A stretch of DNA of 61,380 nucleotides, filler included. It is 4 parts of 4 records of this genome, joined end to end, with 100 filler letters (N's around TTAATTAATTAA, not from the genome) between each part and the next. Parts side by side here need not be neighbours in the genome. Positions count along the whole stretch, not along the records: positions 1 to 22,065 come from SRR20825006_1222; 3 more parts are not named here. The stretch is one strand, 5' to 3'. Both the position numbers and the translations under genes were made by a program. Below, piece by piece: positions 1 to 61,380 of this stretch. How positions within the stretch are numbered: the first letter of the stretch is position 1; the number at the start of each line of letters is the position of its first letter. Below the pieces are notes generated by a model. That model saw only the letters and a program-made list of their open reading frames with translations. It ran no database searches and was not told the DNA's origin.

Positions 1-19
1 TCTCGCCAGGGCGAACACG

Positions 20-862
20 ATGGCCACCTGGAAACTTTTCTTAAGGGTGAGATTCGCTATGTCCAATGATATCAATGACCTATGGATCAACTGGTTCTCT
101 AAATATGAGACTCGAACGGACAGTCTGAGACTCGATAAGATTTCCTCAGAATCTGATGCTTTATTCGAAGTACTTTCCAACGCATCGCAAACCACGATAA
201 GTCAGCGGGAAATTTTGCCAAGCAAGCTCTCGTCAACTGGAAACATCATTATCGACGGTAAAGGTAGCGCCGTAGAGTTCGAAAGCCGACTTGAACGAGA
301 CTTCATTACAATCATGGCTTTGAGAAGAGGCGTACGCGTTATCGATGCACAGCCCATAAAGATTGGTTACTTTGATGAAGATTCTCGTCCCAAATCCTAT
401 ACTCCAGATTTTCACATTGTGCGGCGTGTGTACCTCAACAACAAACCCGCGCATCTTGAGAGCATCTTTGCTGAGGTGAAATTCACCTCTGAACTCAATG
501 GCCCAAAATCACTGGAGCTCATAAGAAAGTTCAAGCACGCTCAACTTTGGGCCAAACGGCGCGGCTGGAGATTCGCTGTCTATAGCGAAGACGAAATCAG
601 AACGCCGGAACTCCATCGAGCCGAACAGCTACTGCCATTTCGCCGCAATCCCGAAAATACGAAGCTGGAAACAGCCATTGCATCTCTTCTTCGGACAGGC
701 GGACCTAAACTGATTCGAAATGTTCAACAAGAATTGGGAAACTTTCCAAGTAACCTCGTATTTTCTGAAGTTCTAAGGATGCTGGCAAACCGCCAAATCG
801 CATCTGATCCGATGTCGCTCGTAACAGAAAATAGCCTTGTCAGTATGTGGCAAGATTTCTGA
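20..862 (+). CDS. tnsA: TnsA-like transposase endonuclease subunit
   Basis: Motifs FESRLERDF, AQPIKIGY, YTPDF and AEVK (PD-(D/E)XK core) are typical of TnsA, and the gene is first in a tnsABC-tniQ run. The true start may lie downstream of 20 (ATG at 59 or later). Confidence 0.85.
   Translation: MATWKLFLRVRFAMSNDINDLWINWFSKYETRTDSLRLDKISSESDALFEVLSNASQTTISQREILPSKLSSTGNIIIDGKGSAVEFESRLERDFITIMALRRGVRVIDAQPIKIGYFDEDSRPKSYTPDFHIVRRVYLNNKPAHLESIFAEVKFTSELNGPKSLELIRKFKHAQLWAKRRGWRFAVYSEDEIRTPELHRAEQLLPFRRNPENTKLETAIASLLRTGGPKLIRNVQQELGNFPSNLVFSEVLRMLANRQIASDPMSLVTENSLVSMWQDF
106..134 (+). repeat. Two TGAGACTCG copies 20 bp apart (106, 126); candidate transposase or regulator binding sites
   Basis: Directly visible. 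Same octamer and spacing as the array at 7691-7760; degenerate TGAGATTCG at 48. Confidence 0.5.
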
Positions 863-953
863 GCAAAGTGTGGTCGGTATGGCACCTGCTGACGACTGAT
901 CCATTCTGTGGTATGTTTCGAGACCGAATCGAAATGGAACGCAGGTTGGCGCC

Positions 954-2723
954 ATGATGCAACAAGGCCATGCCCCAGTTGCCAGCGATAACAAGCGAGA
1001 TAAGGTTTCCGAAGAAGAATGGAAAAGGGCGTGCGAATTTCGCACTAGTGTCGAACGGTGGCTAGATACTAAGCAGAAGACCAGAGCCCAAGCTGAAGCA
1101 CATGCAGAAGAATTGCATGTCTCACCTGCTACATTCTACAGACTGGTCCAACGGTACATCAAAAAGCCAAACACCTCGTGTTTTTTGCGTTCGAGCAAAA
1201 AGATCACGCCTAGAACTGGACGGCTCACTGAGGTCCAAGAGGCCTTGATGACGTCCACGATCAATACGCATTACCTAAACAAACGAAGACCAACGCAAGT
1301 CTCTGCGTACAACGAGTTACGTGTAGATTGCCATCTAAAGAAAATCCCGTTGCCTTCAATGTCGGCCTTTCGGAAACGGCTTCTTTCGGTGGCGCCCAAA
1401 ACCCTATGCAGCAAACGGTTTTCCGTAAAGTACGCGAACGAAAAATATAAAAGGGAACAAGGCCACTTTCCGTACGCAGAGTATCCGCTGCAATGCATTC
1501 AAATTGACCACACCCCCACCGACAGACATCTCGTTGATCCAGAACACAGATGCGTAATCGGAAGAGCCTTTTTAACAACAGCTATTGATTGTTATAGCCG
1601 AGCATGTCTCGGATATTACGTTAGCTTTGCGCACCCCAGCACTCTTTCCGTTGCAATGTGTCTGACACACGCTGTCCTAAGGAAGGATAAATGGTTACTT
1701 GAACGCCGCATTAGCGCTCCTTGGCCAATGCACGGACTGCCCGACATAATTCATACTGATAATGCCAAAGAGTTCAGAAGAAACCTGTTTGTCAGAGATT
1801 GCCAAGAATATGGAATATCTGCTCTGTTCAGGCCCTTAGGACAACCGAATTTTGGGGGTACAGTAGAAAGCTGGATCAGAAACATGAACCGGCAAAATCA
1901 TGGACAGCCAGGTTCGACAAGAAGCCCCCCAAACAAAAACTCCGACTACAACCCGGAAAAAGATGCATGCCTGACTTTAAACGAATTAGATCGAAGGTGG
2001 GCTCTTTTCATTACGGGTGTATACCATAACAAAGTGCACAGCGAGATCGGCATGCCTCCAATGGCAAAGTTCGAACAAGGCTTGCAAACGATGTACGAAA
2101 AATATGGCAAGACAATCAGAGAGCCTGAAGACCCAGATCGCTTTTTGTTGGATTTCCTACCGCAGGTTACGAGAACAGTTCAGAAGTACGGCGTTCGCTT
2201 TAATCACATTGAGTATGATGGTGAAATCCTAGATTACCTCCTCAATATGAGCGAGAAGAGAAGCTACACGGTTCGCTACGATCCACGCGATATCTCCAAA
2301 CTGTTCATCTATGTGCCTAGCGAACAGAAGTATTACCCGCTCGTCTACAGGGATAAATCCCTGCCACCAATGAGCCAATATGAATACAACATCATTACGC
2401 GTGAAGCACAGCGTGCAGGAAGGGCTTTAGAGAACGAGGCTCAGATCGTGGAAAGCCTCCTTGAAATGCGTCGCGACACCGAGAAAGCTCTCAAAGAAAC
2501 GAAGCACCACAAGCGCAAGAGACGGCAAAAGGCACTCCAGCCAGGCAACAACCCTTCGACAGTTCCAGCCATCAATAACGGCGAAACAGCCAAAAAAGTT
2601 GATGGTAATAAGCTCGGTACTGCACGGGGTGCGGATAGAGACAAGGGTGGACGCTCGCAAGGGCGGAAAGCAGTGTATGAGTTCGATCCAGAGATTCTGC
2701 AGACAGGGATTGATCTGGAATGA
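954..2723 (+). CDS. tnsB: DDE transposase, TnsB/TniA (Mu-like integrase core)
   Basis: QIDHT, AIDCYSRACLG, IHTDNAKEF and GGTVESW DDE motifs; N-terminal HTH; C-terminal RYDPRDIS Mu-transposase region. Confidence 0.92.
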   Translation: MMQQGHAPVASDNKRDKVSEEEWKRACEFRTSVERWLDTKQKTRAQAEAHAEELHVSPATFYRLVQRYIKKPNTSCFLRSSKKITPRTGRLTEVQEALMTSTINTHYLNKRRPTQVSAYNELRVDCHLKKIPLPSMSAFRKRLLSVAPKTLCSKRFSVKYANEKYKREQGHFPYAEYPLQCIQIDHTPTDRHLVDPEHRCVIGRAFLTTAIDCYSRACLGYYVSFAHPSTLSVAMCLTHAVLRKDKWLLERRISAPWPMHGLPDIIHTDNAKEFRRNLFVRDCQEYGISALFRPLGQPNFGGTVESWIRNMNRQNHGQPGSTRSPPNKNSDYNPEKDACLTLNELDRRWALFITGVYHNKVHSEIGMPPMAKFEQGLQTMYEKYGKTIREPEDPDRFLLDFLPQVTRTVQKYGVRFNHIEYDGEILDYLLNMSEKRSYTVRYDPRDISKLFIYVPSEQKYYPLVYRDKSLPPMSQYEYNIITREAQRAGRALENEAQIVESLLEMRRDTEKALKETKHHKRKRRQKALQPGNNPSTVPAINNGETAKKVDGNKLGTARGADRDKGGRSQGRKAVYEFDPEILQTGIDLE

Positions 2724-3628
2724 CATCTCACCTGCACCCCAGAACCCTCGAGCTACTCGCGGAAAATGCGGAAAGGAAAACCCTTTGGATGAAGGAACCA
2801 AAGTGGACCTCCTACGAATATGCTGATCGTTTATTGAGAGAGATTTCTCTCACTGTAAAACAACCACCGTGTCATCGGATGCCTTCAATGTTGCTGATTG
2901 GAAAGAGCAACAACGGAAAAACGATGATTCTGGAAAGAGCGCTTAAAGCTCATCCCCCGATCACGGATATCGAAGCTGAATCCAACAATGTTCCCGTCAT
3001 ATTTATAACAATGCCCCCAAGACCCGATTTGCGACGTTTTTATTCAATGGTGTTAAAACGTCTGGGGGCACTCTTCAAAGAGTCAGCCGCAACTTCTGTT
3101 CTTGAGATCCAAGCTCTAACTTTATGCGAAAGTCTCGGTCTTCGTTCAATCATTATTGACGAGTTTCACAATGTCGCCCGCTGCAGTGTCCGGTCTCAGC
3201 ACGAGTTTTTGAACATGCTGCGATTTTTAAGCAATGAATTACGCATCTCTTTTGTTGCTGCTGGCATAGACTCTGCAGCACGGGTCATTGCATCTGACCC
3301 CCAATTGGCCAGCCGATTTCGCCCCTATAGTTTGCCTCTGTGGAAAGACGGCGAGGAGTACCGAAAACTTCTCTTTATGATCGAATCCTTGATTCCGTTA
3401 CCCGAACCTTCGTTCCTGTACAAGAACGAGGAAATTGCAAAGATGATCCTCACTGTAGGTGAGGGTAATTTGGGAGATATGATCGATTTTCTGAAAGAAG
3501 CAACTTACATTGCATTTGATGATGGCTCGCCAAGTCTGACAGTTGCTCACTTCAGAGATACTGGCTTTGTTCCAAAGTCCGTTCAGGCAGCAAGGCTACG
3601 TGATTTGGCCAAGCAGTCTCATGACTAG
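2720..3628 (+). CDS. tniB: TniB/TnsC AAA+ ATPase
   Basis: Walker A GKSNNGKT, Walker B IIIDEFHN, FLNMLRFLSNEL and DPQLASRF; ATGA overlap with tnsB. Confidence 0.92.
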   Translation: MTSHLHPRTLELLAENAERKTLWMKEPKWTSYEYADRLLREISLTVKQPPCHRMPSMLLIGKSNNGKTMILERALKAHPPITDIEAESNNVPVIFITMPPRPDLRRFYSMVLKRLGALFKESAATSVLEIQALTLCESLGLRSIIIDEFHNVARCSVRSQHEFLNMLRFLSNELRISFVAAGIDSAARVIASDPQLASRFRPYSLPLWKDGEEYRKLLFMIESLIPLPEPSFLYKNEEIAKMILTVGEGNLGDMIDFLKEATYIAFDDGSPSLTVAHFRDTGFVPKSVQAARLRDLAKQSHD

Positions 3629-4604
3629 CCGCTATTTACCGGTCCGTCCAAGGCCAAAATGCGGTGAAAGCCTATCGAGCTGGATTGTCAGAACGGCGCA
3701 TTTGAACGGGCTTTATCTACAGACATTTTGTGATCTGGTCTGGCCCCTCTATCCGATATGGAACAGGGATACTGATCGTCTGGGAGACTCAAACATTCTC
3801 CGCCAGATGGCGATACTCACGGGCACTTCGCCAGCAAAAGCACTGGCGACCGCCTTTCCATTTTATGAAAAGCTTTTGCTACCGGAAACTTCCCACTCAG
3901 GGTTGCAGCAGGAGATCACCGTTCTTGGGATTTTTCACAGGATTCATAAGAAGTTTGGCCAAACCTATTGTCCACAATGCGTCAAGGAAGAGGGCTACTA
4001 TCAGCTGTTTTGGCGCCTAAATTGCGTTACGGTTTGTACAAAACATCGCCAACGCCTGCTTGATCGCTGTTGGAATTGCGGAGCACCTGTCTGCCTGCAT
4101 CGCGGCGAAATCCACAAGTGCGACAAATGCGGCACGGACCGGCGTGACGCAAAGAGGAATTTGCAGATTGATCCCTATGCCTTCCGACTACAACAGAGGA
4201 TAGATCAAGCAATAACGACGGGGACACTATTCTGGGATGTTCCGGCAGATACGCCAAAGGCATTTCTTCGACTGATTTCTGAGCTTATGCATTGTTGCAC
4301 AGGTCAGGGACACCGCGCACCAAACCTAAGAGAATCCGTCCAAAAATTGATGGGTGGAAATTATGGGCGACTCGATATCCCGGGGGAAAAGCCCAACATT
4401 GGTGTTCTCGATTGTGAAACACGACACCAATTAATGGCACTCGTCGGCAGACTTATTTTCAACTGGCCCTGGAGCCTTATTGCGTGCGGCACGAATGCCC
4501 AGTGTTGGCGATCATACTTTTTGAGTCCGGTTGACGACCCGTGTCACGAGTTACGAGAAGGCACAGCATTGCTGAACTATGACCTCAAAAATCCAGTTTA
4601 TTAA
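3621..4604 (+). CDS. tniQ: TniQ-family target selector
   Basis: N-terminal LPVRPRPKCGESLSSWIVRTAHLN; Zn motifs CPQC, CTKH, CWNC and CDKC. Start ATG 3621 overlaps the tniB stop. Confidence 0.9.
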   Translation: MTSRYLPVRPRPKCGESLSSWIVRTAHLNGLYLQTFCDLVWPLYPIWNRDTDRLGDSNILRQMAILTGTSPAKALATAFPFYEKLLLPETSHSGLQQEITVLGIFHRIHKKFGQTYCPQCVKEEGYYQLFWRLNCVTVCTKHRQRLLDRCWNCGAPVCLHRGEIHKCDKCGTDRRDAKRNLQIDPYAFRLQQRIDQAITTGTLFWDVPADTPKAFLRLISELMHCCTGQGHRAPNLRESVQKLMGGNYGRLDIPGEKPNIGVLDCETRHQLMALVGRLIFNWPWSLIACGTNAQCWRSYFLSPVDDPCHELREGTALLNYDLKNPVY

Positions 4605-6531
4605 TTGCGTGCAAGAGATCTTCTCCCAACTGCTCTCGATATTTGGGGTTTCTCCGAGAAAGGTACGAATAGCATCCAGCTACTTCAACAAGCTCTTCTG
4701 TTCTCGGCCAACCGCCATTTTTTGCACGAACACCGGTGTAAAGAATATCCAGGAGAACATTCTGACCAAGCCATATTTCTTCATCCGGTTTAACCAACAG
4801 GTTACCAAGTTGCAACGGATTATAATGAGGTGGTGCTCGCCTCTCGACACAGAACAAATAGTAATCTGAATCATGAATGTGCAACCTTGCTATTAGAGCA
4901 CAAAGTTGGCGGCTGCTATGGGGCTGAACAAGGTTCCGGGTCCCACCCCACTCAGGTATTTCGATAAGTGAGACCTTGGGATCCACCCGACGCATTGGAT
5001 ACCAATTGTCGGCTAATGTCCAAACGCGCACAGTAGTAGACTCGACCAATGAGAAAAGGGCAGATGCGACTGGGCTAATTGGAAATTCAACTTTGCAGCC
5101 CAACCAATTATCTAGGATTGCTCTGCTTCCATCTGAGCTGGATGGCCGAAGTTGAAATTTTCCATAGCGATAACGATAATGGGGAGCTTGCCCTAAAACT
5201 GGCCGTATTCTTTTGAAAGGTACGTCAACTTTCTGATTAAATAATATCCGCGCCTCTCGAAGTAGACCTTCTGGTGTGTTCACATTTTTAATCAGCCTTT
5301 CTTTGGGATGATCCTCTGGCAGTCTATTATAGCTGGCAGGAGGGAGAGGAGGACCATATACCTCTGTTCTAAGCGCGAGTTCAGGTAGCGGCGTCCATGT
5401 AAAAGTTTTCTGTAGAATGGACTCACCATGGAACCCCGACACGGGGACATCAATTCGGCCGCTTTTATTCGGGCTGACCTTTTCATCTATCTTTTGCTTG
5501 CTTGAGAAATGAAGGCGCGAAACCCGATGCTTGGGTTCAATTGAAACAATCTGAACAGCTTGAACGGCCTGACGATTAATCAACGCCCCGTCGACAGAAA
5601 CATTCATAATACCGTCAGGTTTTGCCTCTGAAGTCGACACACGTCGTCCCAGAAACTCGATCATAAATGGTTCGGTGAATGGAAAGAATGCGGGAAATTC
5701 GGAAAACGCCCGTCCTTCGCTAAACAAAATCCCGACAAGCATCTGAGCCGTCTTCCTGAGGTAGGCATCGGCCCGACCACCTGAGACAAGAAAGTTCGCC
5801 AAATTTATAGCCGCACGAAGATGTGCCGGACTATCACACCTATTCAGTTTGCACTCATACCTTTGACCAATTTGTTTTGGTAACCGTTGAAAAAATCGCG
5901 GCAGTACGGGCTTGGTTGCTCCTTCCAAAAGATACTGGACCAAGATCGATGATTTGTGAAAATAGATCCAAAAAAGGTCGCCAGGACTAAGAAGAACTTG
6001 TTCGTTAAAGTTTGATGCGTAGAGGTTTTGTTCTCCAGGCTGCATCATGATTGCCGACACACGAAACCGAGGGACAATCCATCCTTGATCAACACTAAGA
6101 CTCTTCGGAAAACGGGTGAGCCGCACATCCGACTTTGTTTCACGATGGAGCCAAACATGTTCTATAGATTCTGGGTCAACCCACATCCTGCAGGTCAACA
6201 AGGACTGTTCTTTGGGTAAAATCTGTCTGTGGTAAAAAAGGAGCTGGCTTTCACGAATCTGCGAAAAATCCTTGATCGGAAACCGTCGCAGAACTGCTGT
6301 ATGCGCGTTTGATCTGGCCCATCCGTAAAGATCATGTTCGACTTTTAAAACTGATTCATTGATTTCCAAAATTCGAGCAATCAACCAGATTTGCTGGGAA
6401 TCATAGCCTTCCTCGACCGACAACATACTGTCGTGTCCGACCCCCACAAAATCGAGCAGATACTGTGGGTGTTCAAATTCTCTCGCGACATACGCAGGAA
6501 TGCTTTTCAGTTCGGCACTAGTCTCTTTCAT
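4585..6531 (-). CDS. Large hypothetical protein, possibly a divergent TnsE-like target selector
   Basis: ~648 aa from ATG 6531, which overlaps the recombinase stop (the ORF track starts it at 6735). The segments DLFWIYFHKSSILVQYLLEG, FFPFTEPFMIEFLG and C-terminal ALIARLHIHDSDYYLFCVERR...GVRAKNGGWP resemble, from memory, TnsE-family patterns; adjacent to tns genes. Confidence 0.4.
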   Translation of the reverse strand: MKETSAELKSIPAYVAREFEHPQYLLDFVGVGHDSMLSVEEGYDSQQIWLIARILEINESVLKVEHDLYGWARSNAHTAVLRRFPIKDFSQIRESQLLFYHRQILPKEQSLLTCRMWVDPESIEHVWLHRETKSDVRLTRFPKSLSVDQGWIVPRFRVSAIMMQPGEQNLYASNFNEQVLLSPGDLFWIYFHKSSILVQYLLEGATKPVLPRFFQRLPKQIGQRYECKLNRCDSPAHLRAAINLANFLVSGGRADAYLRKTAQMLVGILFSEGRAFSEFPAFFPFTEPFMIEFLGRRVSTSEAKPDGIMNVSVDGALINRQAVQAVQIVSIEPKHRVSRLHFSSKQKIDEKVSPNKSGRIDVPVSGFHGESILQKTFTWTPLPELALRTEVYGPPLPPASYNRLPEDHPKERLIKNVNTPEGLLREARILFNQKVDVPFKRIRPVLGQAPHYRYRYGKFQLRPSSSDGSRAILDNWLGCKVEFPISPVASALFSLVESTTVRVWTLADNWYPMRRVDPKVSLIEIPEWGGTRNLVQPHSSRQLCALIARLHIHDSDYYLFCVERRAPPHYNPLQLGNLLVKPDEEIWLGQNVLLDILYTGVRAKNGGWPRTEELVEVAGCYSYLSRRNPKYREQLGEDLLHAINKLDF

Positions 6532-7483
6532 CTTGATCGAAACCTGCTCCAAGACTTGCGATGACTTTTCGGTAAGCATTACCATCGACGCCAGCAATGT
6601 ATGGCAAAAGGCCCCTTTCGGTGCGATGGTGAGTGACATTGAGAATGTCACCATTCGTGACACCTGCATGGTGAGCTGCCGTAATGAACCCGCGTCGTAA
6701 TGAATGGGCACCATACTCTTCCTGCGGCGCTCCAAGTTTCCCCATCAAATGTTTTATGAGGCGGTAAAGATATCGGTCGGAAACGTGCTGCATGGTGGGA
6801 GCATGTGCCGCAATTCGAGGAAAGCAGAATGGACTGCTGTCCGAGAGCTCAACATGTAATGCACTTAGCACTGACCATGCACACAATGGTGAAGAAACTC
6901 TCGGAACAAAACAGCCATCAATTGCTTTACCTGATTTGCTCCAACCTGTGGTGATACAGAACCCCTCTTCCTCAAATCGGATGTTACTCCATTCCAGGCA
7001 GACCAACTCCGATCGACGCATCGCGCTTGCAAAGCCAGTCAGCAACATCGCGCGATCCCGTCGACCCTTTAGGGTTTCTGGAATAAGTTTCAACGCTTGG
7101 AGAAGCGTGTCAGGTTGGATTTTGCGTTTAGGTCGATTGATATTCTTTTTTGCACGTCGACACCCTTTCAGGAGGCGAGCCAAAAGCTCGCGATCGTCCC
7201 TTACCGCGCACCCGGCAAGTCTTAGATGATGCCGGATCGCCGAGAGGTCTTGTGTCAGAGCCGACATGCCTACTGTCCGGGAACGCTCTGTGAGAAACAG
7301 ACCGATTGTCTTGGCCGAAGGAGCGCTCTGTACCAAGCCGTGCAACCTGCACCAATTCTGATATCGTTTCCAAGCAGCTTGGTATCTTCGACGCGTAGAT
7401 GTTGCCAATGCAGTGTCGACAAGATCGCCGGCCGATGCCGCCAGACTAAGAAGGTAAGACTGCTCCGTACTAGGCCGATTCAT
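6518..7483 (-). CDS. Cre-like tyrosine recombinase (site-specific integrase/resolvase)
   Basis: SAM-like N-terminus (STRRRYQAAWKRYQNWC). Catalytic set present: RDRAMLLTGFASAMRRSEL (R), SKS (K), HSLRRG (HxxR), THH (H) and LLPYI (Y). Confidence 0.9.
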   Translation of the reverse strand: MNRPSTEQSYLLSLAASAGDLVDTALATSTRRRYQAAWKRYQNWCRLHGLVQSAPSAKTIGLFLTERSRTVGMSALTQDLSAIRHHLRLAGCAVRDDRELLARLLKGCRRAKKNINRPKRKIQPDTLLQALKLIPETLKGRRDRAMLLTGFASAMRRSELVCLEWSNIRFEEEGFCITTGWSKSGKAIDGCFVPRVSSPLCAWSVLSALHVELSDSSPFCFPRIAAHAPTMQHVSDRYLYRLIKHLMGKLGAPQEEYGAHSLRRGFITAAHHAGVTNGDILNVTHHRTERGLLPYIAGVDGNAYRKVIASLGAGFDQDERD

Positions 7484-7602
7484 GGGACTGCTCCAAGGGA
7501 AGAAGCGAGCTGAATTCTGCCGCAGATTGAAGAATTCCTCAAGATTTTGACGCAACACGCTCCCAGAATGCAATCATCAAGCTTCACGCATTTCGGAAAC
7601 CG

Positions 7603-7631
7603 CATGAAAATTCTGATTACATGAAAATTCT
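7603..7631. repeat. Direct repeat CATGAAAATTCT x2 upstream of the recombinase
   Basis: Copies at 7603-7614 and 7620-7631; possible operator or recombination sub-site. Confidence 0.45.
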
Positions 7632-7680
7632 TCGAGAAAAAGTAGAAGTCCACTTTTTCAATGGTTTGGTACCCACATCA

Positions 7681-7760
7681 TTTTTTTCAATGAGACTCCC
7701 GTTTTCATCTTTGAGACTCGTTTTTTAATTTGAGACTCCCTTTTTCGGGGGTGAGACTCA
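7681..7760. repeat. Array of four T-tract/TGAGACTC units; candidate TnsB-binding sites or transposon end
   Basis: TGAGACTC at 7691, 7712, 7731 and 7752 (spacing 21, 19, 21), separated by T-rich tracts; the last unit ends in CA at 7759-7760. Confidence 0.75.
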
Positions 7761-7913
7761 TTAGTCGAGAAATATCTGCCGCATTTTGGGTTAAGTCGTA
7801 TGTTTTGGGTGAGTAGCAAAAGGGTATAAGATACTCGTAATGTAACGTCGTCGCATGCGCGTATTGCGTTCAGGATGACGCTCAATTTGTGCGTTGGCAG
7901 GAGGGGGAACTGC

Positions 7914-8357
7914 ATGAGCCACACCCAAGAAGATCCACTATCAGAGAGCGTCCAGATTGCTCATCTGACCATGCTGCAAGGTACCATCGCCAGGATGGGA
8001 TCGAACTCATTTTCACTCAAAGCACTCTCTGCAACATTTGGAAGTGCTGCCGTCGCTGTGACGGCTTCAGTTGATCATCCTACCCTTTACTATGCTGTCT
8101 CGGCTGTCATTCCGATCCTGATTTTCTGGATGATGGATGCACAATATATCCGATACGAGCGCGCCTTCAGAAAGTTGTTTGATCATGTCCGGAAAGGTCA
8201 ATCCATAGAGCCTTACAGTATCGATCCCGCTCCTTTTATGAAGGATATTGGGCCGGTTCTTAACCTTGCCTTATCGTGGTCAGTATTTCCGTTCTACGGG
8301 GCAATATTGCTAAGCTTCGGATTGGTTGTGTCGTTGATTCTTGATGGGGGCTCCTGA
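7914..8357 (+). CDS. Small multi-pass membrane protein, putative effector of the adjacent TIR
   Basis: AGGAGG RBS; HLTMLQGTIARMGSNSFSLK and FWMMDAQYIRYERAFRKLF motifs; about three hydrophobic helices; stop abuts the TIR start. Confidence 0.7.
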   Translation: MSHTQEDPLSESVQIAHLTMLQGTIARMGSNSFSLKALSATFGSAAVAVTASVDHPTLYYAVSAVIPILIFWMMDAQYIRYERAFRKLFDHVRKGQSIEPYSIDPAPFMKDIGPVLNLALSWSVFPFYGAILLSFGLVVSLILDGGS

Positions 8358-9002
8358 ATGTCTCTTGCAGCAAGCTTGCGTATCGACCCACCGCAGAAGC
8401 GACGTGTGTTCTTCTCGTTTCATTATCAACAGGACATTTGGCGCGTTAACCAGATCAGGAATTCTTGGCGCTATCAGCGCGAAGCACAGCGCGAAGCCGC
8501 AGGCTTTTTTGATGGTAGTATCTGGGAAAGATCACAACGCACAAGCGATGAGTCTCTCAAGACCCTCATTCGCGAGGGCATCAGCAACACCTCCGTCACA
8601 TGTGTATTAGCCGGACAACATACCTATGCGCGACGCTGGGTAAGATATGAAATTGCCCGCAGCATTATCAAAGGGAATGGCCTTCTCGTCGTTCAAATCC
8701 ACAACTGTAGAAACCGGCTTGGCTATACCTCCCAGCCAGGCCCCAATCCACTCGACCATATGGGAACCTATCTCACGAACGATAACCGAATTCTTCTCGC
8801 CGAAAGAAACAACCAAAGTAACTGGGTGAGATACGATGACTATACACAAGCTGTTTCATTACCCGGAGGATGGCAAGTACCGACTTCTAACGTGGTCATC
8901 CCGTTAAGCAGCTACGCAAATCAGTATTGTTATGTTGCCCATAACGGTCCGGCCAATTTCGCAACATGGGTCAGTAACGCCGCAGCTTTTGCAGGCAAAT
9001 AG
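8358..9002 (+). CDS. ThsB-like TIR-domain protein (DUF1863 type)
   Basis: RRVFFSFHYQQD, GFFDGSIWE and NTSVTCVLAG..TYARRWVRYEI, with the catalytic Glu retained. Confidence 0.9.
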   Translation: MSLAASLRIDPPQKRRVFFSFHYQQDIWRVNQIRNSWRYQREAQREAAGFFDGSIWERSQRTSDESLKTLIREGISNTSVTCVLAGQHTYARRWVRYEIARSIIKGNGLLVVQIHNCRNRLGYTSQPGPNPLDHMGTYLTNDNRILLAERNNQSNWVRYDDYTQAVSLPGGWQVPTSNVVIPLSSYANQYCYVAHNGPANFATWVSNAAAFAGK

Positions 9003-9027
9003 ATCGTCAAAGACAGGAAGCTATCAT

Positions 9028-9381
9028 ATGCACAGAGATGACAGCTATTTGCGTGATTTGCTGCTGGAGATCGAGGACAGTCCGGACATTGTTTTCATCT
9101 CACGTCGACCGATAAGCGCCTCGACGGAACTCAAGAAACAAAACCATCATCTGGACTTGCTGTGCGATTGCGGCTTTCTTGCAAGGGTTAACGACAACGC
9201 CTATCGCCTGACGTCAGCCGGACATGACTTCACACAAGCACTTCGCAATGAAACGATCTGGTCCAAGACCAGAAGCAAAGTGGCCGAGGCCGGCGGATAT
9301 GTGACCTTGGAGATTCTCTCGACTATTGCCATTGGCTATCTGAAACAGGAGATTTCAAAAGCGACCGGTCTTACACTCTAA
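9028..9381 (+). CDS. DUF2513-family (winged-helix-like) protein
   Basis: MHRDDSYLRDLLLEIE and RLTSAGHDFTQALRNETIWSKT match the DUF2513 pattern. Confidence 0.75.
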   Translation: MHRDDSYLRDLLLEIEDSPDIVFISRRPISASTELKKQNHHLDLLCDCGFLARVNDNAYRLTSAGHDFTQALRNETIWSKTRSKVAEAGGYVTLEILSTIAIGYLKQEISKATGLTL

Positions 9382-9397
9382 CATTCAAGAGGTAGAG

Positions 9398-9658
9398 ATG
9401 AATAATGAGGAGCGCCGCCGCCGCGCCATTGCGCACTTCGCACAAGAGGCCAAAAAGGTGAACGCCAAACTTTCTGAAGAGCAGAAGATGGCGATCGTCG
9501 GATTGACCCCAGAGCTGATGAAAAAGCGGATTGCCGATCCTCTACTCAAGGAGTTGGTTCAGTTGAAATTGGTCGAACAGAAACTTGGAGGGCCCGCGCT
9601 AACCATTCTCGGAAAATTTGTCGCGCGATTGAATGGCGCTCAGGCCTCGTCCTTGTAA
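9398..9658 (+). CDS. Small basic hypothetical protein (possible winged helix)
   Basis: GAGG RBS; 86 aa; ELVQLKLVE...ALTILGK resembles a wHTH wing. Confidence 0.5.
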   Translation: MNNEERRRRAIAHFAQEAKKVNAKLSEEQKMAIVGLTPELMKKRIADPLLKELVQLKLVEQKLGGPALTILGKFVARLNGAQASSL

Positions 9659-9712
9659 ATGAGCGTTGCCCGACGATATTTCCAGCAATGTGATCATACC
9701 TTCCGCATGTTT

Positions 9713-10327
9713 CTACCGCCTTAGAACAGCATATCTCTGAATCGGATTGTTTTTGTTTTCGGGCACGTGCACATATGCGCACAGATATCTTTCTCCCGAA
9801 CTCGTCTCACATTTATCGAGTTTGCTGTTCTTGACCAAATTCAGGAACTCAACCTCTTTCGCAAACCACGCATATTCCGCCCTCTTGGCTTCCAAGCCGA
9901 AGAGCGGTCTAAAGTAAAAATATCCTCCCGTGATCAGAGCCAAGATCAACACAATAAACAGCGCCTGAACGCCAAGGATCGGCCACAGGAGTTTCCGCGC
10001 TTTTTGCGTCATGTTGGCCGTGACAACTTCCGCACATTTCTGCGCCTTCTCTGCTTCCTTATACATTGACGATATGTCGGATTTCACCGTCTCACCGATA
10101 TTGCGCGCAATCGGATCCATAGCCTGTTGCAAAGCAGTCGTTGCCAGACTGGTCTTGGTTGTGACCACAAAGCGATCAACTGCATTGCGCAGCTCAGTCG
10201 CAGCCTGCAGAGAGATTTCCCTGTCCTCGTCAGCAAGCTTCATCATATTGTAGAAAGCTTCCATCGCCTCTTCGAACTCTCTGGAGGTCTTCGAAAATTC
10301 GTTCATTTCCTCTGTACTCGCACTCAA
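9713..10327 (-). CDS. Plasmid mobilisation accessory-like membrane protein
   Basis: Coiled coil, then a single TM helix, then a C-terminal C..G..LC..V...Y.VL pattern seen in plasmid Mob accessory proteins (by recollection). Confidence 0.45.
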   Translation of the reverse strand: MSASTEEMNEFSKTSREFEEAMEAFYNMMKLADEDREISLQAATELRNAVDRFVVTTKTSLATTALQQAMDPIARNIGETVKSDISSMYKEAEKAQKCAEVVTANMTQKARKLLWPILGVQALFIVLILALITGGYFYFRPLFGLEAKRAEYAWFAKEVEFLNLVKNSKLDKCETSSGERYLCAYVHVPENKNNPIQRYAVLRR

Positions 10328-10337
10328 TCTTTAAACC

Positions 10338-11060
10338 TTAGAACCCTATTGAATGGCCTCTGTCGCGTTCTATCCCTTGTGAGCGGCTTCGTGTTCGGCT
10401 CATCACATTCTCACGCTGTAACACTTGTTCATGTTGCAGTTTTTCGAGCTTTTCACGTGTCATCGTGAATTGGCGAATATCGGGCAGCGTCACAAATTTA
10501 AGCGTGCCGGAAGTCGTGCCCCCAACGATGATAAAACCGCCGCTCGTGCCTGTATCACCCTCGACACCATCAACTGCTTTGTAAGCTTGTTGAACCAGTC
10601 CGAGATAATGGCAACATTCTTCACCCGTGATACCACGATCGCGAACAAGTGTGCCCTCAAGAAGGACGTCGACAATGCGCTCGAGCCGCACGGATTTAAG
10701 TTCAGATTGGAAGTCGAGATAGGGTGAACACCGCGTTGCCAGATGCTCTCCGTTGAGTTCACTTTCAATATAAAGGTGTGTTCCTCGAGAAACTTCAAGG
10801 TAGCGGGGATTGTCCTGACTGAGATAGCGCTGAAGAAACGCGAGCTTCTGAGCCTCCTTGGTACCCTTATTGGCACGGCGCTTGAACTCAAGTAGATAAT
10901 AGACGTCCGGCATACCGATCAGCACATCGGCCAGTGACTTGTCCATTGGGGTTTGTTGAAGAAGATTAATATTAGTGGGCATACTGAACGCTTTCTGTCC
11001 GGCACGAAAGCCAAGCGCGTAGATAAAGCCGCCGATGACGACATTTTCGTAGATATCCAT
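10338..11060 (-). CDS. PD-(D/E)XK nuclease-like protein with Arg-rich C-terminal tail
   Basis: E (YENVV) ... ADVL ... LLEFKR nuclease-like motif; tail RENVMSRTRSRSQGIERDRGHSIGF; GAGG RBS before ATG 11060. Confidence 0.5.
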   Translation of the reverse strand: MDIYENVVIGGFIYALGFRAGQKAFSMPTNINLLQQTPMDKSLADVLIGMPDVYYLLEFKRRANKGTKEAQKLAFLQRYLSQDNPRYLEVSRGTHLYIESELNGEHLATRCSPYLDFQSELKSVRLERIVDVLLEGTLVRDRGITGEECCHYLGLVQQAYKAVDGVEGDTGTSGGFIIVGGTTSGTLKFVTLPDIRQFTMTREKLEKLQHEQVLQRENVMSRTRSRSQGIERDRGHSIGF

Positions 11061-11131
11061 TGGATCCTCAGGAAAGGGGGCGCAGCGCAAGACTGGAGAA
11101 ATGGAATCACCCCAAGCAGCCGCCTGAAGGC

Positions 11132-11740
11132 TTAACTGGCGAGAAGCTTTTTAAGGTTATCCCAGTTCCATCGATAGAGTTGACCTGCATCGGGCACACG
11201 CGTGTAATTACCGGCTTTATAACCGATCATTTGTATGATTTTGATGTTGCGGGCTCTAGCCATTCGAATTTCCTTGAGAACTCCCTGCGCTTTCCATGTG
11301 TGAGGGCCCACCAGAACGAGCACAAGGTCAGAACGAGCGATCGCCGCATCTGCTTTGCGTTCCCAGTCTTTCTCCGGTGCAGCTTCTTTCAGTGATAGAT
11401 CGACAATTTCAAAGGGTGAATCAGGCAGCCTAGACTGACCAATAATGAAGGTCTTCAGCATCCTGTCATTGTCAAAGTCGAAGCTCACAAAGACTTTCTT
11501 CTTCGCCATCTCATTCTCCTGTGACGTTTTTCCAAACAGATATCCAAATGCTCCACCAACAAATAAACCGACCCCTGGAGCAAGTGCATGACCAATCACA
11601 CTCCCGACGCCAGTTGCAATCGTCAGTCCCGCAGATTTCTGATCAAAGGTACCCTGATGAGATCGGCAAAATCGATCATCGCTCACTGCGATCTTGTGGC
11701 AGCGACGGCCCGATCTGGTCTTGGCTTCACATTGTGCCAT
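11132..11740 (-). CDS. TIR-domain protein with N-terminal CCCH Zn-knuckle and glycine-zipper TM segment; internal start at 11509
   Basis: CEAKTRSGRRCHKIAVSDDRFCRSH, then GVGSVIGHALAPGVGLFVGGAFGYLFG, then the TIR (KKVFVSFDFDND...GVLKEI). An AGGAGA RBS precedes the in-frame ATG at 11509. Confidence 0.8.
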   Translation of the reverse strand: MAQCEAKTRSGRRCHKIAVSDDRFCRSHQGTFDQKSAGLTIATGVGSVIGHALAPGVGLFVGGAFGYLFGKTSQENEMAKKKVFVSFDFDNDRMLKTFIIGQSRLPDSPFEIVDLSLKEAAPEKDWERKADAAIARSDLVLVLVGPHTWKAQGVLKEIRMARARNIKIIQMIGYKAGNYTRVPDAGQLYRWNWDNLKKLLAS

Positions 11741-11778
11741 AATAACCTGAACACCATTTGATCCCTGCAAAGGCCATG

Positions 11779-12363
11779 CTATTCACCAGCCCATTTCGAA
11801 AAATGGGTGTACCCATCATCGGCGATCCATCGGTAAGTCGGAAAGTTCATCTGCGACAAAGGCATAATCCTGCCATGTAAACCCGCAGGTACAGGCGTTG
11901 ATCGGTTCCAGCGATCAAGTTCAGCAAAAACAGACCAGCCATTCTTTCCCGCGACATAGGGGGTCATCGAGCGGCCGTCCTCTGAAAACCCAAGGGCCGT
12001 GTATTCAAACGGGTTTACACCAAGTGCCTTGGTTTGCCGATCTCGTCCCCGAATTTCATTGATATGAACACCAAACAGGTAGTTGCCTTTTGCTATACTC
12101 TTGAACATCTCATAGTGCACCCATTGACGCGCATAGGTCTGCGAACCAATCAACACGCAGGTACAGGAAGTATTTGTCAGACCGGCATTGATCAGGCGTT
12201 TGATGGCCAAATTGCTGTCTTTCCTGGCCTCTTCCCAAACTGAAGCATCAAAGAAGCCTGCTTCCCCGCGGTTCGGTTTGGTCATCCAATGATTGCGCAC
12301 GACATTGGCGCGGAAATCCGCAACATCCTGATAGTGGAACGAGAAGAAAACGCGTTTGGCCAT
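11779..12363 (-). CDS. ThsB-like TIR-domain protein
   Basis: MAKRVFFSFHYQDV, GFFDASVWE and NTSCTCVLIGSQTYARQWVHYEM: a canonical Thoeris TIR. Confidence 0.92.
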   Translation of the reverse strand: MAKRVFFSFHYQDVADFRANVVRNHWMTKPNRGEAGFFDASVWEEARKDSNLAIKRLINAGLTNTSCTCVLIGSQTYARQWVHYEMFKSIAKGNYLFGVHINEIRGRDRQTKALGVNPFEYTALGFSEDGRSMTPYVAGKNGWSVFAELDRWNRSTPVPAGLHGRIMPLSQMNFPTYRWIADDGYTHFSKWAGE

Positions 12364-13026
12364 TCAGACCTCCCCACTGGACTGATCAGAAATGATGGGA
12401 GCAGGAATGGTTACGGCCCGACGCTTGAAGTCGCGTGCGTCTAACGGCGAAATGCCAAGCCGCTCGTGGAAAAGATGAGAAAAATCACACCCTTCAATCA
12501 TCGGTCCGTCTTCGGCATTCAGTGAAAGCGCCAATTTACGTGCCGCCCCCCCCGCAGCACCAACCGGGACCGTTTGTATGTCGGGATGATAGCTTGTTAT
12601 CAGCTCAAACTCATCGAGAATGCCTTGTTTACCACCGATGAACACTGCTGCTTCAAATGCGGTTTCGCCAAACATGCGTTCCCGCATATGCCGCAGGCTT
12701 GCAGAAAGATCTGGCTTTCCGTCCGCATCCGAAATCGTATCTGTCACAACGATATTGTTGAAACGAGCATTCTCATCAGGAAACTCGTCTTCAAAATATC
12801 CGCTCTGATAGAGCTTAACCGCCTCGGCGTAATCGACACCCAAGTCTTCACATACCGTCCAAACCATTGGGGTGATGGCCGGATGCCCACCCCAGACAAG
12901 CTGGCACCGACCCAATACGGTGGTCATAAACTCGCGCACAGCGAATTGGATCAGATAGGGATCGGCGTCAGTCGCAAATTCACTTGTTGGCTCAGGAACA
13001 CTGGCCGAGAGAAACACAGCCTTCAT
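12364..13026 (-). CDS. Stand-alone SLOG-domain protein (cluster-3 type; ThcA-like)
   Basis: VFLSASVP, LVWGGHPAITP, LYQSGYF, SLRHMRERM, AVFIGGKQGILDEF and GAAGGAA are typical SLOG motifs; translationally coupled to the TIR genes on both sides. Confidence 0.85.
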   Translation of the reverse strand: MKAVFLSASVPEPTSEFATDADPYLIQFAVREFMTTVLGRCQLVWGGHPAITPMVWTVCEDLGVDYAEAVKLYQSGYFEDEFPDENARFNNIVVTDTISDADGKPDLSASLRHMRERMFGETAFEAAVFIGGKQGILDEFELITSYHPDIQTVPVGAAGGAARKLALSLNAEDGPMIEGCDFSHLFHERLGISPLDARDFKRRAVTIPAPIISDQSSGEV

Positions 13027-14183
13027 TACCGATCTCCTTCGTGATAATCGGCCAATTGCCATGCGGTTTCATGCAACTTGATATATCGAACCGGCGCAAT
13101 CATCTTCTGAAGCCAATCGATATGTCCTTTCGAGTGTTCATGTAATCCTACCTCGTCATAGACTACGACGGCTTCGTCAGGTGATTGTTTCATCACTTCG
13201 TGCAAGTGCAACGAGGTCGGGACTCTTATGGTTGGATGCAGAACACACTTTCGACCGTCGGCAAGTTCAAGCAGGATCGAATGACCAGAACCTTTGCCAA
13301 GGACCTGTCCACCGATCATTTCGACGCTTTCACGGATCTTGCTGTAGAAATTCAAACCACGAACCGCATGGCTTTTGCTGCGAAGTGCCTCAATATCCTG
13401 ACAAAGTTCGTCAAGACAACCTGCATTAAGCTGCTGACCATCAGGTTCAAAATGGTCACTGGTCAGCGTACGCACGCTGTGAGCCGCATGTTGGCGAGAC
13501 GGTGTATGGTCTGGCCAACCAATTCGGTAAATTGGGATTTGCTTGGCCAGGGCCCGGCCAAACTCGGCCGACGTCCACCGGCTGTCGAAATAGTCGGGCG
13601 TATCGAGCACAACCAGAACATCACTGTCGCACAGATTATGCCAGAGCATCGCCTGAAAATCCTCACCAGGCGCGATTTCATGGGTATCGAGAAAGACGTC
13701 GAAGACACGAGAGGATAGCGCATCGAACAATTGCAAGGCGGCTGCACGTGATTCCGTGCGTCGATAGCTCAGAAACACGCGACGCTGGCGCGACATAAGT
13801 CCAACCGCCTCCAGCAGTGCGGTCACCACGCGTCCCATACCCTGTTCGGGTTCATCAATACCAACGGCATTCAAAGGCTGCAAGACGCCAGGAAGTTCAA
13901 GAGTGGCGCCCCGGAGAAGGCTCACCACAGGTATGCATGGGACACCGTGATCTAGGATCCTTTTGACGTCTTGCTCAGCTGCCCCAACGGCACCAAAATA
14001 GACCATCGTCGTCGCGATCCGCGGATCATGGGTGTATTCGGCGGATGGGTAGTTGATTTCCACCTCTCCTCCGAGAGCCAGACCAAACGGTCTCAAGTGC
14101 TCAGCCAAACGTCCCGTTAATTCGGTAAGCTGAACTGGCGTAGGTGTACCTCTACATAAAATCCGGTAAAGCACGTTCGTCAT
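13026..14183 (-). CDS. Multi-domain TIR protein (central TIR_2)
   Basis: RRVFLSYRRTES, FDVFLDTHEIAPGEDFQ and SDVLVVLDTPDYFDSRWTSAEF; uncharacterised N- and C-terminal domains. Confidence 0.88.
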   Translation of the reverse strand: MTNVLYRILCRGTPTPVQLTELTGRLAEHLRPFGLALGGEVEINYPSAEYTHDPRIATTMVYFGAVGAAEQDVKRILDHGVPCIPVVSLLRGATLELPGVLQPLNAVGIDEPEQGMGRVVTALLEAVGLMSRQRRVFLSYRRTESRAAALQLFDALSSRVFDVFLDTHEIAPGEDFQAMLWHNLCDSDVLVVLDTPDYFDSRWTSAEFGRALAKQIPIYRIGWPDHTPSRQHAAHSVRTLTSDHFEPDGQQLNAGCLDELCQDIEALRSKSHAVRGLNFYSKIRESVEMIGGQVLGKGSGHSILLELADGRKCVLHPTIRVPTSLHLHEVMKQSPDEAVVVYDEVGLHEHSKGHIDWLQKMIAPVRYIKLHETAWQLADYHEGDR

Positions 14184-14199
14184 CACACTATCCAAAATA

Positions 14200-14700
14200 C
14201 TATCGAAGATAGAACCCTTTAGTGGTTCCCGGTTCAAAACGGCCCAGACCTCCTCCAGGCACTTCTTCAATCCGTTGATACAGTCCTAAATACTCGTTCC
14301 CGTGTGTTTGGAAACTATCAGTTGTGGGAATAATCAGTATATTTTTTCGGGATTTCGCCCCATTGGCATACCCAATTTCCCAAGGGCACCATTTTGATTC
14401 CGACGAATTTCGAGTTGCCAGATAGAGAAAATGCGATCGAGTTTTAATTTGTTCTTGAATGCGAGTTGCCGTTTCTACGGTAGGTCGTTCTGGCATGTCT
14501 TCGTCCAACCAGTCGATGTAAACATCCCAACCTAGCCGCTCCGCATAGTTGCGAAAACCGATCGCTAAACTACGATCATAATGGCTATGACACAAAAACG
14601 CCGTTTGAGTCCCTGCTACAACGGCTCCATGAAAGCTCCGACGAACAGTAGTTGATGACGCTTGAGCATTCTGACGTAGAGTATCTTGTGAAATTGCCAT
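14200..14700 (-). CDS. TIR-domain protein (TIR_2)
   Basis: AFLCHSHYD, DVYIDWLD and FLYLATRNSSESKWCPWEIGYA. Confidence 0.88.
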   Translation of the reverse strand: MAISQDTLRQNAQASSTTVRRSFHGAVVAGTQTAFLCHSHYDRSLAIGFRNYAERLGWDVYIDWLDEDMPERPTVETATRIQEQIKTRSHFLYLATRNSSESKWCPWEIGYANGAKSRKNILIIPTTDSFQTHGNEYLGLYQRIEEVPGGGLGRFEPGTTKGFYLR

Positions 14701-15030
14701 TTCCCAGCCTTCTCGTTTGATTATGGACTGGACCCTATGCGGGCAGCCACAACTTACAACCGAGTATAATTCAAACTTCGAACTAATAGCTGCAGGGGAT
14801 TACCCCCTCTTAAGGGTGATCGGATTAAGCAAAGGAAGGGCCACAGGTTTATTATGTGAGTTTTTTTTAAGAGCTATCTCTGAGAGCATTGCTTGGAAGT
14901 GTCCGCATGCAAATTTTACATCCAACTTGCTACTCTATGTCGAAGAACAATTCTGAGTAATCAAAACGAAGGCAGCAAATAGGACAGAAATTAAAGAATT
15001 AGCGTAACTGCTCTATCAGTGAGTGCACTA

Positions 15031-18000
15031 TTAAGCACTTGTATCCGCCACAGAGGTTTCTGGAGAGAGACCAGCAGTAGGTTGGATTGACCACTCAACC
15101 CCTTCGTGACCAACGCCTAATAAGTTCAGAGTAGTGCAAGGAACCTTGCGGGAGCGGAATTTTCTCCGAAGGAATTCAGCTTGACCGATATCATGAGTAG
15201 ATAGAATAATTTGATACCCTTCTTCTTTTGCCAAATTGCCCATCAGATCCGCAAAAGCGGCTGAATGTATGGAATCGTTGTGCTGAAGAGGATCGTCAAG
15301 GATGAGCGCTTTCCATTTTGACCACTGGAACGTAAGGCTCGCTGCACAAAGCATACTCACGGCCAACGCAGACAACTGTCCTTCGCTATGAATTAGCTTT
15401 GGATCAACACTCTCTGAAATTAATTTCCCTTTTACAGCTCGTTGTTTGATCTTTCTTCCTTTTACTTCCAAATCAATGCCTACGTCCCGGTCACATAATA
15501 TCGCTTGATTTATGTTTTTCATTAACTTGCTTAACGGAAGAATATACTCTTTATTAAATTCTGAGAGAGATTTTGAGATCTTTTGGCTAGCCGACTTTGC
15601 GATCTCTTTTACATAATTTGTTGCCTTTACATCTTCATCTAGTTTTTGAAGATATTTTTTTGCACGCATTAACGTCTCGTCTCTCTCAAAGTTTGGGGAA
15701 AGATCGATAGCCTTGCGGATTCTTTGTAAAATCGCTTCGTGGGTTTCTCGCCATTTTAAAACGTTCTCATTTTCGCGTAAACGTTCAAGGCGCAGCTTTA
15801 TTTCGTCGAAGAGTTGATTAATCTCGGTAATCTCTTTGCTCTTTTTATGCAGCGAGGAGCTATTAGCTTCCAAACCGTAATCACGAAGCCCGCGCCAACG
15901 ACTTTCAATTTCTTGTAGCAACACCTCTTTCTCTTTCTGATTGTCTTGAATCGTTTTTAGCCTTGCTTCAACAGCGGCTTTTTCTTCTAACTGTGTACTT
16001 AATTTACTACGTGCTTCGGAGAGCGTCTTATCTGCTGTTCTCAAGTCGTCCTGCGCCAAAGCGAGTTCAAAGTCCGCTTCGATCCACAATGCATACACAC
16101 CATTTTGAGATTCTAGTTTCTCATCATTTTCAAGATTCAAACGAGCACGTTCTAAACGGTTAGATGCTTGCTCACACTCCTTGGAGGCTTGCTCCAAATC
16201 TCGAACTGATTTAGTGAGATCGTCTTCAGATTGTTGAAGTTCATCCCTCAAGTGTCTGATACTGCTATCTCCAGAAAACCCAGTTTTTATTACCGTTAGC
16301 CAATGCCTTTTCCTGTTCAATTTTTTAGTTGCGCGGTTCATATGTTCAGCCAGCTCACTTTGTACTGCCGACAGCTTCTCGATAGACGCTTGCTCAGTCC
16401 AATCGAGCTGCCTCAGTAATTCGTCGAGCCTGCCTCGCTGAGTTTTCAATTGCTCTTGAGCCAACGCGAGTTCACTGGAAGCCGCTTCCAAACGTGCAAC
16501 CTCTGAGGACCAATGATCTTGATCCTCGATCATTGATGCTAACAGCTCCTCTTCCCTTACAAGAGTTGGGGCCAATCTCTCGACAGCATTATCAATGCGC
16601 TCTCGCAAGCCGGAAGCATCTTTGAACTGCGTTGCGCAAAGCGGACATTCACACGCCTCACTGGACAACTCGATGGCTAATGTGGCAATTGCCTGTGAAA
16701 TTGCGTCAACCGTTCCACGCATATTCTCCACGACTTCTGTTTGTTGGTCGACGGCACCAGTTATGTTCTCAAGCCCGTTTTTCGTATCGAGAAGTCGTTG
16801 CTCTGTAGCCGGATTGGACTGAAGCAAAATTGTATAGTTTTCGGAACACATTTTGACATGTTCCATGCAAGCGATAGCCTCGGAGAGAAGAGAAATACGT
16901 GTGTGAGCTTTCGTGATCTCGTGACTGTATTCTTCTATATCCGTGGATAGCCGACGAATAATCTCCATCCGACGAATTGCGCGACTGTAATTCGCCTGAG
17001 CTTTGTCACGGCTTTTTCTAGCACTGAATACTCTATCCTGAGTTATGTGCACGCCTGCTGCAAACTGAGAATATTCGTTTGAGCCTTTATATACAGCACC
17101 TAGCCGTTCAGATTTTTTTTGCGCTTTTTGCATACTTTCAGTGAGCCGCTCCACTTGCAACTCGCTTTCATGTACTTCTCTCTGGCAGGCGTTGAGGCGC
17201 CCATTCAAAGAAGCCAGCGCTTTCTCGACCTGATTGCTAGACGCAACAAGTTCTTCAATCTCTGCAACTACATGTCCCTGTCGTGCGATTAGGTTTTCCC
17301 CAAGTACTGTTTGATGTCGAACTTGGACGCACCAAACTTCGAGTTTTTCTATTGCTTGCTCTATAACCTCCCTAGACAAATTGCCCTTTGTGAGTTGAGC
17401 GTTGTCGTAAAAAAGTAAATTTTCCGAGCATTGATTTAGTGTAAAGGCAATTTCCCTGAGTTCTCTCTCTACAAAGCTTTCGTCGAGCCCTCCTAAGGAG
17501 CTGATGTCATTCCAATAACGTTGTTCCTGCTCGATAAGAGACTCCAGCGGGCCCTTCTCAGCCTCTATCCGATCGATCTCGGCTTTATAGGCGCGTACAA
17601 CGCTATCATTACGTTGCCCATAGAAATTATCAGCTATGGCCTGAATAGAAGCACTTTGGGCAGCTTCGTGCAGAATTTCAAAACCACGCTTAGGATCCTG
17701 ATTCGTTAGCCTTGACATGGTGGTCTGGCCAAGGAAATGAGTCAGTAGTAAATAGGACCCGATATCAGAAATTTTGCTCTGCCACTCTGGTGCACGCAAG
17801 AACTCAACGATGTCAGACACATCCCCAGAGAGTCTAGATTTGTTATTGCCGTGAGCTGCCAACTCTCTCGTAATAATTTTACTCTTTTGTCCATCAGAGA
17901 AGGCCAAAGCGACACTAGTTGCTTCGGTACTGTCATTCCCACGTCGACAAAGATATCTCTCTGGCTTATCTGCGCCAGCGACTCTTTCGAATTGATCAAT

Positions 18001-18165
18001 ACTGCCCGCCAAACTCCACTCTAAGGCGTTGAAGAGCGATGATTTCCCTATTCCATTACTGCCATGAACGATAAGAACTCCCGGTTCAGGCGGCAGGTCT
18101 ATATCAAGATGTGAAAAGCTCCTAAACTGTTGGAGGCGGATGTTTTGAAGGTATAATGAGGTCAC
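15031..18165 (-). CDS. lmuB: SMC/Rad50-like ABC ATPase (Lamassu LmuB / ABC-3C sensor)
   Basis: Walker A GSNGIGKSS, long coiled coils, CPLC zinc hook, signature HSEGQ, Walker B LILDDPLQHND and STHD. Confidence 0.85.
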   Translation of the reverse strand: MTSLYLQNIRLQQFRSFSHLDIDLPPEPGVLIVHGSNGIGKSSLFNALEWSLAGSIDQFERVAGADKPERYLCRRGNDSTEATSVALAFSDGQKSKIITRELAAHGNNKSRLSGDVSDIVEFLRAPEWQSKISDIGSYLLLTHFLGQTTMSRLTNQDPKRGFEILHEAAQSASIQAIADNFYGQRNDSVVRAYKAEIDRIEAEKGPLESLIEQEQRYWNDISSLGGLDESFVERELREIAFTLNQCSENLLFYDNAQLTKGNLSREVIEQAIEKLEVWCVQVRHQTVLGENLIARQGHVVAEIEELVASSNQVEKALASLNGRLNACQREVHESELQVERLTESMQKAQKKSERLGAVYKGSNEYSQFAAGVHITQDRVFSARKSRDKAQANYSRAIRRMEIIRRLSTDIEEYSHEITKAHTRISLLSEAIACMEHVKMCSENYTILLQSNPATEQRLLDTKNGLENITGAVDQQTEVVENMRGTVDAISQAIATLAIELSSEACECPLCATQFKDASGLRERIDNAVERLAPTLVREEELLASMIEDQDHWSSEVARLEAASSELALAQEQLKTQRGRLDELLRQLDWTEQASIEKLSAVQSELAEHMNRATKKLNRKRHWLTVIKTGFSGDSSIRHLRDELQQSEDDLTKSVRDLEQASKECEQASNRLERARLNLENDEKLESQNGVYALWIEADFELALAQDDLRTADKTLSEARSKLSTQLEEKAAVEARLKTIQDNQKEKEVLLQEIESRWRGLRDYGLEANSSSLHKKSKEITEINQLFDEIKLRLERLRENENVLKWRETHEAILQRIRKAIDLSPNFERDETLMRAKKYLQKLDEDVKATNYVKEIAKSASQKISKSLSEFNKEYILPLSKLMKNINQAILCDRDVGIDLEVKGRKIKQRAVKGKLISESVDPKLIHSEGQLSALAVSMLCAASLTFQWSKWKALILDDPLQHNDSIHSAAFADLMGNLAKEEGYQIILSTHDIGQAEFLRRKFRSRKVPCTTLNLLGVGHEGVEWSIQPTAGLSPETSVADTSA

Positions 18166-18806
18166 TTCCCTTTCCTCCAGGCATCAACAAGTTTAGGGAT
18201 CATAAGGAGAGGCCGGTCATTGAACTTTCGGGCATGCTCAACCCATTGTTTCGCTGTTTTTGCAGATAAGCCCTCCCCGATTAGGACCCGTTCAACTAAG
18301 CCTTGATTGTGATCTAGAGGCGCGTTATTGACCATGTCGTTCTTCCGCCAAGGGCGGGCCAAAAACGTGCGCGAAATCAGTTCTGCGCAAGAAAACCCCT
18401 CCTTATCACCAGCCGTCCAGACCAATTTTCGGCAAACAGCCTCATCTCGCTCAATCAGATCAATCAAGACACGCCAATCCGAGGCTTCGTCAATGACTGT
18501 GCCACGCAGTATAAGGTGGGTGTTAATGACTTGGTTCGCTTCCATATAGGAGCGCGCGATAACGACTTGATTGTGAAACTGTTTGATTGCTTGCTTTACT
18601 TGGTCAGTCTCACGCAAATCTATCTCACCGGCAAGCACAGGATAATCTCCGAGCTGAAGGCCGACTACCTTGCCAGGAAGCACAACATCCGCAGTGCCTT
18701 CTCGTCCTTTAAACTGTTTGCTGGCATAATCTGGCATCGGCTTAGTTTTCCAGCCGAGAGCTCGAGATGTGCTGATCAGTTCGTCACAGAACTTTTCAAG
18801 ACTCAT
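18162..18806 (-). CDS. ABC-three-component middle component (LmuC-like)
   Basis: 214 aa with 4-nt overlaps to both neighbours; IERDEAVCRKLVW motif; position between the effector and the SMC. Confidence 0.7.
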   Translation of the reverse strand: MSLEKFCDELISTSRALGWKTKPMPDYASKQFKGREGTADVVLPGKVVGLQLGDYPVLAGEIDLRETDQVKQAIKQFHNQVVIARSYMEANQVINTHLILRGTVIDEASDWRVLIDLIERDEAVCRKLVWTAGDKEGFSCAELISRTFLARPWRKNDMVNNAPLDHNQGLVERVLIGEGLSAKTAKQWVEHARKFNDRPLLMIPKLVDAWRKGK

Positions 18807-21169
18807 CTACTCACCTCCTTGAGGGCTTCATCCTGGCGCTCGTGATACTTCTTAAACTCGCTCTCTATCGCCGAAGTCCATTCAGTCACATCTTGCTGTA
18901 ACTTTTTACGCCACATCAGGTTGTTGAGAATGATGACCGGATGCACGCGCCGCGGACTCTCAAGCATGTCAAATGCCATTCCACCATCTTGGATCCTTCC
19001 GTGCTCATCTGGTCTTGCCAATTCTGATGTACCTGACAGTATCAAAGCATCAGCGGTCCACTCATCGGGCAAATAGCTATCTGCCAGCTGCAATGACCCA
19101 ATCTTCCGACAGCCAGATCCAAGAGCTCTCGAGCTTTGATTAAACGACAAATTGCCGTGCTCCTTATCGTCCACCGGATCTAGACTCTGTCCAAGGCTCG
19201 TACCAAGCATCAGGAGAAGCGCATCAACTAAATCTCCTATTCTCTCACGATCACCTTCCCATGGTGACTGGTTGGGACCAACACTGTTGAGCCACCGCAG
19301 AAAGCTTGACCGCAACAGAGGGCCAGTTTGCAACGCCTTGTTCCAGCTTGTCCAAATTGGTGAAATCTGAGCAATGATCGACGGATCAATTTTACCGAGT
19401 GCAGTCCAGTTACTATTCTGTAAAACGTCAGTTATCCGCGCATCGAGTAGTCGCAGAAGACATTGATCAATGGCGTCCGAGAGACCAGAGGTGTCGAGTT
19501 TTCGAGCAGGAAAATGACAAAAAACATCGTTCTGCGACATGGTAGCATTGTACAGCTCCCGCCATTGGACAAGTACTGCGTCAGTGGCGTACAATTTAAT
19601 CCGTTCATGATTAGCCTTGATCATACGTATAATGTCTGAACTTTCAGACACTTTGTCTGGAGGGAGAGTCACTAATAGATGGACGTCTTCTGTGAGTTGA
19701 TCACATTTGCGTGCAACATCGAGCAAACGCTCACTCCCTTGTTCATACAACTGATGAGTTGCTGAATCCTGACCGATGACAATCGTCGATTGGGCACGTG
19801 CTAAACGTTCTTTCTCGGAAGTTTTTGCTGCCTGATCTTTCAAGTTCTCAATTTCGAGTGTCTTGAAAAATTCAAAGGTTTCTGCTCTCAGTGCCGGAAT
19901 TTCGTCGCAAAGTCCGTGCTCATTAACATGCGCCTTATAACGATCAAAATATTGCTCAACAGGCTTATAGCGGCCTGCTCGATCAGGTCCGTGACGCAGA
20001 TAAACTCTGTCATAATTTTGCGTCAGGACTTGCCCCTCAACCAGTGGCCCTAGCACTTTAAATTTGTCGTTTTCCTTGCAAACGTCGGCGACCTTGCCAA
20101 CACTTCTTGTGATCTTGAGCTTCTTCTCCTTTGCTGCCTCGAGAACGGAAAAAGCCATCACTTGATTGAGCTGGGCAGCTTTGCCAGCAACGAAAAAGGG
20201 GCCATCGCTATTAACTGTGATTTCGCGATCAGTTCTTAATTGATGCTGAAGTTTAGTTAGGACATTGCGCTCAGAGAGTAACGGCGTGAGATATGTATCG
20301 AACGCTTTTTCTAGATTATCCTCTGCTTGGCCTTCTGCGTATGCTTTTTCCGTCTCTTGCCACAAGGTTTCACCCTCAAAATATGAGAGAAACCTCTCGG
20401 TAAAAGATAGGTGCTCGTAATCAAGAACCACCAGATTGATAAAGTCTGTAAGGCCACCATCACCGTTACCGCTCACAAAATAGTGAGCTGGACTGTGTTC
20501 TTCTGCTGCCGTAGCGCCGGTAGAGTTATGTTTCCAATAGTTATGCTTTTCGGCAACGCCACAAGAAGTCTCATGACCAAATCCAATTGCCAAAATCACA
20601 TGCTTGAATATGTGTTTGTCTTCTTTTCCCCGCGAGTCGAGGAACTCTATTCCCCACTCTGAGTCACCAGATCTTGTGACGCATTTTAATTCACGCTGGC
20701 TAGTAAATCTAAGATTCGTCAATGCAGCATCAGCAAAACCAAAATACTTCAGGAGTTCTTTTTGTACTTGCTCCCCCGTCATCGCTTCCCAAGTAAGGAT
20801 GGGGAGGTTGGCCCGAGACTCCAGTGATCCAAGTTTCGGCCACTCATAGATGTGCGGGTGAAGCATTCGAGGTGAGCTGCTTTGTAACTGAAGAACAGTC
20901 TCTGCAGGATCAAACAAGAACGCGTTTGCCCCCACAAGCGCAGTTGCAACTGCTGCGGTAACACCCGCTGCGCCAGCTCCGACAATGGCTACGTCATGGT
21001 TTTCCGAGAGCCTTCCGGTCTTCTCCAATGCGTGGATTAACTGCAACGCACGAACTTGCTGAGAATAGAAGGTAATTCGCCGATCAAAGGTACCCAAAAA
21101 ATACAGGCCTTCGTCTCCCGGGATGCCGGCTGATTGCAGCCAATCTTCGAACGGACAAGCAGAGTTCAC
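18803..21169 (-). CDS. FAD/NAD-dependent oxidoreductase (FMO-like) effector with C-terminal domain (Lamassu LmuA-like)
   Basis: Rossmann VAIVGAGAAG, LHPHIYEWP, ILAIGFG and a second nucleotide motif VSGNGDGGLTD; first gene of an effector-middle-SMC operon. Confidence 0.75.
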   Translation of the reverse strand: MNSACPFEDWLQSAGIPGDEGLYFLGTFDRRITFYSQQVRALQLIHALEKTGRLSENHDVAIVGAGAAGVTAAVATALVGANAFLFDPAETVLQLQSSSPRMLHPHIYEWPKLGSLESRANLPILTWEAMTGEQVQKELLKYFGFADAALTNLRFTSQRELKCVTRSGDSEWGIEFLDSRGKEDKHIFKHVILAIGFGHETSCGVAEKHNYWKHNSTGATAAEEHSPAHYFVSGNGDGGLTDFINLVVLDYEHLSFTERFLSYFEGETLWQETEKAYAEGQAEDNLEKAFDTYLTPLLSERNVLTKLQHQLRTDREITVNSDGPFFVAGKAAQLNQVMAFSVLEAAKEKKLKITRSVGKVADVCKENDKFKVLGPLVEGQVLTQNYDRVYLRHGPDRAGRYKPVEQYFDRYKAHVNEHGLCDEIPALRAETFEFFKTLEIENLKDQAAKTSEKERLARAQSTIVIGQDSATHQLYEQGSERLLDVARKCDQLTEDVHLLVTLPPDKVSESSDIIRMIKANHERIKLYATDAVLVQWRELYNATMSQNDVFCHFPARKLDTSGLSDAIDQCLLRLLDARITDVLQNSNWTALGKIDPSIIAQISPIWTSWNKALQTGPLLRSSFLRWLNSVGPNQSPWEGDRERIGDLVDALLLMLGTSLGQSLDPVDDKEHGNLSFNQSSRALGSGCRKIGSLQLADSYLPDEWTADALILSGTSELARPDEHGRIQDGGMAFDMLESPRRVHPVIILNNLMWRKKLQQDVTEWTSAIESEFKKYHERQDEALKEVSR

Positions 21170-21451
21170 TTTTTATCCTAAAGCTTAGAAATACTGATTA
21201 AAGTTCGAAATGCAAAACAAGGATGAAGTTCCTATTTTCGCTATTACTTTAAATAGTATCATGCCCATTCGATGGAAATCGATCAACGGATAATCACAAG
21301 CTTTGCTAAACTTATATTTGAATGAGATTCGAACCGCGGAAATTTCAAAACCGATATCCGATAATGGGTAAAGAACTCGAAGTCATAGAAATCCATTACA
21401 CCCCAATGCCGCATTTCGAGAAGTTATTGGTAAATTTAAATGGGCCTGTCC

Positions 21452-21997
21452 ATGAAGTTAAAGAGTGCTCTCGCAGGTCGCCTTATTGTACTCGGTGCTT
21501 TGATCTGCCCGATACACACAATGATGGTACCTGAACCAGTAAATGCGCAGGAGGAGCAGTGGGTTGCAGACACGTTTCAACGTCTTGAAACCCTTGCTGA
21601 TGAGAGAAAATCCTTACCGGTGATGAATGAAAACCCGTTGGATACGGAAACCTCCAGCGGGTTTGTTCACCTGATTATGTCTCTTCCCGTCAAGGTAATG
21701 GGGCGGACTGTGATTGCGGGCGGTTCCAAAATAGAGTGTCAGTACGACCCTGTTCGAAATGTCCGTTACATTCCCACAACCTGTCATAGAATTCTCACAC
21801 CGGAGGGATATGACTATCGCATTATAGGCCATATTTATGATCTAAATGGCACACGCGGAATTCCGGCAGACCGTCAAAAAAAGAATGGAGCGCAGCAAGC
21901 CGATCTTGCGAAAGAGCTGCAGCTTGTGATCGAACAGGTCACCGCAGTTGGATTTCCCTCTCGATTATGGCCGCACCCGACCCTGAACGAGGAATGA
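21452..21997 (+). CDS. Short VirB10/TrbI-like exported protein
   Basis: Signal peptide-like N-terminus; VIAGGSKIECQY...RILTPEG...DLNGTRGI resembles the VirB10 C-terminal beta-barrel; much shorter than canonical VirB10. Confidence 0.5.
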   Translation: MKLKSALAGRLIVLGALICPIHTMMVPEPVNAQEEQWVADTFQRLETLADERKSLPVMNENPLDTETSSGFVHLIMSLPVKVMGRTVIAGGSKIECQYDPVRNVRYIPTTCHRILTPEGYDYRIIGHIYDLNGTRGIPADRQKKNGAQQADLAKELQLVIEQVTAVGFPSRLWPHPTLNEE

Positions 21998-22065
21998 TCG
22001 CACCACTGATAAAATCATTTTGTCCGGAAACCTCAATTAACGGACAAATTCACCCCCGAAACGAT

Positions 22066-22165
22066 NNNNNNNNNNNNNNNNNNNNNNNNNNNNNNNNNNN
22101 NNNNNNNNNTTAATTAATTAANNNNNNNNNNNNNNNNNNNNNNNNNNNNNNNNNNNNNNNNNNNN
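22066..22165. other. Artificial contig linker
   Basis: 44 N + TTAATTAATTAA (stops in all six frames) + 44 N; composition changes abruptly across it. Confidence 0.98.
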
Positions 22166-23108
22166 CGACGATTGCCATTCCGGCACGCTGGTGAACGACG
22201 GGCACATGAACCGCGTTGTGCGCCATGCCATCGATTGTGGATGCGATCCGCTGGTCGCCTTGCAGATGGCGACGATCAACACCGCCACCCACTTTGGCCT
22301 AGAGCGCGAAATCGGTTCTTTGACCCCTGGACGGCGGGCAGATGTGATCCTGACCTCGGATCTGAAGACACTGCCCATTGAACATGTGATCGCGCGGGGA
22401 AAAACAGTCTCTGTCAACGGCGAAATCTGCGTTGACTGCCCGCATTACGACTGGCCCGATACCGCACGGCAGACTGTGAATATGGCGCGTGATCTGCGTG
22501 AGGAAGATTTTCGCATTGCTGCCCCCAAGGGCGCCAATGCCGTCACCGCCAATGTCATCGGTGTGGTCGAAAACCAGGCCCCCACCAAGGCGCTGCAATT
22601 CGAATTGCCCGTCACCGAAGGCCGGGTTCAGGCCACGGGTGAAGTGTGTCAGATCGCGCTGATCGAACGGCACCAGGCCACCGGCGGCGTGGTGAACGCC
22701 TTTGTCTCAGGGTTTGGATACGAGGGTCAGATGGCGATGGCCTCGACCGTGGCACATGACAGTCACCATATGATCGTGGTGGGCACTGACGCCGACAACA
22801 TGGCGCTGGCCGCCAACCGCTTGCGCGAGGTTGGGGGTGGTATCACCGTGTTCAAGGATGGCGCCGAACTGGCGCTGGTGGCCCTGCCGATTGCCGGCCT
22901 GATGTCCGACAGCCCCGCCCAAGAGGTCGCCGCCAAGGCCGATGCGATGATGGAGGCCATGCGCGCCTGCGGCTGCACGCTGAACAACGCCTATATGCAG
23001 CATTCGCTGCTGGCGCTGGTGGTGATCCCCGAACTGCGCATCTCGGACCTTGGCCTGGTTGACGTGCGTACCTTTGAATTCAAGCCCGTGATAGAGACAC
23101 ATACATGA
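22166..23108 (+). CDS. ade: Adenine deaminase, 5'-truncated by contig edge
   Basis: ALQMATINTATHFGL, PGRRAD, ASTVAHDSHH, LPIAGLMS and IPELRISDLGLVDV. Confidence 0.92.
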
Positions 23109-24568
23109 CCCGCATTCTGACACCGGACGACGGCCACCCGCGCAGCTTTACCGATGCGACCGCCGCCGTGGATTATCTGCAAGAGCTGTACACCACCGCC
23201 ACCACATTCCTGCGCGCGCAGTTCCTGAGTGCTATGTCCGACGGTGCGCCCGATGCGCGCGTGCGGGCGTTCTACCCCGAGGTGCGCGTGACCACGTTGA
23301 GCTATGCCCAGATCGACACGCGGCTGAGCTTTGGCCACGTGTCGACCCCTGGCACTTATGCCACGACGATCACCCGGCCCGACCTGTTTCGCAACTATCT
23401 GATCCAGCAGATCGGCCTGTTGATCGAACACCACGGTCAGCCGGTGCACATCGGGGCATCGGACACGCCCATTCCGGTGCATTTCGCCGTTGGCTCGGAC
23501 GCCGCCATTCAGGTGCCGCAACAGGGGGCGGCCAGCTTTACCCTGCGCGATGTCTTTGACGTGCCGGACCTGTCGACCACCAGCGACGACATCGTGAACG
23601 GCACCTTTGCCCCCAGCGACGGCGTCGGCCCGCTGGCCCCGTTCACCGCGCAGCGCATCGACTATTCGCTGGCGCGGCTGGCCCATTACACGGCCACCGA
23701 TCCCGAGCATTTCCAGAACTTTGTCCTGTTCACCAACTACCAGTTCTATGTCTCGGAGTTCGAAGCCTTTGCCCGCGCGCAGCTGGACGACCCCGACAGC
23801 GGCTATACTGCCTTTGTCTCGACCGGCAATGCGGTGATCACGGCAGGTGACCAGCCGCTGACAGAGCCGGTAAAGATGCCGCAAATGCCAACCTACCACC
23901 TCAAGCGGAAGGACGGCAGTGGCATCACGCTGGTGAACATCGGCATCGGCCCCTCGAACGCCAAGACCGCAACCGACCACATCGCAGTACTGCGCCCGCA
24001 CGCGTGGCTGATGGTCGGGCATTGCGCCGGTTTGCGCAATTCGCAGGCTCTGGGCGACTTTGTGCTGGCCCACGCCTATCTGCGCGAAGATCACGTGTTG
24101 GACGACGACCTGCCAGTGTGGATTCCGATCCCGGCGCTGGCGGAAATCCAGATCGCGTTGGAACAGGCGGTGGGCGAGGTCACGGCACTGGAGGGGTTCG
24201 ACCTGAAGCGGATCATGCGCACCGGCACCGTGGCAACCATCGACAACCGCAACTGGGAACTGCGCGACCAATCCGGCCCGGTTGCCCGCCTGTCGCAATC
24301 ACGCGCCGTGGCGCTGGACATGGAAAGCGCCACGATTGCCGCCAACGGCTACCGGTTCCGTGTGCCCTACGGCACCTTGCTGTGTGTGTCGGACAAACCC
24401 CTGCACGGCGAGCTTAAGCTGCCCGGAATGGCGTCCGAGTTCTATACAACGCAGGTGCAACGCCACCTGATGATCGGAATTCGCGCCATGGAACGGTTGC
24501 GCAAGATGCCCCTGGAACGTATTCACAGCCGGAAATTGAGGTCTTTTGACGAGACCGCCTTCCTCTGA
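23105..24568 (+). CDS. amn: AMP nucleosidase
   Basis: LFTNYQFY, PQMPTYHL, IGIGPSNAKTATDH, GHCAGLR, ALDMESATIA and VSDKPLHGE. Confidence 0.95.
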   Translation: MTRILTPDDGHPRSFTDATAAVDYLQELYTTATTFLRAQFLSAMSDGAPDARVRAFYPEVRVTTLSYAQIDTRLSFGHVSTPGTYATTITRPDLFRNYLIQQIGLLIEHHGQPVHIGASDTPIPVHFAVGSDAAIQVPQQGAASFTLRDVFDVPDLSTTSDDIVNGTFAPSDGVGPLAPFTAQRIDYSLARLAHYTATDPEHFQNFVLFTNYQFYVSEFEAFARAQLDDPDSGYTAFVSTGNAVITAGDQPLTEPVKMPQMPTYHLKRKDGSGITLVNIGIGPSNAKTATDHIAVLRPHAWLMVGHCAGLRNSQALGDFVLAHAYLREDHVLDDDLPVWIPIPALAEIQIALEQAVGEVTALEGFDLKRIMRTGTVATIDNRNWELRDQSGPVARLSQSRAVALDMESATIAANGYRFRVPYGTLLCVSDKPLHGELKLPGMASEFYTTQVQRHLMIGIRAMERLRKMPLERIHSRKLRSFDETAFL

Positions 24569-24719
24569 TCGGCGGAATCCGGGGAAAATCGGCAGAAACA
24601 AGCGAAAAAAGAACGATTACCGCTTGTCTTGAACCGCTATTCGTTGTGTTCATATACAACATTCCGTTACTCTACGGGCGTGAGGCCCTATAATTCGGGC
24701 GGACGAAGGAGACCATAAA

Positions 24720-25007
24720 ATGGCAAAACCAATGACAAAGACCCAACTCGTCGCCGCACTGGCCGAGGACATGGGGACAGACAAGAAATCCGCAGGCGCA
24801 GCACTGGATGCAGTTTGCGCGCTGATCACACGTGAAGTGTCCGGCGGCGGTGCCGTCACCCTGCCCGGCGTTGGCAAAATCTATTGCCGCGAGCGCCCCG
24901 AGCGCATGGTGCGCAACCCTGCCACCGGCGAGCAGTTCAAGAAAGAAGCCGACAAGGTTGTCAAAATGACAATCGCCAAGGCGCTGAAAGACAGCGTGAA
25001 CGGCTGA
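24720..25007 (+). CDS. HU/IHF-family DNA-binding protein
   Basis: MTKTQLVAALA...VTLPGVGK...RMVRNPATGE; AAGGAG RBS. Confidence 0.92.
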   Translation: MAKPMTKTQLVAALAEDMGTDKKSAGAALDAVCALITREVSGGGAVTLPGVGKIYCRERPERMVRNPATGEQFKKEADKVVKMTIAKALKDSVNG

Positions 25008-25030
25008 TCTTGTCTGAGACATGATTTCGG

Positions 25031-25064
25031 CAAAGGGTCGCCCTCGGGCGGCCCTTTGTTGTTT
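25031..25064 (+). terminator. Rho-independent terminator
   Basis: CAAAGGGTCGCCC-TC-GGGCGGCCCTTTG hairpin followed by a T-rich tail, after the HU gene. Confidence 0.75.
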
Positions 25065-25169
25065 CGGCGCACAAGGCATCAAACTGCATAACTTTGCCTG
25101 CGCCTTGCCCCTTGGCCGCAATTGGGAAAAGGTCGCCAAAACGGGCAACCACAGGACGCGACACCCGAC

Positions 25170-26039
25170 ATGGACATCAAAGCAATCCTGATGGGCGTCG
25201 TGTTCGCCTTTATCTGGTCCTCGGCCTTTACCTCGGCGCGGATCATCGTGACCGATGCGTCACCGCTGGCGGCCCTGTCGTTGCGGTTCTTTCTGTCAGG
25301 CATCATCGGCGTGATCATCGCCCGGATGATGGGCCAAAGCTGGAACCTGACCCGCAACCAGTGGCGGGCGACCTTTGTGTTCGGCCTGTGCCAGAACGCC
25401 ATCTATCTGGGACTGAACTTTTACGCGGTGCAGACCGTGCCGGCGTCGCTGGCGTCAATCATCGCGTCGACCATGCCACTGATGGTGGCGGCGGCCGGCT
25501 GGATCGTGTTCCGCGACCGGCTGCCGCTGTTCGGGGTGATCGGGTTGCTGATGGGCATTGTCGGCGTCGTCATCATCATGTCGGCGCGCATGGACGCCGG
25601 TGCGGACATGCGCGGGGTCGCCTCGTGCATCATCGGGGCCGCCTCGCTGACCATCGCCACGCTGTCGATGCGCGGCGCGTCGTCGGGCGGCAACCTGATG
25701 ATGGTCGTCGGGCTGCAAATGTTCGTGGGCGCGGGCGTGCTGGCCGTGGCCTCGGCGCTGACCGAAACGCTGCGGTTCAATCCGACGCCCCAGTTCTTTG
25801 CCGCTTTCGCCTACACCATGTTCGCGCCCGGACTGCTGGCCACCTACATCTGGTTTTCGCTGGTCCAGCGCATCGGTGCCGTCAAGGCGGCAACCTTCCA
25901 CTTTCTCAACCCGTTCTTTGGCGTGGCCGTCGCCGCGGTCCTGCTGGGCGAAAAGCTGGGCGCGCATGATATTCTGGGTGTCGTGATCATCGGACTGGGC
26001 ATTCTTGCGGTACAACTGTCACGCGCGACAAAAACCTGA
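25170..26039 (+). CDS. DMT/EamA-family transporter
   Basis: About ten TM helices; IWSSAFTSAR, LSLRF and FHFLNPFFGV...LLGEKL. Confidence 0.9.
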   Translation: MDIKAILMGVVFAFIWSSAFTSARIIVTDASPLAALSLRFFLSGIIGVIIARMMGQSWNLTRNQWRATFVFGLCQNAIYLGLNFYAVQTVPASLASIIASTMPLMVAAAGWIVFRDRLPLFGVIGLLMGIVGVVIIMSARMDAGADMRGVASCIIGAASLTIATLSMRGASSGGNLMMVVGLQMFVGAGVLAVASALTETLRFNPTPQFFAAFAYTMFAPGLLATYIWFSLVQRIGAVKAATFHFLNPFFGVAVAAVLLGEKLGAHDILGVVIIGLGILAVQLSRATKT

Positions 26040-26115
26040 CCCGGTTGTATTGCATACCATTGAGCCCCGCGCGTCGCTGCCGTTAGACTGGTTGCGTATT
26101 CAACCGGAGCCATTG

Positions 26116-26520
26116 ATGAACCGCCGCGCCTTTCTGACCGCCACTGCTGCCACCTTTGCCTTGCCGGGCGTCGCTTCCGCTTTTCAGGTCCGTACTTTCA
26201 GCCCGGCCCTGTGGGACGAAGTGCGCGCCAGCGATCAGGTGGTGATCCTGAACTTTCGCACGAACTGGTCGCTGACCTGCCAGATCAAGCAGGAGCTGAT
26301 TGCCGAGGCAATTTCGGAAAACCCCGAATATGGTGAATTGCAGTTCATTGACGTCAACTGGGACACCTATGGGCGTTCGCGCATGGCCGAGCGGCTGAAA
26401 GTCGCGCGGCGGTCTACCTTGCTGGTGATGAAAAACGGCAATGAAATCGCGCGCCTGGTGAACGAACCCGAGACTGGCAAGATCCGCAGCCTGATGGACG
26501 CCGCATTGGCCGCACGCTGA
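26116..26520 (+). CDS. Thioredoxin-fold protein with Tat signal (WSLTC instead of WCxxC)
   Basis: MNRRAFL twin-arginine leader; LNFRTNWSLTC, FIDVNWD and RSTLLVMKNGNEIARL. Confidence 0.75.
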   Translation: MNRRAFLTATAATFALPGVASAFQVRTFSPALWDEVRASDQVVILNFRTNWSLTCQIKQELIAEAISENPEYGELQFIDVNWDTYGRSRMAERLKVARRSTLLVMKNGNEIARLVNEPETGKIRSLMDAALAAR

Positions 26521-26576
26521 ACTGAAGGTCGTTTTCAGAACAGTCATTGCCAGGACGAATGCACTAGTTTCCGGCC

Positions 26577-27548
26577 ATGACACTTGTTCCGCGCCGCTAC
26601 GTATTCCTGCTGATCCCCGGATATAGCCAGCTTGGCTTTGCCTGTGCACTCGAAGCGCTGAGCCTCGCGAACACACACCCTTCGGGACAGACATATTACA
26701 CGTGGCTGGTGCTCAGCGCCGACGGTGCGCCGGTGCCAGCCTACAACGGGATCACCACCGTGGTGGACGGCCCGCTGAGCGAACTGCACCACGACGATAC
26801 GCTGGTGGTCTGTGCGGGCGAGCATGCGGGCGCGGGCAGCACCAAACCCGTGCTGAACTGGCTGCGCCGCGAAGCCCGACGCGGCATTGACTTCGGGGCG
26901 CTGTCGTCTGGGGCATATACACTGGCGCTGGCCGGGCTGCTGGCGGGCAAGCGAGTGGTCACCCATTGGCAGTACCGCGATGCGCTGTGCGAACTGCTGC
27001 CCGATGTGACCATCGAAAAGGGTCTGTTCGCGATCGACGGGCGCGTGTTCACATCTGCAGGCGGGGCCGCGTCGATGGACATGATGCTGGCGCGTATCCG
27101 CGATGAATACGGGCAGGATCTGGCGACATGGGTGGCCGATCAGATGGTCTATACCCATCCACGCCAGAAGGAACACGCCCAGCGCATGTCGGCGGGCGGC
27201 CCTGCCGAGGCGCGCAATCCCAAGCTGGCGCTGGCCTTGCAAGCCATGGCCAACAACCTTGAGGACCCGTTGCGCCCCGACGAGATTGCCGATCTGGTCG
27301 GCCTGTCCACCCGCCAGCTGGAGCGGTTGTTTGCAAAATACATGGCCGTATCGCCCAAGCGACACTACCTCTGCCTGCGACTGGAAAAAGCGCGCGGGCT
27401 GTTGCGACAGACCTCCATGACCGTCACGGACATTTGCGTGGCCTGCGGATTCCAGTCGCTGTCGCATTTCTCGAAATGCTACCGCAGCAACTTTGGCCTC
27501 AGTCCCGGTCAGGAAATGCGGGGGAGCCATTTGTTGTGGACCTCGTGA
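26577..27548 (+). CDS. GlxA-family AraC transcriptional regulator
   Basis: DJ-1/PfpI-like N-terminus (LAGLLAGKRVVTHW, TSAGG) and AraC HTH (LSTRQLERLF, CGFQSLSHFSKCYR). Confidence 0.92.
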   Translation: MTLVPRRYVFLLIPGYSQLGFACALEALSLANTHPSGQTYYTWLVLSADGAPVPAYNGITTVVDGPLSELHHDDTLVVCAGEHAGAGSTKPVLNWLRREARRGIDFGALSSGAYTLALAGLLAGKRVVTHWQYRDALCELLPDVTIEKGLFAIDGRVFTSAGGAASMDMMLARIRDEYGQDLATWVADQMVYTHPRQKEHAQRMSAGGPAEARNPKLALALQAMANNLEDPLRPDEIADLVGLSTRQLERLFAKYMAVSPKRHYLCLRLEKARGLLRQTSMTVTDICVACGFQSLSHFSKCYRSNFGLSPGQEMRGSHLLWTS

Positions 27549-27589
27549 AGCCGCGCTAAACCTTGGGGGAACAGACCCAAGGTATTTCA

Positions 27590-28843
27590 ATGAAACTGCT
27601 TTTTGTGCACCAGAACATGCCTGGCCAGTACCGCGAATTTGTCCAGTGGCTGGCTGACACTCGCGATCACGACATCATCTTTCTGACCCAGCGCCGCAAG
27701 CCGCCCTTGATGAAAGGCGTGCGCGAACTGGTCTACAAGGCACACCATCAGGCATCAGAAGACACCTATGGGCTGGTCAAGACATGGGAAAACGCCGCCG
27801 GTTCCGGCTTTGGCTGCGCGATGGCGGCACAAGGCTTGCGCGACAAGGAAGGGTGGACGCCCGACATCATCATCGGGCACGTCGGCTGGGGCGAGCTAAC
27901 CTTCATGAAGGAAATCTACCCCGATGTGCCGATCATCGGCTTTTTCGAATATTACTACAGCGTCACCGGCGGTCCCGTCGGCTTTGATCCCGAAAGCCCG
28001 GTCAGCGACCACGCGCCATTCATCATGCAGGCGCACAACACCGTGCCGCTGGTCAACATCGACCGCGTGGATCTGGCGCAGTGTCCGACGGAATGGCAAA
28101 AGAACCGCTTTCCAACTGCCTTTCATGACAAGATGTACGTCTGTCACGACGGCATCCGCACCGACACGCTGCTGCCCAATCCTGATGTGGAACTGCGTCT
28201 GGGCCGGATCGACCGCCCGCTGACCCGTGCCGATGAAATCGTGACCTATGTGGCGCGCAATCTGGAAACCACCCGCGGCTTTCACCAGTTCATGCGCGCC
28301 CTGCCCGGCATCCTTGCGGGACGGCCCAACGCCCGCGTGATGGTGGTGGGCGGCAACGACACCTCCTATGGCGGCAAGTCCGAGCATCCCAACGGCCTGC
28401 GCGGCCAGATGGAGGCCGAAGTGGGCGACCGTGTCGATTGGTCCCGCGTGCATTTTCTGGGGCAGGTCCCCTATGACGCCTATCAGAAGCTGATCCAGAT
28501 CAGCCGCTGCCATATTTATCTGACCATGCCCTTTGTGCTGTCGTGGTCGCTGCTGGAATCCATGTCGATGCAGGCCACCATCGTGGCCAGCGACGTGGCC
28601 CCCGTGCGCGAGGCGATCACCCATGGGGAAACCGGGATGCTGGTGGATTTCTTTGATCCCGAGGCGCTGGCGGCGCAGGTCGTCGATGTACTGGCGCGGC
28701 CCGATGCCTATGCGCATCTGGGACCGAACGCGCGGGCGCATGTTGTGAAAACCTATGATTTCCTAAGCGTATGCCTGCCCGAGCACCTGCGCCAGATCAA
28801 CGCGCTGGTGCCAGCGGACAAGGCCATAGCCCTGCCCGCCTAG
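27590..28843 (+). CDS. Glycosyltransferase family 4
   Basis: LFVHQNMPGQY, GHVGWGE, ARNLETTRGF and PFVLSWSLLESM...VREAITHGETG. Confidence 0.9.
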   Translation: MKLLFVHQNMPGQYREFVQWLADTRDHDIIFLTQRRKPPLMKGVRELVYKAHHQASEDTYGLVKTWENAAGSGFGCAMAAQGLRDKEGWTPDIIIGHVGWGELTFMKEIYPDVPIIGFFEYYYSVTGGPVGFDPESPVSDHAPFIMQAHNTVPLVNIDRVDLAQCPTEWQKNRFPTAFHDKMYVCHDGIRTDTLLPNPDVELRLGRIDRPLTRADEIVTYVARNLETTRGFHQFMRALPGILAGRPNARVMVVGGNDTSYGGKSEHPNGLRGQMEAEVGDRVDWSRVHFLGQVPYDAYQKLIQISRCHIYLTMPFVLSWSLLESMSMQATIVASDVAPVREAITHGETGMLVDFFDPEALAAQVVDVLARPDAYAHLGPNARAHVVKTYDFLSVCLPEHLRQINALVPADKAIALPA

Positions 28844-28847
28844 ATCA

Positions 28848-29966
28848 TCAGTTGGCGGCGTTGTTCGCCGTGTTGAAGACACCAAAGACCGAACCAACAA
28901 GGCTCAGAACCGTGCGGGCACCGTTGATCGGGCTTTCGGTGACCAGAACCACGTCGCCCGAATTGATGTTGAAGTTGCGCGCGGAAAACAGCCCGTCTGC
29001 ATTGGTCAGGTCCAGCGTGAACACGACACGCGGCTGACGCGGTCCGCGCACACCGGGGCGCACTGCGCTGGCGGGATATTCGCGCAGGATCAGGATGCCC
29101 TTGGGGTTGGCCCGCGCCGCGTTCACGCCGCCCAGGATAGCCACGGCGTCCGTGGCCGAAATCTCGTCCTTGGTGAACGGGTACAACGACTGTGTGCCCG
29201 CGGCCCCCATCGACACGAAATACCGCTCATCTGCCTCGACAATAACCTTGTCGCCACCGCGCAGCCGCGTGTCGTGGCCGGGGTTTTCGTACAGGCGGTC
29301 AATCGAGGTGCCATACATCTTGCCGCCCCGCATCAAACGGATCTGCGGGTTTTTCAGGCTACCATCAACGCCACCGCCCGCGGCAATCAACGACAGCACC
29401 GAAAAGTTCTGATCCGGCATCGGGAACGACCCGGGAGCGCGCACGCCGCCCACCAGATCAACAGAGTTCATCCGGCCTTCGGCCATCGAAACCTGAACCT
29501 GCGCCGATGGCACGACGGCTTCCAGGCTGTTCTGAATGGCAGACCGGGCGCTGTCGGGCGTACGGCCCGCCACGTTGATCTTGCCCACGTAGGGAATGAA
29601 CACGGTGCCCGCACCGGTGACGCGCACCTCGGTCAGGTCGGCCACAGGCGAGCCCGGACCGGTCAGAAGAGAGTTTTCGCCCGAATCCCAGATGCGGATG
29701 TTCAGCGTATCGCCCGGCGAAATCACCTGCGAGCTGTACCCCTTGGTGGAGCCGATCCAGTTGTAATGTTCGTCGCCGACCTTTGGCCAGCTTGCGATCG
29801 ACGGCAAAAATGCCCGTGTGACGGGGTAAATCGCAAAATCGGCTTCGACGTCGCTCGAAGTTTTCAGAATTTCCTTGTCGACGGCAGCGCCGCGCGGCAG
29901 CTGCGAACAGGCCGCCATAAACACCATGACACAAAGCCATCCGATAACGCGCAAATGTACGGTCAT
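28848..29966 (-). CDS. Polysaccharide export outer-membrane lipoprotein (Wza/OPX family)
   Basis: Lipobox MAAC-SQLPR; ISPGDTLNIRIW, GTVFIPYVGKINVAG and SLBB repeats. Confidence 0.88.
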   Translation of the reverse strand: MTVHLRVIGWLCVMVFMAACSQLPRGAAVDKEILKTSSDVEADFAIYPVTRAFLPSIASWPKVGDEHYNWIGSTKGYSSQVISPGDTLNIRIWDSGENSLLTGPGSPVADLTEVRVTGAGTVFIPYVGKINVAGRTPDSARSAIQNSLEAVVPSAQVQVSMAEGRMNSVDLVGGVRAPGSFPMPDQNFSVLSLIAAGGGVDGSLKNPQIRLMRGGKMYGTSIDRLYENPGHDTRLRGGDKVIVEADERYFVSMGAAGTQSLYPFTKDEISATDAVAILGGVNAARANPKGILILREYPASAVRPGVRGPRQPRVVFTLDLTNADGLFSARNFNINSGDVVLVTESPINGARTVLSLVGSVFGVFNTANNAAN

Positions 29967-30065
29967 GCTTGTTTGCCCCCAGGCAGCTATTTTTCTTTCG
30001 GATCAGCTGGCAGATTAACGCTGAAACGTTTGAATTTTCTGCAGCGCAAGATACTGGATGGGGTC

Positions 30066-30899
30066 ATGCCGTCAACGCCAACACGCCCTGATTTCAACAA
30101 TAAGCGCCTCGTGGTTCTGGGCGCGACAGGGCGGCTGGGCGGTATTCTGCGCAAGCACTGGAAAACCGACGCCGTTCGATGGCAGGCCCGCACCGAAAGG
30201 GACGGATGTCACCGCGTCGATATTCTGAATGATCCCAAAGCGCTACGCGACCTGTGCAGCGGTGCCGATGCCGTTTTATGTCTGGCAGGCGTCACAAGGG
30301 GCAATCCCGCTGCCTTGCAACACAATACAGATCTGGCGCTCGCGGCGATCACTGCGGCAAATAGCGCGCGTGTCTTTTTGGCCTCTTCGGCGGCGGTTTA
30401 TGGCGCAGGCGGCAAGGATTTGCGCGAAACCGATGCCGTGATGCCCCTGTCACCCTACGGGGAGGCCAAGTTGGCGATGGAACAGGCTGCCCTTTCCTCT
30501 GGCGCGCCGGTCACTTGTCTGCGTATCGGGAACGTCGCCGGGGCGGATGCTATCCTGGGCGGCTGGCACAGTGAGATGGCGCTGGACAGCGACGCGGACG
30601 GGCGAACGCCGCTCCGCAGTTACATCGGGCCGCAAACCCTTGCCCGCACTTTGGCCCATGTGATCACCGCCGACGCGCCGCCGCCGGTGCTGAACATTTC
30701 GGCCCCCGGTTCGGTGCAGATGGGCGCGTTGCTGGATGCCGCCGGTCTGCCCTGGCGGCCGACCGCGCCGTCCGGTCCGGTGATCTGGGACGTAACCCTG
30801 AACACGGACAGGCTTGCCTTGTTCGCCCCATTTGCACCACAAGACAGCACCGCCGCAGGCATCGCCGCCGAATGGCATCACGCAAGAGACCCGCAATGA
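30066..30899 (+). CDS. NAD-dependent epimerase/dehydratase
   Basis: VLGATGRLG, ASSAAVYG, YGEAK and LRIGNVAG. The ORF track's upstream extension is an antisense shadow of the wza-like gene. Confidence 0.85.
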   Translation: MPSTPTRPDFNNKRLVVLGATGRLGGILRKHWKTDAVRWQARTERDGCHRVDILNDPKALRDLCSGADAVLCLAGVTRGNPAALQHNTDLALAAITAANSARVFLASSAAVYGAGGKDLRETDAVMPLSPYGEAKLAMEQAALSSGAPVTCLRIGNVAGADAILGGWHSEMALDSDADGRTPLRSYIGPQTLARTLAHVITADAPPPVLNISAPGSVQMGALLDAAGLPWRPTAPSGPVIWDVTLNTDRLALFAPFAPQDSTAAGIAAEWHHARDPQ

Positions 30900-31534
30900 C
30901 CTGGCGCAAGCGCATTTTCGATCTGTTCTTTGCCAGCCTGCTGGCGGTCATCCTTGGCCCCGTCATCCTGTGGCTGGTCGTCTATATCCTGATCAAACAG
31001 GGCCGACCGCTGTTCTACGTGGCCGAACGCATGAAAACCCCGACCCAGTCCTTTGGCCTGTGGAAGTTTCGCACCATGTCCGTTGTCGACGAGGACGCAG
31101 GCGTGTCCGGCGGCGACAAAAGCGCCCGGATCACCCCGCTGGGCGCGAAACTGCGCGCCAGGCGGCTGGACGAGTTTCCACAGCTTTGGAACATACTTAA
31201 AGGTGACCTGAGCTTTGTCGGCCCACGCCCGCCCCTGCGCGAGTATGTCGAGCGGTTTCCGCAGATCTATGGTCAGGTGCTGAAATCGCGGCCCGGCGTC
31301 ACGGGATTGGCGACCATCCGGTTTCACAAACACGAAGACAGGCTTTTGGCCCGCTGCAAGACACCCGAAGCCACGGACGACATATATACGCGCATCTGTG
31401 TCCCGCGTAAAGCACGGCTGGACCTGATCTATCAGCGCAATCAATCGACCTGTTATGACTTTGACCTTGTGTTCCAGACCATCGGGAACCTTTTTCGCAG
31501 GCGGTCGTCCGCCACCAGACCACCACGACGCTGA
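30896..31534 (+). CDS. Bacterial sugar transferase (phosphoglycosyl transferase)
   Basis: KRIFDL, KFRTM, RLDEFPQLWNILKGDLSFVGPRP and RPGVTGLA. Confidence 0.92.
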   Translation: MTWRKRIFDLFFASLLAVILGPVILWLVVYILIKQGRPLFYVAERMKTPTQSFGLWKFRTMSVVDEDAGVSGGDKSARITPLGAKLRARRLDEFPQLWNILKGDLSFVGPRPPLREYVERFPQIYGQVLKSRPGVTGLATIRFHKHEDRLLARCKTPEATDDIYTRICVPRKARLDLIYQRNQSTCYDFDLVFQTIGNLFRRRSSATRPPRR

Positions 31535-31729
31535 CACGAGGTGCGAATCGCTCGATACTGGCTTAAGGTTCGCGAAGCGACTATTTTTTAGAAAGAATTA
31601 ACCGAACGTCATTGATAAATGCCGCTGCATGGTCTTTTGCATTTGCAGAAACTCAATCCTAGGTTGGCGATTTGCAAAAGCGTCCTAGTTGAGGGCCACG
31701 TGATCAAGAATGTATTTCAGGGGCGATAA

Positions 31730-33634
31730 GTGCTGAATTTCATCAAATCGCTCTCGCGATCGCAAAAGCGCAACATCATGCTGTTCATCGACGCGATGCT
31801 GGTGCCGATCGCGCTGTTCTTTTCGTTCTCGCTGCACGCCAGCGGCGAGGCGTTCGCCATGATGTTGGCCTATCTGCCGATCCTGCCCTATCTGCTGATC
31901 ATCGGCGGCGCGCTGTCAGTTCTCATGGGCATTTCGACCATTCAACTGAACGCCTATGAAACCGGTGCCATTGGCCTGACAGGTGCATTTGCCGCAGCGC
32001 TCGTGATCGTATCCTACCTGCTGACCACCGCGGCGCGCATTCCGATCACGATTCCAACGCATATTATCTTTGGCATCAGCTTTTTCATCTTTTCGATCAT
32101 TAGCCGTGCGGTGCTGTTGCAGATCGTCTTGGCCATCTATCGCCGGTCGTCCCTGCGCTGTCGCGTCCTGATCTATGGGGCGGGCACCACGGGCACACAG
32201 CTGGTGTCGGCCTTGCGCAGCCACGAACATATCGAACCCGTCGCCTTTGTGGATGACAGCAAGGCATTGCACGGGCTGATCGTGGCGCGGCTGCCGGTCT
32301 ATTCCCCTGTGCGTATTGCCGAGATTGCTGCGGAGAAAAGGATCGACCGCGTTCTGCTTGCGCTACCTTCCCTCAGCCTGCCCAAACAGGCGCAGATATC
32401 AAGGCGGCTGCAAAAGATGGGGCTCGAGGTGCAGGCGTTGCCCTCCTTCGCGCAACTCGTCGGAGAGGAAGCGCTGGTCGACAAGCTGACCGATGTCGAA
32501 CCCAAGCTGTTTTTGAACCGCGACGAAGTGGCGACCGAAACCGGCGCCAGCGCGATTGCCAGCTATCAAGGCAAAACCGTGCTGATCTCGGGCGCGGGCG
32601 GGTCCATCGGGTCAGAGCTGTGCCGGCAGGTCATGCAATGCGGTCCCGCGAAAATGGTCCTGTTCGAACTGAGCGAGGTCGCGCTGTACAAGGTCGATAT
32701 GGAACTGCGCCAGATCGCCGAAGACACGGATATCGAGATTGTGCCGGTGCTGGGCACGGTCACCGATGCACGGCAGGTGCGGGGCGTTCTGTCCGATCAC
32801 AACGTTCAGGTTGTGCTGCACGCGGCGGCCTACAAACACGTGCCACTGGTCGAGTCCAACCCCCTCACAGGGCTGGCCAACAATGTACTGGGCACGCACA
32901 CCCTCGCGACCGAAGCCGCAAAGACGAATGTTGAACGGTTCATCCTGATCAGCTCGGACAAGGCAGTGCGCCCCACGAATGTAATGGGGGCATCGAAACG
33001 TCTGGCCGAACTGGTGGTGCAGGATCTGGCCAGCCGCGTGCCTGCGGGCGACGCGCCGATTTATACGATGGTACGCTTTGGCAATGTTCTGGGCTCGTCC
33101 GGGTCGGTTGTCCCGCTGTTCCAGGAACAGTTGCGCCGCGGTGGCCCCGTGACCGTGACCCACCCCGAGGTGTCACGCTATTTCATGACGGCACAAGAGG
33201 CCGTGCACCTGGTGCTGCGCGCCGGTGCAATGGCCAAGGGTGGCGAGGTTTTCGTTCTGGACATGGGCAAACCGGTTCACATTGAAAAGCTGGCGCGCCA
33301 GGTCATCGAAAGCGCGGGCTATACGGTGCGTGACGCCAAGCACCCCGATGGCGATATCGAAATTGAATTCATCGGCCTGCGTCCCGGCGAAAAGATGACC
33401 GAAGAGCTGACCCTGACCGGTAACCTGATCGGCACAACCCACCGCAAGATTTTCTCGGCAGATGAAGTGGCCCTTTCGGAAATCGAAATCGCAAGCGCGC
33501 TGCGGGCCTTGCGCGCAGCCCTCGCATCCAACGACGAACAGGCCGCCAGGGAAGTCGCCCTGCGGTGGGTCGAAGGCTATTCAATTTCCCCCCACGGACA
33601 ACTGGCCGACGCGACACAATTCACTCCGGTTTAA
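31730..33634 (+). CDS. CapD/PglF-type nucleoside-diphosphate sugar dehydratase
   Basis: N-terminal TMs; GAGGSIGSEL, HAAAYKHVP, SDKAVRPTNVMGASKR and RFGNVLGSSGSV. Confidence 0.93.
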   Translation: MLNFIKSLSRSQKRNIMLFIDAMLVPIALFFSFSLHASGEAFAMMLAYLPILPYLLIIGGALSVLMGISTIQLNAYETGAIGLTGAFAAALVIVSYLLTTAARIPITIPTHIIFGISFFIFSIISRAVLLQIVLAIYRRSSLRCRVLIYGAGTTGTQLVSALRSHEHIEPVAFVDDSKALHGLIVARLPVYSPVRIAEIAAEKRIDRVLLALPSLSLPKQAQISRRLQKMGLEVQALPSFAQLVGEEALVDKLTDVEPKLFLNRDEVATETGASAIASYQGKTVLISGAGGSIGSELCRQVMQCGPAKMVLFELSEVALYKVDMELRQIAEDTDIEIVPVLGTVTDARQVRGVLSDHNVQVVLHAAAYKHVPLVESNPLTGLANNVLGTHTLATEAAKTNVERFILISSDKAVRPTNVMGASKRLAELVVQDLASRVPAGDAPIYTMVRFGNVLGSSGSVVPLFQEQLRRGGPVTVTHPEVSRYFMTAQEAVHLVLRAGAMAKGGEVFVLDMGKPVHIEKLARQVIESAGYTVRDAKHPDGDIEIEFIGLRPGEKMTEELTLTGNLIGTTHRKIFSADEVALSEIEIASALRALRAALASNDEQAAREVALRWVEGYSISPHGQLADATQFTPV

Positions 33635-33770
33635 GAGCCGTGCACGCCCGATTGTCACCCGAATGCCGCGGTTGCGCGCCAAGCCCTGCAATCCGGGGCA
33701 ATCCGGTTGATCTGACCCCGCGCCGCATGGTCTAGTCCCTCAAACAGTTCAACAACAGATCGGGTGCAGC

Positions 33771-35933
33771 GTGCAGCGAGCCATTCTCCGCAATACAAGC
33801 TTTGCTGCCGCCTTTGTCGCGCTGGGCACGGCGGCATATGCCTAAAGCGATGACGGCACCCCGCACTTCAAAATGCCGGTGCAACCTTCGTTGAACCTGT
33901 ACGGCAGCCCCGGCGTGATCGACATGCCCTCGGGCGAAGCATTGCCCGACGCGCAATTCGCCGTCAGCTACTCCTATTTCGGCGGCATCAGCCGCAGCGC
34001 GATGACCTTTCAGTTCTCGCCCCGCATTTCGGCGACGTTCCGCTATGTCGGCATTCGAAACTGGAACGACAACGGTTTCGACACCTACCGCGACCGCAAC
34101 TTTGACGTCCGCTTCCTGCTGCGCCGCGAATCGCAATACTTGCCCGCGATCACGCTGGGACTTCAGGATTTCGCAGGCACCGGCATCAACGCGGCCGAAT
34201 ATGTCGTTGCCACCAAAACCTTTGACCGACCGCTCAGCCTGCCCGGAACCATGAAGGTGTCGGCGGGTCTGGGTTGGGGCAGACTGGCGTCTTCCGGGTC
34301 GATCGGTTCGCTGTTCGGCAGCAACCGCCCCAAATTCAACCCCAACAGCAAGGGCGGCAACTTTGCCACCGACCAATGGTTCCGCGGCCCGACAGCGCCC
34401 TTCGCGGGCATCGAATGGCAGATCGACAACCGTTGGGCGGTCAAGGCCGAATATTCATCGGACGCCTATGAACCCGAGACCTCGCGCGGGGTGTTCACCC
34501 GCAAGAGCAGGATGAACTTTGGCGCGGAATATCAATATTCGCAGAACCTGCGCCTGGGCGCATATTGGATGTACGGCTCTGAATTCGGCATAAGCGCCCA
34601 GTTGCAGGTCAACCCCAAACGCGCGACCACGCCGATGATGGTGTCAGGTCCGCGTACCATCCAGCAACGTCCGACCCGCGCAGAGAACCCCGCCGCCTGG
34701 TCCGAGGACTGGAGCACGAGCGCCACGGCCCCGACAACCATTCGCGACGCCTTGCGCCCCGAGCTGGAAAAAGAAGGGCTGACGCTGGAGGCATTGTCCC
34801 TCAGCGCCAACAGCGCTGAACTGCGGTTCATCAACCGCCGCTATTCCGCAGACGCAGCCGCCATTGGTCGTGCTGCACGCGTGATGGCGATGATCCTGCC
34901 GCCGTCGGTTGAAACCTTCCGCCTTGTGCTGGTGCAGAACAACCTGCCGCTCAGCACCGTGACCCTGCGCCGTTCGGACCTCGAGGCGCTGGAATTCCAG
35001 CCAGACAACACCGACGCCCTGCTGGCGGTCACCGGTTTCAGCGAAGCGGCACCAAACCTGCCCTATGCCGTGAAAAACCCCGACCTGTATCCGTCGCTGA
35101 ACTTTTCTGTGGGTCCATATGTGTCCCCCAGCTATTTCGATCCCGAAAGTCCGGTGCGGGCAGATGCAGGCGTCAGCGCCGAATTCCGTTATCGCTTTGC
35201 CCCGGGCTGGCTGGTCGCGGGCGAAATGCGCCACCGTCTGATCGGAAACATCGCCAACAGCGATCGGTTCTCGAACTCTCAGCTGCCGCGCGTCCGCACC
35301 GATTCCCTGCGGTATGCGCAGGCCGCCGACACCACCCTGCACAAGCTTTATATCAGCAAGCAGTGGAAACCCGGAGCCAACACCTATGCCCGCGTCACCG
35401 CCGGTTATCTGGAGCAGATGTTCGGCGGCGTTTCTGCAGAATTGCTGTGGAAGCCGGTGAACAGCCGTCTGGCGCTGGGTGTCGAGGCCAACTATGTCAA
35501 ACAGCGTGAATACGAACAGCGGTTTGGCTTTCAGGACTATTCCGTCGCCACGGGCCATGTCTCGGCCTATTACGAATTCGGGCGCGGTTACATGGGCCAA
35601 CTGGACGTCGGCCGCTATCTGGCAGGCGACGTGGGGGCCACCGCGACCGTGACCCGCGAATTTGCAAACGGATGGCGTGTCGGCGGTTTCTTTACACTGA
35701 CCAACGTATCCGCAGCCGAGTTCGGCGAAGGGTCCTTTGACAAGGGTATCATCCTGCAAATCCCCGTGGGCTGGTTTACCGGTCAACCGTCGAAACGCAC
35801 CGTGTCGACGACGATCCGTCCGATCCAGCGGGACGGCGGCGCGCGTCTGGACGTGCCGGGGCGCCTGTATGAACAAGTGCGCAACGGACACCGCAACGAC
35901 ATTGTCGCCGACTTCGGGAGGGCCTGGGAATGA
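33771..35933 (+). pseudogene. yjbH: YjbH/GfcD outer-membrane beta-barrel with in-frame TAA (33843-33845) right after the signal peptide
   Basis: GTG 33771 gives MQRAILRNTSFAAAFVALGTAAYA*SDDG..., in frame with the 33873-35933 ORF (LYGSPGVIDMPSG, GLGWGRL, GYLEQMFGG, FGEGSFDKG). Confidence 0.7.
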
Positions 35934-36613
35934 AAATGCGCCATATCTGTCTGGCCCTGTGCGCCAGTCTGGCCCTGTCTGCTTGCAGCGGAGGCACCGA
36001 AAAGGCCAGCTCGCAATCGTCCACCCTGTCCGAAGTGGCCAACGTCATTGTTGCGGGTCGCAAAGCCAAGCGGAATCCGCCGGAATTGCCGACCCTGACG
36101 CGGCCCTTGCTGGACAATCTGACTGTCGGCTCGCTCGAAGTTATTGCATCCAAACGCGCGCAGACCGCCTATTTGATCCCCGAGGCAAGACGCAGCGGAA
36201 ACCTGACGGTCTGGCGCACAGGCGGCAACAGTCAGGTCATTCTGCGTGACGGCGTATTGATCGGCACCAAGGGGTTGGGCAATGATCTTGCCTCTGCCGA
36301 CGCGTCCCCCGCGCTGGCGGCTGTACGCAGCCGTGGCAGCAGTGCAGGCCAACGCGTGATGTACATCCGCAACGACGTGAACGGCGTCGACCGCATGTCG
36401 CTGAGCTGCGAGGTGCACAATCTGGGTGCCGAAAACCTCGAGATCGTCGAACGCAGTTTCCCGACCGTTCACCTGCGCGAGGATTGCAGCAACGAAACCG
36501 GGAAGATCGCCAACCATTACTGGGTGGACCGCCGCGATGGCACGGTCTGGAAATCGCGGCAATGGGCTGGCCCGCAAACCGGCTATCTGGATATCCGGTT
36601 GCTGAAAAAATAA
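35930..36613 (+). CDS. YjbF/GfcB-family lipoprotein
   Basis: Lipobox LSAC; LRDGVLIGTKGLGNDL and NHYWVD...SRQW; ATGA overlap with yjbH. Confidence 0.85.
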   Translation: MKMRHICLALCASLALSACSGGTEKASSQSSTLSEVANVIVAGRKAKRNPPELPTLTRPLLDNLTVGSLEVIASKRAQTAYLIPEARRSGNLTVWRTGGNSQVILRDGVLIGTKGLGNDLASADASPALAAVRSRGSSAGQRVMYIRNDVNGVDRMSLSCEVHNLGAENLEIVERSFPTVHLREDCSNETGKIANHYWVDRRDGTVWKSRQWAGPQTGYLDIRLLKK

Positions 36614-36764
36614 TGCCTGGCGAAGCCAGCATCCCCTGAAGGCGTGTCTTTGGTTCGACAACACGGCAACAAAAGATGCGGTTTTGATCTGATCAAAGCC
36701 GAGTCTGTTGAGACAACAAGGGTTCTGGGGTACTCAAACAACATCTGATCCAAGGAGTCATATT

Positions 36765-37007
36765 ATGACCAAAGCATTGAAAATCTTCTCGGCGGCCGCC
36801 CTGTCGGCTGCAATGGCGCTGCCCGCTTTCGCCGATGACATCCCCCTGAATTCAACAGTTTCCGGCGGTGCGGGCCAGGCTAATGTCGACGGCCAAACAA
36901 CTCTGCTTAGTGGCGAGTTAGAGGCAGGAATCGCCATCGGCGCGACGGCGGCGGTTATCGTTGCGCTCGCCGGGTCCAACAATGCAACGGTTACTTCGAC
37001 ACCGTAA
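36765..37007 (+). CDS. Small secreted protein, GfcA/YjbE-like
   Basis: AAGGAG RBS; signal peptide ending AFA; C-terminal hydrophobic helix and Thr/Ser tail; located after yjbH-yjbF. Confidence 0.6.
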   Translation: MTKALKIFSAAALSAAMALPAFADDIPLNSTVSGGAGQANVDGQTTLLSGELEAGIAIGATAAVIVALAGSNNATVTSTP

Positions 37008-37031
37008 ACCGCCGTTGCCTGCGCGTTGATC

Positions 37032-37062
37032 AAACCGGATGCCTTCAAGCGTCCGGTTTTTT
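37032..37062. terminator. Rho-independent terminator
   Basis: AAACCGGATGC...GCGTCCGGTTTTTT between convergent genes. Confidence 0.75.
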
Positions 37063-37091
37063 CGGTTAACGCGCTCAAGCAGGCAATTTGC

Positions 37092-37625
37092 TTAGTTCAA
37101 CAGCCCCTTGATCGCGTGAACCACCGGCTCCGACAGCGGCTTTGTCCCTGATCCCCAGGTTGCAACAACCTCGCCGTCCGGTCCGATCAGCACCTTTTGA
37201 AAATTCCACTTCGGCTCGAACCCGGTCTCGCGGCGGACCTGCGCATAGAACGGATGCGCATCCGCACCGCGCACATGGGTGATGTCCGTCATCGGCAGGT
37301 CCAAACCAAAGGTCAGCTCGCAGAATTCCTTGACCTCGGCGGCGCTGTCCAGCTCTTGCCAGAAATCGTCCGAGGGCACCGCCAGCACCACCAACCCGCG
37401 CGCCTTATAGCGGTCATACAGCGTCTGAAGCTCGGCGTATTGCGGAGTATAGCCACATTGCGACGCGGTGTTGACGACCAGTACGGGGCGACCCGCCCAA
37501 TCATCCATCGCCAATTGACCCCCGTCGATATTTGAAAACCGCTGACCGCTGACCCCGGCAAGGGCCGCCGTTCCAAGGGCTAGGCTGGCGGACAGCGCGG
37601 CGAACATTCGGACAAGGCGTTTCAT
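37092..37625 (-). CDS. Glutathione peroxidase (exported)
   Basis: VLVVNTASQCGYTPQY, LAVPSDDF and PKWNFQKVLI; signal peptide; start ATG 37625. Confidence 0.9.
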   Translation of the reverse strand: MKRLVRMFAALSASLALGTAALAGVSGQRFSNIDGGQLAMDDWAGRPVLVVNTASQCGYTPQYAELQTLYDRYKARGLVVLAVPSDDFWQELDSAAEVKEFCELTFGLDLPMTDITHVRGADAHPFYAQVRRETGFEPKWNFQKVLIGPDGEVVATWGSGTKPLSEPVVHAIKGLLN

Positions 37626-37775
37626 GGCAAATCTCCCGGTACATCTGCTAAGATATACACCGGAACGCTCCAATCGGATCACATTTCCTTTCCGTGACCA
37701 TGCTGTAACATCCCTTTGATTTTTCCGCGTCCACCCCATCTTATGCTCAAAGAAACCCTGACCGAAGGAGGCAAA

Positions 37776-38225
37776 ATGGCCACCTATACCAAAGACCCCG
37801 ACGCCATCGCGCGCCTGTCGCCCGAAGAATACCGCGTGACCCAGCAAAGCGGCACCGAACGGCCCGGCACCGGACCGCTTTTGGACAACAAGGAACCGGG
37901 CATTTACGTCGACATCGTCTCGGGCGAACCGCTGTTTGCATCCTCTGACAAATATGAAAGCGGCTGCGGCTGGCCCAGCTTCACCAAGCCGATTGAACCG
38001 GCCCATGTGAACGAGCTGCGCGATGACAGTCTGGGCATGATCCGCACCGAAGTGCGCAGCACCTACGGCGACAGCCACCTGGGCCACGTTTTCCCCGATG
38101 GCCCACGGGATCGCGGTGGTTTGCGCTATTGCATCAACTCGGCCTCGCTGCGCTTTGTCCATCGCGACGACATGCAGGCCGAGGGTTATGGCGACTACCT
38201 CGACCAGGTGGAGGATGTGGCATGA
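37776..38225 (+). CDS. msrB: Peptide methionine sulfoxide reductase MsrB
   Basis: [30 protein letters not shown] and RYCINSASL. Confidence 0.96.
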
Positions 38226-38458
38226 GTGACGCACGCGCAGTTCTGGCAGGCGGATGTTTCTGGGGCATGGAGGATCTGATCCGCAAACGCCCCGGCGTGA
38301 AATCCACCCGTGTCGGATACACTGGCGGTGACGTGCCCAACGCGACCTATCGCAACCACGGCACCCACGCCGAAGGGATCGAGATCATCTATGACCCCTC
38401 GGTCGTGTCCTATCGCGAGTTGCTGGAGTTCTTCTTCCAGATCCACGACCCGACCACG
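38222..38458 (+). CDS. msrA: Peptide methionine sulfoxide reductase MsrA, 3'-truncated
   Basis: AGGCFWG, RVGYTGG, HAEGI and FFQIHDPT. Confidence 0.93.
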
Positions 38459-38558
38459 NNNNNNNNNNNNNNNNNNNNNNNNNNNNNNNNNNNNNNNNNN
38501 NNTTAATTAATTAANNNNNNNNNNNNNNNNNNNNNNNNNNNNNNNNNNNNNNNNNNNN
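38459..38558. other. Artificial contig linker
   Basis: Same N/TTAATTAATTAA/N spacer. Confidence 0.98.
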
Positions 38559-39561
38559 TGGCCTGATCACGCCGTGGAACTGGCCGATCAACCAGATTGT
38601 TCTTAAAGTCATCCCGGCCTTGGCGACGGGCTGTACCTGCGTTTTAAAACCATCTGAGTTTACCCCGCTGAACGCCACCCTTTATGCCGAAATGATTGAT
38701 GAGGCCGGTTTCCCGGCAGGTGTCTTTAACCTTATTCAGGGCGCAGGTCCCGTTGCCGGTGCCACCATGTCGCGCCATCCCGACATCGCCATGATGTCCT
38801 TTACCGGGTCAACCCGGGCGGGCAAGGCGATCACACGGGATGCCGCCGAAAACATCAAACGCGTCACGCTGGAACTCGGTGGGAAATCGCCCAACATCGT
38901 CTTTGATGATGTCGATATCGAAGACCGCATCACCTTTAGCGTTCTCGATGTTTTCAACAATACCGGCCAAACCTGTGACGCGCCGACCCGTATGCTGGTT
39001 CAACGATCAATCTATGACGAAGCCGTAAAAGTTGCCAAAAAAGTCGGCGATGCGGCAAAGGTTGGCGATCCAAGTGTTGAAGGCAGCCATATCGGCCCGC
39101 TGGTCAGTCACATTCAATATGACCGGGTTCAGACCCTTATTCAGGCTGGCATTGACGAAGGTGCCAAATTGCTTGTCGGCGGCGTTGGTAAGCCCGATGG
39201 CATCAACGAAGGATACTTTGCCAAACCAACCATCTTTGCCGATGTGAACAACAATATGCGCATCGCACGCGAAGAAATTTTTGGCCCGGTCGTGGCCATG
39301 ATCCCGTTCGATACCGAAGAAGACGCAATCAAGATCGCCAATGACACGCCATATGGTCTGGCTGCCTATATCCAGACCCCCGATGACGCCAAGGCCGACC
39401 GGGTTGCGCGCAAACTCCGTGCGGGCATGATCCGCATCAATGGTGCCTTCCCACGCCCGGGAAGCCCGTTTGGCGGCTATAAACAATCGGGTGTCGGGCG
39501 AGAAGGCGGGCTGTTTGGCCTTGAAGACTTCATGGAAGTCAAAATGCTGCATAAGCCTTAA
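38559..39561 (+). CDS. Aldehyde dehydrogenase, 5'-truncated
   Basis: ITPWNWP (upstream of the listed ORF start), LKPSE, FTGST, LELGGKSP, GQTC, EEIFGPV and PFGGYKQSG. Confidence 0.93.
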
Positions 39562-39741
39562 TCGATGAAGTTTGGCTGGTCATTGTTCACCGACATGGTG
39601 ACCAGCCATAAAAATTGCAGATTGGTATAGGGCGCCCCGCATTTGAGCCTATCCGTTTGAGAGCAATCCACCAACTATGGATAGTTTACCCTTTCCTTAC
39701 AGACACTTAAAACTTCTGTAGACGTGAGAAAAGGGACACAA

Positions 39742-40458
39742 ATGATAAAAAAACTCATCGTACTGGCAACTGCAGCGCTGTTATCGGGCTGCGTCACCGC
39801 AGCGACCCGGTTTGAGCAAGACGTACCAATCGGGCGTGTATTTTCAGATAAAATAACCATGCCGCAAGGTGACGTTCTTTTACCCCCCGGCGACTGGACA
39901 GTTGTTGGTCAATCGATCACCCGAAACAACCACTATCAAGCTTTTGGCCGTACCGCATTGGCCCGTATTGATGACGACCACAACCTCAACGGTCTTGTTT
40001 TCCTGATGACCGCGCTTGAGACACCACTTGGCTTCTCTTTTTATTCGACAGATCACTGTAATCCTGACGAAAAAGATATCTACTTTGAGAAGGTTGCTAA
40101 TCGGGACCTTGGCCGACAGATATGCTTCTATATTGACAACTGGAGCACATGGCCAGCAGCAGAAACAGACGGCGTGTTTCGACAGGCCGACGTCTATCTA
40201 ACTTCCCAAGCAATAGATCGCCCCGACAGCATGCTGTTTTCCGTTCATCGCATTGTGCGACGGAACAAATTCCTGATCGCTGAATACGGCTTTGACTATC
40301 GTGAACCGGTAGATGTCGCGTTCCCCGGCTACACACCTGCCGATACATCCGTGACAAAGGATTTATACAGCAATCCGCGTTGGCAGAAAAACTTGGACAA
40401 TGTGATTGCCTGGTCCCGCGAGAAACAGGACCTGATTGCAAGCGAGTTTTTGGACTAA
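39742..40458 (+). CDS. Hypothetical lipoprotein
   Basis: Lipobox LLSGC after a short signal peptide. Confidence 0.7.
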   Translation: MIKKLIVLATAALLSGCVTAATRFEQDVPIGRVFSDKITMPQGDVLLPPGDWTVVGQSITRNNHYQAFGRTALARIDDDHNLNGLVFLMTALETPLGFSFYSTDHCNPDEKDIYFEKVANRDLGRQICFYIDNWSTWPAAETDGVFRQADVYLTSQAIDRPDSMLFSVHRIVRRNKFLIAEYGFDYREPVDVAFPGYTPADTSVTKDLYSNPRWQKNLDNVIAWSREKQDLIASEFLD

Positions 40459-40480
40459 ACAACACAAACCCGCCTCAAAC

Positions 40481-40509
40481 AAAGACCCCGGAAAATTCCG
40501 GGGTCTTTT
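40481..40509 (+). terminator. Rho-independent terminator
   Basis: AAAGACCCCGGAA-AA-TTCCGGGGTCTTTT perfect hairpin. Confidence 0.85.
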
Positions 40510-40663
40510 GCGTTTCATATTAAAGTCACACCGCGCAATGCCCTTGCATCATCCCCACATGATATAGGGCTGGTAATGATGCAATCGGCCACTATAATCC
40601 CATCGCTAATCGATAAATTTAACGATCCGGGCAACGGATCAGATACGGATTGGGAGACGAGAA

Positions 40664-41506
40664 ATGAATGCAATGTCCTTTTCCGAGATGGGACTTGCGG
40701 CGTTAAAAAGGCGGCAATTTGATGCCGCCATCAATATGCTGCGTCAGGCACTTAGCGAAAATATGGATAATCTTAAAGCCCGGTTCGGGTTGGCGCGTGC
40801 CCTTCACGAAAAAGGTTCGATTGTCGAAGCACTTGGTGAATACCGCACGGTGCTGCAATCTGATGCGGGCCATGAAGATTGCCTGTATCACATTGCACGC
40901 GCCCTGCTGGAAAATGGCGATCCGCGCGGTGCGCTGAACCATGTCGATATCATTTTGCGCGCCAAGCCAACCAATCCTGATTTTTTGACCCTGCGCGGTC
41001 AGGCATTGCTTGATCTTGGTCACAGCAAAACAGCCCTGTCATCGCTTCAAACCGCAGCACATCATAGCCCCGGCTCACAAACCATTCATCGGCTGATGGC
41101 CGCCTGTCACCGGGCGAATGGCGATATCGACGGCGAACGCCGCGCGGTTGAGCAGCTCCTGCGGATTGACCCGACATCTTTGACCGCCTCAAACGATCTG
41201 GGCGTGATCAATTTGCGCGATGGACAATTCATCGCAGCCTTTGAGGCGTTTGAACAAATTCTGGTACAGACCCCTGATCATAGCGAAGCCACCCTGAACC
41301 GGGCCATTACCCTGACCGTCATGGGCGGCATGGATCATCAGGCGATCTGGGAACGGGTTATGGACGTTTGCCGTGACATTGACGGGCTTGATGACATCCG
41401 CGCCCTCGCAGATACCGTTACCAAACTGACCGATGACAAACGCCAAGACAGCAAGGACGCAGTGGCGCTCATCGCCCATGCAGCCCTTGCAACCACCGAA
41501 ATCTAG
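40664..41506 (+). CDS. Tetratricopeptide-repeat protein
   Basis: Repeated ~34-aa helical units (ARFGLARAL, LRGQALLDLG, SNDLGVI). Confidence 0.85.
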   Translation: MNAMSFSEMGLAALKRRQFDAAINMLRQALSENMDNLKARFGLARALHEKGSIVEALGEYRTVLQSDAGHEDCLYHIARALLENGDPRGALNHVDIILRAKPTNPDFLTLRGQALLDLGHSKTALSSLQTAAHHSPGSQTIHRLMAACHRANGDIDGERRAVEQLLRIDPTSLTASNDLGVINLRDGQFIAAFEAFEQILVQTPDHSEATLNRAITLTVMGGMDHQAIWERVMDVCRDIDGLDDIRALADTVTKLTDDKRQDSKDAVALIAHAALATTEI

Positions 41507-41512
41507 AACCCG

Positions 41513-41542
41513 AAATACCCGCGCCCTTGCGCGGGTATTTTT
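41513..41542. terminator. Bidirectional rho-independent terminator
   Basis: AAATACCCGCGC-CCTT-GCGCGGGTATTTTT between convergent genes. Confidence 0.85.
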
Positions 41543-41560
41543 GATCCGGCCGGTTGGCAA

Positions 41561-42820
41561 TTAGCTTACGGATGCCTCGACAATCGGCGCTTCGGAGCTG
41601 CGCGTTTTCACCCAGCCCAGAATGCCAATCACACAGATCACTGCGGCAACACCCCCGACAATAAACGGTGAATTGCTGTTCAGGCCGGCCAGAACACCCC
41701 CGACCAAAACGGCGGCGGCCTCGGCTAGAACATGGACGGATCGGTAAATCCCCAATGCCTGGCCCTGTTCATGCGCGCCCGCCCCGTTTGAAATGAACAG
41801 ACTGGTGGTTACTTCGCACCATGCAATCCCGAAGGCCGCCAAACTCATCGGCACAAAAATCCACACCAGATCATCGGGCAGGATAAAGGTCACAAGACCA
41901 ACCGCCAGCAGCATGTGACCAAAGGCCGCGACACCACGAAGCCCCATCGGCCGCTGTGCCCGTTCAACCGTCAATCCCGCCAAGATCAGCGGGATCGAGA
42001 TGATGGCGGCACACATACCAAGGAAACTGCTTGTCACGTCATGGTTCTGCACCATGTAGACGCCATAGAAACAGAAGAACAAATAGATCGCGACATAACT
42101 TGCAAACGACACCACATAGCCCGGCAGCAAAACCGGATCGGTCAAGGTGGCCCAGACAGACCGGGTGGCAACTGGTGCGCCCTTATCGTTGCGACCACGG
42201 CGGCGGGCATATTCAGGAATGTTCAAAACCACTGCAACAACCAAAAGATTGAAGCCATACATGCCTGCTGCAAAAAAGAACGGCCAAGATACGTTGAAAG
42301 ACGGATGAATAGACGGGTCCGAGAAAAATCCCCCCATCAGCGGACCGACGATCCAGCCAACATTGATCGCGACCGTGATCAGGCCGAAATTGCGCACCTT
42401 GTTTGCCGGTGTGCTGATGTCTGATGCGATGGATTGGGCGATTGCCATATTGCCTTCGCAGAGGCCCGACACAAACCGCCCGATCAACACCATCGATAAA
42501 TTGGCATTCGCAACCCCGATGGCGACAACGATATAGCCAATTGCAGCCCCCAAAAGCGATGCCACCAGAACCGGCTTGCGCCCGACCTTGTCGGATAAAC
42601 GCCCCAACCAGGGTGCACCAACAAATTGCCCAATGGGATAAAGCGCCATCGCCACCCCAAGCAGGATGGTGCGATATTGTTCGGGAACCGACGGATCAAG
42701 AAACCCCAGTTCAGGTTTTAAAAACATCGGGCCAAAGACCGGATAGGGCAAACTGAAACCGGCAAAGCCAAACAGGACAGTCAAAAAGACTGCCGACATT
42801 GCCTTGTTTTCCTGCGACAT
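41561..42820 (-). CDS. MFS efflux transporter (DHA1/TetA-like)
   Basis: Motif A GRLSDKVGRKPVL, GRFVSGL and motif C GWIVGPLMGG; about 12 TMs. Confidence 0.9.
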   Translation of the reverse strand: MSQENKAMSAVFLTVLFGFAGFSLPYPVFGPMFLKPELGFLDPSVPEQYRTILLGVAMALYPIGQFVGAPWLGRLSDKVGRKPVLVASLLGAAIGYIVVAIGVANANLSMVLIGRFVSGLCEGNMAIAQSIASDISTPANKVRNFGLITVAINVGWIVGPLMGGFFSDPSIHPSFNVSWPFFFAAGMYGFNLLVVAVVLNIPEYARRRGRNDKGAPVATRSVWATLTDPVLLPGYVVSFASYVAIYLFFCFYGVYMVQNHDVTSSFLGMCAAIISIPLILAGLTVERAQRPMGLRGVAAFGHMLLAVGLVTFILPDDLVWIFVPMSLAAFGIAWCEVTTSLFISNGAGAHEQGQALGIYRSVHVLAEAAAVLVGGVLAGLNSNSPFIVGGVAAVICVIGILGWVKTRSSEAPIVEASVS

Positions 42821-42906
42821 AAGGGGCGAACTCCGTGGGGCGTTAGAAGGCTTGTGTGATTGTGTTTAAAAGGACCGGGTGGCGTGTGGCATTCGGCAAA
42901 ATGCCG

Positions 42907-43608
42907 TTACAAGGCGACGTAACGATCCGCAAGGGTCCGGACTTTTTGCCGGGCATCTTCAACCTGCCACCCCGCCCCGATCATAAGATCAGCCAGCCCG
43001 TCACACAGGATATTGACCGCGTTTTTGCGCAATTCCTGTCCGTAGTGGCGATCGGTAATTTCCGAAAGAACAAGCACATTGATCCCGTAACCAAGCCCCC
43101 AACTGCCAAGATTAAGGTTGCGGCTGCGGCTGGTCATATCCGATGCAATGCCAAGTTGGGCCTCACCTTCGCTGAGGAAGGCCTGAAACATCGATGTGAT
43201 GGCATTGATCTGATCAAGCTGCGCCTGATGGCGCGCAGAGGTCGCGCGTTTCCAGATCGATGGGGCAAGCGCAAGATATTCCGCCTCAAACCATTGCGGG
43301 TGATCAATGGAAAAGCGCAGATCAAGCAGATTGGCGATGATGTATTTTTCAATCGCACTGCCATCATGATTGCGCGCAATATCAAACTTCTCGGCACGTT
43401 TGGAGCCTGCCATCACCGCCAAACCGATCAAAAGATCTTCCTTGCTGGCGAAATGGCCATAAAGCGTACCAACCGAAATGCCGCATATGCGGGCAAGGTC
43501 CGACATTTTAAGTTCAAAGAAACCAACTTCTGCAATCAGTTCCCCTGCCCCGTCAAGGATCAGTTCTTCACGCTTTTGGCGTTTTTCCATGCGGTTCTGC
43601 CCAACCAT
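42907..43608 (-). CDS. TetR-family regulator
   Basis: ILDGAGELI...MSDLARICGISVGTLYGHFASKEDLL HTH; upstream of the MFS gene. Confidence 0.92.
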   Translation of the reverse strand: MVGQNRMEKRQKREELILDGAGELIAEVGFFELKMSDLARICGISVGTLYGHFASKEDLLIGLAVMAGSKRAEKFDIARNHDGSAIEKYIIANLLDLRFSIDHPQWFEAEYLALAPSIWKRATSARHQAQLDQINAITSMFQAFLSEGEAQLGIASDMTSRSRNLNLGSWGLGYGINVLVLSEITDRHYGQELRKNAVNILCDGLADLMIGAGWQVEDARQKVRTLADRYVAL

Positions 43609-43897
43609 GGCAACCCGGCCTTTTCATCGACTTTATAGTTTGTGACGTAAAATCGAATTTGGTTCATTTTTTGAACCGGGACAATTCGTAATTTTGCATG
43701 GGTGTCATTCGATGGCGCGAAAAGCAGCAATAAGCAGCAAAACCGCGACGCATTTCCCATTCGACCGGAACAGCTACCGTTATGATGCGTTTCCAGCATA
43801 AGATCGTAGGGTCAGGACCTTAATCCCGGCCCAAAGCAGCTGCTCCATGGATCGGACGGCGTTGCACCCCCGTTATCCTTTTTGAGTGGTTGCCAAC

Positions 43898-45232
43898 ATG
43901 TTTCAACGCTTCATCCGCATATGGGAATTTCTGGCTTATAGCCTATGGGTATCGCCATTTCTTTTTGCCCTTGGCGGTGCCGCCTTTGCCGTTCTGGTGA
44001 TGGCCCTTCCGTCATATGGTCTGGGGGATATCCTGCCATCGTTCTGGCCGGGATTTGATCAGTTGCCAACGATCCGGGATTTGCTGCAAACGCTTTTGGC
44101 AACCCTTGTCACGATGACGACATTTGCCTTGTCGATCACGATGGTTGTCCTGACCTTGGCCGCCGGATCGCTTGGCCCGCGCATGATCCGAAACTTCATG
44201 GGGGACAGCAAAACCCAAAATGCCCTTGGCACCTTTGTCGGCAGCATTCTTTTTCTGATCACGTCCCTTCTTCTGATGGGCGACATGCCTGAAACCGCGC
44301 CGATCCCGCAGCTTAGCGCGACAATTGGCATCGCGCTTTTTGTGATTTCTGTTTTCGTTCTGATTTTGTTTGTTCACCATCTTGGACGGTCAATCGTCGC
44401 CGATGAAGTGATCCAGCAGGTCGGCCATAACCTTGAAACCACCATCCAATCGGCCTGCAGCACGTTACAGGACCCGATCCAAAGGGCCGAAAAGGCGCAA
44501 GTGGACCTTCCCGATACGATGGAGATTTCAGATGACGTCGCCCTTTATGCCGCGTCTTCGGGATATGTTCAGGGCATTGATTACAAAAAGCTGTGCGAGA
44601 TCGCGACGGAACGCGGTATCTGCGTTTCATTGATGGTCCGTGCCGGGCAACACGCGATCAAGGGTGACGTTATTGGCTGCGTTTCACCTGCGCCCAACAA
44701 AACCCTCAGCACAGATATCTCGGCGTGTCGCACCGAAATCGACGAAACGATCCTGACCGGCAATCACCGTACTGCCATGCTGGATGTCGAATTTGCGGTG
44801 CGCCAATTGGTCGAGGTTGCCTTACGTGCCCTGTCGCCAGGCATCAATGATCCGTTTACCGCGATTTCGGTGATTTACCGGTTAGGCCGCGCATTGCCAC
44901 ATGCCATGACGTTTAAATACCCGGTGGGGACATGGAATGATGATGACGGCATCCTCCGCGTTCAGGCATCCCTTTCGGATTTCGCCGGGATGCTTGGGGC
45001 GGCCTTTGATCAAATCCGCCAATCGGCAAGTGCCAAGCCCGATGTCTTGTTGCCAATGGCCGAGATCATCGAAAGCCTGATTAAACTGTCAAAAACAGAC
45101 CACCAATCGACAGTCCTGCGCGATCACGCCCGCCTGATCCTACGGGCGGCAGAACGTGACATTCGCGAAGAAAATGATCGCAAAGCCGTTGAAACGGCCA
45201 TCAACCGTATCTTGCGCAATCAGGAAAAGTAG
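43898..45232 (+). CDS. DUF2254-family membrane protein
   Basis: SITMVVLTLAAGSLGPR, SGYVQGID and QLVEVALRALSPGINDPFTA. Confidence 0.88.
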   Translation: MFQRFIRIWEFLAYSLWVSPFLFALGGAAFAVLVMALPSYGLGDILPSFWPGFDQLPTIRDLLQTLLATLVTMTTFALSITMVVLTLAAGSLGPRMIRNFMGDSKTQNALGTFVGSILFLITSLLLMGDMPETAPIPQLSATIGIALFVISVFVLILFVHHLGRSIVADEVIQQVGHNLETTIQSACSTLQDPIQRAEKAQVDLPDTMEISDDVALYAASSGYVQGIDYKKLCEIATERGICVSLMVRAGQHAIKGDVIGCVSPAPNKTLSTDISACRTEIDETILTGNHRTAMLDVEFAVRQLVEVALRALSPGINDPFTAISVIYRLGRALPHAMTFKYPVGTWNDDDGILRVQASLSDFAGMLGAAFDQIRQSASAKPDVLLPMAEIIESLIKLSKTDHQSTVLRDHARLILRAAERDIREENDRKAVETAINRILRNQEK

Positions 45233-45307
45233 CCCCTAAACAAGTATCGAATGCGGGTAATAAAACGGGTTTTCGCGAACAAACCCTGCCTGCCGCTGGC
45301 CTGATGG

Positions 45308-45748
45308 CTATTTTGCCGTAAGCGGCGGCATGCGCCGTTCAACCGGTTTGGATTTAACAATTGCGGTGTTGGTTTCGGCCTTATCGACAATCTGATCCAA
45401 CAATCCGTCGAGCTCCCCCATTGAGCGCACATAAAGCCGCGCGACAAAGCAATCATCGCCCGTCACCTTGTCACACTCGCCAAACTCCGGAATTTCCGAA
45501 ATCAGCTGCTGCACGATATGAAGCTTCCCCGGAAGCGGGCGAATGCGCACGATGGCCTGTAACGGATAGCCCAATGCTTCGGGGTCGACATCAATGGTAA
45601 AGCCCCGAATGATCCCGCGTTCTTCCAACCGACGCACCCGCTCGGCCGCACCGGGGGCTGAAAGCCCGACCTTGGCTGCCAGTTCCTTTTGCGAAATACG
45701 GGCATCGCGCATCAGAATTTTTAGAATCTTCTGATCGATTTCATCCAT
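45308..45748 (-). CDS. Lrp/AsnC-family regulator
   Basis: MDEIDQKIL..DARISQKELAAKVGLS..RVRRLEERGII; divergent from the EamA gene. Confidence 0.93.
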   Translation of the reverse strand: MDEIDQKILKILMRDARISQKELAAKVGLSAPGAAERVRRLEERGIIRGFTIDVDPEALGYPLQAIVRIRPLPGKLHIVQQLISEIPEFGECDKVTGDDCFVARLYVRSMGELDGLLDQIVDKAETNTAIVKSKPVERRMPPLTAK

Positions 45749-45891
45749 GACCTTACAAATCCAAGAATTTTGTCATTTTTACCTATATTAAAAATGCTAC
45801 ATCCAACAATCACCTTGTTCAAGTCATATAAAACCGTCGCGAAAAAGCGGAAAGTTATGCCATCAAACGCAATTCAAGACGGAGCTTTCCG

Positions 45892-46788
45892 ATGAAAGAA
45901 CAAGTACGCGGTACGGTCGAAATGACCGCTGCAATGACGATTTTGGGAACAATCGGCTGGTTTGTCGTGATGTCAGACCGCCCGGCTTTGGATGTTGTGT
46001 TCTGGCGCTGCGTCTTTGGCGCGGCCACTCTTTTGCTGATTTGTGCCGGGATGGGGCTTTTGCGTGGGCTTTTAAACATCCGCATGCTGGGTTGGGCGGC
46101 CCTTGGCGGGGTGGCAATTGTGACGAACTGGTTCATGCTGTTTCAGTCTTATTCGATGGCGTCGATCTCGGTTTCAACGGCGGTCTATAATACCCAGCCC
46201 TTTATGCTGGTGCTGTTTGGCGCGATATTTTTTGGCGAAAAACTGACGCTGAATAAATTCGCATGGCTTGGCATTGCCTTTGGCGGGTTGCTTTTGATCA
46301 TTGCCGGCAAACCAACCGGCGGCTTTACCGGGTCTGATTATGCTGGCGGGATTTTAATGGCATTGGGGGCTGCGTTCTTCTGGGCGACCGCCGCCATTAT
46401 CACCAAAAAACTGAAAGGCACCCCACCGCATCTGATCGCGCTTATTCAGGTCTGTGTCGGTATCTTGATGCTGATCCCGTTTGCCGATCTGCATAACCTG
46501 CCAGACAGCGCACAAAGCTGGGGATCACTCGTCACGGTTGGCGTTGTTCATACCGGGATCATGTATGTGTTGATGTATGGCGCGGTTCAAAAACTCCCCA
46601 CCCATTTACAAGGGTCGCTGAGTTTCATTTATCCGGTTGTTGCCATCATTGTCGACCTGATCGCCTTTGGCTATCGCCCGGATATCGGTCAAATCATCGG
46701 TGCGGTTGCAATCCTGATCGCGGCCGCCGGGATGAACTTGGGATGGCAGTTGATCCGCCCGCGCGTGCCGAAACATCTGGCAAGCTAG
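45892..46788 (+). CDS. DMT/EamA-family transporter
   Basis: GTIGWFV, VFWRCVFG, YNTQPF and SFIYPVVA; about ten TMs. Confidence 0.9.
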   Translation: MKEQVRGTVEMTAAMTILGTIGWFVVMSDRPALDVVFWRCVFGAATLLLICAGMGLLRGLLNIRMLGWAALGGVAIVTNWFMLFQSYSMASISVSTAVYNTQPFMLVLFGAIFFGEKLTLNKFAWLGIAFGGLLLIIAGKPTGGFTGSDYAGGILMALGAAFFWATAAIITKKLKGTPPHLIALIQVCVGILMLIPFADLHNLPDSAQSWGSLVTVGVVHTGIMYVLMYGAVQKLPTHLQGSLSFIYPVVAIIVDLIAFGYRPDIGQIIGAVAILIAAAGMNLGWQLIRPRVPKHLAS

Positions 46789-46814
46789 GACTTAAACCCA
46801 ATCATCAGACAAAA

Positions 46815-46843
46815 TAAAAGGGCCCCGACAAAGGGCCCTTTTA
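46815..46843. terminator. Bidirectional rho-independent terminator
   Basis: TAAAAGGGCCC-CGACAAA-GGGCCCTTTTA. Confidence 0.8.
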
Positions 46844-46863
46844 ATCTTCATACTATTGAATAC

Positions 46864-47423
46864 TTAGCCCGCGACATGTGCTTCAATCGCGGCCAATGCG
46901 GCATCGGCCTGTGATGGGTCCGACCCACCACCCTGTGCCATATCCGGGCGGCCACCGCCGCCTTTGCCACCAAGCTTTTCAACACCGATCCGAACAAGAT
47001 CAACTGCGCTGAATTTGTCTTTCAGATCATCGGTCAGGCCGACAACAATGGATGCCTTGCCATTGTCGCCAGAAACCAGTGCGACAATACCTGAACCCAT
47101 CTGATCGCGCAGTTCATCGACCATACCTTTAAGGTCCTTGGCCGGAATGCCTTCAAGCGCACGAAGTGCCAGTTTGACACCGTTGACTTCCTTGAAGGCA
47201 TCAGCACCCGATGCACCGCCCGAACCAGCCGTCGCCAGTTTCTTGCGCAGGTCAGACACTTCACGTTCCAGACGACGGCGTTCTTCCTGAAGCGCTTTAA
47301 CACGCGCCGGAACGTCTTCCGGGGCGGCTTTAAGTTCGGACGCCACTGTGCTTAGAACATTTTCGCGGGCTGCCATGTAATTCGCAGCATCGTCCCCGGT
47401 CAGGGCTTCGATCCGGCGCACAC
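46864..47423 (-). CDS. alaS: Alanyl-tRNA synthetase C-terminal part (5' end missing)
   Basis: VRRIEALTG and the C-Ala/DHHA1 domain (LGGKGGGGRPDMAQGGG). Confidence 0.92.
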
Positions 47424-47523
47424 NNNNNNNNNNNNNNNNNNNNNNNNNNNNNNNNNNNNNNNNNNNNTTAATTAATTAANNNNNNNNNNNNNNNNNNNNN
47501 NNNNNNNNNNNNNNNNNNNNNNN
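47424..47523. other. Artificial contig linker
   Basis: Same spacer; strong shift to AT-rich sequence after it. Confidence 0.98.
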
Positions 47524-48722
47524 ACTTGTGCTAACCCTGTAATGCCAGGTTTTACAAAGTGGCGTACCATAAACTTATCTATACGCTCTGCATACATTTC
47601 TGTATGACTAACCATATGAGGTCTAGGACCTACTACAGACATGTCTCCAAACAATACATTTATAAACTGCGGAAGCTCATCTATACTTGTTTTCCTTATA
47701 AATTTTCCAACTTTTGTAATTCGTGTATCACCACGAGTAACTTGATGTATATGTGCTGTAGGATTAGGTTTCATAGACCTAAATTTATAGCAACTAAATT
47801 CTTTATAGTCTAAACCGTTTCGTTTTTGTTTAAAGAATACAGGTCCTTTAGATTCTAATTGTATTAAGATGGCAAGAATAGGTGTGAGCCAAGTAAGAAT
47901 AAAGACAAGTACAAATATGGATAATGCAATATCAAAAACACGTTTTATTATTTGATTTATAGGATCATCTATAGGAATACTTCGTAATGATAAAATGGGT
48001 AAGTACCCATAATAGTCATAATTCATTTTTTTAGTATAAATCTCCTTGTTGTCTGGCAAGAATTTGAGGACCTTAAGATTGTTGTCTGCAAAATCTATAA
48101 GGCTTTTCATCTGCTCATCGTTTAGCTCAGATATAGAACAGTAAATTTCATCTATGGAGTTAGTTAAAATAAACTCATAACAGTCTTGTAATGCTAGCTC
48201 GTTGGTATCATTTACCTCGAACATATGCTTTAAATGGTAGCCGTATTCTGGGTTGCTGGTAAAAAACTCTTTAAGCTTAAGGGTTTTTTCATTTACACCT
48301 ACAATTACGGTTTGCCTATAATTTCCTCCAAGAATTACTCTATATTTCTTAAGAAAGTAAAAAATGGTGAACTTAATTAGGGTTATAAGCCCAATGACTT
48401 CTGCTATATAGATTACAATTTCTGTAGCGCTCCTATTAAGTTCATTATAAAACCCAAAGAAGGAAAAAACAATAAGGGTAAAGAAAAAGGCTTGCTGTAA
48501 AACTAAAGCTGCAATTTTAGTGGCTCTAGTAAACCTATAAACATCATAAAACCTAAGTTTTAAAGATAAAATTAACCAGCCAATAGTTACAAAAATTATG
48601 TAGTTGAGGTACTCTAAAGGCATCAATATAAATTGAGAAGCCAAGAAATTTACAATACACAAGTCGACCAAATAATTAAATGGTCTTATATATCCTGAAT
48701 ATCGTCCTCTTCTGTAAATCAT
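47524..48722 (-). CDS. Undecaprenyl-phosphate glucose phosphotransferase (WcaJ-like), 3'-truncated
   Basis: N-terminal TMs; IKRVFDI, KFRSM, IDELPQFINV, VGPRPHM and KPGITGLAQ. Confidence 0.9.
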
Positions 48723-49711
48723 TATTTTACAATATGCTTAGAGAAGTCTTTGTGTTCGCTTCTATAAAGCTCTTCTTCACTTAACCCTTTAAAATACGCA
48801 TAGGTTTTTTGCATACCACCTTCTCTAGACACTTTAGGAGACCAAGACAACTCTCGTTTAGCAACGGTAATATCTGGTTTTCTTTGTAAGGGATCGTCTG
48901 TTGGTAAAGGCTTAAATATGATTTTCTGGTCGCTGTTTGTTAGTTTAATAATTTCTTCAGCAAAATCTAAGATTGTAATTTCTTCTGGATTACCAATATT
49001 TACAGGATCTGTATAATCACTCATTAATAAACTATACAAGCCTTCAACTTGATCATCTATGTAACAAAATGAACGTGTTTGTAAACCATCGCCAAATACT
49101 GTGAGGTTTTCACCTCTTAACGCCTGTCCTATAAATGCAGGTATTACTCGACCATCATTAAGTCGCATTCTTGGGCCATAGGTGTTAAAAATCCTTGCAA
49201 TTCTTGTTTCTAAGCCATGAAACCTGTGATAGGCCATAGTTATAGATTCTTGAAAGCGTTTTGCTTCGTCATAAACGCCTCTTGGTCCAATAGTATTTAC
49301 GTTACCGTAATACGTTTCTGCCTGAGGATGAACTTTAGGGTCTCCATAAACCTCAGAAGTTGAAGCAATTAATATGCGAGCACCTTTTTCTTTAGCTAAG
49401 CCAAGTAAATTGTGGGTTCCTAAAGAGCCTACTTTTAATGTTTGAATAGGAATTTTAAGATAATCTATAGGGCTTGCAGGAGAAGCAAAGTGCATGATGT
49501 AATCTAAACTTCCTGCAACGTGTACAAATTTTGAAACATCGTGGTGGTAAAATTCAAAATTTTCTAAGGCAAATAGATGTTCTATGTTTTTTAAATCTCC
49601 AGTTATGAGATTATCCATACCAATAACGTGACAACCTTCGTTTATAAATTTATCGCAAAGATGTGATCCTACAAAACCGGCAGCACCAGTTATTAATACT
49701 CTTTTTGGCAT
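48722..49711 (-). CDS. UDP-glucuronate decarboxylase family SDR
   Basis: [36 protein letters not shown] and [10 protein letters not shown]. Confidence 0.92.
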
Positions 49712-49864
49712 AGAAACTTGTTTTACATTAAGGCATAGCATATTTGCAGTACTAAACCTGGTAGTTTTTAAATCGTAGCAAATGTAAAGTAATGTTTTTT
49801 TATAGGTAAGAGTTTAGCTGATGTTTGTATTACTAAAGTTAAGATATTCTGAGCTAAAAAAAAA

Positions 49865-50608
49865 TTAGTTGCCCTTTAAACGTTCTTTAAGTACAAGAAA
49901 AATAAACTTGCTATTACCAATTAAATACCTTTTCCACATACGTTTAGGTTCTTGTAAAAATCTGTAAAACCATTCGAAGCCTGTTTTTTGCATCCATATT
50001 GGAGCACGCTTAGTTTTTCCTGAAATAACATCAAAACTACCACCTACACCCATTATAAAATTTATTGACTTTAGCTGTTCTCTGTGCCTATACAAGAAGT
50101 TTTCTTTCTTTGGAGAAGTTATGGCAACAAATAGAAGCTGCGCATTACTATTTACAATATCTTCAACTATTTTAGATTCTTCAGCCTTTTTAAAGTATCC
50201 ATTTCTATAGCCAGCAATTAAAGATTTACCGTAGTCTTTTGTGTATTTAGATACTAAGGTAGCAACAACCTCTTCTTTTGCCCCTAAAAGATAAATCTTA
50301 TGATTGTTTTCGTGGGCATATTTTACTAGGTTTTGCATAAGATCTATACCTGCAACCCGTTCTTTTAAAGGTTTGCCCAAAACTTTTGACGCCCAAACGA
50401 CAGCTTGACCATCTGGACTAATTACATCACATTGGTTTACACTTGTCCTAAGCTCTTTGTTAGACTGCATAGCAACAATTTTACCGGCATTAACAGCAAC
50501 ATGGTGTAGTTGGATTTTTTGCTTAATTGCAGCATCAACCTTTTTTAGGGTTTCAGACATTGTGTAGCTGTCTACATTGGTATTTAAGATATGTATACGC
50601 TTACTCAT
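49865..50608 (-). CDS. WecB/TagA/CpsF-family glycosyltransferase
   Basis: PDGQAVVWA, ERVAGIDL, GVGGSFDV and RAPIWMQKTGFEWFYR...EPKRMWKRY. Confidence 0.93.
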   Translation of the reverse strand: MSKRIHILNTNVDSYTMSETLKKVDAAIKQKIQLHHVAVNAGKIVAMQSNKELRTSVNQCDVISPDGQAVVWASKVLGKPLKERVAGIDLMQNLVKYAHENNHKIYLLGAKEEVVATLVSKYTKDYGKSLIAGYRNGYFKKAEESKIVEDIVNSNAQLLFVAITSPKKENFLYRHREQLKSINFIMGVGGSFDVISGKTKRAPIWMQKTGFEWFYRFLQEPKRMWKRYLIGNSKFIFLVLKERLKGN

Positions 50609-51761
50609 TAGTATTATTTATATAAAACGAAAATCCATAAAACATCCAAGCTTGTGTCCATCTCATATAAGGGATTTTATTGGTGAAGTATTTTCGCTTT
50701 TGATAATAAAAAGACCCATCTTTAGATTGCATATTATCTATGGTCCAGTTTAAAACGCTATCTACTAGCTTTTTGTGTTTATTTAATACATTAAGCCTAC
50801 TAAGTGTAACTATAAGTTGTGCAGGTGCGTGTATGTCTATTGGATACAAGCTATTATTATAATATTTTGAAGCACCTTCTGCTGTAAAAAAATTATTTAT
50901 ATAATATTCTAATCCTTTTTCTAAGTATGAATTAAAGCTAAGGTCTTTACTTATTTGCTGGTATACGCCAAGGCACTCTAAATTATAGCCTGTATGAAAA
51001 CTATCTACCCATTGGTGATATGGTAATGATCCGTAGGGCCAAGACCCATCTTTTTTTTGGTGAGAACATACATATGTAGCTCCTTTTTTAGCATAGTCTA
51101 AATAGGTGCTGGAAGAGTTGTATTTGTAGGATTCTGAAAGCTGTTTTACAGCTAAAAGAGTTGCGTTTAATACTTGTGTGCTATCTAAAGGAGAATAGGA
51201 AAACGCTATTCCTTTTGTTGTAACTGTCTTATTTAAATCGTTTACAATAAATTCTGATGCGCTTAGTGCTGTATTTAAATATGCTTTTTCTTTTGTGATT
51301 TCATACGCAGAAAAAAGTGCACTTGAAATAAATGAGGTTGCTACTACAGTAGGTGTATTTTTAGGCTGAAAAAAAGCTCTAGCTTGCCAATTAAAATTAT
51401 AGCCCCAACAACTACCTGAATAGCCTTTAACTTGCATCTTTAACAATAGTTTTGAAAAGAAGTGTATCTTTTCAAGGTATTCCTCTTTCGGGTCTGTTAA
51501 ATAAAGGTTACAATAGGATGTTAAAAACAAGCCTAAACCTTTGGTATTGTATTCTTTGGCCACACCCGTAAATGCTCTAAAATTTACAGGATTTCTCTTA
51601 AATGCTTGCAACCAGGCAAGTCTGAGTAATTTACTTTTATTTACAAACGGTATGACATTAAACAATTTACTATTAAGGCCGTCAAAAGGGTCCCAACCTT
51701 TAAACTGTTGAGCTTCACAATATGATTTTAGTTTAATAAAACTGTTTTTAAATTTACTCAA
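50601..51761 (-). CDS. Alpha/alpha-toroid-like protein of polysaccharide loci (function unknown)
   Basis: GWDPFDGLNS, WGYNFNWQ, QKKDGSWPY, WVDSFHTGYNLE and YMRWTQAWM aromatic repeats. Confidence 0.65.
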   Translation of the reverse strand: MSKFKNSFIKLKSYCEAQQFKGWDPFDGLNSKLFNVIPFVNKSKLLRLAWLQAFKRNPVNFRAFTGVAKEYNTKGLGLFLTSYCNLYLTDPKEEYLEKIHFFSKLLLKMQVKGYSGSCWGYNFNWQARAFFQPKNTPTVVATSFISSALFSAYEITKEKAYLNTALSASEFIVNDLNKTVTTKGIAFSYSPLDSTQVLNATLLAVKQLSESYKYNSSSTYLDYAKKGATYVCSHQKKDGSWPYGSLPYHQWVDSFHTGYNLECLGVYQQISKDLSFNSYLEKGLEYYINNFFTAEGASKYYNNSLYPIDIHAPAQLIVTLSRLNVLNKHKKLVDSVLNWTIDNMQSKDGSFYYQKRKYFTNKIPYMRWTQAWMFYGFSFYINNTNE

Positions 51762-51779
51762 ACCGTTTTGGGGATTTTA

Positions 51780-53927
51780 TTACAAATTTATAGTTTGTGG
51801 CATTCCCGTTGTTAATGCATCATGAATTTTAAACGTAGTTAATGTTGTAAGGTATAAGGATTCAAAACTTATTAATTCTGATTCTTTCGAATTTAAGACT
51901 TCAATAAAATTAGTGACCTCTTCTTTGTGTCCTTTTCCAGAGAGTTTCAGTTTTTGAATTTTATTACCACTATGCAAATATCCACTTCTAAAATCTAAAA
52001 TTCTTCCAACCTTGCCGCCACAAAAAACTTCAATTAATTCCTTAGGTAATGACTTATCTCCGTTTGCTAAATACATAATATTTGCTATAGAACCGTTTTG
52101 AAATGTAATAGTGATATTAATATTATCATTTGGCGTAAGTTCTGCATTTTCGGAATTTATAGAGACAGCAGAAACATTAACTGGTTTAGAACCTGTGAAA
52201 AACTGAGCTAAATCTACAAAATGACAAATCTCTCCAATAATTCTTCCACCACCCACATTTGGGTTTTGTATCCAATGTTCTTTTTCTAAAAAGCCCGCAT
52301 TAACTCTAATGTTAACTACTTTAGGTTCTAATGACGATTTAATTTCATCTTTAATTTTTGTTGCTAAACTAGAAAACCTTCTATTATAACCAACCATAAG
52401 CTTACCTGTAGAGTTTTGATAAGCATGTTTTACATCATTTAATTCATTAATAGTCATTGCCAATGGCTTCTCCACAAATACATTTTTATTTTCATAAAGC
52501 GCATTTATGGTATATTTTGCGTGACTATTATGTGGGGTAGCTATAAAGACAGTTTGAATATCTTTATTTGTTAATACATCATCAGGATTAGTTGAAGCCT
52601 TTAAGAAATTAAATTTTTGAGCTACACTTTTTCCGCTAATGCCTTTACTAGTAACGACAGTGTTAAGAGTAGTATTTAAATTTTTGACATTTGGGATTAA
52701 ATAACTTTGGGCAAAACTACCTGCGCCAATAAACCCAACTTGGTTATTTTTTGCCTGTGCTTTTTGTATTGTAGTTATTTGAGAGGTAGCCTTATTGCTA
52801 TCAGGATACTCTAATAATATACCAATATGTGGTTCCTCGGTCTTACCTAATATAATATCATAAGCTTTTAAAGCCTCTGAGATAACAAAAGAATGAGTAG
52901 TTAGATGTTTGATGCTTATCTTACCGCTGGATAGTAATGCTAAGAATGTTTCCATATTTCGTTGTTCGGTATACCTTACGTAAGCATATGGATAATCATT
53001 TCCATTTTCTTCGTAATTTATATCATACCTTCCAGGACCATATGAACAAGACATGCGAAGGTCCAACTCTTTTCTATAAAAATCTGGATCTCTCGGAATA
53101 TCCATTTTTACAGCTCCTACAACAATTACTTTCCCTTTTTTTCTTGTTATTTCTGCAGAAAGCTCAATAGGGTCATTACTTGGCGTAGCTGCAGTTATAA
53201 TTATACTATCAAAACCGTGACCATCTGTAAAAGTAGAAAGCGTACTTTTAAGATTACTATCTGCTCTATTTAAGGCATTGTCTGCGCCATTTTCTTGTGC
53301 AAGTTTGACTAAGTCATTAGACAAATCGATCCCGAAAATTTGACAACCATTAGCTTTAAGCAATTGAATTGTTAATTGCCCTAATAAGCCTAGACCGATT
53401 ACACAAACTTTATCACCTAACCTGGTTTCTGCCTGTCTAACACCTTGTAAGGCAATAGCACCTAATGTTGTATAGCTAGCATCTTCAAAACTTACATTGT
53501 CTGGTATTTTAGCAACTAGATTTTGAGGGATGTTTACAATCTCTGCGTGAGAGGCATAATCTTGCCCTGCACAAGCAACTCTATCTCCTGGTTTAAACTT
53601 ACCATTGCTGTCCATAGATGCTCTTACAACTCCAGATGTACTATATCCTAGAGCCTTTAAAGAATCTAGTTTTGTTTTTACTTTGTTTAAAGTTGCTTTT
53701 AAGCCCTCCTTTTTTACATTTTGTAGTACTTGAGCTACTAAGTCTGGACGTTGTCTGGCTTTTCCTATAAGATTGGCTTTACCAACTTTAACTGTGCCGC
53801 GTTCAGTACCAGCGCTTATTAAAGAAAATTTATTTTCTACTAAAACAGTATTTTGAGAAATTGATGGTACAGGAACATCATCTACATATAAATCTCCTGT
53901 CTTAAAATTTTGAATTAACTGTTTCAT
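51780..53927 (-). CDS. Bi-domain oxidoreductase (Zn-ADH-like + Gfo/Idh/MocA)
   Basis: SLISAGTE, GAIALQGVR, IGLGLLG and SCSYGPGRYD, then IGAGSFA, VFVEKPLA, VGYNRRF and GEICHF. Confidence 0.9.
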   Translation of the reverse strand: MKQLIQNFKTGDLYVDDVPVPSISQNTVLVENKFSLISAGTERGTVKVGKANLIGKARQRPDLVAQVLQNVKKEGLKATLNKVKTKLDSLKALGYSTSGVVRASMDSNGKFKPGDRVACAGQDYASHAEIVNIPQNLVAKIPDNVSFEDASYTTLGAIALQGVRQAETRLGDKVCVIGLGLLGQLTIQLLKANGCQIFGIDLSNDLVKLAQENGADNALNRADSNLKSTLSTFTDGHGFDSIIITAATPSNDPIELSAEITRKKGKVIVVGAVKMDIPRDPDFYRKELDLRMSCSYGPGRYDINYEENGNDYPYAYVRYTEQRNMETFLALLSSGKISIKHLTTHSFVISEALKAYDIILGKTEEPHIGILLEYPDSNKATSQITTIQKAQAKNNQVGFIGAGSFAQSYLIPNVKNLNTTLNTVVTSKGISGKSVAQKFNFLKASTNPDDVLTNKDIQTVFIATPHNSHAKYTINALYENKNVFVEKPLAMTINELNDVKHAYQNSTGKLMVGYNRRFSSLATKIKDEIKSSLEPKVVNIRVNAGFLEKEHWIQNPNVGGGRIIGEICHFVDLAQFFTGSKPVNVSAVSINSENAELTPNDNINITITFQNGSIANIMYLANGDKSLPKELIEVFCGGKVGRILDFRSGYLHSGNKIQKLKLSGKGHKEEVTNFIEVLNSKESELISFESLYLTTLTTFKIHDALTTGMPQTINL

Positions 53928-54002
53928 TTAAAAAGGTATTTGAATGCGAAAATACGTTATTTCATATGTTAGTGAAAGGAATTATCTTTCATATAAAAGT
54001 AT

Positions 54003-55010
54003 CTACTCGTATAATAAAGCTTTGTATTTTAGGATTAATTCCTTGTGATACTCTAAGTTTTCCTTTTCTTTTAATATTTCTTGTTTTGGAGTGTTTAAAA
54101 CAAATTCTACAGCTTTTTGAAGCCCGTTTAAATCAGTCTTATTAAATAAAATGGTTCCTTTAGGCCTTTTACAAACATTAGTGGCAATTGCAGGCACTCC
54201 TAAATCCATTGCTTCTTGTAGTGCGATACCGTACCCATCTTTCTTATTGGTTTTTAATAAGAATTTACAATTATGAACATACTCTACAACTTGTTTTTCA
54301 AAAAGAATCACTACGTGATTTTTGAGATGATATTTGTTTATTAGAGTATTTAAATAATTAATATCACTGTCTTCTTGCGTGCCAATAAAAAGCAACATTT
54401 TAAAGTTTAATTTGTTTAATTTTAAAAATGATAGAGCAAGTGGTAAATCATATATATCTTCAGAAAGTTCTTGTGTGCATTTCCAAATACTAAATGCAAA
54501 ATAGATAGATGTATTATCTTTTTTAAGTTCAATTTTTCTTGAAGGTTTTGGAGGTACATATGCTGGCAAATAAGAACACTTTATATTATTTTTTAAAAAG
54601 AAATCATAAAGTTCTTTAGACACAGTAATTACTTCACATTCTTTTGTGTGCTTAATGAAATATACACATGCCTTTTTAAAAATAGAATTATAGAATAAAA
54701 ATCTTTCAGAATGAATTGTGATAATTATTGGTGTACTATTAATTTTTGAGAAAACCCAATAATATAAATAATGAAATTTAAAAAATTGATGAAAATGTAT
54801 TGCCTTAAACCCTTTTAGGTATAGCATTTTAAAATACCATAATTTACTTTTTTCTGTAACCACTACATTTTCTCCAGAAGCGTGGCCGTGATTAAATATT
54901 TGAAAATCAATATTTTCTTTAATCAAGTGTTTTTCTATTCTAGAGATATGAATAGAAACACCTCCAATTGGTGGCGGATAAGGTCCAAAAATAGCTAAGC
55001 CTTTATTCAT
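54003..55010 (-). CDS. Glycosyltransferase family 4-like
   Basis: GPYPPPIGGVSIH and DGYGIALQEAMDLGVPAIATNV. Confidence 0.85.
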   Translation of the reverse strand: MNKGLAIFGPYPPPIGGVSIHISRIEKHLIKENIDFQIFNHGHASGENVVVTEKSKLWYFKMLYLKGFKAIHFHQFFKFHYLYYWVFSKINSTPIIITIHSERFLFYNSIFKKACVYFIKHTKECEVITVSKELYDFFLKNNIKCSYLPAYVPPKPSRKIELKKDNTSIYFAFSIWKCTQELSEDIYDLPLALSFLKLNKLNFKMLLFIGTQEDSDINYLNTLINKYHLKNHVVILFEKQVVEYVHNCKFLLKTNKKDGYGIALQEAMDLGVPAIATNVCKRPKGTILFNKTDLNGLQKAVEFVLNTPKQEILKEKENLEYHKELILKYKALLYE

Positions 55011-56232
55011 GACTTTGCCTTATAAAATAACAATAAAAGAAACTCAAAAATAAAAGCCCTTTAGATAAGAACAATGTTTCTGTAAAACTAGCTAGTACAA
55101 TAATTAAGAAGAAGCCTAAAATAGTATAACTTTTACTTCCTTTAAGCAGCAGAAACAGCATCCAAACATATGAGCCAAGTAAAATAAAACCACCTTCAAG
55201 CCAGGTTTCTAAATATGTACTATGTGTGTTATAATCTTTTTCTAAAAATGAAGTATGCCCGTTTTTTTCATAAACACTTCTCAATACTCTTTTTCCCGAG
55301 CCTGTACCGTGTCCAAAAAAAGGTTGTTCCTTAATTGCTACAAAGGCATCACTCCACAATAACATTCTGCCCTGTTCGATATCATTAGAGTTCTTGATAG
55401 AATTTGAATCGTTATATTGATAATCATAATTTACACCAATTGTATAGTAAACACGCTCTTTAATTATAGGGATTTGTAAACAGATAACTCCTAAAACTAT
55501 AAGAGAAATAATAGTTGTTGCTACTGCTTTAAGTTTTACTTTAAGTGATTGCTTATGATATGCTTTGTAGATAAATAATCCAACAAGGATTAAATATATA
55601 CCATAACAAATGCGACTACCTAGTATTAAAATAAAAAATGAAAAGCTTAAAAATAGCAACCACTTTACCCAATCATTTTTAAAAAGATTGAGGCTTTTAT
55701 CTATTATAAATACAATGGCTAACAGTGTATACATACCTATGTATGTAGGATGTTGATCAAAAATTTTTAGAAAATCGAACCTATAAAAGAAATACCAGTT
55801 AAAAGGACCGCCTTCTATTGAAAATTGTACTTGCCTAAAAATTGCAACAGCTAAGCATATTACTAGAAATATTAAAACAGCCAAGGAGAACCCTTTTGTT
55901 ATAAAACGATTTTCCTTAAGATTGAAGGGTTTAGTCGTGCCAAAGATAATGGGATATATAAAAAGCGGAAGTGCTCTTGATATATCTTCTAATCCCTGAG
56001 AAATATTATTAGAGTGAAATAAGAATACTACTGTAATTGAGAAGAATAAAATTGGCGCCCAAAACTTTTTACTTTGGAAAAATCCTAAAAAGCTTATCTT
56101 CTTAATATTGCATAAATAGCCAAAACAAAATAAGATCATTCCTAATGATCCTGTAAATGTTGAATAAATATACCCTGTTGATGCTATGAGAGCACCAAAA
56201 ATTAAAAACCATCTTAAGTTAATGCTAGGCAT
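55003..56232 (-). CDS. O-antigen ligase/Wzy_C-family membrane protein
   Basis: Multi-TM; HPTYIG, LGSR, RMLLW..A, PFFGHGTG and HSTYLE. Confidence 0.82.
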   Translation of the reverse strand: MPSINLRWFLIFGALIASTGYIYSTFTGSLGMILFCFGYLCNIKKISFLGFFQSKKFWAPILFFSITVVFLFHSNNISQGLEDISRALPLFIYPIIFGTTKPFNLKENRFITKGFSLAVLIFLVICLAVAIFRQVQFSIEGGPFNWYFFYRFDFLKIFDQHPTYIGMYTLLAIVFIIDKSLNLFKNDWVKWLLFLSFSFFILILGSRICYGIYLILVGLFIYKAYHKQSLKVKLKAVATTIISLIVLGVICLQIPIIKERVYYTIGVNYDYQYNDSNSIKNSNDIEQGRMLLWSDAFVAIKEQPFFGHGTGSGKRVLRSVYEKNGHTSFLEKDYNTHSTYLETWLEGGFILLGSYVWMLFLLLKGSKSYTILGFFLIIVLASFTETLFLSKGLLFLSFFYCYFIRQSHE

Positions 56233-56237
56233 AACAA

Positions 56238-57449
56238 TTATGTTTTTTTAGATATGTTTTTAGTGTAACTATTTACCATTATAATTAAAAAAACAAAATG
56301 GATTGTTGCTATTCCACTTTCAAAAAAATGACCTGCAGTTGCTATAATTAGACTTAAACAAACACCAAAAAATATTTTAAAGTCCTTTTGAAAATTTAAA
56401 AGCATGAACAATTTATAGAATACGTATAAATATAAAATGGTTCCTATTATTCCAAAAAATAAAAATACATCAATGAAACCCATTTCACTATAAAACGCAG
56501 TTACATCTTGACCACCAATAAGTAGGTTAGGTAGTTGCCAGTATTCAAAAATTAATGGAAATATTTTTTTTTCAAAATATATGTTTCTACCAGAAAGTAA
56601 TGCAGTTATTAGACCATCTTTTCTATAAACATTTAAAAAAACATTTAATGAATTCAATACAATTTTATTGATTATAGTGGAAAATAAGAGGTATCCTAAG
56701 ATTCCAAATGTAACAAAATATGTTACTAGTTTTTTAAGGGGCACATTTTTAAACAAATGAAAAAGCAGTAATAATATAAGGTACAGGTAAACTGCTTTTG
56801 TTGCTACAATTAAAGAGGTTAAAAGAACAACCCAAAACAAAAACTCTTTTATGCCTTGGTAAAATCTCCTATAATAAAATAGTGAGATGGCTATTATGAA
56901 TATAAAAGACGCCTCATTTTGAGCAAACACTAAGCCGTCATAACCAAAGCGCCAAGGACCACTGTAAGTACTTAAAAACTCTATAGAAAAAATAAACCCA
57001 ACTATAATTAAGATAGAGTTAATGCCAATGATTAAACGGTAACTGTTTGGGATGATATTTGGTCTCTTATTAAGTTTAACAATATCTGTAACTGCCAGAT
57101 ATAAAATTAAGGGTAGAAAATATTTAAAAAGGGTATTAAAATTCTCAAAAAAATTAAGTTCAGGATAATTAATGCTTAAAAAGTATTGACCAACTAAAAA
57201 ACAGCTAAATAAAGTTAGCATTATAATTAGTACGCTTATTTTTTGTTTGGTGAATAAAAAGCAACCGTAAAGAAGAAAAAATATTTCCATAAGGCCTTTA
57301 AATATAGCACTATACCTATGAAACCCTAAATCATTTCTTTCTATAATTTTGCCAAGTCCATCTGAAAAATAAAACAACAAGAAACCTATAGCTAATACAT
57401 AAGCAGCAAAAAGACTTAGCGTTTTTCTTGTTAATTTACCTTTGTACAT
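56238..57449 (-). CDS. Putative Wzy polymerase (multi-TM)
   Basis: Very hydrophobic; NEAS, ATKA, LSGR and SEMGFIDVFLFFGIIG; within a wzx/wzz cluster. Confidence 0.6.
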   Translation of the reverse strand: MYKGKLTRKTLSLFAAYVLAIGFLLFYFSDGLGKIIERNDLGFHRYSAIFKGLMEIFFLLYGCFLFTKQKISVLIIMLTLFSCFLVGQYFLSINYPELNFFENFNTLFKYFLPLILYLAVTDIVKLNKRPNIIPNSYRLIIGINSILIIVGFIFSIEFLSTYSGPWRFGYDGLVFAQNEASFIFIIAISLFYYRRFYQGIKEFLFWVVLLTSLIVATKAVYLYLILLLLFHLFKNVPLKKLVTYFVTFGILGYLLFSTIINKIVLNSLNVFLNVYRKDGLITALLSGRNIYFEKKIFPLIFEYWQLPNLLIGGQDVTAFYSEMGFIDVFLFFGIIGTILYLYVFYKLFMLLNFQKDFKIFFGVCLSLIIATAGHFFESGIATIHFVFLIIMVNSYTKNISKKT

Positions 57450-57456
57450 TTTCTCT

Positions 57457-58425
57457 TTAGTTTTTAAATAAACCATACATTCTTGCTGCAAAAACAGGAG
57501 ATATTACAAGCAGGATTTTTTCCTTAAACCCAACTTTTTTTGCTTTAAAAACCTTCCATCTATATTTATTGAACGTGTTAATCATAATTTTAATGGCACT
57601 TTTTCTTAAGTCTGCATTATCTGATTTAAATATGGTCTTACTTAATATGCTAGCAAATCCTGTAAAGAAAATTTTTTCTACAATAGGGTTAATTTCTTCT
57701 TGCTGCGTAGATAAATATATGCTTTCTAGGTCTTGAACCAATTCTAAGGATTCTTTTATATGACTATCGGATATTTTTGACGTCATAACAGAATTTTCTC
57801 TTATGTAATAGTTGTAGAACGCAAAATCAATATTTTTAACACGTTTAGCTTTTCTAAACATAGAGATCACAAAGCTTACATCTTCATACCTACGCTCAGC
57901 AAAACACACACCTGTACTTTTAATAAAGTCTGTTTTCCATAATTTGTCCCAAATTACTATCGAAATATTTGGAAGATTATTAAAATAATACTGGCCAGTT
58001 ACAATATCTTCTTGACGCTTGAAATTTTCAGGTTTTAATTTTTTACAGTCATTATCAACCTTATAAAATCTCCCTTCTAGAATATCTAAATTTTGAGCTA
58101 TAGAGTCATTATAAAGAACTTCAAACGTTTTTTCATGTATTATATCATCACTATCTAAGAAATAAATGTAGTCGCCTTTAGCCAAAGAAATTCCTCTGTT
58201 TCTCGAATAACCAGCGCCTCTATTAAATTCATTCTTTAATAAAATAACTCTAGAATCCCTCTTGGCAAAATCCTCTATTAACTCTAATGAATTATCAGTA
58301 GATCTGTCATTAATAAAAATAACCTCAAAGTCTTTAAAGGTTTGACTTAGTAATGAATTAAAAGTATCTTCAATGTATTTACTTGCATTAAATACAGGTA
58401 TAATAACTGTTATTTTTACATTCAT
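57457..58425 (-). CDS. Glycosyltransferase family 2
   Basis: TVIIPVFNA, INDRSTDNS, SRNRGI, FLDSDD and YEDV. Confidence 0.93.
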   Translation of the reverse strand: MNVKITVIIPVFNASKYIEDTFNSLLSQTFKDFEVIFINDRSTDNSLELIEDFAKRDSRVILLKNEFNRGAGYSRNRGISLAKGDYIYFLDSDDIIHEKTFEVLYNDSIAQNLDILEGRFYKVDNDCKKLKPENFKRQEDIVTGQYYFNNLPNISIVIWDKLWKTDFIKSTGVCFAERRYEDVSFVISMFRKAKRVKNIDFAFYNYYIRENSVMTSKISDSHIKESLELVQDLESIYLSTQQEEINPIVEKIFFTGFASILSKTIFKSDNADLRKSAIKIMINTFNKYRWKVFKAKKVGFKEKILLVISPVFAARMYGLFKN

Positions 58426-59687
58426 CTAATTTGCTTTAAAACTTTCCAAAGAAAAAACAGAGAACATATCATAAGAAGACCTTCTGAAATAATCCTCAAA
58501 TAAATTGCACCCATAGCACCAAATGATGGTATAACTAAATAACTAGAGGCTATGATACAAATAGTAAATACAATGTGTATTTTTAGAAAGAGCTTATCCT
58601 TGTGTAAACTTAATAAACCTTGGTAAGCAAACAAATTGGTAAGTGTGGAAAGTACAGGTAAAAAAATGTAAACTTTTAAGGCATTAGTACTATTTAAAAA
58701 ACTTTCCCCAAAAACCAATAGGATTATTTCTTTTGCAAAAACATGTATGACTAACGCGGCACTTAAAGTGCATAATATTAATACAATAGCAACTAAAGTA
58801 ATTTGTTTGGTAAACTTTTGAATATTACTTAGTGCAATTTTTGCAATATGAGGAAAAAAAGCTTGACTAAATGGTAGAAGAATTAATGCCTGCAACGTCA
58901 TTGTAATCTTATTTGCAGTAGAGAAGACACCAAGTTCTTCTTCTGTTGCAAAGTCTTTAAGTAGCACAAATGCATAACTTGCAAAAAATGTAACTAGTAT
59001 TGTTGAGGCAAAAACTTTAAATCCAGATCTATAAGTTTCTATTAAGTCCTTTATGCTAACTTTTACAATCTTAATATTATGTTTTTTAAACATTAAAGCA
59101 ACTACGATTAAACCAGAAGCTATTTGTGCTATTGAGAGGAAAAGATTATATAAAAAATAGTCTTCTTTACTTTTAAGCAATAAAATTACAGCTCCTAAAA
59201 TTCCAATCTTCACAAAGAAATTAATGTAAGCAATCTTAGTTATCTTTTCTACACCTAAGTAATACCATAATGGGAATATAAAATGCCCTACATTTATTAA
59301 AAAAGTTACCCACAGCAATTTTGTAATGTCTTGTAGAGAGTCATCCCATTTAAGAAAAATATAAAATATGATTGTAGAAATGCAAAGCAGTAATAGCTTA
59401 GCGCAATATGTTTTACTTACAATTTTATTAAGCTTTTCTAAAGAGTCTCTATTAATTGAGATTTCCCTAGTAATGGTAATATTAAACCCGTAGTTAATTG
59501 CTACTGTAAAATATAATATGAATATTGTAGCATATTCTAGTCTACCATAATTTTCTATTCCAACAACTCTAGTTACATAGGGTATTATGAGTAGTGGGAT
59601 GATAAAGTTTGCTACTTGTATAAAAAGTAGTGATGATATGTTTTTAGTTAACTTATGGTTGAGTAAAGACGCTAAGTAGGCTTTCAA
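58422..59687 (-). CDS. wzx: Wzx flippase
   Basis: About 12 TMs; QVANFIIPLLIIPYVTRVVG..YG, NYGF and FPLWYYLG. Confidence 0.88.
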   Translation of the reverse strand: MKAYLASLLNHKLTKNISSLLFIQVANFIIPLLIIPYVTRVVGIENYGRLEYATIFILYFTVAINYGFNITITREISINRDSLEKLNKIVSKTYCAKLLLLCISTIIFYIFLKWDDSLQDITKLLWVTFLINVGHFIFPLWYYLGVEKITKIAYINFFVKIGILGAVILLLKSKEDYFLYNLFLSIAQIASGLIVVALMFKKHNIKIVKVSIKDLIETYRSGFKVFASTILVTFFASYAFVLLKDFATEEELGVFSTANKITMTLQALILLPFSQAFFPHIAKIALSNIQKFTKQITLVAIVLILCTLSAALVIHVFAKEIILLVFGESFLNSTNALKVYIFLPVLSTLTNLFAYQGLLSLHKDKLFLKIHIVFTICIIASSYLVIPSFGAMGAIYLRIISEGLLMICSLFFLWKVLKQIR

Positions 59688-59702
59688 AATATAATTGCCT
59701 TT

Positions 59703-60770
59703 TTAAAGTTTTCTAAACGTCCACTTATTTACGGTTTCTTCTCTAGACAGATATTTAAAAAATTCAATTATGAGTAAGATTATAATTGCACCAAAAACAA
59801 AATAAAGGATACTAAATATTTTATTAGTTGATTTAGGTTTTACACCAGTTTTTTCAAATTTCTTAATAACGTTAATAATATTTTCACTCCTACTTATTTT
59901 TTCATCAATCATAAAAAGCTCATCTCTTATAAGCTTCTCATTTTCATATAACACTTGTTCTTCACTAACTCCAGAATTTCCACCCATCTCAAAAATATTT
60001 CTCGAACCATTTGTATTATTGTTCTCGGCCTGTTTAACTAAAGCTTTGCGTTTTGCTGCGCGTGTAGAGTCTATGTTACTAAGAGACTTCTCTAAAAGAG
60101 CTCTTTTTCTTAAATACATTTCTTGGTTTCTATATTTACTTAACTCCAAGTTGTCAAAATTTGAAAAATCCCATAACTTTTCATTTAAATCCTCAAATAC
60201 ATCCTTATCGCCAGAAACAACTTTTATCTCGTATTCCTTATAGTCTTCAAAGCGTAAATCTTCCTCATATTCATCAAAGGTAAAAGAACTCTTTATAGTC
60301 GAATCTGTTTCGTAGATATAATCGTAATATTCAAAACGCATCCTATTCATGCTATAAAATGGTTTTATATCAAAATCATAAATAGAAGCAGCTTCTTCAG
60401 GAGTGATTTCAAGCCTTCTACCAAGCTCGATCGTGTCATTATTTTCAATTAATTGTTTGTATTCTTCTAATCTACTTTTAAGTTGGAGTTCTACTTGAAA
60501 GTTAGTTTGGAGTATAGCTTGAGATTCATAAACATCTGCGCCTAACTTATCTGAAATACTAGTGTATACAAGACCTAAAACGAAAGCAATTAAGATGTAA
60601 ACAATTTTCTTTCTAATAAATATTAGTAAGCGCATAATTAATGCAAATAAATTGTAAAGAATTTTTCCAAAGAAATTGAACACTCTTTTAAACCCATTAC
60701 CAATAATTGTGAAGATTCCTATTAAATCTACCTCTTCATTGGTTTGCTTATTAGTGTTATGTTCACTCAT
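59703..60770 (-). CDS. Wzz-like chain-length determinant
   Basis: EEVDL N-terminus; two terminal TMs flanking a periplasmic coiled coil. Confidence 0.75.
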   Translation of the reverse strand: MSEHNTNKQTNEEVDLIGIFTIIGNGFKRVFNFFGKILYNLFALIMRLLIFIRKKIVYILIAFVLGLVYTSISDKLGADVYESQAILQTNFQVELQLKSRLEEYKQLIENNDTIELGRRLEITPEEAASIYDFDIKPFYSMNRMRFEYYDYIYETDSTIKSSFTFDEYEEDLRFEDYKEYEIKVVSGDKDVFEDLNEKLWDFSNFDNLELSKYRNQEMYLRKRALLEKSLSNIDSTRAAKRKALVKQAENNNTNGSRNIFEMGGNSGVSEEQVLYENEKLIRDELFMIDEKISRSENIINVIKKFEKTGVKPKSTNKIFSILYFVFGAIIILLIIEFFKYLSREETVNKWTFRKL

Positions 60771-60776
60771 AGTGCT

Positions 60777-61380
60777 TTAATTAAGTATTTGTTCTAATAT
60801 TTTTTTAGTTATCAGGTATGTTGGTTTAACACCAGTGGTTCCTAAACCTCCAGAGGCAAGCGTGCTTCCTGTTTCTAAAGGATTGTCACTTGCGTAATAA
60901 GCGTATCTTACTTTTACATCGTCTTTAATGCTACCTCTTATTCTTGATGCTGCCTGTATTGCTTTTTGATAGTGCGCACCTTCCATTTCTAGCCCTATAA
61001 CATTCCAGGTAGAATGGTGAAAGAAACGTAAAATATCCTTGTTCTGCAATGAAGTACCCATAACGGTAATCATACTACCATCATATACATCTAAGCCTTG
61101 ATTTTCTAAATCTTCTACTTTTAATTCGTTTACAAATGGATAATTATCTGCTGTTCCTTCAAACAAGTGTGCATTAGGAATCATAATGTCTCCTTTGCCA
61201 CCTTGCAAAATCCCAGCTTTACCCATTATTGAAACACTTTTTACATTCATAAGTGTTGTGCCACTTTCTGTAGTGTAGGGTTTTAAAAGCTCATCCATAG
61301 TCTCATAGGCTTGCTCACCAAAGGCATAATCCATAACCATAATTACAGGTGCTGTTTTAGCCTCAAGACTTTTATCTAAT
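60777..61380 (-). CDS. Conserved Flavobacteria protein with nucleoside-phosphorylase-like C-terminus (DUF6909-like), 5' end outside window
   Basis: MDYAFGEQAYE, IMGKAGIL, GLEMEG and YYASDNPL; the frame stays open to the window edge. Confidence 0.6.
   Translation of the reverse strand, partial: LDKSLEAKTAPVIMVMDYAFGEQAYETMDELLKPYTTESGTTLMNVKSVSIMGKAGILQGGKGDIMIPNAHLFEGTADNYPFVNELKVEDLENQGLDVYDGSMITVMGTSLQNKDILRFFHHSTWNVIGLEMEGAHYQKAIQAASRIRGSIKDDVKVRYAYYASDNPLETGSTLASGGLGTTGVKPTYLITKKILEQILN

Follow-up and report, generated by a model that had tools for sequence, protein, structure and literature searches.

The window analysed is a 61-kb stretch of DNA (61,380 nucleotides), of which only positions 1-22065 are contiguous with the six-gene locus described here, the rest being other contigs. 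The locus represents the conserved core, as distinct from the cargo, of a small and rare family of Tn7-like transposons, which occupies one fixed position in comM and is related to Tn6022-like elements by layout and target. The following features were identified, with identities given relative to the homologous locus of Thalassospira xianhensis (L002):

1..28, minus strand: 3' part of comM, the interrupted host gene (codons GGHRVRPGE, shortly before the Walker B region; read from the sequence)
29..140, plus strand: tnsA-proximal (right) transposon end with terminus TGG... and three TnsB-type repeats, overlapping the tnsA start
48-55, 106-113 and 126-133: the TnsB-type end repeats, TGAGATTC at the first position and TGAGACTC at the other two
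59..862 (ORF open from 20), plus strand: tnsA (Pfam Tn7_TnsA-like_N, 1e-9; 38% to L002 TnsA)
954..2723, plus strand: tnsB, DDE transposase (Pfam rve and Mu-transpos_C; 40% to L002 TnsB)
2720..3628, plus strand: tnsC/tniB, AAA+ regulator (Pfam TniB, 9.7e-58; 49% to L002)
3621..4604 (ORF open from 3543), plus strand: short tniQ, 327 aa (Pfam TniQ, 3.1e-21)
4585..6531 (ORF 4585-6735), minus strand: 648-aa protein, with a putative TnsE_C-like domain at ~480-630 and N-terminal ~450 residues without a match
6518..7483, minus strand: Xer-like tyrosine recombinase (YRec), 321 aa (Pfam Phage_integrase; complete catalytic set)
7603-7614 and 7620-7631: direct repeat pair CATGAAAATTCT, between the array and the YRec start
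7691..7759, plus strand: array of four direct repeats with core TGAGACTC, spaced 21/19/21 bp
7875..22065 (to the contig end): variable cargo, comprising PDC-M50A/B (Thoeris-like TIR), DUF2513, ThsB-TIR/SLOG/TIR genes and ABC-3C (PADLOC and Pfam)
22066-22165, 38459-38558 and 47424-47523: N/TTAATTAATTAA linkers joining contigs

The Tn7-like protein set of TnsA endonuclease, TnsB DDE transposase, TnsC/TniB AAA+ regulator and TniQ-domain protein is present, all four proteins being matched by Pfam in the window and the same four in L002. TnsABC would carry out cut-and-paste transposition. The tnsA, tnsB, tniB and tniQ genes lie on the plus strand, tail to tail with a minus-strand pair encoding YRec and the 648-aa protein. 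The initial annotation had reported this facing arrangement with a 20-nt overlap at tniQ, and both are confirmed by Pfam and by the coordinates (tniQ stop at 4604, stop of the 648-aa gene at 4585); in L002 the two genes are separated by a 2-nt gap. The TnsA N-termini of the window and L002 were aligned, and the most likely tnsA start is ATG 59. Translation of tniQ most likely begins at ATG 3621, and its product is 46% identical to L002 TniQ from residue 27 on. The window TnsC is 35% identical to that of a Tn6022-like element in genome G320, a comparator with comM, an opposite-strand tnsE and an extra gene after tniQ.

Pfam Phage_integrase (PF00589) matches the recombinase ORF (6518-7573, minus strand) at 2e-9 and its L002 counterpart at 1e-17, and the catalytic residues R156, K183, H260, R263, H286 and Y295 are invariant in all three recombinases aligned, which are 39% identical. 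NCBIfam yields weak XerC/XerD matches, and the only matches among PDB sequences are XerA (4a8e, 8.8e-6) and XerD (1a0p and 5dcf), with no Cre chain at E 0.01. The recombinase is thus not specifically Cre-like, as it was designated initially, XerA and XerD being its closest solved relatives. The YRec stop at 6518 overlaps the ATG of the 648-aa gene at 6531 by 14 nt. This ATG agrees with that of the Thalassospira homologue, where it overlaps the recombinase stop by 4 nt, and YRec is translationally coupled to the downstream 648-aa gene. The earlier description of a catalytically complete recombinase overlapping the start of a ~650-aa gene by 14 nt therefore holds, given the invariant RKHRHY set and the coordinates.

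A survey for the six-gene layout, as proposed initially, recovered it at the same comM position in T. xianhensis and in two metagenome contigs (L031 and L032). All four loci that show both sides of the 648-aa gene (window, L031, L032 and L002) share this layout, and the YRec gene lies directly upstream of the 648-aa-type gene in 5/5 loci when L001 is counted, although these represent only three sequence-distinct lineages of the element, two of which are ~90% identical. Between the window and L002, TnsA is 38%, TnsB 40%, TnsC 49%, TniQ 46%, YRec 41% and the 648-aa protein 25% identical. The YRec/648-aa pair and the tns genes have thus diverged to a similar extent; this marks the pair as core and not as chance cargo, and we regard it as very probably integral to the transposon core, which is characterized by the four Tn7 proteins, the convergent two-gene operon and the repeat array at the core/cargo boundary. 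We give almost no credence to the pair being unrelated cargo, or a plasmid resolvase operon beside a chance insertion. Relatives of YRec with 24-34% identity do occur without tns neighbours in other alphaproteobacteria (matches in 22 of 381 genomes), and none of the 19 such loci examined contains a homologue of the 648-aa protein, TniQ, TnsC or ComM within ±1.5 kb. However, in every locus of the family the pair is internal to the element, with the right end on one side and the cargo on the other, and its divergence has kept pace with that of the tns genes, down to 25-41% identity. Furthermore, the 648-aa family is rare, with six matches among 1.84 billion representative proteins, and every visible context is the same transposon; the pair has thus always been found with tns genes where neighbours are visible, and not independently of them, as the initial annotation had considered possible.

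The 648-aa protein (family length 650-690 aa) has no sequence match in Pfam, NCBIfam, PADLOC or PDB, and Pfam TnsE_C does not match it even at E 10. A domain-split hhalign comparison of its C-terminus with that of TnsE gave P 5.6e-5 (probability 66%, 125 columns), with three cross-controls at P 0.1-0.66, and comparison with a single comM-type TnsE gave P 4.1e-4, with the paired motifs VARxxxxxYLFCVERR / VAKVTTPGQVFYLLEIERR and NGGWPR / SNGWPR. When the family HMM was run against 309 six-frame ORFs, the comM-type TnsE ranked first outside the family (E 3.4e-4; next 0.19). The C-terminal ~150 residues are co-linear with Tn7 TnsE (5d16; PF18623), including the invariant Trp in (N)GWP and a hydrophobic-ExxR strand, and like tnsE the gene is carried in a Tn7-like element. 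A structural match to TnsE_C was obtained with a model of mean pLDDT 40 and a score in the tool's possibly-chance range. Although the statistics are weak, the C-terminal domain is probably a remote, TnsE_C-like homologue. Contrastingly, the N-terminal 450 residues match neither the TnsE N-terminus (hhalign P 0.1 over 47 columns, the model being poor there), which consists of two PriB-like OB domains according to the available text of PMC10293859, nor any known fold. In addition, the protein lies below the Pfam threshold for TnsE, exceeds the collected TnsE proteins (521-595 aa) in length by ~110-170 residues, and is co-transcribed with a recombinase. The TnsE similarity suggested initially is thus probable for the C-terminal domain, by hhalign, hmmsearch and VIA-align, and is limited to it, no match having been detected for the N-terminal region.

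As TnsE does, the TnsE-like protein would provide a second, replication- or plasmid-directed target pathway; in view of its unmatched N-terminal 450 residues, it may also do something that TnsE does not. One such role would be that of comM selector, with the TnsE_C-like domain contacting the transposition machinery, the N-terminal 450 residues reading DNA, and YRec as an accessory. This would suit a family-specific N-terminal region and a gene that abuts tniQ, but neither a DNA-binding motif nor a DNA-binding fold was found in the protein, and we consider the proposal unlikely. An 846-bp IS interrupts the gene in L032 and L001, whose elements are otherwise 99.99-100% identical to the intact L031; from this it follows only that persistence of a copy does not require the gene.

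The comM stretch of the window can be aligned to the comM junction of Thalassospira as well as to the comM sequences flanking the L031 and L032 elements, and the L031 flank ORF is a Pfam Mg_chelatase (1.5e-41). The junction codons (GGGH) are shared by 4/4 loci, and the Walker B sequence VLFLDE follows after ~30 bp. Of the two ends, the window shows the one on the tnsA side only; the homologous right end of L002 begins TGTGAAA and bears TGAGACTG and TGAGATTC. The comM halves of L002 are 41.5 kb apart, the element termini read TGTAAAA... / ...TTTCACA and are accompanied by a 5-bp duplication, CGGTG, so that Tn7-type ends (TGT...ACA, TnsB-type repeats and 5-bp target duplication) are present in the Thalassospira member. 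The L031 and L032 elements are 100% identical over 5,235 bp, whereas their adjoining comM flanks are just 85.2% identical, which points to recent movement of the element.

As far as they are described in the available text of PMC10293859 and PMC11014353, Tn6022 and Tn6022-like elements (AbaR backbone) resemble this family in several respects. They encode TnsA, TnsB, TnsC and a short TniQ from a single strand, sit in comM just before the Walker B codons, with the 3' part of comM adjoining their tnsA end, and have a defence-rich cargo. On the other strand they carry tnsE, to which the gene of the probable TnsE relative would correspond here. An opposite-strand TnsE, one part of the layout that the initial annotation considered atypical, has already been described for Tn6022-like comM elements (PMC10293859). 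Unlike these elements, the present family has no tnsF (orf3/tniE, ~480-500 aa) directly after tniQ in the operon; in both the window and L002 this position is taken by the convergent gene. Its TnsE-like gene stands tail to tail with tniQ and not near the far end, as in theirs, is coupled to an intact YRec and preceded by a 4-5-copy array, and encodes a far more divergent protein without a Pfam TnsE_C match. Pfam DruA, the family matched by the tnsF-position protein of G320, has no match among the ORFs scanned in L002 and in positions 1-22065 of the window. A layout in which an intact YRec is coupled to a divergent TnsE relative facing tns genes was not found in the literature searched.

Among transposons that recruit foreign DNA-binding selectors, Tn7-like elements are the best studied, with TnsD, TnsE, CRISPR effectors and TnsF as examples. 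The proteins known to recognise this comM site are, to our knowledge, all tyrosine-recombinase derivatives (TnsF and the TnsF-like protein of Tsy). The short TniQ would be unable to read comM alone and, as the known comM readers are YRec-derived, the intact YRec is the most likely comM-binding partner. We hypothesize that YRec supplies comM recognition together with the short TniQ; we place this mechanistic step, the weakest one, somewhat short of an even chance, and the best explanation overall with it. In the available text of PMC10293859 and PMC11014353, TnsF and TniQ are both required for comM targeting, TnsF being a recombinase derivative, and Faure et al. (PMC10293859) postulate an intermediate, 'captured but not yet domesticated', that would stand between the TnsF of Tn6022 and the recombinase elements of Tsy type. 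YRec would be such a not-yet-domesticated counterpart of TnsF with its catalytic residues retained. Two observations count against YRec as the comM selector. In an hhalign comparison YRec showed no detectable similarity to the protein encoded at the tnsF position in G320 (P 0.37), and the catalytic set is intact, which argues that YRec still recombines DNA, since a DNA-binding selector would not need these residues. YRec differs from TnsF in being an ordinary-sized (321 aa), Xer-like protein without the zinc-finger N-terminus and the tandem CB domains described for TnsF. The more specific proposal that an active YRec, co-expressed with the TnsE-like protein, is the TniQ partner reading comM and represents the Faure-type intermediate, and that it might also recombine at the array and so combine DDE and tyrosine chemistries, is tentative and on balance rather doubtful.

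The presence of a YRec-type protein in an element entering the same comM region is shared with TnsF-bearing elements and with Tsy, whose catalytic residues are likewise intact; Tsy requires catalytically active recombinases, which act at the same comM site, with the recombinase gene beside a 135-bp end that is needed in full (PMC10293859, available text). YRec and its upstream repeats could accordingly form a Tsy-like integration/excision system within a Tn7-like element, with all or part of the element passing through comM as a circle, in line with the dual DDE/tyrosine-recombinase mobility suggested initially. YRec reads in the direction of comM and has ~80-100 bp of repeats upstream, as such a system might. 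However, Tsy (YRec, HTH and TnsF-like genes with or without GIY-YIG, and no Tn7 genes) was compared by description, and the HTH, TnsF-like and GIY-YIG genes were not found by Pfam in the core of the window or L002. The array is internal and away from the comM junction, and the junctions are of Tn7 type with TGT ends and a 5-bp duplication. With only the comM target and an active-type YRec in common, identity with the Tsy transposon was rejected, and a dual system of this kind has a low probability.

The array lies ~208 bp upstream of the YRec start, and its repeats point the same way as those of the right end. All six copies of the TGAGACTC 8-mer in the 61-kb window fall in the array or the right end (1.14 expected; 1/100 shuffles reached six), and the array is kept in L001, L031 and L032. 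At the same place L002 has five copies of GAGTCAAC spaced 21/22 bp (0/100 shuffles reached five), the 8-mer being confined, within the complete 41.5-kb element, to the array and one isolated copy inside a gene. The CATGAAAATTCT pair is also present in L031, its equivalent in L002 being two copies of ACCGGTCA. In the window lineage the array core is that of the TnsB-type end repeats, whereas in L002 the array has the core GTTGACTC and the end repeats have a different one, TGAGACTG / TGAGATTC, which makes TnsB binding to the array uncertain. The array is probably an operator or a binding platform tying the YRec operon to the transposase.

In every locus the 4-5-copy array marks the boundary between conserved core and variable cargo, and the cargo of the window differs from that of L001/L031 and from that of L002. 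The window contains a two-gene defence cassette, PDC-M50A/B (7906-9027), that L001/L031 lack; placed ~150 bp past the array, it fits exactly between a ribosome-binding site and a start codon. YRec and the array might thus constitute a site-specific recombination module for cargo exchange or capture, or for replicon resolution or fusion, with comM being read by other proteins. The fully conserved catalytic residues, the position of the array and the uneven presence of the cassette are in line with this, and precedents exist in the integron integrase next to attI and in the XerC-like/dif-like system of some Tn6022 elements, where the recombinase generates diversity (PMC11014353, available text). 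As described there for A. baumannii Tn6022, that system likewise places a Xer-type YRec inside a comM-targeting Tn7-like element, but it is reported in captured host DNA between two elements and works with host XerD at a dif-like site, whereas here YRec belongs to the conserved core, is coupled to a TnsE-like gene and has no identified dif-like site. Against such a module, each element has a single array, the cassette borders show neither an inverted-repeat core site nor an attC-like structure, and comM recognition without tnsF would be left unexplained; we regard it as a serious but improbable alternative to YRec acting as comM partner of TniQ.

How TnsF, an inactivated recombinase derivative, came to be captured is an open evolutionary question, and it is on this question that a family bears which uses the same comM site without tnsF and joins an intact YRec to a TnsE-like gene. 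If YRec is only a cargo-shuffling accessory, the family would be a modest extension of what is known of Tn6022. As a clonable system of ~7.7 kb, it lends itself to two questions: can a target be passed to TniQ/TnsC by an active recombinase, and what is the role of a TnsE_C domain joined to another kind of N-terminal region? The family is, in addition, a further carrier of defence islands in marine alphaproteobacteria, and one that appears to have been mobile recently.

The finding reported here concerns only window bases 1-22065, which encode a six-gene core in which tnsA, tnsB, tniB (tnsC) and tniQ converge with a minus-strand pair comprising a tyrosine recombinase and a 648-aa protein.

Core genes of the element, with window positions and Pfam assignments
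20-862, plus strand, TnsA
954-2723, plus strand, TnsB, a Mu/rve-type transposase
2720-3628, plus strand, TniB/TnsC
3543-4604, plus strand, TniQ
4585-6735, minus strand, ORF of the 648-aa protein (ATG at 6531), no Pfam match
6518-7573, minus strand, Phage_integrase-type recombinase ORF

The gene map of the initial annotation was correct in its Pfam-assigned genes and in both overlaps, which measure 20 nt between the stops of tniQ (4604) and of the 648-aa protein gene (4585), and 14 nt between the recombinase stop (6518) and the ATG (6531) of the same gene. A promoter and terminator scan of window 4300-8000 performed no better than chance. The N/TTAATTAATTAA linkers at window 22066-22165, 38459-38558 and 47424-47523 are artificial contig joins, and the joined pieces may derive from more than one organism, as their G+C contents differ strongly (47%, about 60%, about 52% and about 30%). 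The second contig opens with an ORF (22191-23108) for the C-terminal portion of an adenine deaminase, truncated by the contig start.

An exhaustive HMMER search of 1.84 billion representative proteins yielded six matches (E <= 0.001) to the family of the 648-aa protein, one of which we read as a spurious PheRS-like fragment and two as fragments. A word-indexed homologue search returned only two close relatives, with the protein and likewise with the alignment as query, and contributed one 92% identical cluster. The family includes WP_114120831.1 of Thalassospira xianhensis, whose locus contains the same six genes as the window, in the order recombinase, 648-aa protein homologue, and then convergent TniQ, TniB, TnsB and TnsA. 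Amino acid identities between the two loci (TnsA 38%, TnsB 40%, TnsC 49%, TniQ 46%, recombinase 41%, 648-aa protein 25%) indicate joint inheritance of the pair and the transposition genes through a long divergence, and place the pair within the conserved transposon core. Recombinase matches at E <= 1e-15 were present in 22 of 381 sampled alphaproteobacterial genomes, with identities of 24-34%. None of the 19 other recombinase loci encodes a homologue of the 648-aa protein, TniQ, TnsC or ComM within the 1.5 kb examined on either side, and their neighbours are miscellaneous; 'recombinase-in-trio' elements were rejected as a description of these loci, their neighbour genes being unrelated. The initial annotation had named as its own refutation a transposon that merely landed beside a resolvase operon. 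The data speak against such a landing, and a chance neighbourhood of pair and transposon is highly improbable.

The element has a fixed insertion site in comM. On the minus strand, bases 1-28 of the window code for GGHRVRPGE, which is also the comM junction of the Thalassospira locus, and the transposon end starts at base 29. In Thalassospira, tnsA is adjoined by the 3' portion of comM (Mg_chelatase profile positions 93-206), and the 5' portion (profile positions 1-95) is found on the same contig at a distance of 41.5 kb. The junctions there (...CGGTG/TGTAAAA... and ...TTTCACA/CGGTG...) reveal TGT/ACA termini and a 5-bp duplication, TnsB-type repeats are found inside both element ends, and comM is interrupted within its GGGH codons, about 30 bp ahead of the Walker B sequence VLFLDE. 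The six-gene layout and the comM junction are shared by two metagenome contigs, L031 and L032. Their elements are 100% identical across 5,235 bp from an IS site to the end, whereas the adjoining comM flank (330 bp) is just 85.2% identical, so that this lineage has moved recently between different hosts into the same nucleotide position. A Maricaulaceae MAG contig (L001) contains a partial copy of the same lineage. The element is a Tn7-type transposon, predicted to move by cut-and-paste. The IS site itself, at L032 11270-12115 and also at the end of L001, is an 846-bp insertion with a DUF4096 (IS4/IS5-type) transposase fragment that interrupts the TnsE-like gene; outside this insertion, the element matches the intact L031 copy at 99.99-100% identity.

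All DNA beyond the upstream region of the recombinase is unrelated cargo. In the window it comprises TIR/SLOG and ABC-3C systems, in L031 multiubiquitin/ThiF/JAB, RES and HerA-type genes, and in Thalassospira OLD/UvrD, a Fic protein, a two-partner secretion system and an AAA-ATPase with a subtilase. Window 11132-21169 is a dense defence island with two ThsB-TIR genes, a SLOG (LD_cluster3) gene, two TIR_2 genes and a three-gene ABC-3C system (SMC-like ATPase, MComp1 and CTD2). The 41.5-kb Thalassospira element (L010/L011, G001:C24 98485-132000) encodes a Gabija-like combination of OLD-type ATPase/TOPRIM and UvrD helicase, an SbcCD-like pair, and ShlB/TPS two-partner secretion with a 2025-aa exoprotein. 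A two-gene PDC-M50A/B cassette (Thoeris-like TIR) at window 7906-9027 is missing from the approximately 89% identical L001 (7195-7201) and L031. It precisely separates the ribosome-binding site of a DUF2513 gene from the start codon, which puts the start of that gene at 9029 rather than 8932. Just past the DUF2513 gene, two adjacent ORFs of 204 and 250 aa without family match (window 9713-11090, minus strand; L031 6585-7923) are conserved in the L001/L031 lineage, where their DNA is 70-75% identical to that of the window.

Upstream of the recombinase start, at a distance of about 208 bp, the window contains four direct repeats with the core TGAGACTC (7691-7759, spacing 21/19/21), an array kept in L001, L031 and L032. 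Elsewhere in the window, TGAGACTC occurs only in two of the three end repeats, at 106-133; the total of six compares with 1.14 expected and was reached in one of 100 shuffles. Thalassospira has five copies of GAGTCAAC with a spacing of 21/22 bp, 212 bp upstream of its recombinase (five were reached in 0 of 100 shuffles), and this core has only GACTC in common with the element's own end repeats. The complete Thalassospira element contains no second array. The internal array was rejected as the other transposon end because it has the same, not the inverse, orientation as the tnsA-side repeats; it also has no TG terminus at the appropriate distance. Candidate functions include a TnsB operator and a platform for the recombinase or the TnsE-like protein.

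The initial annotation suggested that the 648-aa protein might be TnsE-like. Searches of Pfam, NCBIfam, PADLOC and PDB sequences, including with the protein's halves at E 10, gave no match, nor did an ESM Atlas feature search. AlphaFold2 models reached a pLDDT of 34 from the single sequence and of 40 with a 12-sequence family alignment, only residues ~450-530 exceeding 60, and Foldseek with these poor models found no PDB match at E <= 0.001. Profile comparisons pointed to the C-terminus. A TnsE set was gathered via Pfam PF18623, which matched 6 of 401 sampled genomes at E <= 1e-5, and its enlargement yielded few divergent sequences. In hhalign, the family aligned with five diverse TnsE sequences at P 0.001 and with 19 at P 0.0068, the signal being weaker with the larger, less diverse alignment, and with the TnsE of the Tn6022-like, comM-inserted element of genome G320 at P 4.1e-4 over 118 columns. 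Each of the three alignments is co-linear and lies at the C-terminus, with the common motifs VARxxxxxYLFCVERR / VAKVTTPGQVFYLLEIERR and NGGWPR / SNGWPR. When the families were split, the C-terminal parts matched each other (P 5.6e-5, probability 66%, 125 columns), and the other three N/C combinations gave P 0.1, 0.38 and 0.66. Among 309 six-frame ORFs of this analysis, the G320 TnsE was the best hit of the family HMM outside the family (E 3.4e-4; next 0.19). Counting against the link, Pfam TnsE_C did not match the 648-aa protein even at E 10, and the Thalassospira genome has zero PF18623 matches; two TnsE-related ORFs of 631-639 aa (L027, L028) provided no bridge. On balance, the C-terminal ~150 residues are likely a remote homologue of TnsE_C, judging from sequence profiles; the same comparisons gave no comparable match for the N-terminal ~450 residues.

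The recombinase is catalytically complete by sequence, with R156, K183, H260, R263, H286 and Y295 invariant in all three aligned recombinases, and this conserved active site suggests that it may still cut DNA. As its only solved relatives by sequence are XerA (4a8e, 8.8e-6 with a profile) and XerD, it is Xer-like, and the earlier 'Cre-like' label is not supported. Overall, what the initial annotation observed is borne out and its reading holds in part; the pair belongs to the conserved core, and the 648-aa protein probably carries a TnsE_C-like domain.

In the portions compared here of Faure et al. 2023 (PMC10293859) and of a 2024 paper by the Peters laboratory in NAR (PMC11014353), Tn6022 inserts into comM via a short TniQ and TnsF, a tyrosine-recombinase derivative that has lost its activity and whose gene directly follows tniQ. 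Close to its far end, Tn6022 has a highly divergent tnsE on the opposite strand. The same portions describe Tsy elements with active recombinases that target the same comM region, and postulate an evolutionary intermediate in which a Tn7-like element has captured a tyrosine recombinase. The G320 element has a Tn6022-like order (comM 5' part, tnsE, cargo, a 397-aa gene after tniQ, then tniQ-tnsC-tnsB-tnsA), and its TnsC is 35% identical to that of the window. Its protein in the tnsF position (L025 10694-11887, 397 aa) matches Pfam DruA (Druantia; 2.5e-67). Full-length DruA matches were rejected as a route to Tsy, as four loci in four other genomes had no recombinase, TniQ/tns or comM neighbours. 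The window family shares with Tn6022 the comM target, the orientation and a probable TnsE-type gene on the opposite strand, but lacks a gene in the tnsF position, and its TnsE-like gene lies tail to tail with tniQ and is coupled to an intact recombinase. Full-text literature searches found no description of this arrangement, although the supplements of the 2023 paper, outside the search, may list such loci.

By analogy, we tentatively propose the recombinase as the comM-reading partner of TniQ, because in the related Tn6022 the short TniQ is unable to target comM by itself, and all known readers of this site derive from recombinases. Alternatives are kept alive by the active site, which suggests DNA cutting, and by the lack of similarity between the recombinase and the G320 tnsF-position protein. 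Among them, a recombination module acting at the core/cargo boundary is conceivable but doubtful, dual mobility as in Tsy is improbable, and it is equally improbable that the 648-aa protein is the selector. The element is a Tn6022-related comM transposon that has a recombinase-TnsE-like operon where Tn6022 has tnsF. In the reading we tentatively prefer, the recombinase would read comM for TniQ, and the TnsE-like protein would supply a second pathway.

Follow-up and report, generated by a model that had tools for sequence, protein, structure and literature searches.

Can one gene of a Thoeris operon supply both a membrane-associated TIR protein and its own TIR-only form? The question is raised by a minus-strand gene at 11132..11740 of the window, the whole 61,380-nucleotide stretch of DNA analysed here. 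An earlier note on this DNA had proposed that ATG 11740 opens an in-frame fusion of a zinc knuckle and a glycine-rich hydrophobic stretch to a TIR domain, and that a second start within the gene may yield a soluble isoform. The frame does run from ATG 11740 to the stop codon TAA 11132 and encodes 202 amino acids (22.4 kDa), predicted to comprise a CCCH knuckle, a glycine zipper and a ThsB-type TIR. The TIR begins at Met78, whose codon, ATG 11509, is preceded, as the note had read, by the Shine-Dalgarno (SD) sequence AGGAGA (11515..11520, minus strand); the spacer is 5 nt. Initiation at this codon would give a TIR-only isoform of 125 aa (11132..11509, minus strand) that retains the catalytic Glu157 (long numbering; 11272-11270); its computed mass of 14.3 kDa, together with that of the full product, agrees with the ~14 and ~22 kDa that the note had anticipated. 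NCBI records carry annotations of both the 125-aa and the 202-aa product (P0011, P0002), and a Thalassospira tepidiphila protein (WP_338186320.1) is 99% identical to the N-terminal 77 aa of the window protein.

A ThsB-type TIR at the end of a type III Thoeris operon

Residues 84-171 match Pfam ThsB_TIR (PF08937) with 31.5 bits against a cut-off of 21.2, and the best Foldseek matches of the domain are 8fz9 (E 9e-7), EcThsB (8wcf, E 4e-5), 9b7d and 6lhy; no NCBIfam model matched the fused protein of the window at 1e-5. E157, assigned as the putative catalytic glutamate by where it lies in the fold, does not vary among 58 fused sequences. Judged from its sequence, the gene product is a ThsB-type TIR of the Thoeris kind with an intact predicted catalytic Glu, and it shares with Thoeris ThsB proteins (PF08937) the TIR fold, the invariant glutamate and an operon with a SLOG effector. 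Production of an ADPR-derived signal on infection, and phage defence by the window gene, are predicted; because ThsB-type TIRs adjoin dedicated effectors, making a second messenger is a more likely role for this domain than acting as a killing NADase or pore.

The gene is the last of five in a minus-strand operon. It is preceded, in order of transcription, by a ThsB-type TIR of 166 aa (14200..14700; family match), by ThcB4, the long TIR protein of Thoeris type III (13026..14270; NF058526, 395.3 bits against a cut-off of 220), by the type III SLOG cluster 3 effector ThcA (12364..13029; NF058525, 212.3 bits against a cut-off of 110; PF18180) and, immediately upstream, by a second ThsB-type TIR of 194 aa (11779..12363; family match). 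Thoeris type III is defined, in the available text of two sources, by a SLOG effector with multiple TIRs (10.64898/2025.12.03.692087; PMC13276650), and the former describes its signalling as uncharacterised; the window operon, with the ThcA SLOG effector and four TIR genes, fits this definition. The operon sits in a Tn7-like defence island, with Lamassu/ABC-3C upstream and PDC-M50 and tnsA/B/C/tniQ downstream.

The fusion recurs as a conserved subfamily

To the window we added 144 fetched loci, and 105 remained for classification once 39 with a TIR below 100 bits and one without an anchor had been left out. Forty-three of these are fused, 60 have the TIR alone and two have the zipper only, one of them cut by a contig end (L084) and the other decayed (L005); the metagenome loci are the best 80 of 278 when ranked by their resemblance to the long protein, a choice that enriches fusions, so these counts are not frequencies. 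The architecture whose recurrence the earlier note had suggested checking is present, with both starts and the SD, in 43 loci. Since these include 28 non-redundant genes, all less than 85% identical pairwise, the observed architecture is beyond chance. Among 125 proteins from the TIR search, 33 carry over 40 residues ahead of the TIR, in nearly every case including the knuckle and zipper module, and the top ESM Atlas match is a cluster of 305 members (198 aa, ThsB_TIR 99%, score 0.95).

Even close pairs have diverged by ~40% at synonymous sites. Measured over 13 non-overlapping pairs, dN/dS amounts to 0.07 in the TIR, 0.15 in the knuckle, 0.24 in the zipper and 0.39 in the linker. By script, 42 of the 43 loci keep the first start, placed 2-3 codons ahead of the first Cys; the 43rd (L090) was mis-anchored by the script and reads MPRC at its first start. 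Retention of the first start, together with purifying selection on the N-terminal module, argues that the long form is a real protein. By these sequence measures the fusion is a conserved subfamily whose N-terminal module is under purifying selection.

A separate effector gene lies near all 44 fused loci examined for neighbours, namely the type I SIR2-SLOG protein ThsA (34 loci), a type III effector (7) or a PDC-M50A-like transmembrane (TM) protein (3), and the fused gene is directly upstream of ThsA in 30 loci. Since the module moves with the TIR across these three effector types, a sensing or regulating role is more likely for it than that of a killer. A quick tree, in which 9 of 96 branches are starred, implies 11 changes between the fused and standalone states, at least three of them forced by starred branches. 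An apparent tie between fusion and soluble effectors (41/44 fused loci, against 17/50 standalone TIRs with an effector) was no longer supported when relatedness was counted, which left three independent pairs (p = 1). Searches of viral contigs, phages and plasmids returned no fused relative, and none of the matches listed, in proteins of 189-2000 aa, joins the module to another domain, which is weak evidence.

The PDC-M50A-like TM family adjoins 33 of the 58 standalone TIRs of the clade. The one locus scanned for this carries a SLOG-patatin fusion as the effector beside its TIR (L068:7623-9302), and long SLOG proteins similar to it occur in five others (L012, L025, L121, L124, L143). Upstream of the fused TIR in L093, L099, L103, L104 and L125 lies a conserved two-gene pair, ahead of a type I Thoeris operon, that encodes proteins of ~360 aa and ~182 aa, the latter with a C-terminal winged HTH.

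A basic zinc knuckle precedes a predicted membrane hairpin

The knuckle (11657..11731, minus strand) has the form C4-x9-C14-x10-C25-x2-H28; the earlier note was right that a CCCH knuckle is present and had miscounted the first spacing as C-x7-C. It carries a net charge of +4, which is also the median across the family, and is modelled with pLDDT 82-88. Its matches to known families fall below the curated thresholds: 17.3 against a cut-off of 26.3 for DUF5763, and 23.2 against 29 for HGGxSTG (NF041373), a model matched at E<=0.05 by 32 of 41 family members. A DUF5862 match in the window protein is likewise below the Pfam cut-off. The top three profile matches of the knuckle to solved structures are MCM10 CCCH fingers (best E 0.24, not significant), one of them from a complex with ssDNA, and MCM10 CCCH fingers also account for all its Foldseek matches at E<=10 (best E 0.36, prob 0.91, not significant). 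Further weak matches are to the GvpO N-terminus and a terminase small subunit family, and VIA-align gave no match for the knuckle at Z>=2. The pattern C-x9-C-x10-C-x2-H is common to the window knuckle, the MCM10 finger, DUF5763 and HGGxSTG, with weak matches in sequence and fold; the window protein lies under the curated cut-offs of the latter two, and any DNA binding here is putative. The knuckle also occurs as an appendage in L153/L160, L161/L162, L155 and L158, on proteins that by their sequences look like wax-ester synthases, acyltransferases and Lys-rich histone-like proteins.

The zipper (residues 36-70; 11531..11635, minus strand) is an uncharged run of 35 residues, 29% of them Gly, within which lies the glycine motif that the earlier note had quoted. 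G46, G50, P55, G56, G58 and G62 are each conserved in at least 90% of 41 sequences, and across the family the median uncharged run is 32 residues with a central PG. The uncharged run and central PG turn are as expected of a membrane hairpin, though hydropathy is moderate: the best 19-residue window reaches 1.5 in the window protein, and 20 of 28 genes reach at least 1.6. On this pattern the long form is probably membrane-associated. The AlphaFold model with the TIR is confident for that domain and fair for the knuckle; in both models the zipper has a pLDDT below 50, and a complex prediction of four N-module copies with zinc, run with no alignment used, scored 0.00 and counts neither way. The glycine-zipper families PF05433, PF13488 and PF13441 produced only sub-threshold matches, in standalone relatives; PDB profile matches to prion and MscL segments are compositional (E>=0.27) and were set aside.

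The internal start looks to be under selection

In all 43 fused loci an ATG, GTG or TTG lies 3-8 codons upstream of the F-V-S-F-D strand. In the 28 non-redundant genes the codon is ATG in 18, GTG in 8 and TTG in 2, so that every one of the 10 genes without ATG carries GTG or TTG, against a background in which GTG makes up 25% of Val and TTG 19% of Leu codons. Codon usage would produce this outcome with a probability of 3e-6 if the genes were independent; they are related, so its true weight is smaller, and it is weakened further because a single step separates GTG and TTG from ATG. On the quick tree, 44 fused rows imply at least 8 switches between ATG and non-ATG codons at this position.

The SD is stronger than in synonymous shuffles in 25 of the 28 genes (-7.0 vs -5.0 kcal/mol), and in the window gene it reaches -7.4 against -4.1 kcal/mol for the shuffles; by contrast, a control Met conserved inside the TIR beats its shuffles in 14 of 27, showing no excess. 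The excess at the junction (-2.0) is the strongest of 29 offsets, the next lowest being -0.8, and a start codon with an SD of -5 kcal/mol or better occurs at the junction in 86% of genes, whereas no sampled window of the module exceeds 21%. The internal SD is close to that of standalone TIR starts (-7.9, n=59) and outdoes the first start in 24 of 27 genes (-7.0 vs -4.0 kcal/mol), the first-start SD being -3.2 in the window gene and -4.0 in the family mean. Junction mRNA is also less folded than its shuffles in 23 of the 28 genes. Kinship among the 28 genes means that p-values overstate these contrasts. The pattern is that of internally translated, Cas11-type products, a conserved in-frame start with a selected SD, and it is absent from three divergent lineages.

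Taken together, these data suggest that the internal start is under selection and that two products are likely made from one gene. The two-isoform proposal of the earlier note has gained partial support in this way, through the recurrence of the fusion, purifying selection on the N-terminal module and nucleotide-level selection on the internal start.

An internal promoter was also considered as a source of the short form. RNA contigs of one sample cover 11187-11541 without the module and contigs from other runs span the junction, which is uninformative; no sigma-70 site was found at the junction (1 in the region, against 4.3 expected).

The module and the junction start are each missing from some lineages

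In three loci the module has been damaged while the TIR and its internal start are intact and lie next to an effector: a stop codon stands just before the SD in L068, the module is frameshifted in L005, and the zipper has decayed in L113. These natural losses fit a selected internal start. Relics were sought in 8 pairs, each made with the nearest fused locus: L113 and L005 gave a positive result and 6 of the 8 pairs a negative one. A further 58 TIRs of the same clade stand alone without the module, which argues that it is not needed for signalling.

Conversely, 12 of 48 fused proteins lack M, V and L at the junction, as read from their protein sequences. They form three divergent lineages, found by a profile-free HMMER search and represented by P0126, by P0147 with the P0157 cluster (P0157 being 44% identical to the window protein) and by P0149, and all keep the catalytic Glu. 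From these three lineages it follows that the short form is not universal; predicted short-only, long-only and dual forms all exist, and the dual form is dominant among closer relatives.

The earlier note had also named an observation that would count against it, namely a 77-residue part occurring only as an independent gene or as unconserved sequence. The part is found fused and conserved, and standalone small proteins of 75-107 aa with knuckle and zipper exist too (P0131, P0134, P0138, P0140, P0142, P0145, P0158, P0161). The standalone module had no full-length match in 401 + 401 genomes of two phyla, in plasmids or in viral contigs, the last giving zipper-only matches of which 1 in 24 reached the end of the knuckle. 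Searching the ESM Atlas with P0142 returned no usable match.

A proposed nucleator made with its own amplifier, and the alternatives

How might the two forms work together? We propose that the two starts would yield the long form as a minor product and the TIR-only form in larger amounts; that the hairpin would place the long form at the inner membrane, where its basic knuckle could sense a phage cue, be it the DNA of the phage or some protein found where it enters; and that the long form would then nucleate a TIR assembly which the short form extends. Such an assembly would build composite active sites, there an ADPR-derived signal would be made from NAD+, and the signal would activate the neighbouring effector, ThcA with ThcB4 in the window and the SIR2-SLOG protein ThsA in most relatives. 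The available text of earlier work reports that TIR NADase activity depends on self-association (PMC11204291), that one ThsB is able to recruit a second and activate it (PMC12578639) and that Cascade obtains additional small subunits by internal translation (10.1101/2020.04.18.045682). We regard this account, a fused ThsB-type TIR with two starts giving a minor long nucleator and an abundant TIR-only form, as the best explanation and, taken whole, as somewhat probable. For the part of it that would make the long form a nucleator rather than a brake, we would put the chances slightly short of even. A bolder version seems rather doubtful: that across a whole ThsB subfamily one gene encodes both receptor and amplifier, a membrane-tethered zinc-knuckle TIR that would sense phage DNA or entry machinery and seed assembly of its own internally translated TIR, the two ribosome-binding sites fixing their ratio and the whole being transferable between type I, type III and TM-effector Thoeris systems.

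The long form might instead be a brake, its knuckle and hairpin capping or sequestering TIR assemblies until a phage cue arrives and the short form being the working sensor-enzyme. N- or C-terminal extensions of ThsB are indeed proposed, in the available text of one source, to contact phage components and to block TIR self-association in uninfected cells (PMC11204291). Short TIRs suffice on their own in the 58 standalone loci, and separate knuckle and zipper proteins of 75-107 aa exist. Against this reading, L005, L068 and L113 tolerate loss of the module with an intact TIR by an effector; made from the weaker start (24/27), the brake would also be the minority product, and the long-only lineages keep the catalytic Glu. 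We consider this reading improbable. A further notch down, and quite improbable, is the idea that the forms are independent sensors without co-assembly, the short TIR seeing the phage protein that its standalone relatives see and the long form another cue, with a wider range as the result. Both pure states do exist (short only in 58 loci, long only in three lineages), several TIRs are often found together in a Thoeris operon, and the phage proteins recognised differ between TIR systems according to the available text of PMC11350192; yet this idea gives no reason for retaining one shared gene over at least 8 start switches when operons readily hold extra TIRs.

Two simpler accounts would dispense with one of the products. 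If the long protein alone mattered, the internal Met and SD would be leftovers of gene fusion or by-products of a Glu/Gly/Arg-rich linker, as the existence of a standalone module, a standalone TIR and lineages without a junction start might suggest; a conserved Met inside the TIR that follows Lys-Glu codons also has SD-like pairing in 68% of genes. The start codon nevertheless persists in 43/43 loci despite the ~40% synonymous divergence and a linker dN/dS of 0.39, and the SD excess over shuffles is confined to the junction with none at the control Met, making this account very unlikely. We view as extremely unlikely the remaining proposals, that only the short TIR is made or that the long form acts as an effector which forms pores or depletes NAD. 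The weak SD of the first start (-3.2 in the window gene, mean -4.0) and the NCBI records carrying both the 125-aa and the 202-aa product favour the former, which is opposed by purifying selection on a C-C-C-H and glycine pattern in frame with the TIR; as for the latter, a killing role would be redundant, because a separate effector gene is near all 44 fused loci.

Relation to described systems

The parallel for two products is drawn from CRISPR: in Cas10d/Cas11d and in types I-B and I-C, one defence gene gives a large and a small in-frame product through an internal start, as the available text of bioRxiv 10.1101/2020.04.18.045682 describes. There the small product is a proven structural subunit, whereas in the window gene it would be a whole catalytic domain and is predicted only. 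The logic proposed for the long and short forms resembles that of S. aureus ThsB1/ThsB2, in which the sensor TIR brings in a second TIR and activates it; these, by contrast, are two separate genes with a capsid trigger, and the available text mentions no knuckle or zipper (PMC12578639).

The CCCH knuckle, the glycine zipper and the conserved internal start are features of the window subfamily that we did not find described for Thoeris ThsB TIRs. A literature search for a glycine zipper with a TIR domain, anti-phage defence and Thoeris showed no such case among the matches listed, within a scope of mainly open-access papers; within the same scope, searches found no mention of DUF5763 or HGGxSTG and nothing relevant on internal starts with Thoeris or anti-phage defence. 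In running text, 'zinc' is absent from 10.64898/2025.12.03.692087, PMC11350192 and PMC11204291; 'start codon' is absent from the text of the first two, 'glycine zipper' from that of the first and 'glycine' from that of PMC11204291. Supplementary ThsB cluster tables may include the fused subfamily. The combination of knuckle, zipper and conserved internal start appears new relative to described ThsB and is well supported at the level of sequence.

How ThsB proteins detect phage and stay silent otherwise has been explained for only a few systems. In this subfamily the candidate sensing module is a discrete unit, and it comes with a built-in genetic handle: a one-codon or silent change could remove each isoform. 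If the proposal is true, internal translation would reach beyond CRISPR Cascade into TIR signalling. There is a practical point too, since annotation gives either a 125-aa or a 202-aa product, and screens that clone or recode ORFs could lose an isoform and misjudge the system.

Other features of the window

A complete Lamassu/ABC-3C system (LmuB, LmuC, LmuA) occupies 15031-21169 on the minus strand, with an FAD-oxidoreductase-like effector fused to CTD2. On the plus strand, a PDC-M50A TM gene and a ThsB-type TIR at 7875-9002 form a second Thoeris-like pair. The low-GC defence island is bounded at 20-7573 by Tn7-like tnsA/B/C/tniQ, a 716-aa ORF without a family match and a tyrosine recombinase. 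Downstream of the fused gene, 9713-11090 (minus strand) holds two ORFs without family matches, one of which, of 240 aa, ends in an Arg/Ser-rich tail that we take to resemble those of mobilisation proteins. Elsewhere in the window, GC falls abruptly to 27-39% across a polysaccharide biosynthesis cluster at 47472-61340 (minus strand).
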